64,000 nucleotides of DNA from Pholidichthys leucotaenia (taxonomy: Eukaryota): the NCBI GenBank assembly GCA_020510985.1, contig CM035846.1, positions 202,651,081 through 202,715,080 of the forward strand, given 5' to 3'. Below the pieces are notes generated by a model, which saw only the letters and a list, made by a program, of their open reading frames with translations, was not told where the DNA came from and ran no database searches. Position numbers and translations under genes: made by a program. Shown piece by piece: positions 1 through 64,000 of the stretch (positions within the stretch are counted from its first letter, which is position 1; every line of letters starts with the position of its first letter).

Positions 1-11702: not shown

Positions 11703-12030
11703 ACATTGTAACCATTCTTTATGAAAAAAATTGTCCATTAGTAAAGAAAAAGCTTAAACATGAATTTATCGATAAGCCATGGTTAACCAAAGGATTACAA
11801 AAGGCGTGTAAAAAGAAAAATTTATTATATAAAGCTTTTCTAAAGAAAAGGACAAAAGAAGCAGAGCAGCGGTATAAAACATACAAAAACAAGTTAACAT
11901 ATATAATGAGATGTAGTAAAAGAGACTATTACAGTAAAGAACTGGAGAAAAACAGACAATATTAAAAATACATGGACAATACTTAACAATATTCTTGGAA
12001 ATAAAAACAAATACAAGCTACCCAACCATT

Positions 12031-12426
12031 CATTCATTCATCTTCTTCCGCTTAATCCTTTTCGGGTCATGGGGGGGCTGGAGCCTATCCCAGCATCTTT
12101 GGGCGGGAGGCAGGGTACACCCTGGACAGATCGCCAGTCCATCGCAGGGCCAACACAGAGAGACAGACAACCATTCACTCTCACATTCATACCTAAGGAC
12201 AATTTAGAATCCCCAGTTTGATGCCAATTAACCTAACTTGCATGTTTTTGGCATATGGGAGGAAACCGGAGAAATCCCGGAGTAAACCCACGCAGACACG
12301 GGGAGAACATGCAAACTCCACACAGATCATTGTTGGTCGGGGGCTGGGATCGAACCCAGGATCCCCCGGCCAAGGGTGAGTTGCTGTGCTGCTGTAGTGC
12401 TAACCACTGCGCCACCGTGCTGCCCC
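12031..12426 (-). mobile_element. tRNA-derived SINE, near full length. The tRNA-like head lies at 12426 and the (TGAA)n tail at 12031.
   Basis: Reverse complement reads GGGGCAGCACGGTGGCGCAGTGGTTAGCAC...GGTTCGATCCC (A and B boxes). Conserved core ...GTTTCCTCCCATATGCCAAAAACATGCA.... Flanking direct repeat CCAACCA. Confidence 0.75.
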
Positions 12427-12463
12427 AACCAATTTTTTAAAAAATAATAAAACGACTCAGAGT

Positions 12464-12898
12464 GTGAATGCAGTTTCACCTGCAGATGAATTTAATAACT
12501 TTTTTGTTAACATTGGTCCTAATTTGGCTCGAGAAATACCCATTACGGCACCTACGGGTGATACAATAATCAAAAACACTGCTATAAAAGACTCCATTTT
12601 CATAAAGAACACAGACAAGAGAGAGGTCATTGAAATTGTTAAATCGTTTAAAAGTAAAACATCTACGGACTGTGATGGTATTGACATGCTCTTAGTCAAA
12701 ACTATTATTGAATGCTTAGTGAAACCACTGATGTATATTTGTAACCTGTCTCTCCAAACAGGTATATTTCCCAATGCAATGAAAATAGCTAAAGTAATTC
12801 CGATATACAAGACGGGTGACAGAGGGGAACTTTCAAACTATCGACCAATTTCACTATTGCCGCAATTTTCCAAGATACTTGAAAAAAATATTCTGTGA
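12464..12898 (+). CDS. LINE #2 RT N-terminal segment (fragment)
   Basis: ...GELSNYRPISLLPQFSKILEKNI. Confidence 0.6.
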   Translation: MNAVSPADEFNNFFVNIGPNLAREIPITAPTGDTIIKNTAIKDSIFIKNTDKREVIEIVKSFKSKTSTDCDGIDMLLVKTIIECLVKPLMYICNLSLQTGIFPNAMKIAKVIPIYKTGDRGELSNYRPISLLPQFSKILEKNIL

Positions 12899-13019
12899 GA
12901 GAATTGACAACTTCATAATGAAGAATAATCTATTGTGTGAGCAGCAATATGGGTTTAGACACGAGAGGACAACTGCATTTGCTCTAATGGAATTTATAGA
13001 AAAAATATCAACTGTCGTT

Positions 13020-13511
13020 TGTCACGCCGCGCCGCTCATCAGCAGCGCCACCTGCACGCACACCTGCACATCATCAGCGGCGAGGAATATAAGTCGCCTC
13101 GCCCTGAGCTTTGGCCTGAAGCCGTCAGACTTCATCCCCCTTCAACGTGAAGCAACCTACTCTTCAGCACAACGCTGCGTGGTAAGAAATCCTTACCTCA
13201 TCTTTTCCAGTCTGCTCCCCTGTGCACAGGTGGATTCCTCGGCGGCGGACGACCCCGTTCCCTCGTCGTTCCTCGCTGCTGCACCGAGCCCTGCAGGTGG
13301 CTGTCTCCCGGGTTCCGTCCTTGTTGTGCCAGTCATCTGTCCCTAGCAAGGTTGCCGGCTGTACGGTCTCCTGCCTCTGTGCCTGAAGCAGACGCCGCCA
13401 CCAACACATTAACATTCCGCAGACACTCATCCATTCACCCCTGTTGCTAATAAACTATTTGAACTACTCTGAGCCTGTGTGTGTGCGTCTCCTGAGCCGA
13501 ACGTTATGTCA
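13020..13511 (+). mobile_element. Solo LTR, family R1, copy b (492 bp, TG...CA), inserted in the LINE #2 RT, with TSD TCGTT/CCGTT
   Basis: Homologous to 5476..6087 (shared blocks cccctgtgcacagrtggattc, ctgagcctgygtg, gccgaaygttatgtca). Confidence 0.5.
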
Positions 13512-13665
13512 CCGTTGGAAATAAAGAGTACTCAGTTGGGGTATTCCTGGATCTTAAAAAAGCATTTGATACAGTGGATCATAATTTATTATTAAAGAAA
13601 CTAACAAAATTGTGGTATTAGGGGGGTAGCACTGTCCTGGTTATGTAGTTACTTAAAGAATAGAT

Positions 13666-14067
13666 TGTGGAAATGTGAAAGGACGAGGCAGAGTTTATCT
13701 CACGAGTCAGGTTTATTCACATTCTCCAACATCAGCAATACAGAAAAGAGAAAGAAACCCAGACCGTCATCCCTTTTTATACCCCAGGAGCTTCAAAGCT
13801 CCAGACACATTGCATTTAATCCCAAGTAACAATGCATCCTTTTCAGATCTTATCACCTCCACCCAAAGTCACGAGCAGCCAGTAAATCCCCCACGGCCAT
13901 CTCTTTGCATACCAAAGCCCACATTTCACATCCTCCTGTTACCTCCGAGGAGGCTCAGTCCTTTGTTCATCTGAGACATGAAGCATACACTAAGCATACA
14001 GTGATATACATATGAAGCATAAGGTGATATACATTTGTGCATATGAAACCCACATATGTGTCCCACA
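13666..14067 (-). repeat. 3' LTR of Gypsy B
   Basis: About 98.5% identical to 18066..18467. Confidence 0.85.
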
Positions 14068-14137
14068 TGACCCCCCCAAACGTCTAAGATGTAACAACGG
14101 AATAACAGTCAGCCTGTCATGATAAAATCATTACACC

Positions 14138-17100
14138 TCAGCCCACATGTTGCTTGGGCCTCAGTCTCCTCCCGTATCTGCTGTAAGCCGGCTTCAACAC
14201 TTCAGTGGCGCCATCCTGCTGGGGGGCTGCTGTCTGAGGGTGAGAATTGTTAGTTAATCCCTGTGGGTGTTCTGGGGGATGTTCTCTAGGGGGTCTGCCG
14301 CGCCGAGGAGCCGTGGCCAACAGCACATCGTCATCCGCCACCACAAAGGCGGGTTTGAGCCTGTTAATGCCAATCTTCTCCCTCCTGCCCCCCAAATCTA
14401 GCAAAAAATGCTTATCCCCTGTTTCCAGCACTCTAAATGGCCCATCATAAGGTGGTCGTAACGGCGGGCGATGGGCATCGTGTCTGACAAAAACAAACTT
14501 TGCGTTTTTTAAAGCCTTAGGTATAAAAACGCGCGGAAAACTGTGGTGAATGGGGCCAGGCAGCGCGCCCGATTCCGTGCCACGCTGCAACCACTGAGCC
14601 GGGGAACATTCTGGCGCAGGATTATCTGGGAGAAACTCCCTGGGCAGCCGAAGTGGCTGCGCAAAAACTAGCTCTGCCGGGGAGGCTTCTAAATCCTCTT
14701 TAGGTGCAGAACGCAACCCCAATAAAACCCATGGTAGCCTGTCCACCCAATTTGCATCCATAAGCGACGCTCTGAGAGCCATTTTCAATGACCTGTGAAA
14801 ACATTCGCATAACCCGTTAGCTTGCGGATTGTACACGGTTGTGCGGTGGATTGTTACCCCCAGGCTGCGGGCCATTGCTGACCAAAGTTCTGAAACAAAT
14901 TGAGGGCCTCTGTCAGACGTAACGTCCGACGGAACTCCAAAACGCGCGACCCATGCTGTTAAAAACGCGCGCGCCACCTCCTCGGCTGTGGTTGACGCCA
15001 GTGGGACCACTTCCGGCCAGCGCGTGGTGCGGTCTACCATTGTCAGAAGGTGTGTGCACTCCTGTGACGACGGGAGGGGGCCTACGAGGTCCACGTGAAC
15101 ATGATCGAACCTCTTAGCCGGGATGTGAAACGGCTCCAAGGGAGCTCTCGTGTGTCTGTGTACCTTGGCTCGTTGACAGGCCATGCAGGCTGCTGCCCAC
15201 TCCCTAACTTGTTTGCGCAGGCTCGGCCATACAAATTTCTCTCCCACCATTTTGACCGACGCGCGCACTCCCGGGTGCGCCAGAGAATGAATCGAGTCAA
15301 AAACGCGGCGGCGCCACTCGGCGGGTACCACCGGACGCGGTCGCCCAGTGGAGACGTCGCAGATTAGGGAGGGCATACTGTCTTGCAGCACCCTGTTCTC
15401 CAGCCTTAACCCTGTTGGTCCAGACTGGAGCGCGCACACGTCCGCGTCGCTAACCTGATCCACGGCCATGGCCGCATAATCTACCCCCACGCGGACTGGA
15501 GCTGCCACGGCGCGCGAGAGGCAGTCTGCCATTACATTAAGTTTACCCGCCACATGCTGGATATCGGTAGTAAACTCTGAGATCGCGGCCAGCTGTCTCT
15601 GCTGCCGGCCTGACCACGGTTCTGAAACCTTGGCCATCGCGAAGGTCAGCGGCTTGTGATCAACGAACGCGGTGAAACGGCGTCCCTCCAGCCAGAACTG
15701 GAAGTGGCGAATGGCCAAGTGGAGAGCTAACAACTCCCTGTCGAATGCGTTGTATTTTCGTTCACTATCGCGCAAGGTCCTGCTGAAAAAGGCGAGTGGT
15801 TGCCAAGCCCCGGCTACATGCTGCTCCATGACCGCCCCTATGGCCACATCTGACGCGTCAGTAGTGAGCGCTATGTGGGCCGTTGGGTCTGGATGTGCTA
15901 ACAACGCAGCGTTTGCCAGCGCTGTTTTGACTTCCGAGAATGCTCTCTCTCGCTCCGGAGACCATTCGATTTTATTGGTGGGTTTTTGTTTTTTTAGTGC
16001 GGCATATAATGGTTGCATGAGCTGCGCTGCGCGGGGGAGGAAACGGTTATAAAAATTCACCATTCCCAAAAACTCCTGTAACGCTTTGACCGTTTGTGGC
16101 TGGGGAAAATTTGTTACTGCGCGCACTTTGTCAGGCAGAGGAACCGCTCCTTCTGGAGAGACGCGATGCCCCAAAAAATCAATCTGCGTCACCCCGAACT
16201 GACACTTCGCTGGGTTGATTATTAACCCGTGCTCTGCCAACCTCTGGAAAACTGCCGTGAGGTGGTTTTCGTGTTTGTCTTCGGAACCGCTGGCTTCCAA
16301 AATATCGTCCAGGTAGACGAACACGAAGGGGAGATCGTGCAACACCGCGTCCATCATGCGTTGGAACGTCTGCGCCGCGCCTTTAAGCCCAAACGGCATG
16401 CACAAAAACTCGAATAGACCGAACGGAGTTATTACCGCTGTTTTGGGTATGTCCTCAGCGCGTACTGGGACCTGGTGGTAACCACGTACCAAGTCTATCT
16501 TAGAAAAAACGCGCGACCCCGCCAAATGAACTGAAAAATCTTGGATATGCAGGATTGGGTAGCGGTCGTGCGCTGTAGCATTGTTCAACCTGCGGAAATC
16601 TCTGCAAGGTTGCCACGAGCCATCAGCTTTCGGGACCATATGAAGCGGTGAAGTCCATGGGCTTTTCGAACGCCTGATGATGCCCAACTTTTCCAGGTTG
16701 GCGAACTCCTCGAGCGCTATGGTCGGTTTAGCTGAATCCAAGCGCCGGGCTTTTGCAAAAACGGGCGGTCCAGTGGTAGTAATAAAATGTTCCACCCCGT
16801 GTTTAGACACGGCCGCCGAAAATGTTGGGACCGTGAGTGCTGGGAACTGAGTGAGCAGTGTGTGGAACTTACCACCTGCGGCTGTGACATTGGCTTGTGC
16901 TGTTGGCGGGGCCACTCGAGCTGTACAGGGAATAGAATAAAAAGAGAGTGCATTAACCAGGCGCCTGTTAGCAAGATCAACCAACAAACCATGTGAGCAC
17001 AGAAAATCAGCCCCTAACATATTGAAATTCACTGCAGCTATTACAAAAGTCCACTCAAATGTACGGCCGTGTAGGGACAGAAGCAGAGTCCTCTCACCAA

Positions 17101-17482
17101 AGGTCTTAATCGCCGGGCTGTTCGCTGCTGACACCCCGGGACCACTGGAAGGCGCCAGCCGGTCAGCGGAGGAAGGTGTGATGAAACTCAACTGGGAGCC
17201 TGTGTCCACGAGGAAATGCCTCCCCGAGTGCGCATCCTTCAAGTAGAGCAGCTTGTTCTCCTCTCCGAGGGCCGCAGCTGCTACCGACCCCCGGACTTGG
17301 CGTTTCCCGAGGGCTTGAAATGGCATGGTGGTATACATTTGCGTGCCTTCTCTGCAAAGCGGCGATGGTAGAAACAGAGGGTGTCTCCTCCGCGATCCTT
17401 GGCCCCCACCGCCGCCGTCGTCGTCGGTGGGTCTGCTACCGTCGTCTCTGGCCCCTCGCCGTCTCCGGCCGTCGCACCGCAC
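14138..17482 (-). CDS. Gypsy pol polyprotein, 1114-aa intact ORF: protease (VDTGS), RT (YLDDIL), RNase H, integrase (HHCC, DDE, GPF)
   Basis: Domain order PR-RT-RH-IN. The frame is open upstream of the first Met and overlaps gag in the -1 frame. Confidence 0.85.
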   Translation of the reverse strand: MRCDGRRRRGARDDGSRPTDDDGGGGGQGSRRRHPLFLPSPLCREGTQMYTTMPFQALGKRQVRGSVAAAALGEENKLLYLKDAHSGRHFLVDTGSQLSFITPSSADRLAPSSGPGVSAANSPAIKTFGERTLLLSLHGRTFEWTFVIAAVNFNMLGADFLCSHGLLVDLANRRLVNALSFYSIPCTARVAPPTAQANVTAAGGKFHTLLTQFPALTVPTFSAAVSKHGVEHFITTTGPPVFAKARRLDSAKPTIALEEFANLEKLGIIRRSKSPWTSPLHMVPKADGSWQPCRDFRRLNNATAHDRYPILHIQDFSVHLAGSRVFSKIDLVRGYHQVPVRAEDIPKTAVITPFGLFEFLCMPFGLKGAAQTFQRMMDAVLHDLPFVFVYLDDILEASGSEDKHENHLTAVFQRLAEHGLIINPAKCQFGVTQIDFLGHRVSPEGAVPLPDKVRAVTNFPQPQTVKALQEFLGMVNFYNRFLPRAAQLMQPLYAALKKQKPTNKIEWSPERERAFSEVKTALANAALLAHPDPTAHIALTTDASDVAIGAVMEQHVAGAWQPLAFFSRTLRDSERKYNAFDRELLALHLAIRHFQFWLEGRRFTAFVDHKPLTFAMAKVSEPWSGRQQRQLAAISEFTTDIQHVAGKLNVMADCLSRAVAAPVRVGVDYAAMAVDQVSDADVCALQSGPTGLRLENRVLQDSMPSLICDVSTGRPRPVVPAEWRRRVFDSIHSLAHPGVRASVKMVGEKFVWPSLRKQVREWAAACMACQRAKVHRHTRAPLEPFHIPAKRFDHVHVDLVGPLPSSQECTHLLTMVDRTTRWPEVVPLASTTAEEVARAFLTAWVARFGVPSDVTSDRGPQFVSELWSAMARSLGVTIHRTTVYNPQANGLCECFHRSLKMALRASLMDANWVDRLPWVLLGLRSAPKEDLEASPAELVFAQPLRLPREFLPDNPAPECSPAQWLQRGTESGALPGPIHHSFPRVFIPKALKNAKFVFVRHDAHRPPLRPPYDGPFRVLETGDKHFLLDLGGRREKIGINRLKPAFVVADDDVLLATAPRRGRPPREHPPEHPQGLTNNSHPQTAAPQQDGATEVLKPAYSRYGRRLRPKQHVG

Positions 17483-18048
17483 TCCGTCGCTGCTGCGGTG
17501 GCCGCGCGCTGCTTGCTGGCATTGAGAATCTGGTGTGCCTCCTGGGCCAGCGCGTGGAAGTCCCGCTGGGCCAACAACGGTGAACCGGCCAGGGTCGCTC
17601 TCGTGGCCGACGGTAGGGTTCTCAGGAAAATGTGGGTGAAGAGGAAGTCGTCGCCGTCTGAGCCCCTCAACCTCAGCATGTCTTCCATCAGGTCAACGGG
17701 CGTGCCATCTCCCAAGTCGTTCAGAGCCAGGAGTCTCTCCGCTCTCTCCTGGGCTGAGAGAGTAAAACGCTGGATGAGCGCAGCCTTCAACGCGTTGTAT
17801 TTGTCGTCGGCCGGTGGCTTCACCAAAAGGCTCTGCACATGCCGAGCTGTGCGGTTGTCGAGCTTGGCAATTACATGGTAGAATTTCGTCTCATCTACCG
17901 TTATCCCCCGGAGGGCAAACTGTACTTCGACCAAGAGGAACCAGGAGCACGGGTTGTCTCGCCAAAAGTCCGGTAGCTGGACGGTAGCGGCATACGCCTG
18001 GCTGGGAGCTCCTGACCCGGCTGGTTCGGGGGGATTTCTTTCACTCAT
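17281..18048 (-). CDS. Gypsy gag, 255 aa, CFYHRRFAEKARKCIPPC knuckle
   Basis: Intact ORF. It starts inside the PBS region 16 nt from the LTR. pol begins in the -1 frame. Confidence 0.8.
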   Translation of the reverse strand: MSERNPPEPAGSGAPSQAYAATVQLPDFWRDNPCSWFLLVEVQFALRGITVDETKFYHVIAKLDNRTARHVQSLLVKPPADDKYNALKAALIQRFTLSAQERAERLLALNDLGDGTPVDLMEDMLRLRGSDGDDFLFTHIFLRTLPSATRATLAGSPLLAQRDFHALAQEAHQILNASKQRAATAAATECGATAGDGEGPETTVADPPTTTAAVGAKDRGGDTLCFYHRRFAEKARKCIPPCHFKPSGNAKSGGR

Positions 18049-18065
18049 CGTCTTAGGGTCACCAT

Positions 18066-18467
18066 TGTGGAAATGTGAAAGGACGAGGCAGAGTTTATCT
18101 CACGAGTCAGGTTTATTCACATTCTCCAACATCAGCAATACAGAAAAGAGAAAGAAACCCAGACCGTCATCCCTTTTTATACCCCAGGAGCTTCAAAGCT
18201 CCAGACACATTGCATTTAATCCCAAGTAACAATGCATCCCTTTCAGATCTTATCACCTCCACCCAAAGTCACTGGCAGCCAGGAAATCCCCCACGGCCAT
18301 CTCTTTGCATACCAAAGCCCACATTTCACATCCTCCTGTTAACTCCGAGGAGGCTCAGTCCTTTGTTCATCTGAGACATGAAGCATACAGTAAGCATACA
18401 GTGATATACATATGAAGCATAAGGTGATATACATTTGTGCATATGAAACCCACATATGTGTCCCACA
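18066..18467 (-). repeat. 5' LTR of Gypsy B
   Basis: Direct repeat of 13666..14067. Confidence 0.85.
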
Positions 18468-19706
18468 AGATATCAGTATGTATGTGTTGGTAGCAAAAAC
18501 TCACAGTTACTGAAGGTTACTTGTGGAGTCCCACAGGGTTCAGTTTTGGGGCCACTGTTATTCAATATGTATATAAATGATATATGTAAAGTTTCCAAAA
18601 AAATGGATTTAATACTGTTTGCCGATTCGCATAATCTATTATGCAGTGGAAGCAATTTGGAATAACTTTTGGATACACTCGGAAAGGAATTAGGAAAGCT
18701 TAAACTGTGGTTTGATTCAAACAAATTAACGCTCAATTTAAGTAAGACAAAATTTATAGTTTTTAACAACCATCACAACAACTTAGTATCTAAACTCAGT
18801 GTAAATGGTGTAGAGATTGAAAGGGTATCCGAAACACATTTTGTCTTAGCTTTGTTCCGAATTGTAATCGCTCTTGTTTTGTTTTTCTTTTGAATTCTTG
18901 GATGGAATATGGGTGGGCAATATAAGCTGCGGCTTCAGCCATCACCCATTTCGGATAACTTATGTTGAACTGTATAATCAGAGGAGTTATTGTTTGATTT
19001 GACCTTGTTGGATTTTTTTTTTCTTTTTTCCCCTTTGTTATATTATTCTGTTTCTTTTTAATCTTTACTTTTAATCTGTCCGAAATAAAGATTCATTCAT
19101 TCATTCATTCAAAGTTAAAATTATATTGTTACAGTAACATAAAAATTAAAATAATGTCTATTTTAAACCCAAAAAATTAAGCTTTCATTTAGTGGTGGAG
19201 TGACTATGGAAAAAAATGTTATGTTGATGAGAAGATGAGTGAAAAATAAAGAGTATCTCTTTTCAGCCTTCAGAGCAAATCCTCCTTGGTCAACACTGAA
19301 TGCAATGCTGAGTTACAGAAGTTTTGAAAATGAAAAGACAATCCGACATGTAACCATCATGTCGATATATCCAACCGAGGTGTACGCAATACAGGATTTA
19401 TCTTTTTTAGTGCAGTGGAACCTTCCAACACATGAAAAAATATGAAAACTCACAGATTTTCTTTAGTGCACAAAGGAGTTTGATATCCTGTGCGGCCATC
19501 GTCATCTTCATCTATTTGTTGCATCAGTGAGGTCCAAAAAGAAAATTACTGAACAAACCTTTCACTGTTTAAAAGCTCCTTGCTTAGAGTTTTGGTAACA
19601 TCATCATCACCAAGTGATTTTGCAGTGGATTTTGTGGGAAAAGGAGAGGTGAACACCCAGATCAAAGAGAAACTGACTGGCCTCACAGACACAATAGAGC
19701 CCTGTG

Positions 19707-22454
19707 TGATGTATCAAATATGATACATTTCATATTGTGTGTGTACTATGGGTGGCGGCTCCACCTTTCCGGTTCCGCCGCCACCCTGGGTATAAAAGTC
19801 GGATGCGGAAGAGGCACGGCCTCTTTACGACCAGACCTCCAGAATTATTTGGTGGCCTTAAACCTCGGCGAATTGGAGAAACTACATGCACGAGCGATTT
19901 TGGTCCATAATCTCGGCATGGTGGAACAACGCATTTTCAGCACATTGGGTAAGAATGATAGTTTTGAAGACGTGGTCGGGCTAATGGTGCGCTACTTTTG
20001 TGCTTTGGAAAACGTCATAGTCCGAAGGATTCAGTTTTGGCAGTCCCGCCAGTGGACTGGAGAGTTGGTGCAGCGATACGTCGCAGACCTGCGTCAGCTG
20101 GCTGGGGAATGCCAGTTTGGGGCTTTGGAAGAAGAAATGGTCTGCGATCAGTTGGAGGAGCACACGTTATGTTCTGCGGCATGGTCAAGGCTCCTTACAC
20201 ACTCCGGTGAATTGACATTAGCCACGGCAGTCAGGATAGCTCAACAGTTTGAAGCGGCAGATAAACTATCCAAGGACCTCGGTGAGAGAACTACGTTGAG
20301 GCAAGCTGAATCACAATTGGCGGTGCAGGCTGTGGACCCGGGTAGCGAGGATAGCGCAGAAGATATGGAGGAATACGCTACCGCTATTAAAATAAGGTCT
20401 GCTCTGGGGTCACCCAGATGTATAGGCTGTGGGTCCACCAAGCACCCATACAATGCAAAAGAGTGTCCGGCAAGAGGCAAATGCTGTGGCAAGTGTGGAC
20501 TCCTACACCATTTCACCAGGGCCTGTAAAAAATTTGAGCGAGGGGAACGACAACGCGAAGTGCATTCCCCCGCCACAACTCCTACGGCTGTTCACACCGT
20601 CTCCCCGAGCACAGATGGGTGGATTTACTGTAATGTGATGCTGGACGCCGTGGAAGTGCCGTTGTTGGTGGACACGGACGCAGCAGCATTTTCCGTGTTG
20701 AGCTGGCCTACTGTGAGGAGTTTGTTCCCGTATTACCGAGTGAGAGGACTGTCGATGCCATATTGTGGCTATGGAGGTAATAGACTGGCCATCGTGGGTT
20801 CGCTGGAGTTGACTGCGAGACACAAGTCGGCTGTGATGTCCAACGTTCAGTTTGTGATGACTGTCAGCTGGTCTAACGTGATGGACTGCGACATGTTCTA
20901 CGGCATGGTCTTCATAATCACCAGTGGCATCAGAGAGGAGTGGTCGGGGTGTGGTTTGTGGGACCGACCAGTTCCGAGCGTGGTGGACGATGCGGTATGG
21001 GACAAAGACAAGCCTAGTATTGTGGGAGATGACCAGGACCAATTCCATCCAGGGCCGTCATGGGAGGGTTCTGGTGCCAGAGTCCAAGTTTCCCTGGATG
21101 TAGGAACTGGGCTGCACGGTGGAACGCCCGTGATGGAGTATGGGGCCGAGAGGATAGCTCACTCTGCTTCCGGAGTTCGGCCTGGAGATACCGAGACGCA
21201 AGGGGCTGCAACGGCTTTACCGGTGTTTGAAATGAAAGAGAGTGGGGCAGGACCAGCTGGCACGGTGGACAGAGGTGCCACACAGCAACACTGGAGGCCG
21301 AGTCAGGCTTCGTATGGGGTCGGTGGAGCGGTTTGACCCAGAGAGGAAGCCCAGTCTAAATGTCCTGGACATATGAAGCAGAGTTGAGCGCCCCTGTGGG
21401 TCACTGACATGGTTCGACCCAGGGGGAGGCTTGGCTAAAGGGGGCCCATGACAAGAGGAAACAACGGGATGACCAGGGGTGGCTGCGGGTGGTAGCTGTT
21501 CAGGAGGACGGCTATCTCCAGTTGTCCGATGACTCATGGAGACACCCCAACGAGCTGCGGCACACCAGCGATGAGAAGGAGGTGTCGAAACTTTGACATG
21601 GCTCATCTTCAGAGGCAAAGAGATGAAGGTGCTCTGGGCAGGATCTGCCAGACGGGTCTCTGCGGGTGGCTTCTCCATCGGGACTGTATGGTAGAAAGGG
21701 GGCGATGGGTTAAACTGCATATGGTGTTGTGAATTGCTTAGGCTATGTAGTCAATATGTTCTTTGCATTGAGTGCTATGTGAGTTGCCCTTGTACAAAAA
21801 AACAAAACAAAACAAAAACCAAGTGATGTTTCGAGTGTATGTTACTGTGTGGTTTGCCCAGGTTGTGGGGTGGTTTTGTTGGGTGTGCTTGTAGCAGTGT
21901 GTGAACGTAAATATTGACTGGTTATTTGTTGAATGGAATTTGCCTGTATGTATAAAAGTTCACGGGATTATTTTCAGTTATATTAGGAACACGGCAGTTT
22001 TTTCTTTATTTTCATGGACTTTATATATATTGATAAAGACGGAAGAATAATCCGTCTAGCCGTGTGGAGGTGGGACAGTAGTCCACCCGTCCCCCTCTAG
22101 TTTTAGTTGTTTTGTGTGCATAGATAGTCCTAACTATTGTGTTCATTGTTAGTGTGTGATTCGGGTCGCAAATTTGGGAGGGCCTAATTGGTGTGTTTTG
22201 GACTTTTGTACAGGGGAGGGGGTGATGTATCAAATATGATACATTTCATATTGTGTGTACTATGGGTGGCGGCGGAACCGGAAAGGTGGAGTCGCCACTC
22301 TGGGTATAAAAGGCGGATGTAGAAGAGGCACGGTCTCTTTACGACCAGACCTCTGCCTATACGAGAGCGCCTGTGACACATTGTGAGTTCCTTAATAAAC
22401 CTACGTTCTACTCCACCTCCTACCTCGTTATTGAAGTACAGGTTATGGACATAA
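19707..22454 (+). mobile_element. Family G copy G2: a short 5' LTR-like repeat 19707..19839, a PBS-like TGGTGGCC at 19850, a gag-protease ORF, and a 3' LTR-like repeat 22223..22454 that continues at 24703..24711 after the insertion of element C
   Basis: Direct repeats with a TATA box (19791 and 22305) and AATAAA (22396) flank the ORF. Collinear with copy G1. Confidence 0.55.
19720..21336 (+). CDS. gag-protease fusion ORF, 538 aa: capsid, two zinc knuckles (CIGCGSTKHPYNAKEC, CGKCGLLHHFTRAC) and a protease with DTD in place of DTG. The first roughly 40 residues are read from the LTR-like repeat and are probably not the true start.
   Basis: No RT or integrase follows. Homologous to the G1 pieces. 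Confidence 0.6.
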   Translation: MIHFILCVYYGWRLHLSGSAATLGIKVGCGRGTASLRPDLQNYLVALNLGELEKLHARAILVHNLGMVEQRIFSTLGKNDSFEDVVGLMVRYFCALENVIVRRIQFWQSRQWTGELVQRYVADLRQLAGECQFGALEEEMVCDQLEEHTLCSAAWSRLLTHSGELTLATAVRIAQQFEAADKLSKDLGERTTLRQAESQLAVQAVDPGSEDSAEDMEEYATAIKIRSALGSPRCIGCGSTKHPYNAKECPARGKCCGKCGLLHHFTRACKKFERGERQREVHSPATTPTAVHTVSPSTDGWIYCNVMLDAVEVPLLVDTDAAAFSVLSWPTVRSLFPYYRVRGLSMPYCGYGGNRLAIVGSLELTARHKSAVMSNVQFVMTVSWSNVMDCDMFYGMVFIITSGIREEWSGCGLWDRPVPSVVDDAVWDKDKPSIVGDDQDQFHPGPSWEGSGARVQVSLDVGTGLHGGTPVMEYGAERIAHSASGVRPGDTETQGAATALPVFEMKESGAGPAGTVDRGATQQHWRPSQASYGVGGAV

Positions 22455-22894
22455 TGCGGTGGATGATAAAAATAGGCAGCGATGCTGTGGTTTTAAGCAG
22501 GTTTTATTATATCATACCGCCGTCACGAGCTCCGCTCCCGGCGCTGTGCATGCGCGCCGGGAGCGAGCCTAAGCGGCTCTCAGAGGAGGAGGACACAAAG
22601 TCTGTGTCCTGCAGCAGCAGTTGCAGAATCAGAATGAGATTGAGAGAGCGAGTTACAGAACCTGTGCAGTATTTATACCTAACTCAGACAATACATCAAA
22701 GAGCGGATTCACAGCAGTTGGTACGATCAAAGGGACTGCAGAACAGGCATGAGATATTTGCATTTGAAAGACCTACATAACAATAGGCAGATTTGCTAGC
22801 CTCTGCTCCAGGTGTAGGACAAAGAGGTTACAAGGCACATCTACATATTGATCTCAGCCTCTAGGTCACAGTAAGGACAGGGCGCATGAACACT

Positions 22895-22998
22895 ATACAT
22901 GAATGGCACATTACATCACAATACATGAATGGCACATTGCATCACGATACATGAATGGCACATTACATCACAATACATGAATGGTACATTACATCTCA
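22895..22998. repeat. 26-bp minisatellite (atacatgaatggcacattacatcaca), 4 units, inside the 5' LTR of C
   Basis: Read directly. Confidence 0.7.
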
Positions 22999-24496
22999 GT
23001 AGTGCAGCGGGAAAAACCAAGAGAAGAGAGCTGACTGTCCTGTGTGTTGTGGGGGGGTTGAATCAACCCGCCACACGCTCCCCCCCAGAGGGCACGGCAG
23101 GGGGCTGAGACCTCGATAATCCATCTATGGGAGCGAGCTGTGGGAGAAGCTCGCTGCAGGCGGAGGGGGAGGGAGGGGAGGGGTAGTAAGTGCCGGCAGG
23201 GGCGGTGAAATCGTCCGAGCCGCGCAAAAATTGCTTGCTGCTCCGTGATGTCGAGGGGCTGTCCCGTTGCGCGTGCGGAGATCACAAGAAGAAAAATTGG
23301 TCTCTGACTCCTCTCGTGGCCATGAAGAAAAGCAGGAGCGGCTGTAAGAAAAAAAAAATAAAAGCAGAGGGACTGGCGTGTTGACTTTAGGGCAGGCGCA
23401 ACTCTAAAGCCTCGGGAACCACAGACAGCTGAATTCCCCTTGTGTGCCGTGGCTAAGACCATAAAATCCAGTGAGCAAGCTGCGGGCCTCAGGTGTACAA
23501 GCAAGCCTGAAGGGCCAGTGTGCAGCAGAAAGAAGGCGGTCAGAAGAGCTGTATTTGTCCCATGCGTGGTGTGCCGTCCTCGTAACTCCCCGGTGCGCGC
23601 GCGGGGGTTCCGTGCGTGGGTGGGCCGCTGGAGTGGCGAGTCAGGGTGCAGAATCTTGGTGGAGATCGGCGCAGACAGCGCCGATAAAACCCAGGTTTGG
23701 GCTGTGGCTGCAGCTTGGCCATGGTGCATTGGAATTGTGGGAGGAAATAGACGATCTTTTGTCCCTCAGGCTCGTGCAGATGCGTTGGAGCGGTGGGGGG
23801 GAATAGACGATCTTTGGCACCACTCGGCCATGGTGCGTTCAGGTCCACATGTTGCGTTCTCCGCCGGCCATGGAGGATGCCGTCGCGGAGAGGGAACGAG
23901 GTGCCTGCGCTCTTGTGTGGAGGAACTGCGAGCGCGGCTGGTCCAGCGTGGATGAGCAGATCTCAGACGTGCAGATCTCATCATGAAGAACGGGTCACCA
24001 GCGCAGCTGTCCAGATCAGAAGGCTGCGTGTTCACATCACGTCGGGGTCACCAAGTGCGGCGGATGATAAAAATAGGCAGCGATGCTGTGGTTTTAAGCA
24101 GAGTTTTATTATATCATACCGCCGTCACGAGCTCCACTCCCAGCGCCGTGCATGCGCGCCGGGAGCGAGCCCAAGCGGCTCTCAGAGAAGGAGGACACAA
24201 AGTCTGTGTCCTGCAGCAACAGTTGCAGAATCAGAATGAGATTGAGAGAGCAAGTTACAGAACCTGTGCAGTATTTATACCTAACTCAGACAATACATCA
24301 AAGAGCGGATTCACAGCAGTTGGTACGATCAAAGGGACTGCAGAACAGGCATGAGATATTTGCATTTGAAAGACCTACATAACAATAGGCAGATTTGCTA
24401 GCCTCTGCTCCAGGTGTAGGACAAAGAGGTTACAAGGCACATCTACATATTGATCTCAGCCTCTAGGTCACAGTAAGGACAGGACGCATGAACACT

Positions 24497-24626
24497 ATAC
24501 ATGAATGGCACATTACATCACAATACATGAATGGCACATTGCATCACGATACATGAATGGCACATTACATCACAATACATGCATGGCACATTACATCACA
24601 ATACATGAATGGCACATTACATCTCA
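24497..24626. repeat. The same 26-bp minisatellite, 5 units, inside the 3' LTR of C
   Basis: Read directly. This accounts for the 26-bp difference in LTR length. Confidence 0.7.
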
Positions 24627-24993
24627 GTAGTGCAGCGGGAAAAACCAAGAGAAGAGAGCTGACTGTCCTGTGTGTTGTGGGGGGGTTGAATCAACCCGCC
24701 ACAATAACACCCTTCAGGATTCAACATGCTGAAAACAAGAGGCCCGTTAAAGGCCACAGCACGGGGTAGATGCCGTATTCTCACCCTGACACAGTTTAAA
24801 ATTTCCTTGTTTAAACGTAAATATCAGCCATGAGGGGTACAATCCACAAATTAAAGGAAAAATTGCAAATCATAAGATTAAAGTAATACATTTTTTGTTA
24901 ATTGTAATTTTTTTTCATTAAATGTACAACTTTTATTCATGATGTCAATATTAATAGGTCATAATATTATGCTCCCTTGCTTTTAGCATGGAT

Positions 24994-26360
24994 CTAATTC
25001 GTACTAGTACATACCCGTGCATGCCCATAGAAACCAAGTATAAGCAAGTATTTCTGCATGCCCGTAGAAAGCAGGTGTAAGCAAGCACGTCAGCACTCAT
25101 TCAGTGATGCCTGCCTTTGAGCTTTAATGGTGTCTTGGTGAGTCCTGTGATCTGTGATGATGTCATAGCGTCCTATGATCTTTGCTGATGGCATAGCGAT
25201 GATGTATTGCTTCGAAGGAGTGTAAGATTTTCAGATTTACACACAAACTGACAGATTTCTTGAATTTATCAAGTGATATTTTTTAAGATTTCCAGATTTA
25301 CTGCTTGGAATGGGTGTGGTTTAAAGTGTTGTGTCCTATTGTGTATATGATGGCAGGGTCCTTTTGTCTATATGACGGCATCGCGAGTCCTGATGTTCCT
25401 TGTATATGACATGATAAAGCCATCAAGGACAGCATCATATCCTACGATGTCAAACAGGCATCACTGTATATGGCATCATAAAGACATGAAGGCAGGCTTG
25501 ATGTCCTATGATGCAGACATCATAGGGCGTCCTATGATGTTCTATGGTCGTGATACACAGACAGACAGACACACACACACATAAACAGAGATTTCTTGAA
25601 TTTATAGAGTGATATGACGGCATCACGAGTCCTACGATGCCTGAGTTCATAGGGGCATCATAGGACATCATGCAGACATCATAGGCCGTCCTCTGAATGC
25701 CTGAGATCATAGGATCCTCATAGCTCATAGCAAGTGCTATGATCGTGAGTGATGTCTGCCGTTGATCACATAGTCAAAGACAGCTGTCTATATGTCTATA
25801 TGACATCATATAGCCGTCCTAACTATAGATCATTGGAATGTCACAGGTCATAGCAAGTGCAGTGATCGTAAGTGATTCTGCGGTTGATCACATACTCAAA
25901 GACACCTGTCTATATGTCTCTATGACGTTATATAGCCATCCTATCTATAGATCATCGGAACGTCATAGATCATAGCAAGTCCTATGATCGTGAGTGATGC
26001 CTCCTGTTGATCACATAGTGAAAGACACCTGTCTATATGTCTCTATGATGTCATGTAGACATCATATCTATATGATGGCATCACGAGTCCTATGACGTCA
26101 GAGATCATGGGATCATCGTGAATGATGCCTGCCGTTGATCACATAGTGAAAGACACCTGTCTATATGTCTATGTGATGTCATATAGACTCTACATGATGT
26201 CACCTGTCTATATGTCTATATGACGTCATATAGACGTCATAGCTTTATGATGTCATCGCGAGTCCTATGATGGTTGAGATCATAGGGTCATCACAGGACA
26301 TCAGGCAGACATCATAGACAGTCCTATGATTGTGACAGACAGAGATTTCTTGAATTTATA
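24994..26360 (-). mobile_element. Helitron-like element copy 2 (3' terminus CTAG at 24994..24997, next to A on the plus strand, which is T on the minus strand). Its body appears to carry the satellite. The 5' limit is uncertain.
   Basis: Terminal sequence shared with 4441..4508 and 63894... The extended similarity includes ...cagtgatgcctgcctttgag.... Confidence 0.3.
25130..26345. repeat. Complex satellite with degenerate monomers of about 115-120 bp (core 25728..26230), full of short palindromes (cgtcctatgatg / catcataggacg, gtctatatgtctatatgac)
   Basis: Four clear monomers begin with catagcaagt.. or catcgtgaatgat... The flanking motif agagatttcttgaatttatagagtgata occurs at 25588 and 26342. 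Confidence 0.6.
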
Positions 26361-26499
26361 GAGTGATAAGAGTGATTTATTCAATATGGAAGCCCATTCT
26401 CGCCACTGTGGAAAAAAAAAAAACGCATCCTGTAAGTCATATGACTTAGCATCTCATGATTATGACATAGTGATTTTTTGGTGCACCCATAATTTAGTC

Positions 26500-26715
26500 A
26501 TTACGGTAAAAGTACGTGAACAATCAGCCAATCAGCGCTCTCCTACATGCTGGCGTCTGAGCAGCTGCTCGGATGATTGCGAGCTTTACTGGAAATCAGC
26601 TGCGGCGCTCGGCCTCGCAGGGCTTCAGAAACAGAAAATAATTCTGCTTTACATCTTTTGGTAACGCTGCACAGCCAGCTCTCAGTCCGACGTGGTGAAA
26701 TTTGTGGGCTTTGCG
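26500..26715 (+). promoter_or_regulatory. tep1: Candidate tep1 promoter and non-coding exon 1: a CCAAT box at 26528..26532, CpG-containing sequence, and a consensus donor GCG|GTGAGT at 26716
   Basis: ccaatcagccaatcagcgc, then the donor gtgagt. Exon 2, with the ATG, has its acceptor 980 bp downstream. Confidence 0.3.
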
Positions 26716-27699
26716 GTGAGTTTATCTGCCTCTCGTAGCCAGAAACCACGCCTATGGAAACTCTTGAGTCATTGTAAATTACGTTGGGAACCATGGCTTC
26801 TTCCTGATTAAATGTTCACTTGTGTTGTAGTGTCGGTTAATAAATGTTAATTGTTGATACGGTTTCCCATGTTCGTGTTAAATGCACGGCTGTATACCAC
26901 GCTTTCTGTTGCTTTAGTCGATGTCTTGTAGGATACGCCTAAACTTAAAAAAACCTGAACCTTTAATTAAGTTTTGAAGCCCTCTGCTGCTACTTAAATT
27001 AACTTAAACCATCTGGTTTAATTATTTACATCCACAAAAATCTTTGCTAAGGCCTAAAGAGGAGCCCTTTGTCAGTATATGCACCGTAACCTAATGCAAT
27101 TTGTATCACTAGTTTCAGCTTTTCTCCTTTTTTTAGGAAATATATATTTTTTTGAAATTAGAATTTAATTTAATTGAAAAGCATCCAAAACTTGGTAACC
27201 TGAAAAACTGCAAGGTCAGAACTCAAAACCATCACACCTGAGAAAAATGAGACATAGTTTAATTTTTTTTAATAACAAAAAACATCTCATCTTTGAGCCT
27301 GAAAATCATGCCACTGAATTTGTTTGAAAATTCTCTCCTGGATTTTAATGCAGCAGGAAATAAGCTCTGCAAAGCCTGCACATATTTATTTAGACCAGTT
27401 GTTGACACCAGTTGATTTTTTTAAAGGGGTGTCAGAGGTTACAAAATCTAGTTGGTGCATGTGCTCCATTGCCCTTATGTTTGCTCAGGTTGCTGTGAGA
27501 ATATTGTTCTCCATATCTGTTAACTCCCTCTGTCTGTTGGTTGGCTGTCAGACTTTGCTCTCTTTGACTGGATGGCTTTAGTGACACACCCTTTAAACAC
27601 TGCAGCACAATACTTTGTTAGAGAGTAGAAAGAATGCTGCAGAACTGCTGAGCTGTACACTTAATGCTGTCTGGTATTATATGTTGTTTCTCTGCAGAG

Positions 27700-28236
27700 A
27701 TGAGGGCGGCAACTTTGCAGCAGACTGCTGTCCAGCAAGGAGAGCAGCCGCAGCTGTGGCATGCTACGTGTGGGTCAAGCTTGTCCTCCAACTATTGTCG
27801 TCCAGATTTGGAGAACAAGTTTTTAGCACAGCCCCGCTCGCCTCTCATAAGCTTTCCAACTCAGCCTTCCTCTTTCCCCTCGCTCCAGCCCTCCATACTC
27901 CAGACCCCCAGAACCTTTCCTACCTCATTTTCCCTCCAGCCCACCACAGTCTCTTCAACCTCGTCCCCCTCTTTCTCCAGCTCTCCTTGTGTCTCCTTTA
28001 CCTCACCCCTTCTCAGTACCGAGAATAAGCTGCTGACTAGTGTGTCGAGCTGTTCCTCTAAAGCTGTTGGCACTCTGCTCTCCAAACCCCTGACCAGCAG
28101 TGCTTTGGTCAATCGCTTTGCTCAAGCGCCTTCATTCCTCAATAGTGGTCTCACTGGTGAGCAGAAAGGGAATTTTGGAGAAGATGAAGAGGAAATATCT
28201 GAAGTGATGCTGACCAGTTTTGAAGAATCTAGTGTG
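27700..28236 (+). CDS. tep1: tep1 exon 2 coding part (ATG at 27700 straight after the acceptor ...tgtttctctgcag; donor GTG|gtatgt). It encodes a Ser/Pro/Thr-rich N-terminal region of 179 codons.
   Basis: Open frame bounded by consensus splice sites. ...RPDLENKFLAQP... resembles the TEP1 N-terminal repeats. Confidence 0.5.
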
Positions 28237-28594
28237 GTATGTGAAACATTGCACATTTCGGAGTAAAATTGCAAGGGCTTCTAATCCTGTATGATTTAAA
28301 CGACTTAAAGCCCCAGTAGGCAACACATTCACACAGCAAGCGACAACTAGCCTCCTACAGCTACACAAACGAGTAGCTGCTTTGTACTTGTTTGCAGATT
28401 TTTGAATTCATCTGACATGACAGCTATGTAGAGAAAACTTGACAATTCCTGGGATGTGAAGAGAATTTTTCCACATTTGATACCAAAGAGTACTGCATCT
28501 AAAACAGATTACCTACTGGGGCTTTAATTTACATTTTTCATGCACCTCTTTTGGCAGTATTGCAGCTTTAATGCAGCTTAATTTGCATCATCAG

Positions 28595-28795
28595 CTTTCT
28601 GACGATGATGATTCCATGTATGACGCGGGGAAGGAAGTGGAAGAGGTGGATGCTGGGACAGCCATGGAGTTTTCTGTACTGGAAACGGAGTTGAGCAGCC
28701 AGGAGCTTGAACAGAGTGTGGCCATCAGGGAGGAGGAGTTTGGTGAGGTAGAAAGGAAAAATGAGGACACCGAAGAAGAGCTTAAAAAGGATAAG
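28595..28795 (+). CDS. tep1: tep1 exon 3 (acidic region; an alternative in-frame acceptor lies at 28577)
   Basis: In phase with exons 2 and 4. Donor AAG|gtgaaa. Confidence 0.45.
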
Positions 28796-28915
28796 GTGAA
28801 ACGGTGTATTTTATTTATATGCTGTGTTTATCGTTTTAATATGTGGGCATATCGGAGTATCTGTACATTCATATACTACTCTTAAAAACACTGATTCCCT
28901 GTCTGTGTTTGTCAG

Positions 28916-29065
28916 TATCTCCTGCTGAACGCCGTGTGTTGCTCACTGGTTAATAAGAGCACGACTCCAGGACAGAAGGACTGGGATTCAGAGGACAGTG
29001 TCTGGACCAGAATAAAAAGTCTGTCTGGAAAAATTTCTGAGTCCGATCCAGAGTTTCTCCTCAAG
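28916..29065 (+). CDS. tep1: tep1 exon 4 (YLLLNAVCCSLVNK...ESDPEFLLK)
   Basis: Acceptor tgtttgtcag. Donor AAG|gtgtgt. Matches the recalled human TEP1 ...LLSLLCSTLV...LLEPEFILK. Confidence 0.6.
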
Positions 29066-29261
29066 GTGTGTGTGCATATCTGTCTGGGCAAGTATGTCCA
29101 TGGGTGTGTATAACCTGATTATAGCTTCTGAGTCTCTAATTAAACTAGTCTGTTAACATTTCATCAAAGGAACATCCATAACTCTGTTTTATCTCTGTCT
29201 CAATTTTTCTTTCTTATACATTGTGCCCCCTTAGGTGAGGAAGCATAGTGCAGTTACAGTA

Positions 29262-29335
29262 TATAAGATAAGCCTTTATTAGTCCCACAATGGGGAAATT
29301 CCAGATACATTCCATAAAAAGGCAAATTGCTCCAG
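29262..29335 (-). mobile_element. Short 3'-tail fragment of an L2-like LINE (same tail as 60337..)
   Basis: gataagcctttattagtcccacaatggggaaattccag is shared with 60350..60395. Confidence 0.4.
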
Positions 29336-30582
29336 TTTCTTTGAAAAAAAAAAAAAATGTCCATCAGCTATGCAGCCTACCTCTCTTGACTGTAAATATG
29401 TTGTCTGTTTTATTCATAAACACCATATAATCATGCAAGAATATTTATCCATACTTGGTGTAAAGTAATTGCTGGCAACATTGCATTTTGGATAATGAAG
29501 AATGCATACCTCCACCAAGGATGAATATTTTTCTGCATAGCTTCATTTAGATGAGCTGCAGTGCAAGAGGATCTTAAAACGAAGCTGTTTAAACTTTGGG
29601 GTGTGGTGTCCTGTTCACTGTCCTGTGCATTAAAAAGGTTTTCATTTGGCAGGGGTAATCAGCAAGGAAAATTTGGGGGAAGAACTGTCATCAAGTGCAT
29701 ATGTGGGGAGGGGGGAATGGTAGAAAAGAAACGCAGTGAATTGTTCAGTTAATTGTGATGCTGATTTGAGGTCACATTATGTGGCCCTGGAGGCACAGCA
29801 GTTTGACTGCAGGTGTAACGGCCATCCATTATGCAGGCATTCACTGTCATGAATGACCATACTTAACTGCGACCATGCCTTTCATTTTTACAGCAGTAAA
29901 TGACTAGTTAAAAAGGAACTGATCTGGGAAAAGCAACACTTGAACATGCAGTTCGTCAGCACAATAAAAACTACTCTCAAGAACAGAAACAACATTTTAG
30001 AAAAAATATACTTGATTATTTTTCTTTTCCAGCTTGGCAAAGGGCTAAGATGAAGAACAGTGTAAATAATAGGGAAAGGAGGGGATTATCATCTTTTTGC
30101 AGCAAGTTGCCAGAAGTTGATTTAGATGGCTCCTGCGTCACTTTTGGAGAGCTTTCCAGGTGTCAGTGTTTATATACAGTCAGTGGTTGTATCATGTGAC
30201 TGCTGTGCCTTTTTTAATACTGACATGAGCATATCTACGTGAAGCCAAGAGAGCCACAAAGGTGATCCAAGTCTAAAAATATAGAAAACTTCTTTTATGG
30301 GTTTCTGAAATTGACAATTGTATGTATTCACTTTCTGATAAGGTCTCAAGTTGTCTCGCAGCCTCTAACATTGTTGTATAACTTCCTGCTCCCAGGAACA
30401 AAATTGGGTAGCGAGTAAAATTTTCAATTTGCATTCTCATATGCATCTCACTGTGTTCCAAGTACTCACTTGAGATGCAAATTCATGGTAGCAAATTTCC
30501 CTAAGTGCGAATGTTCTTCTTGGACTTCAGTTCAGCATTCACACAATCATCCTCCAGCACCTGATACAAAAACTCAAGACAC

Positions 30583-30840
30583 TTGGGACTCAAAACCTCT
30601 CTCTGTAACTGGGTGCTGGACTTTCTCACAAGGAGGCCACAGAACATGCAGGTTGGCAGCAACACCTCCAAGACCATCACACTGAGCACAGGGGCCTCAC
30701 AAGGGTGCATGCTCACCCCGCTGCTCTTCACCCTGCTGACCCATGACTGCATACCAGTCTACAGTACCAAGCACATCATCAAGTTTGCAGATGACATGAC
30801 TGTGGAGGGCCTCATCACCAACAATGAGGAGGCCAACTAA
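30583..30840 (+). CDS. LINE #4 RT fragment ORF
   Basis: RT motifs 4-5 ([14 protein letters not shown]). Confidence 0.6.
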
Positions 30841-31005
30841 CTAACTAACCTGCACTTATATAGCGCTTTTCTAGTCACAAAGACCACTCAAAGCGCTTTC
30901 ACTAGTAATAACCCTCTATTCTAAGGGCCTATAGGAAACCGATATCTAGGGACAATTTAGAACAGCCATTTAACCTAACATGCATGTCTTTGGATTGAGC
31001 CAACT
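30841..31005 (-). mobile_element. SINE fragment (a 3'-tail variant with GCGCTATATAAGTGCAGG), 5'-truncated, nested in LINE #4
   Basis: ctagggacaatttagaa...cctaacatgcatgtctttgga matches the SINE core tail. Confidence 0.5.
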
Positions 31006-31233
31006 GGTCCAGTGATGTAAAGACAACAATCTCTTCCTGAACGTGGGAAAAACCAAGGAGATTGTGGTCGACTTCAGGAGGGGACACACACAGTATCCCC
31101 CTCTGAGCATTAATGGAGCAGCTGTGTGGAGAGGGTGAGCAGCACCAAGTTGCTGGGGGTGCACATCTCTGAGGAGCTCTGCTGGTCCAACAACACCACA
31201 TCACTGGCCAAGAAGGCTCAAACTTGCCTCTAT

Positions 31234-31566
31234 TTTTTTTTAATATATATTTTGATCCCCAGAGGGAAATTCAGGGCATCCACGTGGATGGATGAGGCAG
31301 CCACAGTGTGGCGCCAATCCCTTCACCATTCACACACACATTCACACCTAGGGCCACTTTAGAGACTTCAGTTAGCCTAACTTGCATGTTTTTGGCCTGT
31401 GGGAGGAAACCGGAGTACCCAGGGTAAACCCATGCAGACACAGGGAGAACATGCAAACTCCACACAGAAGAGTCACTGATGGTCAGGGGGTGGGATTGAA
31501 CCCACAACCTTCTTACTGTGCTGCCACAGTGCTAACCAGTGCTAACCACTGCTCCACCGAGCTGCA
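31234..31566 (-). mobile_element. Complete tRNA-derived SINE with a poly(A) tail, nested in LINE #4
   Basis: Reverse complement reads GCAGCTCGGTGGAGCAGTGGTTAGCAC...GGGTTCAATCCC...TTAAAAAAAAA. Confidence 0.7.
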
Positions 31567-32772
31567 AAATTCTACCGGAGCACCATTGAGAGCATCCTCA
31601 CCAGCTGCATCACGGTGTGGTATGGAAGCTACACTGCCTCCTGCCGGAAGACACTACAACGCACAGTGAAAGCAGCCAGCAAGATCATTGGTGCCCCCTT
31701 TGCCCCCCCTCTTGGACATCTACCTCACCCGCAGAGCCATCAACGTTGTAGGCAACACTTCCCACCCTTCACACTCCCTCTTCAGCCCCCTGCCCTCGAG
31801 GAAAAGGTACCGGAGCCTCCAGGCCCGGTCCACAAGACTGCTAAACAACTTGGTTCACCAGGTCATCAGGACCCTGAACTCTGTTCACTTCCTCCCCACC
31901 CCCGGACCGTAACGCACTCACCAGCACAATAACTACCTTAGCTGTTGGCACAGAAAGACTGGCACATCAACAGTAACACATCTATATCTTCTGCTGTATG
32001 TCTCTGCTCTTTACTGCAACCATTTGCATAAATGCCATATCTGCTGCTGTTATTGCAATATTGATGTGAAGTTCAGTCTGTCACTGTTTGCACCTACACT
32101 ACCACATCGAACTTGCAACTATAAGTGTTACTGCTTTACTTTTTCTGTATATAGGATTGCTGGGTTTTATCATTTATCTTTATTTGCACTATGGGATGTC
32201 TGGACTTTATCTTTTGTGACTATTTGGACTAGGGATAGCTTTACTGTACATAGACTGCTGGTGGTGTTTTTCCAGCCGTATTCCTTTTTTATATTGCACA
32301 CACCATTTAAGAGAGAGAAACGGCATTTAATTCTCCTGTATGTCCTGTACGTATAGTAGTATTGACGAATAAAATCTTTGAATTTATTCAAAGTCAGCAC
32401 AAGTGATGTAGGTCTGTTGAAATGAATTTTCATGTTGACGTCCTAAGGGCTGTGCACACAACGTTTTTACCCCAAGCTATGGAAGTTCATCCATAGTTTA
32501 TTTATCCGTGCATATGATGCTGGGTATTTGGAGGTGTGAAAGTGTAGCGATTTGAAACCAGTCTCCAGAGTGGAGAGGTTTTATCAGCACTGTTTTTCCG
32601 TGTCCATGTGCACAGATATAAACAGCAGTGGTATGTTAAAGCTGGAATTTACAATAGGTTTCAGCCAGTCTACACACCAAGGAGCAGTCTCATAGAAATA
32701 CACACTCCATGATTAAATTTTAAACCTGGTGTGTTAGTTAGGATTAGGTTTAAGAAAGGGCTCTTAACAGTA

Positions 32773-34527
32773 TACAGTGGGGCAAAAAAGTATTTAGTCA
32801 GCCACCAATTGTGCAAGTTCTCCCACTTAAAAGATGAGAGAGGGCTCCAATTTTCATCATAGGTATACCTCAACTATGAGAGACAAAATAAGGAAAAAAA
32901 AATCCAGAAAATCACATTGAAGGATTTTTAATGAATTGATTGGTAAATTCCTCGGTAAAATAAGTATTTGATCAATAACAAAAGTTCATCTCAATACTTT
33001 TATATACCCTTTGTTGGCAATAACAGAGGTCAAACGTTTTCTGTAAGTCTTCACAAGGTTTTCACACACTGTTGCTGGTATTTTGGCCCATTCCTCCATG
33101 CAGATCTCCTCTAGAGCAGTGATGTTTTGGGGCTGTCACTGGGCAACACGGACTTTCAACTCCCTCCAAAGATTTTCTATGGGGTTGAGATCTGGAGACT
33201 GGCTAGGCCACTCCAGGACCTTGAAATGCTTCTTACGAAGCCACTCCTTCGTTGCCTGGGCGGTGTGTTTGGGATCATTGTCATGCTGAAAGACCCAGCC
33301 ACGTTTCATCTTCAATGCCCTTGCTGATGGAAGGAGGTTTTCACTCAAAATATCACGATACATGGCCCCATTCATTCTTTCCTTTACACGGATCAGTCGT
33401 TCTGGTCCCTTTGCAGAAAAACAGCCCCAGAGCATGATGTTTCCACCCCCATGCTTCACAGTAGGTATGGTGTTCTTTCTCCTCCAAACACGACAAGTTG
33501 AGTTTTTACAATAAAGTTCTATTTTGGTTTCATCTGACCATATGACATTCTCCCAATCCTCTTCTGGATCATCCAAATGCTCTCTAGCAAACTTCAGACG
33601 GGCCTGGACATGTACTGGCTTAAGCAGGGGGACACGTCAGGCACTGCAGGATTTGAGTCCCTGGCGGCGTAGTGTGTTACTGATGGTAGCCTTTGTTACT
33701 TTGGTCCCAGCTTTCTGCAGTTCATTCACTAGGTCCCGCCATGTGGTTCTGGGATTTTTGCTCACCGTTCTCATGATCATTTTGACCCCATGGGGTGAGA
33801 TCTTGCGTGGAGCCCCAGATCGAGGGAGATTATCAGTGGCCTTGTATGTCTTCCATTTTCTAATAATTGCTCCCACAGTTGATTTCTTCACACCAAGCTG
33901 CTTACCTATTGCAGATTCAGTCTTCCCAGCCCGGTGCAGGTCTACAATTTTGTTTTTGGTGTCCTTTGACAGCTCTTTGGTCTTGGCCATAGTGGAGTTT
34001 GGAGTCTGACTGTTTGAGGTTGTGGACAGGTGTCTTTTATACTGATAAAGAGTTCAAACAGGTGCCATTAATACAGGTAACGAGTGGAGGACAGAGGAGC
34101 CTCTTAAAGAAGAAGTTACAGGTCTGTGAGAGCCAGAAATCTTGCTTGTTTGTAGGTGACCAAATACTTATTTTCAGAATCAGATTTATTGCCATTGTTC
34201 ATGTAGTACACAAACTAGGAATTTGTCTCGGTGCAATGCTGCAGCATTAAACATGGAGTAGCACTAAAGATAAAAATAAACTATGCATGCAATAAAATGT
34301 AGAATATGAATGAGTAATACTAATCTATGCAATTTAAAATATATTTTACCAAGGAATTTACCAATTAATTCATTAAAAATCCTTCAATGTGATTTTCTGG
34401 ATTTTTTTTTCTCATTTTGTCTCTTAGTTGAGGTATACCTATGATGAAAATTGGAGACTTCTCATCTTTTAAGTGGGAGAATTTGCACAACTGGTGGCTG
34501 ACTAAATACTTTTTTTTCCCCACTGTA
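32773..34527 (-). mobile_element. Tc1-like DNA transposon A with long IR/DR termini (CAGTGGGGCAAAAAAGTATTTAGTCAGCCACC...) and TA flanks
   Basis: The terminal inverted repeats 32775.. and ..34525 match over about 200 bp. Confidence 0.8.
33136..33990 (-). pseudogene. Tc1 transposase split into an N-terminal HTH ORF (33637..33990) and a C-terminal DDE ORF (33136..33576) by a frameshift
   Basis: ...[12 protein letters not shown]...[10 protein letters not shown]...[15 protein letters not shown]... Confidence 0.75.
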
Positions 34528-35268
34528 TGTAAAACGCTTTTTTTTTAACACAATAAATGCAGCGTTATAGAGAAAAATAATCATAAAAATTATAATCAAG
34601 GACGATTTAGACAAATACATCCTTAAAATGATGCCTCCCTTTGCTGAATGATAAAAAAAAAAAAAATCACTGTGGAGCAGCTGATGTTTCGGATCCAATT
34701 TTGTGCAGCTGCTCAGCCAGCCGACATCACATCCTATCACTATTTTTTTTCTTACTTGTGATCCATTTGTAAAAGTTGTGACTGAAGACTTATCAAATAT
34801 TCAAACCAGCTGTCAGTAAATCAGATTTTTGTTATTGCCTGTAGGTTATTTACAGTGGTGTGAAAAAGTGTTTTCCCCCTTCCTCATTTCTCATTATTTT
34901 GTATGTATGTCACACTTAAATGTTTCAGATCATCAAACAAATATTCGACAAAGATAAGACAAGTAAACACAAAATGCAGATTTATATGGTGTTTACGATA
35001 AAAGGTAAAAAAAAAAAATCCAAACCTACATGACCCTATGCGGAAAAAGTGACCCCCCCCCCCCCCCCGTTAAAACATAAATTAACTGTGGTTTATCACA
35101 TCTTTGGAAAGCTGAGTTCAATTTCTCTAGCCACACCCAGGCCTGATTACTGCCACACCTGTTCTCAATCAAGAAATCACAAATAGTACCTGTCTGACAA
35201 TGTGAAGTAGACCAAAAGATCCTCAAAAGCTAGACATCATACTGCGATCCAAAGAAATTCAGGAACAA

Positions 35269-36151
35269 ATGAGAAACAAAGTAATTGAGATCTGTCAGTC
35301 TGGAAAAAGGTATAAATCCATTTCTAAAGCTTTGGGAATCCAGCGAACCACAGTGAGAGCCATTATTCACAAATGGCGAAAACATGGAACAGTGGTGAAC
35401 CTCCCCAGGAGTGGCCGGCTGACCAAAAGTACCCCAAGAGCGCAGCGACGACTCATCCAAGAGGTCACAAAAGACCCCACAACAACATCCAAAGAACTGC
35501 AGGCCTCACTTGCCTCAGTTAAGGTCAGTGTTCATGACTCCACCATAAGAAAGAGACTGGGCAAAAATGGCCTGCATGGCACAGTTCCAAGATGAAAGCC
35601 AGTGCTGAGCAAAAAGAACATAAAGGCTCATCTCAATTTTGCCAGAAAACATCTTGGTGATCCCCAAGACTTTTAGGAAAATACTCTGTGGGCTGACGAG
35701 ACAAAAGTTGAACTTTTTGGAAGGTGTATGTCCCATTACATCCAACATAAAATTCAGCAATTCAGAAAGGGAATATCATACCAACAGTAAAATATGGTGG
35801 TGGTAGTGTGATGGTCTGGTGCTGTTTTACTACTTCAGGACCTGGAAGACTTGCTGTAGTAAATGCAGCCATCAATTCTGCTGTCTACCAAAAAGTCCTG
35901 AAGGAGAATGTCCGGCCATCTGTTCGTGACTTCAAGCTGAAGCACACTTGGGTTCTGCAGCAGGACAATGATCCAAAACACACCAGCAAGTCCACCTCTG
36001 AATGGCTTAAGAAAAACAAAATGAAGACTTTGGAGTGGCCTAGTCAAAGTCCTGACCTGAATCCGATTGAGATGCTGTGGCATGACCTTAAAAACGCAGT
36101 TCATGCTCGAAAACCCTCCAATGTGGCTGAATTACAACAATTCTGCAAAAA
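35269..36151 (+). pseudogene. Tc1 B transposase, interrupted near its C-terminus by the insertion of Tc1 C
   Basis: The ORFs end at ...QQFCKN, exactly at the insertion point. The rest of the transposase (...AKIPPQCCKRLIA...) resumes at 37445. Confidence 0.7.
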
Positions 36152-37444
<1,293 letters not shown>

Positions 37445-38611
37445 AGTAGGCCAAAATTCCTCCACAGTGCTGTAAAAGACTTATTGCCAGTTATCACAAA
37501 CGCTTGATTGCAGTTGTTGCTGCTAAGGGTGGCCCAACCAGTTATTAGGTTTAGGGGGCCATCAAGTTTTCACACAGGGCCATGTAGGTTTGGATTTTTT
37601 TCCCTTAATAATCAACACCTTCATTTAAAAACTGCATTTTGTGTTTACTTGTTATCTTTGTCAAATATTTAAATTCGTTTGATGATCTGAATCATGAAGG
37701 GGCAAACACTTTTTCACACCACTGTATTTATGACTCCCTCATTCTTGCAACTTTAAAAAAAAAAAACAAAACCCAAATATAACTACTTCTTATTTCTTGC
37801 AGATGCAATCTGGCGTTGATAGTCATAATTCAAAGTCCCTAGTAAAACTACTAGTCATCCACAACAACAGCTTTCACACCTTTGGTGGATCCGTGGTACC
37901 ATGTGCGGTTACTTCTGTGACATGTCATGTGCACGTAGATGTTTCTCTCAGAGTCTGAAAGAAAACGTGGTGTGCACCAGACATTAAGAGGGCATATTGT
38001 GCTAATTTCTATCTCAGTAATGTCATTGTGTGACTATACTGGAGTAGCTTTGCAGGATTTGCAGATCAGCATAATGGGTTTTATAAAAAGTAGTGGTGCT
38101 GCCCCTGATCTCATTCTGTTTTGAAAGGAGCTCGCTTTTCAAATTGAAATCATGTTATTTTTTATGTTATTTGTTTTGTATTTTACTTTCTGTATATTTT
38201 GAGTACTAGGATTTGAAGAAATGGAACGGAGGAATTTTTTTTTCTCCTTTTTTTTTCCCCCCACTCTTTAATCTTCTTTTGACTTGTGTGTGTATGTCCC
38301 TAGCATTTGTAATACTGTTTTTTCCCTTTTCTTTTACGTGCTAGAAACATAGTACTACTACTACTCACACTGACATCATTGTGAGCCATTGGTAAAAAGC
38401 AAACTAACAGTACATGTACATCTAGTGGAGTCTGAAGTGTGAGCCTTTGCCTTGTAGGAATTGCTGTACTTGCATATAAACCTTATTTGAAACTATAACC
38501 ATGTTTTATTATCAGTGTCCACATTGTCCCATAGCACAATATGTCCTCCTTTTATGGAATATAATTTGTCATTTTATATATAGTGTGTTTTGCTCTTTCT
38601 TTCACTTCAAG

Positions 38612-38776
38612 GTGGCAGTTTACACTCGGCAGAAGTTAAACATCCGCCTCACAGCAAACTTCTTACTGGCCCTGGCTGCCAATCAGCCGTCCACTAAACT
38701 GCATGTCCGCAGATATTTCTGTGCTGCAGTACAGCTGCCTTCTGACTGGCTGGAAGTAGTTAGAATCTACAGCACA
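38612..38776 (+). CDS. tep1: tep1 exon 5 (TROVE region: VAVYTRQKLNIRLTANFLLALAANQPSTKLHVRRYFCAAVQLPSDWLEVVRIYST)
   Basis: Acceptor ttcacttcaag. Donor ACA|gtgagt. Strong match to the recalled ASLYARQQLNVRNVANNILAIAAFLPACRPHLRRYFCAIVQLPSDW. Confidence 0.75.
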
Positions 38777-38852
38777 GTGAGTCTTCCCTCTCCTCTACTT
38801 TATGTAAGGTGGGTTCTTTGTGTTCTGAATAAAAACTATCTGGTGTTTCCAG

Positions 38853-38990
38853 TGCTTCAGCCACTCTCTGCCGGCGTGCCTGAAGGAGGCGATGGCTGTG
38901 AAGTTCAAGGACTTCACAGAGTATCAGCTTGCTAAATACAACACACGCAAACATCGCTGCAAACACAACCGCAACAGGTGCAAATCAAAG
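38853..38990 (+). CDS. tep1: tep1 exon 6 (...SLPACLKEAMAVKFKDFTEYQLAKYNTRKHRCKHNRNRCKSK)
   Basis: Acceptor gtgtttccag. Donor AAG|gtacag. This donor is needed to keep exon 7 in phase. Matches the recalled ...PLPACLRTAMTDKFAQFDEYQLAKYNPRKHRAKRH. Confidence 0.7.
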
Positions 38991-39439
38991 GTACAGATGT
39001 TAGGCTGTTGATGTTGTCTGTTTTAGGTTTTGGCTTCTTTAACTTTTAAGGTAATATATCTTTCTCTGATCTGTTGTATTTAAGTAAGCCTGTCAGTAAG
39101 CTATGGAAAAAATCTGATGCGTTAGTTTGGGTTGAACTACTGTTGAGGAAGGATTCTGGGTGGAGTCAGGTCTGAGAGGACCTTTGTTTTGAATTTGGAC
39201 ATTACAGAATTAACAGAAGTATAAATGTACAAAGCTGTGGATTTAGGTGCATTTGGGTAGTTAATCCTGACATAAACAGTAAAACATATTAGTAAACCAT
39301 CATTAGCATAATGTGGTGGCACAATTGTAAATAACAAGTAATCACAAAACAAATGTAACTGACTCTCAAGGATCCAATGTTATAGTTGTATTGGGAGTCT
39401 TAACTTTACTTGGTGTTTGGAGGTTAGTAAAGACAGACA

Positions 39440-39860
39440 CAAAATAGACCTCGAGTATAGACAAAAGTATTGGGCACACCTAATCACTGAACTGAGGTGT
39501 TTCATTCCAGTGAAATCTTTATGTTGCAGCTTATCGAGACATTTGGACAATTCTATGCTACCGTCTTTGTAGAAACATTTTAAGGTAGGCTTTTTTTCTG
39601 TTGCAACATCACTATGCACAAAGCATTGAAGGTATTGTTAGATGAGTATGGTGTGGAAGAACTTGACTGCACAGAGTCTGGACCTCAACCCGGTCCTTTG
39701 AGATGAGCTTGAGTGGGGAATGTGAGCCAAGCCCCTCTGGTCCAAACTCTCAAAGGCTCTTCTGGATGAATGGGGGAAAAATTCCCACACACACTCCAAA
39801 ATCCTGTTGAAAACCCTCCCAGATGAGTGGAACTGTTATAGCTGCAAACTTGATATTACC
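39440..39860 (+). mobile_element. Degraded Tc1-like transposase C-terminal fragment
   Basis: ...GVEELDCTESGPQPGP...TLQNPVENPP... matches the DLNPIEHLW...LVESMPRR region. Confidence 0.5.
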
Positions 39861-39899
39861 TATAGATTTTACGTCCTGTAGATATTTTCTATGGATTTA

Positions 39900-40060
39900 T
39901 GATAGTGTTGTTTGCTATGGTGATAGATAGGCTGACCGATGAGGAGCTAGAGATGGCAGAGTTGAAGATGCTAACCTCTCACTGGGAGTGACTAGGAGGG
40001 ACAGGATTAGAAATGAGGCAGATGATCCACTGTGGTGACCTCTAAAGGGAGCAGCTGAAA
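39900..40060 (+). mobile_element. LINE ORF2 C-terminal fragment (...SLGVTRRDRIRNE...)
   Basis: Motif typical of LINE ORF2 tails. Confidence 0.4.
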
Positions 40061-40295
40061 GAAGGATAGAATGTCATAAAAGTAATGTTGTTTTCCCAGT
40101 ACAAGCATTACAGCATTAACAGAACTTGCTGTCCAGCAGTGAATGTCATCTGGCGGCCCACAGGCCACATCCGGCCCCGGGAATATTTCTGAATTTCAGA
40201 ATAGTTTAGTTCAGACTTTGTTTCATTAATTAATTTATACAGTTGCATCTCAATAAATTAGAGTATCATCAAAGTTAATTTATTTCAGTAATTCA

Positions 40296-40580
40296 GTTCA
40301 AAAGGTAGAGCATCCACCCCACACCCGGGAGGCAGGGGTTCAAATCCCGGCCGGGTCATACCAAAGACCATATAAAAATGGTACTTTCTGCCTTCTAGCG
40401 TGGTGCTCAGCATAATAGAACGGGGAAAAGGAAAGTTACGCACAGAGCTACCAGAGGACTGACCCCCCACTGTAGCTTTCACTACTTACAGTAGCTGTGT
40501 GGCCTAGGGTCAGAGAAACGGAGATAGGCGCCGGCCCATACACCAGAAATGGTGTTCCACATGCTGTGGTAGGGGTGGAA
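40296..40580 (+). mobile_element. tRNA-like/SINE-like insertion of about 285 bp flanked by a 14-bp direct repeat AATTCAGTTCAAAA
   Basis: GGTAGAGCATC...GGGGTTCAAATCCCGGCCGGGTCA (D-arm and B box-like). Flank copies at 40281..40295 and 40575..40588. Confidence 0.3.
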
Positions 40581-40769
40581 TTAATTCAGTTCAAAAAGCG
40601 AAGCTTATTCATTACAAACCGAGTGATATATTTCAAGCATTTGTTTCTTTTAATTTTGATGATTATGGCTGACAGCTAATGAAAACCCAAAATTCAGTTT
40701 CTCAAAATTGGAATATTGAATAAGATCATTTAAAAACGTGGATTATTAATAGAAATAGTATGTCCATAT

Positions 40770-41215
40770 ACACACTTGGTTGGGGCTTCTTTTGTATGAA
40801 TTACTGCATCAATGCAATGTAGTAGTAGTAGTAGATGGAGGTGATCAACCTGTGGCACTGCTGAGGTGTTATGGAGGCCCAGGTTGCTTTAATAGCAGCC
40901 TTCAACTCATCTGCATTGTTGGGTCTGGTGTCTCATCTTCCTCTTGACAATACTCCATAGATTCTTTATGAGGTTTAGATCAGGAGAGTTTGTTGGCCAG
41001 TCGAGCACAATGATACCATGGTCATTAAACCAGGTATTGGTGCTTTGGTAGTGTTGGCAGGTACCAAGTCCTGCTTGAAAAAGAAACCAGCATCTCTATA
41101 ATGCGTGTCAGCAGAGGGAAGCATGAAGTGCTCGAAAATTTCCTGGTAGACTTCTGCACTGGCTTTGGACTTGATAAAGCACAGTGGACCAACACCAGCA
41201 GATGACATGGCTCGT
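40770..41215 (-). mobile_element. Tc1-like transposase fragment
   Basis: The antisense ORF reads ...FFFKQDLVPANTTKAPIPGL... and ...[16 protein letters not shown]... Confidence 0.55.
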
Positions 41216-41386
41216 CAAATCAGGTGCCAAGTCCTGTCATTTGGAAACCAAGGTTCCAGAGTCTGAAGGAAGAGTTGAGAGGCACCGAATCAAAGTGGCT
41301 TGAGGTCCAGTGTGAAGTTTCTGCAGTCAGTGATGATTTATTTAAGATGGGCTATTTGCCCATCACATCACAATTTTACCATAAAC

Positions 41387-41583
41387 CAGGGGTGTCAAAT
41401 CATGTGCCATGGAGGGCCAAGACCCTCCAGGTTTTCTTTTCTTCCCAGTCTCTTCAGCAGGTGTTTTCACTTATCAGCAATCAGTGGGAAGAAATTCATT
41501 GGAATCTGCTGTTGAAGACACATGGCTGGGAAGTAAAGCCTGCAGGGTCTTGACCCTCCATGGCACATGATTGGACAACCCTG
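41387..41583. mobile_element. hAT-type palindromic MITE, copy 1 (197 bp), with a degenerate 8-bp TSD CCATAAAC/CCATAAGC
   Basis: TIR CAGGGGTGTCAAATCATGTGCCATGGAGGGCCAAGACCCT... Same family as 63130 and 63602. Confidence 0.6.
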
Positions 41584-42711
41584 CCATAAGCTTTTCAAAT
41601 TTGTTAGGAAAAACATAGTAAATTCATTTTAAAATAGACATAAATTTAGTGGAAAAAGCCACAGATGGATGTGGGAAAAAGTAATAAATTTATACGAAAA
41701 GTGCCAAATTTATGACACAAACCCTGACAAATTTATGAGAACAAATCTTACATGCACAATTGTCCTAAATTTGCAGCAGCAAAAACAAAAATGAGGGAAA
41801 AAGTTCACAATTTAGGTGATAATATATTACTTAAGATACAATATTTAATTTTATTTTTATTTAGACCATCTGTCCCTCAGTGTTGGCCAAGAAAAATTCT
41901 GGCCCTTAGGCAAATGTAGTTGATGACCTCTATAGCTAACAGAACTTAACTCTCACTTTGCTCATCTACATGCACAAACAAAATAAGAAAAACAGATTTT
42001 GCCCTTCTCGCCTCCACCCATGTCACTCTTTGCAGTCTTGGACTCTGTTACCAATGTGAAGGTCTTCCTGACATGCACAGAGGCTTTCTTGCAATATATT
42101 TAAAACATATTTTCTAATACACATTGACAAAATCAGCATTCAGTTTTTGTTTGAGCTTTACATTTGTATTTTTGAATTCTCAAACAGGTCAGATATTTTT
42201 TTCAGAATGCAAAAAATTTTCTTGAGGAAAAAGTAAAAATGCATAAACATTTGCCAAAATAAATCAGACACCATAATGGCTGTGAATCAACCACACTGTC
42301 TGTTCAGTGAATCAGACAAAGATTGTACTGGAGTGATCATTTCAGTAAAAAGAAAGACCCCTTTTGTAAGAAGGAAACATAGAAAAGACACATTAATTCA
42401 TAAGTTCCTCATGATGCTGCAGTCTTTATGCTGGTGAAAAATGAAGATGGATGTTTGGAGGTACTCCTTGAAACTGTAGGGGTCCTGGACCAGGAAAAGA
42501 CATCGACGTTGACTTTAATTAAACAAATTGATCATTTCTATTCACTCTTATATGGAAACATTAATATTACTGATGTGAGCTTACCATTTTCTACTTAACT
42601 CCCTTGCCAAAAATACATTTTACTGATTTAATTAGCAGGACACACATACTTAAGAATTCAATTCTTGATTACTTCATTGTTTGTTCTGAAAACTTCTTCC
42701 TCGATTTCTAG

Positions 42712-42783
42712 AAGCCATCTGATTCTCAACTGAAAAAGTGGGCAAATGCACTCAGATCAAATCCAACAATGTTGAAGAACTAT
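42712..42783 (+). CDS. tep1: tep1 exon 7 candidate (KPSDSQLKKWANALRSNPTMLKNY)
   Basis: Strong acceptor cctcgatttctag and donor TAT|gtaagt. It keeps the phase. The similarity to TEP1 is weak. Confidence 0.4.
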
Positions 42784-43031
42784 GTAAGTTAATATACTTT
42801 TTGTCTTATACTATTTTAGTTGTACACCACATTCCAAATTATTATGCAAATAGGATTTTAGTATCAAACATTGATTTTTTTTTTTTTTTTGTTTTTCAAT
42901 TAAACTCATGGATGGTATTGTGTCTCAGGGCTCTTTGGATTACTGATATCAATCTGACACCTGTCATAATTAGTTTGCCAGGTGAGCCCAATTAAAGGAA
43001 AACTAAAGAAGGATGTTCCACATTATTAAGC

Positions 43032-44059
43032 ATGCCACAGGTTTCAAGCAATATGGGAAAGAAAAAGGATCTCTCTGCAGCCAAAAAGTGTCAAATAGTG
43101 CAATGCCTTGGACAAGGTATGAAAACATTAGATATTTCACAAAAACTTAAGTGTGATCTTCGTACTGTGAAGAAATTTGTGTCTGATTCAGAGCACAGAC
43201 GGGTTCGTGCAGATAAAGGCATAATGAGGAAGGTTTCTGCCAGACAAATTCATCGGATTAAGAGAGCAGCTTCTAAAATGCCATTACAAAGCAGCAAACG
43301 GGTATTTGTAGCTGCTGGTGCCTCTGGAGTCCCACGAATCTCAAGGTGTAGGAGCCTCCAGAGGCTTGCAGTTGTGCGTATACCTACTATTTGGCCACCC
43401 CTAACCAATGCTCACAAGCAGAAGTGGTTGCAGTGGGCCCAGAAATACATGAAGACTAATTTTCAAGCAGTCTTGTTTATTGATGAGTGCCCTGCAACCC
43501 TGGATGGTCCAGATGGATGGAGTAGTAGATGGTTCGTGGTTGGCCACCATGTCCCAACAAGGCTGCAACATCAGCAAGGAGGTGGCAATCATGTTTTGAG
43601 CTGGAATCATGGGGAAAGAGCTGGTAGGCCCCTTTAGGGTCCCTGAAGGTGTGAAAATGACCTGGGCAAAGTATATAGAGTTTCTGACTGACCACTTTCT
43701 TCCATGGTACAAAAAGAAGAATCGTGCCTTCCATAGTAAAATTATCTTCATGCATGACAATGCACCATCTCATGCTGCAAAGGATACCTCTGTGTCATTG
43801 GCTGCTATGTGCATAAAAGGAGAGAAACTCATGTTGTGTGCCCCATCCTGACCTCAACCCTTTTGAGAACCTTTGGAGCATCCTCAAGCAAAAGATCTAT
43901 GAGGGTGAGAGGCAGTTCACATCAAAACGGCAGCAATGGGAGGCTATTCTGACATCTTGCAAAGAAATTCAAGCAGAAACACTCCAAAAACTCACAAGTT
44001 CAATAGATGCAAGAATTGTGAAGGTTATATCAAAGAAGGGGTCCTATGTTAATATGTAA
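43032..44059 (+). pseudogene. Transposase of element D spread over three frames (43032..43637, 43609..43851, 43838..44059)
   Basis: An HTH N-terminus and a DDE-type C-terminus. Two frameshifts. Confidence 0.7.
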
Positions 44060-44164
44060 CTTGGCCTGTTAAGATGTTGTAGATTGAAATAGCTTTTGAT
44101 TTCAGTAACTATGACCTCCTAATGCTGCAAATTCAACAAATGACCATTTTCAGTTCTTCACAAC

Positions 44165-44433
44165 CATCCATCCATCCATCTTCTTCCGCTTAATCCTTTT
44201 CGGGTCGTGGGGGGGCTGGAGCCTATCCCAGCATCTTTGGGCGAGAGGCAGGGTACACCCTGGACAGATCGCCAGTCCATCGCAGGGCCAACACAGAGAG
44301 ACAGACAACCATTCACTCTCACAGTCATACCTAAGGACAATTTAGAATCCCCAGTTTTGATGCCAATTAACCTAACTTGCATGTTTTTGGCATGTGGGAG
44401 GAAACCGGAGAAGTCCCGGAGTAAACCCACGCA
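44165..44433 (-). mobile_element. tRNA-derived SINE that lacks its head, nested in element D
   Basis: (CATC)n tail ...cttccgcttaatcc...ggaggaaaccggag. It is truncated at cccacgca. Confidence 0.65.
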
Positions 44434-44737
44434 TAAAATGTTTTGAAACGCTGTTGTGCACAATAATTTGGAACAGTGCATTCTGAGTTTTTTTTTTTTA
44501 TTTTTGCAAAAGAGTAGTTATCATTGGGAGGTTCAGTAAAATTTGAATTATGCTCTAATGGTTGATGACTTGAAAATGATACTGTCATTTGCATCGACGA
44601 TTTAGGAAAATCAGAGACAAATATTTGCATAATAATTTGGAACACGGTGTATACTTTAGTTTGTTTCACATCCATCTACAGTAGATATGGGTTTAATACA
44701 AGTGTTTCTTGGTTTATAATGGCTTGTTTGTGTGCAG

Positions 44738-44862
44738 TTGCAGGTAGACTCCAGCAGAAGGGTAGTGGATAAAAAGCAGCAGGAGTTCAGTATTAAGAAG
44801 ATGATCAGGCGGCTTCATATTAAAGAACCAGCTGAACATGTTATGGCAATTCTTGGCAAAAA
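44738..44862 (+). CDS. tep1: tep1 exon 8 (LQVDSSRRVVDKKQQEFSIKKMIRRLHIKEPAEHVMAILGKK). It has a tandem acceptor gtgcag|ttgcag, with the alternative start at 44744.
   Basis: Matches the recalled ...KKNPPRFTLKKLVQRLHIHKPAQHVQALLGYRYP. Donor A|gtaaga. Confidence 0.6.
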
Positions 44863-45590
44863 GTAAGACTGATGGATCTTGGGTTGAATTAAGTCAGTGT
44901 CGCACTTTGTAAGCACATAATTGTCATACTTTTGCAGTCTATGTTTGTGTTTAGAATGGCTATTTATTTTTTCCATACATGATCATAAACTTTTTAATGG
45001 TTTCATTTAAATGCTTACATGTAGGAATTGGGTTTTTATCAGATATTCACATTTACTGGTTTTTATTTGTCTTAGATGTTGTCATAAGGCATGGAAGACC
45101 TACAAAGCAGTTTGATTTTTCACCTGGTCATTGTCTCTGTTTAAAAAGGAACAAAAACTATACACGGGTTTATTGTCCAACATGAATTTCTAAAAAAAAA
45201 ATGAATTAAAATTAAAGCACCATAATTTCTGATGCCTCAGTGCTTGTGGCATGGTAGCATGGGATAGCCAAGTATTGTGCCAGTCCATGCAAGCTTTTGA
45301 AATACTGGCTATTGGTTAATGCGTGTATGATGCTGATGTCACTGTCACAACACACACGAGGTGCACTTCTTTAAATACTTATGGTTGAGTGGCAGTAATA
45401 CATGGAAACTATTCAGCACTCCTTAAACCCAAAAGTTACATAGACATACAATGCCTATGGTATACTATAGTTGCGCTTTGCATACTGAGGACCAAGGCAT
45501 AACTGTATAACTTAAATAAAATATATATGTTGATGCAGGAAAAAGTGAGATTATGTCTATTTTTATTATTTATATATTTTTTAAATATAT

Positions 45591-45645
45591 AAATAATAAA
45601 TAAATAAATAAATGTAAATAAATAATAAATAAATAAATAAATGTT
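45591..45645. repeat. (AAATAAAT)n microsatellite
   Basis: Read directly. Confidence 0.6.
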
Positions 45646-46264
45646 TTATATTATTTGATAGTTGTTTTTTTACGTTTTTATTTTAAATAATTAATATTCA
45701 TCTTGTACTAGGTTTTGGTTCAGCTCTTCAGTTTATACTTCAGTAGTTCATCAGTCTGTTTAAACTAGGGCACTTAGAGAGCACATACCTCCGCCAAGAC
45801 TCCATCCTTCCCTCCGTCTCTTTGTCCATCCGTATTGCCGTCCATCCGTATTGCCATCCATCTGTACATTGTGAGATGGGGCCTTGGCGGAGGTATGCAC
45901 TCACAGATCACCTCCAATATCTAGTGATTTCATCTTTGGGCTAAGGGCCACCTCTGGTGAAAATTTTAATCAAATCCATCCAGTTGTTTTGGAGTATTGT
46001 TGCTAACACTCTGTGAGAAGATAAGAGCCATGGCGGCGGTATGCATTTTTAGATAATAACCAAAATCTAATCATGTGTTAAGTGTGCCATTACACACCTT
46101 TCCTGAAAATTTGAATGCAAATTGATATATACGTAAATGCAATCCATTATTATTAACAAACGATTGCAAAAACAGTATGACTACATTATTAGTGGTGTGA
46201 AAGTGTTTGTCCCCTTCCCGATTTCTCATTTTTTTGTATGTTTGTCACACTAAAATGTTTCAGA

Positions 46265-46641
46265 TCATTCATTCATTCATCTTCCGCTTAATCCTTTTTG
46301 GGTCGCGGGGGGGGGGAGGGGCTGGAGCCTATCCCAGCGTCTTTGGCCGAGTGGCAGGGTACACCCTGGACAGATCGCCAGTCCATCGCAGGGCCAACAC
46401 AGAGAGACAGACAACCATTCACTCTCACAGTCATACCTAAGGACAATTTAGAATCCCCAGTTTGATGCCAATTAACCTAACTTGCATGTTTTTGGCATGT
46501 GGGAGGAAACCGGAGAAATCCCGGAGTAAACCCACGTAGACACAGGGAGAACATACAAACTCCACACAGATCACTGCTGGTCGGTGTCTGGGATCGAACC
46601 CAGGATCCCCCGGCCAAGGGTGAGTTGCAGTGCTGCCGCAG
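46265..46641 (-). mobile_element. tRNA-derived SINE (head truncated by about 25 bp) nested in Tc1 B'
   Basis: Homologous to 12031..12426. Confidence 0.7.
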
Positions 46642-46959
46642 TCAAACAAATTTAAATATTAGACAAAGATAACGCAAGTAAACACAGTGCATTTTTTAAA
46701 TGAAGGTGTTTATTATTAAGGGTAAAAAAAAATTCATAGCTACATGGCCCTCTGTGAAAAAGTGATTTCCCCCCCCCCCCCCCCCCTGTTAAAACATAAA
46801 TTAACTGTGGTTTATCACATCTTTGGAAAGCGGAGTACAATTTCTCTAGCCACACCCAAGCCTGATTACTGCCACACCTGTTCTCAATCAAGAAATCACT
46901 TAAATAGGACCTGCCTGACAAAGTGAAGTAGACCAAAAGATTCTCAAACAGTAGACATC

Positions 46960-47974
46960 ATGCTGCGATCCAGAGAAATTCAGGAACAAATGAGAAACAA
47001 AATAATTGAGATCTATCAGTCTGGAAAAGGTTATAAAGCCATTTCTAAAGCTTTGGGACCCCAGCGAACCATAGTGAGAACCATTATCCACAAATGGCGA
47101 AAACATGGAACAGTGGTGAACCTCCCCAGGAGTGGCCGGCTGACCAAAAGTACCCCAAGAGCACAGCAACAACTCATCCAAGAGGTCACAAAAGACCCCA
47201 CAACGACAGCCAAAGAACTGGAGGCCTCACTTGCCTCAGTAAGGTCAGTGTTCATGACTCCACCATAAGAAAGAGACTGAGCAAAAATGGCCTGCATGGC
47301 AGAGTTCCAAGACGAAAACCACTACTGAGCAAAAACAGCATAAATGCTCATTTCAGTTTTGCCAGAAAACGTCTTGATGATCCCCAAGACTTTTGGGAAA
47401 ATACTCTGTGGACTGACGAGACACAAGTTGAACTTTTTGGCAGGTGTGTGTACATCCGTCGTAAAAGTAACGCAGCATTTCAGAAAAGGAACATCATACC
47501 AACAGTAAAATATGGTGGTGGTAGTGTGATGGTCTGGGGCTGTTTTGCTGCTTCAGCACCTGGAAGACTTGCTGTGTTAAATGGAACCATGAATTCTGCT
47601 GTCTACCAAAAATCCTGAAGGAGAATGTCCAGCCATCTGTTTGCGACCTCAAGCTGAAGTGCACTTGGGTTCTGCAGCAGGACAGTGATCCAAAACACAC
47701 CAGCAAGTCCACCTCTGAATGGCTTAAGAAAAACAAAATGAAGACTTTGGAGTGGCCTAGTCAACATTCTGACCTGAATCCGATTGAAATGCTGTGGCAT
47801 GACCTTGAAAAGGTGGCTTATGCTCGAAAACCCTCCAATGTGGCTGAATTACAACAATTCTGCAAAGATGAGTGGGCCAAAATTCCTCCACAGTGCTGTA
47901 AAAGACTCATTGCCATTTATTGCAAACGCTTGAATGCAGTTGTTGCTGCTAAGGGTATCCCAACCAGTTATTAG
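46960..47974 (+). pseudogene. Tc1 B' transposase in three frameshifted pieces
   Basis: ORFs 46960..47268, 47094..47618 and 47738..47974. Confidence 0.65.
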
Positions 47975-49534
47975 GTTTAGGGGGCAATCACTTTTTCCAC
48001 ACAGGGCCATGTAGGTTTGGATTTTTTTTCCTTAATAATAAACACCTTCATTTAAAAACTGCATTTTGTGTTTACTTGTGTTATCTTTGTCTAATATTTA
48101 AATTTGCTTGATGATCTGAAGCATTTAAGTGTAACAAACATGCAAAAAATGAGAAATCAGGAAGGGGGCAAACACTTTTTCATACCACTGTATAATAATG
48201 ATGATAATAATAATAACAAGACTTATTAAATAATAAGACGCTGACAGATACGGACATGTTCCTCCAAGCGTTGGTTTTCAAATTTTGATCAAGCTATCCT
48301 TTGTCAGATCAAAGAGTACCGAGTTATTTGCTGCAGCAAAGTTCAGCCTCCACCGTCCGTCACCTACTGTTGTCATCTTCCTGTACTGGCATCCTATGTC
48401 CCACCCTTCCTTAATTCTGAATCGCTGCTTAGAAAGGCCTGCCATTGACAAGCGCAGCTGTACAGTAGTCTGACAAGAACTTTTTTCAGTCCTGAGCACC
48501 ACGACAAAAAGCGACTACCACTCAAAGCGTTTCAGCACTGAGGGCACTTAGCGCTGGACTACATAGAGAATAAATAGAAAATAGTCGCCCACAGCAGGAA
48601 AAATGAGTTTGATGGACACGCCCCTAATGCTTTTTCTGCAGTGTTTGGCTTCTGGGTTGCCGAGGTTCATGACCCTATGGCGTGACCACGCACATAACTC
48701 AGTGGACACATCTTAAAGGGGTAGTACATGGAAAGCGCCATATTGTGGAGGAACAAAATAAGTTCAGGCGAGACATGGCGAGCTGAAGGTTTGAGTTTTA
48801 TTCCTCCATCATCATGAGACGCACTGCAGCACTGTGTGCTGTGTGCCCTCATGAGGCATGTAAAGTCAGCTCTTTTATACATGATACAGACAGAGAATGC
48901 ATGGCACATTAGCATATCAATTGTCATCTAATACACATCGGTCAATACACATGATTAGCATGACATTGGTTGGCTCGAGGACGCATGCATACAGTCCCAT
49001 CTGACTGCTTCCTGTGGTTCCCTGTCCGCATGTAAATTGTCCTCTGCTTCTTCCAGCCCTGCTGCTGGGTGTGAAGAAAGCTCCAGAAGAAAATCCCAGA
49101 GGAATGTCTCACTGCTGTGTTTAGTGTCACCACAATATTAATATGTAAAAATAATATTCAAAAAATTTCTGCATCCACGTCGTGATCCAAATCACCACCA
49201 AAATCTAATAATCTGTTCCTCGTGCCATTACACACCTTTGCTGAAAATTTCATCTAAATATGTTCATAACTTTTTGAGTTATGTTGCTAGCAGACAAACC
49301 AACCAACCAATGCCACTAAAAACATTACCTCTGTCCTTCTTTGGCAGAGGTAAAAAGATGTTTTAAAATGAAGTTGGTAAAACCTGCACATGTCTTAATT
49401 CAAATTACGTGCACATACAGTATGCTGATCTCATTGTCTGAAGCTTTTGCCATATTTATCCACCATTGGTATACACACAACATGGAATAAGGATACTTGC
49501 TTTTCTTCAAATTTTTTTTTTTTTTTTTTTTCAG

Positions 49535-49692
49535 ATATCCTGGTGACGCGAAGGCCTTCATCCATAGTGGAATAAAAGGAGAGTGGGACAGGGAGAGGGC
49601 AGGGCAGCGAATGAAACTCAAAGAGCCACAGACGTGGGAGCGGCTGCTCAGTCAGGAGGGCAACAAGGCTGCTACCTGGGAGAAGCTCATAG
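49535..49692 (+). CDS. tep1: tep1 exon 9 (..YPGDAKAFIHSGIKGEWDRERAGQRMKLKEPQTWERLLSQEGNKAATWEKLI..)
   Basis: The acceptor follows a 20-nt poly-T tract. Matches the recalled ...SRAGKRMKLSRPETWERELSLRGNKASVWEELIENG. Confidence 0.7.
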
Positions 49693-50239
49693 GTCTGCGA
49701 AAGACACTCCAGCTGTTTAACGCATATACAGACTTACTTGTCACAGCAGTTTAATCTCTGAATCACTCTTTTCAAACATGACATCAGTTTATCTTCTTCA
49801 TTGGAAATCTTAGCTGTAACCTTCTCCAAAACAACTCGCTGGTTCTCCTGTGTTTGACTCAACTGTAGAGCTCTTCCTGTAAAAACAGTTCCCCCACCAC
49901 TGTCAATTTCAAGCAATTTTTTTTTTCAATATATTTTTATTAAAATCAGTTTCAAAAATTACAGAGAAGTTTGCATAATACTTCTTGAAACAAGAAATAA
50001 AGATACACTTATTAAGCACATATACATAGGATCTAATAGTGCATCAACAAGTACTTCACACTTAAGCACCAGATATTATTTTTTTTTTAATATCCCCTAG
50101 AACAACCCCCCCACCCCAGCTCACAAAATCAGTAGAGGAAGTACCTCAACAGGTGTATAATATGAAACAAATACACATAATAAAGTAGGAAAAAAAATTA
50201 CAAAAATATATGTATATAACAAGGCACATGCTGACATAA

Positions 50240-52321
50240 TTAGATGGGTAAGACTTTTAGATTAGAAAAGTGAGATATAAAACATTGCCATTTCTGGTAA
50301 AACCTTTCTTTGCATCCTCTTATCGTATATTTTATTTTCTCAAGTTTTAGAAAAAACATCATATCCTTGAGCCATAGGGAAATTGAGGGATATCTGACAG
50401 ATTTCCAATGCAGCAATAAAGTACGCCTTGCTATTAAGGATGTAAAGGCCACAATATCCCTTTGTGCCGAATTCAGAACTACAGAGTCGTCGGGAATCCC
50501 AAATATGGCAATAAATGGAGAAGGCAGCAGAGTCACTTGAAGAACCGTGGAGATAATTGTAAAGTAACTAGACCAAAAACTGTATAATTCCGGACAAAGA
50601 AAAAACATGTGGCCAAGGTGACAGGGAGATCCCTTACATTTATCACAACTACCATCAACTTCTGGGTAAATCTCAGTGAATCTCGATTTTGAGAAATGGA
50701 CTCTATATAGTACCTTAAACTGAATCAAGCTAAGACGAGCACATGAGGAAGACGTTCTAATTCTGTTAATGGCATCCTCCCAAAGCTCTTCAGTCATCTG
50801 TATACCCAATTCTTTCTCCCACAAATTTTTTATTTTGACACTTGATTCATCGTTTAATATTAAAATGGAATTATAAAGCTTAGATATCAGCCCTTTATGT
50901 TGTGGACCATGTGAAACTATACTTTCCCAGGGCTGCTCAGGAGGGATAGAAGGAAAGTTAGAGAAACACTTAGAAACAAAATTACAAATTTGAAAATAAC
51001 GAAACAAATGGGTGCCGGGTAAGTTGTAATTGGAAGATAAATTGGTAAAACTATCAAAAAGCCCGGATGTATATAAATTCCTTATATGTTCAATACCCCT
51101 GTCATGCCAATCGGAGAATGACGAATCTGAGAGAGATGGGGGAAACAAATGATTTTTAGTTAAAGGACACAAAGAGGACACAGCTACAAAACCAAAGCGC
51201 CGCCTAAACTGAAACCAGATTTTTAATGTGCTGAGAACCACTTGACTGTCCGTATACAAAGAGGGTTTTGTAGGCAAAGAGGAAAAAATTAATGCAGGTA
51301 TTGACGACCCACAACAGGATGATAATTCCATTCTACACCATGGGGAGCGAAAAGACTTTAACCAATAGCAGATTTTATGTATATGTGCCGCCCAATAATA
51401 TGATTGAAAATCAGGTAATGCAAGTCCCCCGCTAAGTCTACATCTTTGCAATAATTTTTTATGAACTCTAGGCGGTTTACCATTCCAGATAAAGCCACAA
51501 ATTATCTTATCCAGAGAATCAAAAAAGTTTTTAGGCAGAAAAAGAGGAATTGATTGAAATAAAAGAAATTTTGGTAAGATATTCATCTTGACAACATTGA
51601 TCCTACCCAAGAGTGAAAAAGGGAGATTTTGCCAATGCTGGACGTCAGAGGTTATTTCGGCAATAAGGGGAGAAAAATTGGCTGAAGCTAGGCTAGAGAA
51701 AGAGCGTGTCACATTTATACCAAGATACTTGAATCCTGTGTGACTAAGTTTGAAGGGTATGTCAGACTGCTGAAGATCACAGGCAGTCGTATTGGTGGGA
51801 AAGCATTCACTTTTTTCCAAATTCAATTTATAACCGGAAAAGGAAATGAAATTATTTAAGATACTCAAGATATTGGGGATAGAACTAACTGGATTTGACA
51901 CATATAACAACAAATCATCCGCATATAACGACAACTTGTGTTCAGTTCCATTTCGGAAAATCCCTCTAAATAAATTGGAAGACCGCAACGCAATGGACAG
52001 AGGCTCAATGGCAATCGTGAAAAGCAAGGGTGATAATGGACAGCCTTGCCGTGTGCCACGTCCAAGAGGAAAATAATCAGAAAACATATCGTTAGTTTGA
52101 ACCCTTGCCTTCGGGGATGTATAGAGGAGACGAATCCAAGAAATAAATTTCTCGTTGAATCCAAATTTCCTCCAAACCGCAAACAAATATTCCCACTCTA
52201 CCCTGTCGAACGCTTTTTCAGCGTCTAGCGATATGACTGTTTCTGGTGAATCAGATGACTGCTTTGCATAAATTATATTGAAGAGTACGTATATTAAAAA
52301 ATAATTGTCGTCCCTTAACAA
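50240..52321 (-). CDS. L1 ORF2 RT plus C-terminal domain, 693-aa ORF
   Basis: RT motifs and ...CDKCKGSPCHLGHMFFLCP... Confidence 0.8.
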   Translation of the reverse strand: MLRDDNYFLIYVLFNIIYAKQSSDSPETVISLDAEKAFDRVEWEYLFAVWRKFGFNEKFISWIRLLYTSPKARVQTNDMFSDYFPLGRGTRQGCPLSPLLFTIAIEPLSIALRSSNLFRGIFRNGTEHKLSLYADDLLLYVSNPVSSIPNILSILNNFISFSGYKLNLEKSECFPTNTTACDLQQSDIPFKLSHTGFKYLGINVTRSFSSLASANFSPLIAEITSDVQHWQNLPFSLLGRINVVKMNILPKFLLFQSIPLFLPKNFFDSLDKIICGFIWNGKPPRVHKKLLQRCRLSGGLALPDFQSYYWAAHIHKICYWLKSFRSPWCRMELSSCCGSSIPALIFSSLPTKPSLYTDSQVVLSTLKIWFQFRRRFGFVAVSSLCPLTKNHLFPPSLSDSSFSDWHDRGIEHIRNLYTSGLFDSFTNLSSNYNLPGTHLFRYFQICNFVSKCFSNFPSIPPEQPWESIVSHGPQHKGLISKLYNSILILNDESSVKIKNLWEKELGIQMTEELWEDAINRIRTSSSCARLSLIQFKVLYRVHFSKSRFTEIYPEVDGSCDKCKGSPCHLGHMFFLCPELYSFWSSYFTIISTVLQVTLLPSPFIAIFGIPDDSVVLNSAQRDIVAFTSLIARRTLLLHWKSVRYPSISLWLKDMMFFLKLEKIKYTIRGCKERFYQKWQCFISHFSNLKVLPI

Positions 52322-52984
52322 AACCGTTCTGTTCTTCAGATATAATCAAAGGGAGAACCTTCTCCAAACGGGAAGAAATTACTTTGGCTAACACTTTCAT
52401 GTCAGCATTAAGCAATGATAGTGGTCTATAAGAGCTACATAGAGTTGGGTCTTTGTCCTTTTTATGAAGTAAAACAATCGAAGCTTGTGTTAGTTGGAGG
52501 AAGGATACCTCGTTCTAATGATTCATTAAATGTAGCTAAAAGTAATGGTGCTAATTTTTCTATAAACTTTTTATAAAATTCGATGGGAAACCCATCAGGG
52601 CCAGGTGCTTTGTTTGATTGCATTGCTTTAATTGAATTAATTATTTCGACAAGGCAGAGTGGGGAATCCAGGCTTTTTGCTGTATCCAAGTCAATTACAG
52701 GATTCGAGAGGTCATGAAGAAATATGTTCATGTTATATGAATCTGTTGGGAACTCCGACGTATATAGAGAAGAATAAAATGTTTTAAATGTGGCATTGAC
52801 TTCATTAGGATCCATCGTGATAATATGTTGGATATTCTGAATACTACTTATAATCCAAGAGTTTACTTGACTCCGTAGCTGATGTGCCAATAGACGGCTT
52901 GCTTTGTCACCATATTCATAATGAGTTCCACGACTTTGTAATAATAGCCGTTCAGCTTCATGGGTTGAAATTAAGCAATTAATG

Positions 52985-53160
52985 GCAATATAAGCTGCGG
53001 CTTCAGCCATCACCCATTTCGGATAACTTTTGTTGAACTGTATAATCAGAGGAGTTATTGCCTAATTTGACCTTGTTGGATTTTATTTCCCCCTTTTGCT
53101 ATACTATTCAGTTCCTTTTAACCTGTACTATCCGAAATAAAGATTCATTCATTCATTCAA
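52985..53160 (+). mobile_element. Severely 5'-truncated CR1/L2 LINE 3' end (176 bp) inserted inside L1 ORF2
   Basis: Near-identical to the LINE #2 3' end at 18915..19110 (gcaatataagctgcggcttcagccatcacccatttcgg...ccgaaataaagattcattcattcattc). Confidence 0.6.
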
Positions 53161-53637
53161 ATTAGATCAAGTTCTGATTGTACCTCCATGCGCTGTTTAA
53201 ATAATTCTGGTGTAGGATTTAAGGCATATCTTTGATCAATATTACTGATAGCTAAAGTGAGTTCAGTAAACTTAGCGTGACGTCTCTTATTAGAAAGTGC
53301 AGAGTAGTAAATGATTTGTCCTCTAAGGTAGGATTTAAGTGTCTCCCATAGTAGTGAATATGAAATAGAATCATTTTTATTAAACAACAAAAACTCATCA
53401 ATTGAATTGAAAATAAAATCACAAAACTCTTTATCTGCTAAAAGAAGAGAATTAAACCTCCATGAAGGAAGACTACATTTATAGGCACCCAACTGAATAT
53501 CTAATAGTAATGGTGCATGATCAGATATTATTATACTTAAATAATCAGAGGAAACTACACAGGAATTTGGAGTACAGCCAATAAAAAAGTAATCAATCCT
53601 GGAGTAAGAATGATGCACCTTAGAAAAGGAGAATTTT

Positions 53638-54237
53638 TTACTGGTTGGATTGCGGAATCTCCAAGGATCGACAAAGCCATTCTGTCATGAAATCAGAAAA
53701 TGTTTGAGACATTAAAGACTTATTTAGATTACGGGGATTAGATCGATCTAGTGATGGATCAAAGACACAATTTAGGTCGCCCCCTAAGATTAACAAATGT
53801 GAATTAAAAAATGGTAAGCTACTTAATAATTTATTTGCAAATTCAACATCGTCAATGTTTGGGGCATATACATTGACTAACAGAACCTTTTTCTGCATCA
53901 AAGTACTGGCAACTATCACATATCTGCCGTTTTTATCAGCTATAATATTAGTAGCTGAGAATTGTACATTTTTATTTATAAGAATAGCAACCCCCCTTGA
54001 TTTAGAGTTGAACTCTGAATGAAAAACTTGGCTCACCCATGAGCAGTGCAACCGATGATGATCTTTTATCTGAAGATGGGTCTCCTGCAGGAACACTATT
54101 GAGGATTTTAATTGTTTTAAGTGATTAAAAACTTTTGATCTTTTGACAGGATGACCCATGCCCTTAATATTCCAGCTAATGAATCGCAAAGATGCGCCTA
54201 GCAAAGCTGTACCATGACCTATAATGGTACTAGCCAT
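53638..54237 (-). CDS. L1 ORF2 APE endonuclease N-terminal ORF, 199 aa
   Basis: ISWNIKGMGHPVKRSKVFNHLKQLKSSIVFLQETH. Confidence 0.75.
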   Translation of the reverse strand: MASTIIGHGTALLGASLRFISWNIKGMGHPVKRSKVFNHLKQLKSSIVFLQETHLQIKDHHRLHCSWVSQVFHSEFNSKSRGVAILINKNVQFSATNIIADKNGRYVIVASTLMQKKVLLVNVYAPNIDDVEFANKLLSSLPFFNSHLLILGGDLNCVFDPSLDRSNPRNLNKSLMSQTFSDFMTEWLCRSLEIPQSNQ

Positions 54238-54707
54238 TTACATGTAGAAAAAACAACACAAGAACTATTGCCGTGAGCTGAGGTAAAACACCACCCACCC
54301 AAGAAAACCCCAAAACAAATACACCCAAAGTCTCCGTGTAACAAAAAAAAAAAAAACAAACACCCAAAAACCAATGGAGACAGCAGTGTCACACACAAAG
54401 CAAAAAAGTTGTTCTCAGTAAAATAGGAACAACTCGGAGGCAAAGTACCAGTGGAAAACATGACTCCTGCCAACTTCCAGAAATTGAATTATAATATGTG
54501 CAATGATTAAGTTACATAGTATTTTATACCAGTATTATAATCTAAACAATAAAGTAAGAAAAAGTAATGATAATGTTAAACTCAACAATTCACTAAGAGA
54601 TTCTAATGATCACTCTCAAAATAAAGCAAATAAGCACAGATGTCCAGGTAATAGCAACAAGTCTAGAGTCCGTACAGATATAAAGATTGTAATGAAAGGT
54701 TCACAGC

Positions 54708-55685
54708 TCACCCAGAAATCAGAATCTTGACGTATTCCTTCGCGTCATCCGGCGAAGTAAACTTCTTTTCAGTCCCCTGGTAAGTAATGCGTAGCTGCGC
54801 CAGATGGAAAAGTCCGTATTTGACTCCCTCGATGCCACGGAGTAGCTGCTTGACCTCGTTGAATGCAGCTCGAGCCCGTGCTATCTTGGCAGTGTAGTCC
54901 GGAAAGACCGACAAAGTCATACTGCCGACTTTAATCCGCTGGAGCTCTCGTGCACGCCGTAATATATCAACACAGTCACTGTGGTAGTGAAGCCTGCACA
55001 CAATGGCTCGTGGTCGGTCACCCGGTTTAGGCTGAAGAGTGCGATGAGACCGATCCACTAGCGGTTCCTTATCCAAAGAAAAAGCATCTTTCAGCAATGC
55101 AGCCACAGCTGTAGGAGAGAAAGAGCCAGGGCCCTCTTAAATGCCAATGATCCTTATGTTATTGCGTCGTGATCTTGATTCTAGGTCTTCACATTTGTCT
55201 TCCAGCATAGCAACCTTGGCAGTGAGGTGCTCAACGCTTGTTTTCATGTCAGCCATGTCATCCGTATAACCTGTGAGCGTTTCTTCCATGTCCCCCATAG
55301 TACCTGTTAGCTTAGCCAACTTAGCATCGATAGCAGCATTGTCACTCGCTAACTGTGATTTCACGGACTGCAGCTCAAGCTTAAGAGGTGCCAAAGCGTC
55401 TCCGATAATCTCTTGTAGCTCCTTCTTAATAATACCAGCAATGTCTTCTTTTAGGGAGGAAAGAAACTCAAATTTCAAGGCTTCAGCGTTCAAAACAGGG
55501 GCTGGTTCGACATCTTGAGCTAGCGGCTCGGAAGTCGGGGCCTGTGAGTAAGGCCTCAGGTGCGTCTGAATAGTGCGGGTTTTTCCTCTCCCCGACATTG
55601 CAAAACAATTCAAAAGTATCTCTTGAGGTACACAGCGAAAAGAAAAAACACTGGGTTTTTGGAAAACTGCACAACTGAATAACAA
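54708..55685 (-). CDS. L1 ORF1p in two frames (55137..55685 coiled-coil N-terminal part; 54708..55106 C-terminal domain), separated by one frameshift
   Basis: ...LEDKCEDLESRSRRNNIRIIGI... and ...RAIVCRLHYHSDCVDILR...VFPDYTAKIARARAAF... Confidence 0.65.
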
Positions 55686-55810
55686 TATTATACGAAGTTG
55701 GCAGGAGCCACCAAATCTGCGTCCTACTCCATTGACCGCTCAACAGCGCCCCCAATTTCAAGCAATTTTGAGAACCTTGAGGTGACAGGTTTTGGAAGCT
55801 TTGTTAATAT

Positions 55811-56181
55811 GGCAGCAGTGGTGCAGTGGTTAGCACTGTGGCAGCACAGCAAGAAGGTCATGGGTTTGATCCCTCCCCTGACCATAGGTAACTCTTCTGT
55901 GTGTGGAGTTTGTATGTCCTCCCTGTCTGCGTGGGTTTTCTCCACTTTCCTCCCAAAGGCCAAAGACATGCACGTTAGGTCAACTGGCATCAACTGGGGA
56001 TTCTAAATTGTCCTTAGGTATGAATGTGAAAGTGAAAGATTGTCATTCTCTCTGTTGGCCCTGCGATGGACTGGCGATCTGTCCAGGGTGTACCCTGCCT
56101 CTCGCCCAAAGATGCTGGGATGGGCTGTAGCTCCACCACGACCTGAAAAGATAGATGGTGTTCATATAAATACAAAAAAAC
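55811..56181 (+). mobile_element. tRNA-derived SINE, plus orientation (head GGCAGCAGTGGTGCAGTGGTTAGCAC)
   Basis: A and B boxes, then the conserved core and the tail ...gatgctgggatgggctgtagctcc... Confidence 0.7.
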
Positions 56182-56349
56182 GCTAGCATTACCTTTTTAA
56201 AGATGGTTAATCAAATCCAACTCAACATAGTAAACAATGCTTGCATACATTCCAATCACATGTATACATATACAGCACAGCTACAGGCATTCAAAGACAA
56301 ATGCATCCATAATCACACATGACGCTGATGGATTATGTCTCAACTGCAG

Positions 56350-56459
56350 ACACCAAATCTCTTCCGTTCATGGCCATGCTGCGGAACCTGAGAAACATGA
56401 TTACAGCAGGCATCAGTGAGGTCCATCACAATAAGATCCTCAAAAGGCTGACCAATGAG
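56350..56459 (+). CDS. tep1: tep1 exon 10 (..TKSLPFMAMLRNLRNMITAGISEVHHNKILKRLTNE)
   Basis: Acceptor tctcaactgcag. Donor GAG|gtgaga. Matches the recalled KLPFMAMLRNLCNLLRVGISSRHHELILQRLQHA. Confidence 0.75.
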
Positions 56460-56540
56460 GTGAGATGCACTGTATCAAAGCATATGCATTATTTTAGATT
56501 TTAAAATGCACAGTATGTAAAAGTAGAAGTGAAGTAAATA

Positions 56541-57939
56541 CAGCGGAGAAAATAAGTATTGAACACGTCAACATTTTTCTCATTAAACATATTTCTGATG
56601 GAGCCAATTGACCTGAGATTTTCACCAGATATCAGTAACAATCCCAAGTAATCCATACATGCAAAGAAATCAAGGCAACTGTGTTCACAAAATAAGTTGT
56701 ATTTAATAAAGTGGAATCACACAGGGAATAAATATTGACCACGCTTGGTGAAATTCATTTAATATTTAGTAGAAAAGTCTTTGTTGGTAATAACAGCTTC
56801 CAGATGCCTCCTGTATGGAGAAACTAGGAGCAGGCATTGCTCAGGAGTGATTTCAGCCCATTCTTCCACAAAGACTGTCAAATCTTGAAGGTTCTGTTGG
56901 TGTCTTCTATGAACTCTGATCTTCAGTTTACTTCATAGATTTTCAATTGGATTCAGGTCAGATGACTGGGCCATTCTAGTAGCTTTATTTTCCTTCTCTG
57001 GAGCCACTTGAGAGTTTCCTTGGCTGTGTGTTTGGGATCATTGTCTTGCTGAAATGTCCACCCTCGTTTCATCTTCAGCATCTTGGCAGATGGCGACAGG
57101 TTCTTATCAAGGATGTCTCCGTAATCTGTCCATTCATCTTTCCTTCAGTTTTATGAATTCTGCCTGTACCATGTGCTTAAAAACACCCCCACACCATGAT
57201 GGGATGTGCAGTGCCATTTCTCCTCCAAACATGCTGTGTGTTGTGGCATCCAAAAAGTTCAATTTTGGTCTCATCTGATCAGACTGTATTCTCCCAGTCT
57301 TTTACTGTCTTGTTCAAATGCTGTGCGGCAAACTTTAAACGAGCTTCAACATGCTTTTTCTTCAGCAATGGAGTCTTGCGAGGTGAGCGGGCATAGAGCC
57401 CATGTCAGCTGAGTGCATTACTTACTGTTTTCTTTGAAACAGCAGTACCTGCTAACTCCAGGTCTTTCTGGCGCTCTCTACAAGTGGGCTTTGGCTGTTG
57501 GATAACTCTTCTGTCAGAAAGCTTGCGTGGAGCCCCTGGTCATGGCTGGTTTATGGTAAAATGTTTTTTCCGCTAACGAATGATGGCTCCAACAGTACTC
57601 ACTGGAACATTCAGCAGTCTAGAAATACACCTGTAACCAATGCCATCATTATATTTTGCAACAATAAGGTTGCGAAGGTCTAGAGAGCTTTTTGCTTCTA
57701 CCCATCAAGAGTTCTTTGTGGTGTGACAATCTGATATTCACAGACCTTTTTAAAGGCTATCAATCAGGACTTAACCAGATGAAATTAATTTGCACTGATG
57801 GGGAATGGGATGGCTTCCTAAATTCTGATGGATTTCAGCTGGTTTCTCAGCTTTGGTGAAAAACTCAGGTCAGTGGCTCCATCGGAAATATGTTTAATGA
57901 GAAAAATGTTGATGTGTTCAATACTTATTTTCTCCGCTG
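56541..57939 (-). mobile_element. Tc1-like transposon E (1.4 kb; termini CAGCGGAGAAAATAAGTATTGAACAC; TA flanks at 56539..56540 and 57940..57941) with a degraded transposase
   Basis: Inverted termini. The reverse-complement translation reads ...[23 protein letters not shown]... Confidence 0.75.
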
Positions 57940-58025
57940 TACATTGATCTAGAAATATTTTTGTTTAACTGAGTTGTCCCCGTGTTTCAGTCTGACATGA
58001 TTCCTGTGTCTGTGTGTGGTTGCAG

Positions 58026-58104
58026 AAAGCTGTTATTCAGAGCCGGCAGTTTCCTTTCAGGTTCCTCGCTGCTTACAAAGTCATCATGGGGCTCCATGAG
58101 TTGG
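58026..58104 (+). CDS. tep1: tep1 exon 11 (KAVIQSRQFPFRFLAAYKVIMGLHEL.)
   Basis: Acceptor tgtgtggttgcag. Donor G|gtgaga. Matches the recalled KSVIHSRQFPFRFLNAHDAIDAL. Confidence 0.7.
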
Positions 58105-58470
58105 GTGAGATACTTCTCCTTTTATTTACTTGTGAAGTTGGCATGTGGTATTGATGGAGAAAGTGCACAGATCCTTTACTGTAGTACAGATACCACAGTA
58201 AATGCCTATATCTGTGCCCTGTGGTGGAAGTGTTTAAAAGAAAATGGAACTTAACCTGCAGGAAAAAATAACAGCAAATTGATTCACTATTGTCTGCAGA
58301 AAAACTATGAAAACTAGAGGATGTTTTTATAGAAATACTACATGTCCCATATAGCTTATAGTCTTGTTTCTCTATAGTTTGTGACTAGCTTCTGTTTTAT
58401 CTTTGATATTCTGCATGCAAAGGTTGTTATTGTAAAGCTGAGACATGGAGCATTGCAACACAGTTTAATA

Positions 58471-60090
<1,620 letters not shown>

Positions 60091-60481
60091 TAACTAGCTG
60101 ATTTCTCAGATAAAAATTATGCCCTCATCAAAACGATTAACTGTATCCTTATCTAACTTGGTGTGAGTTTCTCCTGATACATGTGAGAGTTGCAGTGGCA
60201 GACTGTGTATTTTACAACTAGGCCCTCCTGATCTACTCAATTTTAAGTGCCATTCATACCAAGCACCATAAAAGTAGCCTATAGGGCTGTCCACACAAAG
60301 CATGTTAAAAATAACTATAAAATTAAGATAAGATAAGATAAGCCTTTATTAGTCCCACAACGGGGAAATTCCAGGATTGCAACAGCACAGGGATAGCAAC
60401 ACTCAGAGCAACAATCAGAAGGCAAGAAAAAAAACAAGCAAGCAAGAGCAGCTAATATACATATGTACATATTACTATAAA

Positions 60482-60512
<31 letters not shown>

Positions 60513-60516
60513 GACA

Positions 60517-60815
60517 CACAGTGCAGAGCATTGTAGCTGGATGGAATAAATATATGAATATATGAACACAGTGCAGAGCATTGTAGCTAGATGGAATAAA
60601 TATGTAAATATATAAACACCCACAGTACGGAACATTGCAGCTAGGTGGAATAAATATGCAAGTATATAAACACACACAGTGCGGAGCAATGTAGCTAGAT
60701 GGAATAAATATATAGATATATAAATATAAACACACCCAGTGCAGAGCATTGTAGCTAGATGGAATAAATATGTAAATATATAAACACACACAGTGCAGAG
60801 CATTGTTGCTAGGTG
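60517..60815. repeat. 58-bp minisatellite of about 5 units (acacagtgcagagcattgtagctagatggaataaatatgtaaatatataaac), preceded by (CA)n at 60494..60522
   Basis: Read directly. Confidence 0.7.
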
Positions 60816-60998
60816 GGATGAAACAGCATAACCGTCTATTTAGTTATCCTACATGGTATGATTATGTGCCCATACATATTCTCACCCTCCATAGCGACCG
60901 GTATGTTCCTAGTTGTATGCCGGAGAGGACCATTGTGTAAGTCTATTGCATCTTTTGCATTCAAAAAAAAAAACAAAAAAAAAAAAACTATTAGTTTG

Positions 60999-61349
60999 TT
61001 ACGTCTTTTTGCTATCTCTGCGAGCAGCCCTGCTTAGGTTGTACAGTCTGACAGCCGTTGGTAGGAAGGACCTACGAAACCTCTCGGTTGTGCACCTGGG
61101 ATGATGTAGTCTGCTGCTAAATGAGCTCCTCAGTGCATCCAGTATGTCCTGCATAGGGTGGAACTCGGACTCCAGCAGAGATGACAGTTTAGCCACCGTC
61201 CTTCTCTCTCCTATCTCCTCCATCGGATCAAGGCGTTGCCCCAGGACAGAGCTAGCTTTCTTAATCAGTTTGTTCAGTCTCTTCCTATCGGCTGCAGTAA
61301 TGCCACTGCCCCAGCAGACCACTCCAAAAGTGATGGCTGATGCCACCAC
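60999..61349 (-). CDS. LINE C-terminal ORF fragment, 116 aa
   Basis: ...ITFGVVCWGSGITAADRKRLNKLIKKAS... Confidence 0.5.
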   Translation of the reverse strand: MVASAITFGVVCWGSGITAADRKRLNKLIKKASSVLGQRLDPMEEIGERRTVAKLSSLLESEFHPMQDILDALRSSFSSRLHHPRCTTERFRRSFLPTAVRLYNLSRAARRDSKKT

Positions 61350-61482
61350 CGTGTCATAGAATGACTTCAGCAGCGCCCCTTGTACACCAAAAGACCTGAG
61401 TCTTATATTATAGTTTTAAAAAATATTTACCTCTTTGTTATGGAGCTCCATTTCCCTCTGCACTCATTTGTTGCAGTTGCAG

Positions 61483-61524
61483 ATCCACTCTTGTTTCCCC
61501 AAAGGTTTAAAAGTACTGTTGCTT
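61483..61524 (+). CDS. tep1: tep1 exon 12 candidate, 42 nt (DPLLFPQRFKSTVA), with a tandem acceptor ttgcag|ttgcag
   Basis: In phase. Strong polypyrimidine acceptor and donor T|gtaagt. It lies between TEs. The similarity to ...ALPFPSNITLMRR... is weak. Confidence 0.25.
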
Positions 61525-61582
61525 GTAAGTGTCCGGCTGGTAGCTGTGCTTTGATGTTACGCTGCTGCCTTGGTTAAGGCCC

Positions 61583-62531
61583 TATCACACCTAGACGATT
61601 TAGGCAGCCAAAACGTATGGGGAAAAATTTGGAGAATACACTGGCATACGTCAAATTAGTTATGGCTAAGTTTTGTCTAAGTTAAGAGCAGGCTGAAGAA
61701 CGCTGAAGCATGCTGGTATATGGCGTATTTTGCCGAGCTCCTCTGAAAATTAATTTTTAGCATGCTGAAAATTTTCCGACGTATCCAGCGTTTGGCTGAT
61801 GTGTCCCGCATTTGTGGAGCAAATGGCTTTTTTGCACTGTTGGTTCACAGGAAAAACCCGTACAGAGCTCTCTGCCTGCAGCGCATATGTGCGCGCACAC
61901 ACACAACACAGGAGGATCCAATCAGATGATCGCCTGAAGCACAGCCGTTTCCTGTTGGCTGCACCTCCCAGCAAAAGCACACTCCATGCATTATCTTGGT
62001 TTTTTTTTCCCTCACTTTATTGAAAATAAACTTTTTTTATTGCCATCAGTTTGCGTGCCTTTGAGCCAGGTTGTGACAGCTGTCATCTGATGGTCCTGAC
62101 GTGTCACATCATTTGTTTTAGGTGTGACTGACATGACAGATTTGACAGCTCTGCCAAGTCAATCACCCCCCCCCCCCCATGGTCTTTGGAGAGGAGAATC
62201 ATTTGGGTTGAACAGAGATGATCTCTCACACACCTAGGATTCATGGATTGGGAGGCAACGGCAGTTTGGCATGACTGTGCTATGAAGAAGAAGTTAGACT
62301 ATTGTTGCGCATAAGTTGTGAATGTTGGCAACGTACTAAGCATTAATTGGTTTAAGTTACTTACAAGTTATGAAAATATTCTATATAAGTTAGTAATACG
62401 TTATGTATATGTCCAAGTCCTTATGGATACGTGATGCATATGGCCAAAAGTGAAAATTTCTGCGTATCCCAGTGTTTCGACCAATTTTTATACGTTTGGC
62501 AAACGCTGCTTAAATCATCATGGTGTGACAG
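61583..62531. mobile_element. Unclassified non-autonomous TIR element (about 950 bp) with roughly 85-bp terminal inverted repeats (ctatcacacctagacgatttaggcagcc... / ...ctgtcacacc)
   Basis: The reverse complement of 62445..62531 aligns at about 75% to 61583..61665. The TSD is not resolved. Confidence 0.4.
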
Positions 62532-63129
62532 TAAACGGCTCAAGTTTACAAACCCTGTTTGGCTCCAAGTATCTACTCCATCAGTTGCAAAGAGCAGGCA
62601 TTCATAGCAAGATAATTTGCAGCACTCCTCGGAGCCTGTAATCCAAGGATATCGCTCATTGCTAATATGGAAGTGACGGACAAATCTTTTCCCCGGCCTG
62701 CTAGTTTCTGGGTTGGCTGACTTTTCTTCACAATCACCAGCTTTTCTTAAAAAGTCTGTCTGGAAAATTGATTTTGTAGCTGTTTAAGCAAGTCCTTGCA
62801 CTGGCATTTTGCTAGCTAGGATCCTCTGCATTGTGGTTGGAGGAGTCTTAACTGTCCAATCAAAAGATGTGAAAATGCCGACGTTCTCAGATGCCTTCTA
62901 TGCATAGCCCTGGATGTACAGCAGACATTTGATTGGTTAAAGCAACAGGACAAGTTTAAGTTAATTTGACCTACAGAGCACACTGTTAATTCCTGAAGGC
63001 CCAAGGCAGATTTGCCTGACCCTGGCAACACAGATGGCTGAAATATGATTGGACAAAAAAAACTAACATGCATTACACTACTGGAAGGAGTGCAACCAAG
63101 AGAAAAGCTATGAAATGAAGAGCATAGAC

Positions 63130-63322
63130 CACAGGTGTCAAACTCATTCCCTGGAGGGCCAAGACCCTGCAGGTTTTACCTCCACCCAGTGTCTTCAACA
63201 GGTGATTTTAACTGAATTTCTTCCCACTGATTGCTGATCAGTGAAAGCACCTGCTGAAGACACTGGGTGGAAGTAAAACATGCAGGGTCTTGGCCCTCCA
63301 TGGAATGAGTTTGACACCCCTG
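63130..63322. mobile_element. hAT-type MITE copy 2 with a perfect 8-bp TSD GCATAGAC (63122..63129 and 63323..63330)
   Basis: Palindromic 193-bp element. Flanks read directly. Confidence 0.65.
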
Positions 63323-63367
63323 GCATAGACTATTGGGAATAATTTAATACATCGACATGAAACAAAT

Positions 63368-63442
63368 GAATCGGTGAATTCAAAAAGGGCCCAAGTCCAC
63401 ACTTTTTCAATGGGGACTTGAGCCCTTTTTGAATTCACCGAT
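63368..63442. repeat. Near-perfect 31-bp stem hairpin (gaatcggtgaattcaaaaagggcccaagtcc ... ggacttgagccctttttgaattcaccgattc) with a 13-nt loop
   Basis: Reverse-complement comparison gives 30 of 31 matches. Confidence 0.6.
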
Positions 63443-63601
63443 TCAAATATAACAATGTAGTTTGTAAATGTAATTCTGATAGTGTTTCGGCCAACAGAGA
63501 AGGCTTTGCTGGCCCTGAGGGTCCACCACTGGAGAGTTGTGAAGATAACTGATTTTATTTATGCCAATCATCCAGTGTGTAGCTTTGCTGAGGCTCTAGA
63601 A

Positions 63602-63797
63602 CAGGGGTGTCCAATCATGTGCCATGGAGGGCCAAGACCCTGCAGGTTTTCTCTTCTACCTAGTCTCTTCAGCAGGTGTTTTCACTTATCAGCAATCAGT
63701 GGGAAGAAATCCAGTGGAATCTGCTGTTGAAGACACGGGTTGGAGGTAAAGCCCTGCAGGGTCTTGGCCCTCCATGGCACATGATTGGACACCCCTG
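63602..63797. mobile_element. hAT-type MITE copy 3 with a perfect 8-bp TSD CTCTAGAA (63594..63601 and 63798..63805)
   Basis: Same family as 41387 and 63130. Confidence 0.65.
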
Positions 63798-63893
63798 CTC
63801 TAGAAAATTAGACATGCTTTCAAAAGTAGAGAGATGTGATGAACTAGAAAATATTTTCTCAAACCATCATTTTACTGGCATTGTTATCCTTAA

Positions 63894-64000
63894 CTAGTGC
63901 ATACCCGTGCATGCCCGTAGAGGGGATGCATTGGAACAGAGTTCTTGCCAGTTACAGGACAGTTGGTATAGCAACACAGCACTAAGTGGCAATCACATGT
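63894..64000 (-). mobile_element. Helitron-like element copy 3: 3' terminus CTAG at 63894..63897 next to A (T on the minus strand); the body runs off the window
   Basis: taaCTAGTGCATACCCGTGCATGCCCGTAGA matches 24994.. and the reverse complement of 4441..4508. Confidence 0.3.

Follow-up and report, generated by a model that had tools for sequence, protein, structure and literature searches.

The DNA at positions 13666-18467 of the window, the whole 64,000-nucleotide stretch analysed here, is with high confidence a full-length, non-chromoviral, env-less CsRn1-type Ty3/Gypsy LTR retrotransposon of 4802 bp, which lies on the minus strand of a teleost genome and is nested in a LINE. The features reported in the preliminary description are all present in the sequence, and its attribution to Ty3/Gypsy is supported by the PR-RT-RH-IN order of the Pfam domains and by yeast Ty3 as the best solved-structure match.

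Termini of the element and its LINE target

The element is bounded by two LTRs of 402 bp, each starting with TG and ending with CA. Because it lies on the minus strand, its 5' LTR is the copy at 18066-18467, with a putative TATA box (TATAAA, 18181-18176) and polyadenylation signal (AATAAA, 18117-18112), and its 3' LTR is the copy at 13666-14067, with the same candidate signals at 13781-13776 and 13717-13712. Alignment of the pair gives exactly 6 differences, all substitutions with 0 indels (98.5% identity), close to the number estimated beforehand and far from a high divergence. The outer ends of both LTRs are flanked by an identical 4-mer, AGAT, at 13662-13665 and 18468-18471, which is the TSD first described. 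Immediately internal to the 5' LTR, the minus strand at 18049-18065 reads A followed by the PBS TGGTGACCCTAAGACG, the reverse complement of 18049-18064, which begins 1 nt past the LTR and is complementary over its first 9 nt to the 3' end of tRNA-Trp. At the other end, the polypurine-tract region (14068-14090, minus strand) reads ATCTTAGACGTTTGGGGGGGTCA and is followed by TGTGGG, with 3 nt between its G7 run (14071-14077) and the 3' LTR. The PBS-like sequence and the G-run had both been recognized earlier, and both are found in place.

These features are conserved across the family. We examined six related loci (L001-L006) from Synchiropus, Oryzias, Serrasalmus, Entelurus and two environmental or assembly contigs. 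A tRNA-Trp-type PBS occurs in all six, with TGGTGACC(C/T)CGAC... in the equivalent position, and a run of G6-G11 occupies the position of the polypurine tract in L001, L002, L004, L005 and L006. Where LTR pairs are clear, which is the case in five of the loci, the LTRs measure 141-225 bp, the TSD is 4 bp long and the polypurine tract is a G-run. Separately, the 3' half of a tRNA-Trp was found in the window at 24011-24053.

The target is a LINE on the plus strand that is preserved in three parts. Part 1 (12450-13016) is 5'-truncated; it spans the pre-RT region plus the N-terminal RT segment, and its translations shift frame near 12885. In part 2 (13506-13665) the RT continues as far as SYLKNR and shifts frame by 1 nt near 13612; an unrelated GC-rich insert of ~490 bp (13017-13505) splits this part from part 1. 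Part 3 (18472-18840) resumes the RT at YQYVCVG and includes GVPQGSVLGPLLF and FADS; it contains a stop at ~18663 and loses coding similarity near 18840. When the Gypsy element and one AGAT are deleted, the LINE reads from ALSWLCSYLKNR directly into YQYVCVGSKNSQLLKVTCGVPQGSVLGPLLF in a single frame. The joined protein gives one RVT_1 stretch (3.6e-34, aa 117-330) spanning the junction at aa 233, likewise a single stretch against human L1 ORF2p, and a gap-free alignment of 128 aa with the uninterrupted LINE RT L007 (52% identity). The Gypsy element is cleanly inserted within the LINE RT sequence and is therefore the later arrival, as had been proposed. The earlier statement that it sits in a LINE RT ORF whose frame is restored by its removal holds for the local, gap-free frame; the LINE itself is a decayed fragment with no ORF: it is truncated at its 5' end, its frame shifts at least twice, a stop codon interrupts it, the catalytic FADD has changed to FADS, and it contains the ~490-bp insert. 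Its non-LTR RT and the motifs KAFDTV, SYLxNRxQxV, GVPQGSVLGPLLF and a FADD-like box suggest a CR1/L2-like LINE, which is a similarity label that also leaves room for other Jockey-group clades; in the PDB, its top matches are L1 ORF2p and R2. Unlike an intact CR1/L2-like LINE, the copy is decayed and 5'-truncated.

Coding region and the gag/pol overlap

The gag ORF (17281-18048, minus strand) encodes 255 aa, matches Pfam DUF7041, and carries a CHCC motif of the form CX2HX9CX3C at aa 225-242 (17376-17323). The pol ORF (17482-14138) lies in the -1 frame relative to gag. Retranslation revealed 0 stops and 0 frameshifts in either ORF, so gag is intact at the length first given, and pol is open and in the frame that was claimed. 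The 1114 aa assigned to pol, on the other hand, are a stop-to-stop figure: the pol part of the Gag-Pol frame, counted from the slip site, has 1054 codons up to its stop (17302-14138), and the predicted full product is a 1303-aa Gag-Pol made via frameshifting. From its N-terminus, Pol contains a protease DTG motif (within 17209-17195), RVT_1 (16160-16636; 1.1e-31) with YLDD at 16315-16304, RNase H (15572-15964; RT_RNaseH_2, 4.4e-31), Integrase_H2C2 (15161-15328; 9.4e-14), rve (14825-15112; 1.2e-14), and a GPF motif of the GPY/F type at the integrase C-terminus (within 14446-14429). The proposed PR-RT-RH-IN content is accordingly significant in Pfam for RT, RNase H and integrase, while the protease is seen as the DTG motif plus HMM matches that all fall under the Pfam thresholds (RVP, E = 0.27). 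The set of catalytic motifs (DTG, YLDD, DAS/E/D, HHCC and D,D,E) is complete, and the Pfam search of Pol returned no chromodomain. Among solved structures, Pol best matches Ty3 Gag-Pol (7q5b, 8.5e-102) and Ty3 RT (4ol8, 3.5e-84). The enzymes of caulimovirus (1.2e-46), foamy virus (~1e-33) and further retroviruses match far more weakly.

A candidate -1 frameshift signal lies in the gag/pol overlap. Specifically, the slippery heptamer G GGA AAC (17302-17308, minus strand) is in the gag frame, and RNA folding predicts a stimulating stem-loop with an 11-bp stem (17264-17295, minus strand) that begins 6 nt past the heptamer. GGGAAAC occurs at the same overlap in L001, L002, L003 (two copies), L004 and L006, i.e., in five of the six related loci, and in a second element of the window; the L005 version is GGAAAAC. 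In a comparison of 8 sequences, pairing holds in 96.6% of the stem cells, compared with 34-47% in slid controls; 6 of the 11 pairs show compensatory changes on both sides, and the observed score was reached by 0 of 500 shuffles. The stem-loop sits in doubly coding sequence, which is itself a constraint on it. With its zero-frame heptamer, 6-nt spacer and stable covarying stem, the arrangement resembles the retroviral-type -1 signals composed of an X XXY YYZ heptamer and a stem-loop or pseudoknot, from which the GGAAAAC of L005 departs as non-canonical. GGGAAAC serves at the gag-pro junction of some betaretroviruses.

This anatomy suggests how the element would have replicated. Transcripts would begin past the 5' LTR TATA box and terminate after the AATAAA of the 3' LTR, and Gag, with its CHCC zinc knuckle, would be translated from the ATG directly after the PBS. 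Some ribosomes may slip -1 at G GGA AAC (17308-17302), aided by the stem-loop downstream, which would yield the 1303-aa Gag-Pol with PR, RT, RNase H and IN. For reverse transcription, tRNA-Trp bound to the PBS would prime the minus strand, and the G-run tract would prime the plus strand; the integrase would cut the target with a 4-bp stagger. The present copy integrated at AGAT within a 5'-truncated CR1/L2-like LINE RT fragment, now decayed.

Age and present activity

The LTR divergence of 1.5% (6 differences; 95% CI on p, 0.55-3.2%) corresponds to an estimated age of roughly 1.5-7.5 Myr, or a few million years, if a rate of 1-5e-9 per site per year is assumed. The CpG o/e is 0.91 inside the element, compared with 0.54 over the whole window. 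Both values fit its earlier description as young, with the qualification that the estimated age is not brand new.

The preliminary description held that the copy may still be able to retrotranspose. We therefore also considered whether it acts as a fully competent autonomous source today, one that makes functional Gag and Gag-Pol and retrotransposes. Both ORFs are open with the full set of catalytic motifs, the 6 LTR differences leave TATA and AATAAA intact, slip site and stem are intact, and the CpG o/e indicates little decay; in other fishes, L001, L004 and L005 have 100% identical LTRs. Against this, Pol carries 18 replacements at sites invariant in 14 homologs, ~10 of them of the CpG to TpG/CpA type. 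Comparison with a sister element leaves 6 of them private (G122S, A277T, G294R, P311L, R361C and G808E); among these, the RT has G294R, P311L and R361C, the integrase core has G808E, and 4 of the 6 are of the CpG-decay type. A883V, R894C, G948R and D1040N lie outside the coverage of the sister element and are unpolarised; R894C adjoins the catalytic E of IN, and V396E adjoins YLDD. The private count is close to the ~5 in 281 invariant codons that we estimate if decay is neutral and amounts to half the LTR divergence; at that divergence, ORFs would stay open by chance ~30% of the time (estimate). However, the sister element shows 5 private changes, a comparable total, and decay cannot be told from normal divergence by the count alone. 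The 6 replacements, private with respect to the 14 homologs and the sister, may reflect either post-insertion change or a functional family consensus. Additionally, PBS complementarity to tRNA-Trp is disrupted past 9 contiguous nt, whereas the relatives retain 10-15 nt. The replacements at invariant sites and the short PBS match make current activity doubtful: we regard a fully competent source as rather unlikely and lean towards a copy in which neutral missense damage has already occurred and full competence as an autonomous source is probably lost.

Clade assignment and relatives

Assignment to the CsRn1 clade, which includes CsRn1 of Clonorchis sinensis, PwRn1, AgCR-1 to -14 and Takifugu CsRN1-1 and CsRN1-2, is suggested by structural hallmarks and by size agreement with published teleost CsRN1 families. 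The element shares with this clade the PR-RT-RH-IN order, the GPF motif in the integrase C-terminus, a 4-bp TSD, and the lack of a chromodomain and env. It also has both clade signatures, a Gag CX2HX9CX3C motif and a tRNA-Trp PBS (PMC2582038), and its gag/pol overlap with a predicted -1 frameshift resembles that of nine AgCR elements (PMC2582038). Its size and Pol length are similar to those of teleost CsRN1 families (4337-4552 bp, LTRs of 174-302 bp, Pol of 1061-1069 aa; PMC11117352, PMC4746887). It differs from its CsRn1 relatives in the length of its LTRs (402 bp versus 141-225 bp in the five related loci and 174-302 bp in Takifugu) and in the reduced complementarity of its PBS.

Membership in another Ty3/Gypsy clade, such as Mag/Jule, Barthez or Gmr/Osvaldo, has a small probability. 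The 4.8-kb size resembles Jule, a Mag-family fish element, and NCBI homolog names such as 'K02A2.6-like' are generic. However, the Gag motif is exactly CX2HX9CX3C and not CCHC, and together with the tRNA-Trp PBS family it gives both CsRn1 signatures (PMC2582038); Gmr and Mag elements all have fused gag-pol in the tetraodontiform survey, in which Barthez elements measure 7.3-8.8 kb, whereas gag and pol here form two ORFs that overlap; in Gmr1, IN precedes RT (PMC2582038), compared with RT-RH-IN here; and the lack of a chromodomain excludes the V-clade and chromoviruses. Yeast Ty3, a Metaviridae type element, is the best structure match over RT-RNase H (7q5b, 4ol8), has an equal domain order and also makes Gag-Pol by frameshifting. 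It uses a +1 frameshift and a tRNA-iMet primer, has a 5-bp TSD and a CCHC Gag knuckle, and targets Pol III genes, none of which applies to the present element.

An endogenous retrovirus or a BEL/Pao element is highly improbable. Such elements have an equal LTR-gag-pol layout and PR-RT-RH-IN order, and tRNA-Trp also primes avian sarcoma/leukosis viruses. But the 70 nt between the pol stop and the 3' LTR leave no room for env, the Ty3 matches exceed those of any retroviral RT or IN by more than 60 orders of magnitude, no Pfam matches to Peptidase_A17, DUF1758 or other Pao-type families were found, and RT_RNaseH_2 and Integrase_H2C2 occur throughout Gypsy-annotated homologs. An assembly artefact or chance repeat, for which nothing specific speaks beyond the very repeat-rich window and the proneness of such regions to mis-assembly, is equally improbable, since both LTRs, PBS, polypurine tract and coding region are complete and colinear, five independent loci have equal architecture and TSD length, and the exact 4-bp flank match (alone p = 1/256), the 402-bp repeat pair and the gap-free RT alignment over the junction together exclude chance.

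Pol has 4356 protein homologs at E<=1e-20, of which the best named are teleost 'Gypsy retrotransposon integrase-like protein 1' and 'K02A2.6-like' (60-74% identity), and the gag search returned relatives from fish only. As the best database protein identity is just 69-74%, the element's family is not yet represented there. Together, the element is ordinary and fairly recent, a clean, textbook nested insertion and no new kind of element; the CsRn1 type is already catalogued in bony fishes, and the 100% identical LTRs of three relatives indicate that the lineage is active in teleosts.

Termini and coding capacity of the Gypsy element

The Ty3/Gypsy element lies on the minus strand (13666–18467) and has a total length of 4802 bp. 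Its two 402-bp LTRs, the 5′ copy at 18066–18467 and the 3′ copy at 13666–14067, carry ends of the TG...CA type (TGTGG...CCACA), and a 4-bp TSD, AGAT, abuts both ends of the element at 13662–13665 and 18468–18471. Alignment of the LTRs gave six differences and no indels (98.5% identity), in agreement with the roughly six differences of the preliminary description, whose AGAT TSD, PBS-like sequence and G-run are likewise all present. In element orientation, the PBS TGGTGACCCTAAGACG is separated from the 5′ LTR by a single base, and the 3′ LTR is immediately preceded by ...GACGTTTGGGGGGGTCA, with a G7 run as polypurine tract 3 nt upstream; the positions of both are conserved in relatives of the element. 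Each LTR contains TATAAA (position 287) and AATAAA (position 351), the probable promoter and polyadenylation signals, respectively, and none of the six differences falls in them.

Both ORFs proved to be open on the minus strand and in the frames first described. The ATG-initiated gag (18048..17281) encodes 255 aa without interruption, and the uninterrupted pol (17482..14138; 1114 aa) overlaps it in the −1 frame; stop codons and frameshifts were looked for in pol and none was found. Pol matches, in order, the Pfam domains RVT_1 (1.1e-31), RT_RNaseH_2 (4.4e-31), Integrase_H2C2 (9.4e-14) and rve (1.2e-14). Of the HMM checks proposed at the outset, RVT_1 and rve were thus significant, while RVP formally failed (E = 0.27); the protease is recognisable by the motifs FLVDTGS and LGADFL, with gag-asp_proteas (E = 0.003) also remaining below threshold. 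Specifically, DTG lies at Pol residues 93–95, RVT_1 at 283–441, RNase H at 507–637, H2C2 at 719–774 and rve at 791–886, giving the order PR-RT-RH-IN with integrase after RT, where PR is assigned only by motif and sub-threshold HMM. Among solved structures, the top matches are yeast Ty3 Gag-Pol (7q5b, 8.5e-102) and Ty3 RT (4ol8, 3.5e-84), followed by far weaker matches to caulimovirus (1.2e-46), foamy virus (~1e-33) and other retroviral enzymes. As judged by these E-values, the RT, RNase H and integrase are closest to the Ty3 type and not to retroviral, caulimoviral or Pao enzymes. The pol stop codon (14138–14140) is followed by the 3′ LTR after 70 nt, a gap in which env is absent, in contrast to errantiviruses and retroviruses, and the Pfam search of Pol returned no Chromo match, i.e. 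no chromodomain.

Gag matches Pfam DUF7041 (2.9e-23), a domain for which a full-text literature search with the term 'DUF7041' retrieved 0 papers. With a cutoff of E<=1e-20, the protein search returned 4356 homologs; among those with a name, the best are teleost proteins (60–74% identity) labelled 'Gypsy retrotransposon integrase-like protein 1' or 'K02A2.6-like', and the nearest gag (72%) comes from the fish Pholidichthys leucotaenia; these matches point clearly to a teleost host. A query for entries identical to the gag of the element returned no match. The closest gag relatives (P0121–P0125) are from Pholidichthys leucotaenia, in sequence records of 360–490 Mb. The annotation of one of these proteins joins it to an 'ester hydrolase C11orf54 homolog', so that host gene models probably include wrongly annotated gag sequence of TEs.

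Clade assignment and the putative tRNA-Trp primer

CsRn1-like elements share a CHCC Gag signature and a tRNA-Trp PBS; a 4-bp TSD, a GPY/F motif in the integrase and the lack of a chromodomain and env are also reported for them (Bae et al. 2008, PMC2582038). All these features are found in the studied copy. Its Gag residues 225–242 read C-FY-H-RRFAEKARK-C-IPP-C, which corresponds to CX2HX9CX3C and not to CCHC, and the same spacing occurs in the second Gypsy copy of the window, in the related locus L005 and in the homologous proteins P0006 and P0121. The GPY/F motif is represented by YDGPFRV in the C-terminal part of the integrase (Pol residues 1012–1018), and the 4-bp TSD is AGAT here and equally 4 bp long in five relatives. 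Mag/Jule, a family first suspected from the element size and the 'K02A2.6-like' names, was dropped because the Gag signature and the type of PBS pointed to CsRn1. By these hallmarks, the studied copy probably belongs to the CsRn1 clade, and Pfam's DUF7041 gag domain can be read as CsRn1-type Gag. The gag homology search reached fish proteins only, and not the invertebrate CsRn1 members.

Six related loci were compared, from Synchiropus splendidus (L001), Oryzias latipes (L002), a Tara Oceans marine-metagenome contig (L003), Serrasalmus rhombeus (L004), an ENA assembly (L005) and Entelurus aequoreus (L006). The five with clear LTR pairs (all except L003) have LTRs of 141–225 bp with the ends TGT(G/A)G...ACA, a G6–G11 run 3–4 nt before the 3′ LTR and 4-bp TSDs (ATCC, ATGT, ATAA, AATT and GTGT). 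A PBS beginning TGGTGACC follows the 5′ LTR after one base in all six loci, reading TGGTGACCCCGACG in L004, ..CCCCGACA in L005 and L006, and ..CCTCGACGT in L003; the cis-elements are, as far as these sequences tell, family traits. Among JGI metagenome contigs, the LTR-end/PBS junction had 0 exact matches. The 7132-bp L003 contains two CsRn1-type copies, 85% identical, arranged head to tail as LTR-gag-pol-LTR-gag-pol, an arrangement explained either by a tandem array with one LTR in common or by chimeric assembly of fish DNA in the metagenome.

The PBS of the relatives is complementary to the 3′ end of tRNA-Trp. In the studied copy this complementarity covers only the first 9 nt (TGGTGACCC), after which TAA replaces C and GACG follows. 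The window itself holds, at 24011–24053, a 43-nt tRNA-Trp 3′ half running from the anticodon CCA through the terminal CCA. As a partial check, the tRNA-Trp 3′ end was compared with this half, and ARAGORN called a chimera of the half and a tRNA-Trp 5′ half tRNA-Trp(cca). Run on the window itself, ARAGORN called no tRNA gene, and Rfam reported no tRNA at the half, its sole match there being a sub-threshold miRNA that we regard as chance. The half is located directly inside the 5′ LTR of another LTR element on the minus strand (22455–24703, ~2.25 kb; LTRs 22455–23075 and 24056–24703, a 648-bp direct repeat pair with 94.3% identity), which is apparently internally deleted, and a second TGGTGACCCG follows the tRNA half. 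This arrangement looks like plus-strand strong-stop read-through into the tRNA primer, duplicating the PBS.

A sister element, also CsRn1-type Gypsy and on the minus strand, occupies window positions 1 to about 3200 and is cut off at the window start. Its gag (2304–3191, minus strand) contains DUF7041 and the CHCC motif. The element also has GGGAAAC as slip site, and its PBS core appears at 3122 as the reverse complement GGTCACCA. Its Pol shares 81% identity with that of the studied copy and has an open frame of 778 aa; it carries D608N at one of the catalytic Asp residues of RNase H, and the protease has G157D.

CsRn1-clade families have already been catalogued in medaka, stickleback, Tetraodon and Takifugu, and those of Takifugu measure 4337–4552 bp, with LTRs of 174–302 bp and Pol of 1061–1069 aa (PMC4746887, PMC11117352). 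The sizes of the related loci (4155–4375 bp) agree with these values, and the studied copy differs mainly in its longer LTRs (402 bp; total length 4802 bp). That it represents a still-active, undescribed family of the clade, marked by unusually long 402-bp LTRs and a tRNA-Trp PBS shortened to 9 nt, seems to us improbable, as does the separate suggestion that the combination of GGGAAAC and an 11-bp stem is undescribed for vertebrate CsRn1 elements.

A candidate −1 frameshift signal

CsRn1-like variants with a gag/pol overlap expressed via −1 frameshifting have been reported (PMC2582038). In the studied copy, a slippery heptamer of the X XXY YYZ type (tc-G GGA AAC, 17308–17302) lies in the zero frame of gag, within the gag/pol overlap and near the gag end. 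Read in the −1 frame, the site gives GKRQVR..., in register with the conserved GK(R/L) that starts the Pol of homologs, and the predicted Gag-Pol after a −1 slip is 1303 aa long, comprising 249 Gag and 1054 Pol residues. After a 6-nt spacer, which is within the 5–9 nt expected past such a heptamer, RNA folding predicts a stable 11-bp stem at 17295–17264.

GGGAAAC is found at the gag/pol overlap in five of the six related loci, and L005 has GGAAAAC. When eight such sites were aligned, 96.6% of the stem cells were paired, and 6 of the 11 pairs had changes on both sides; when the partner was slid by 1–3 columns as a control, pairing fell to 34–47%, and the observed covariation score was reached by 0 of 500 shuffles. 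The heptamer-plus-stem signal is conserved, with compensatory changes, across distantly related teleosts from Characiformes to Percomorpha. Despite the additional constraint of a doubly coding stem region, this compensatory pattern supports a real frameshift-stimulating structure, at which frameshifting would yield Gag-Pol.

Nested insertion, age and genomic setting

The preliminary description held that the Gypsy element is nested within a LINE and that its removal restores the LINE reading frame. Deletion of 13666–18471 indeed joins ...GIRGVALSWLCSYLKNR to YQYVCVGSKNSQLLKVTCGVPQGSVLGPLLF... in one frame, and the empty site would read ...TACTTAAAGAATAGATATCAGTATG.... The reconstituted LINE protein gives one RVT_1 stretch (residues 117–330, 3.6e-34) spanning the junction at residue 233, and matches human LINE-1 ORF2p in a single stretch (7.9e-19), with R2 proteins next, as befits a non-LTR-type RT. 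A degenerate scan for the joined sequence retrieved an unrelated, uninterrupted metagenomic LINE, L007 (NYLKNRYQYV...CGVPQGSILGPLLF), which aligns with the joined LINE over 128 aa with 52% identity and zero gaps. This seamless, gap-free junction indicates that the insertion was clean and that the Gypsy element arrived second. Two other LINE RTs of the window, at 9127–11079 and 50240–52321, were rejected as empty-site paralogs, being different LINE types.

The claim that the target was a LINE RT ORF stands for the local frame but not for the ORF, since the LINE (12450–13016, 13506–13665 and 18472–18840) does not become an intact RT ORF upon removal of the Gypsy element: it is 5′-truncated at ~12450, changes frame near 12885 and near 13612, and contains a stop codon near 18663. 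Its coding similarity ends after ~18840, and FADS stands in place of the expected FADD. By motif resemblance (SYLxNRxQxV, GVPQGSVLGPLLF), the LINE would be of the CR1/L2 type. A second interruption at 13017–13505 is ~490 bp long and GC-rich (58%), parts of it resembling 5518–5757 with 73–82% identity; no clear TSD was resolved for this insert. The 5′ end of the LINE fragment is abutted by a ~400-bp interspersed repeat (12023–12424) with a tRNA-like portion (...GGGATCGAACCCAGG...CTAACCACTGCGCCACCGTGC) and further copies at 44161–44433, 46266–46642, 55811–56150 (minus strand) and 31325–31504, which probably represents a SINE family.

The LTR divergence, p = 0.0149 (95% CI 0.55–3.2%), is in line with the first estimate and corresponds to a Jukes-Cantor K of 0.0151. 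With age taken as K / (2 x rate) and an assumed rate of 1–5e-9 per site per year, the insertion would date to about 1.5–7.5 Myr ago. The internal region has a CpG o/e of 0.91, and the window one of 0.54, consistent with little time under methylation-driven decay.

The possibility of continued retrotransposition, also raised at the outset, finds support in the open ORFs but meets an argument for decay in Pol. Eighteen replacements, ~10 of them of the CpG->TpG/CpA type, fall at sites invariant in 14 homologs; taken raw as private changes, they overstate decay. With the sister element as in-genome outgroup over 281 invariant columns, 8 of the 18 are shared with it or also altered there and hence lineage-specific, and six (G122S, A277T, G294R, P311L, R361C and G808E) are private to the studied copy; the sister element has five private changes of its own. 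Four more (A883V, R894C, which adjoins the catalytic E of the integrase, G948R and D1040N) lie outside its coverage and are not polarisable. V396E, adjoining YLDD, was left out of the private count since one homolog has I; the sister keeps V. On a rough neutral expectation at half the LTR divergence, ~5 changes would fall in 281 codons, against the six observed, and the chance of having no stop codon at that divergence is roughly 30%, so that the open ORFs appear compatible with neutral drift since insertion. On balance, we regard it as rather doubtful that the studied copy is still autonomous.

The window is dense in TEs. It includes a 650-aa LINE RT ORF (9127–11079, plus strand), an L1-like element comprising ORFs for endonuclease and RT (50240–54237, minus strand), a transposase-like HTH_23 ORF (43032–43637, plus strand) and a gag-like ORF of 538 aa whose C-terminus forms a zinc knuckle (19720–21336, plus strand), which has a 71% inverted relative at 6243–8574.

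Overall, the nested insertion is real and was correctly read. It is a standard event in a very repeat-rich teleost region, involving a Gypsy clade previously known from fishes; it has little importance past annotation, and nothing in it challenges current understanding. Within that scope, it offers a clear case of one TE nested in another, from which the order of the two insertions can be read. It also provides a complete Gypsy copy of the CsRn1 type in which all cis-signals are mapped, useful for a repeat library of this fish genome. The conserved slip site and stem-loop may additionally be of use as a −1 frameshift signal for vertebrate Gypsy elements, one that is compact and supported by covariation.
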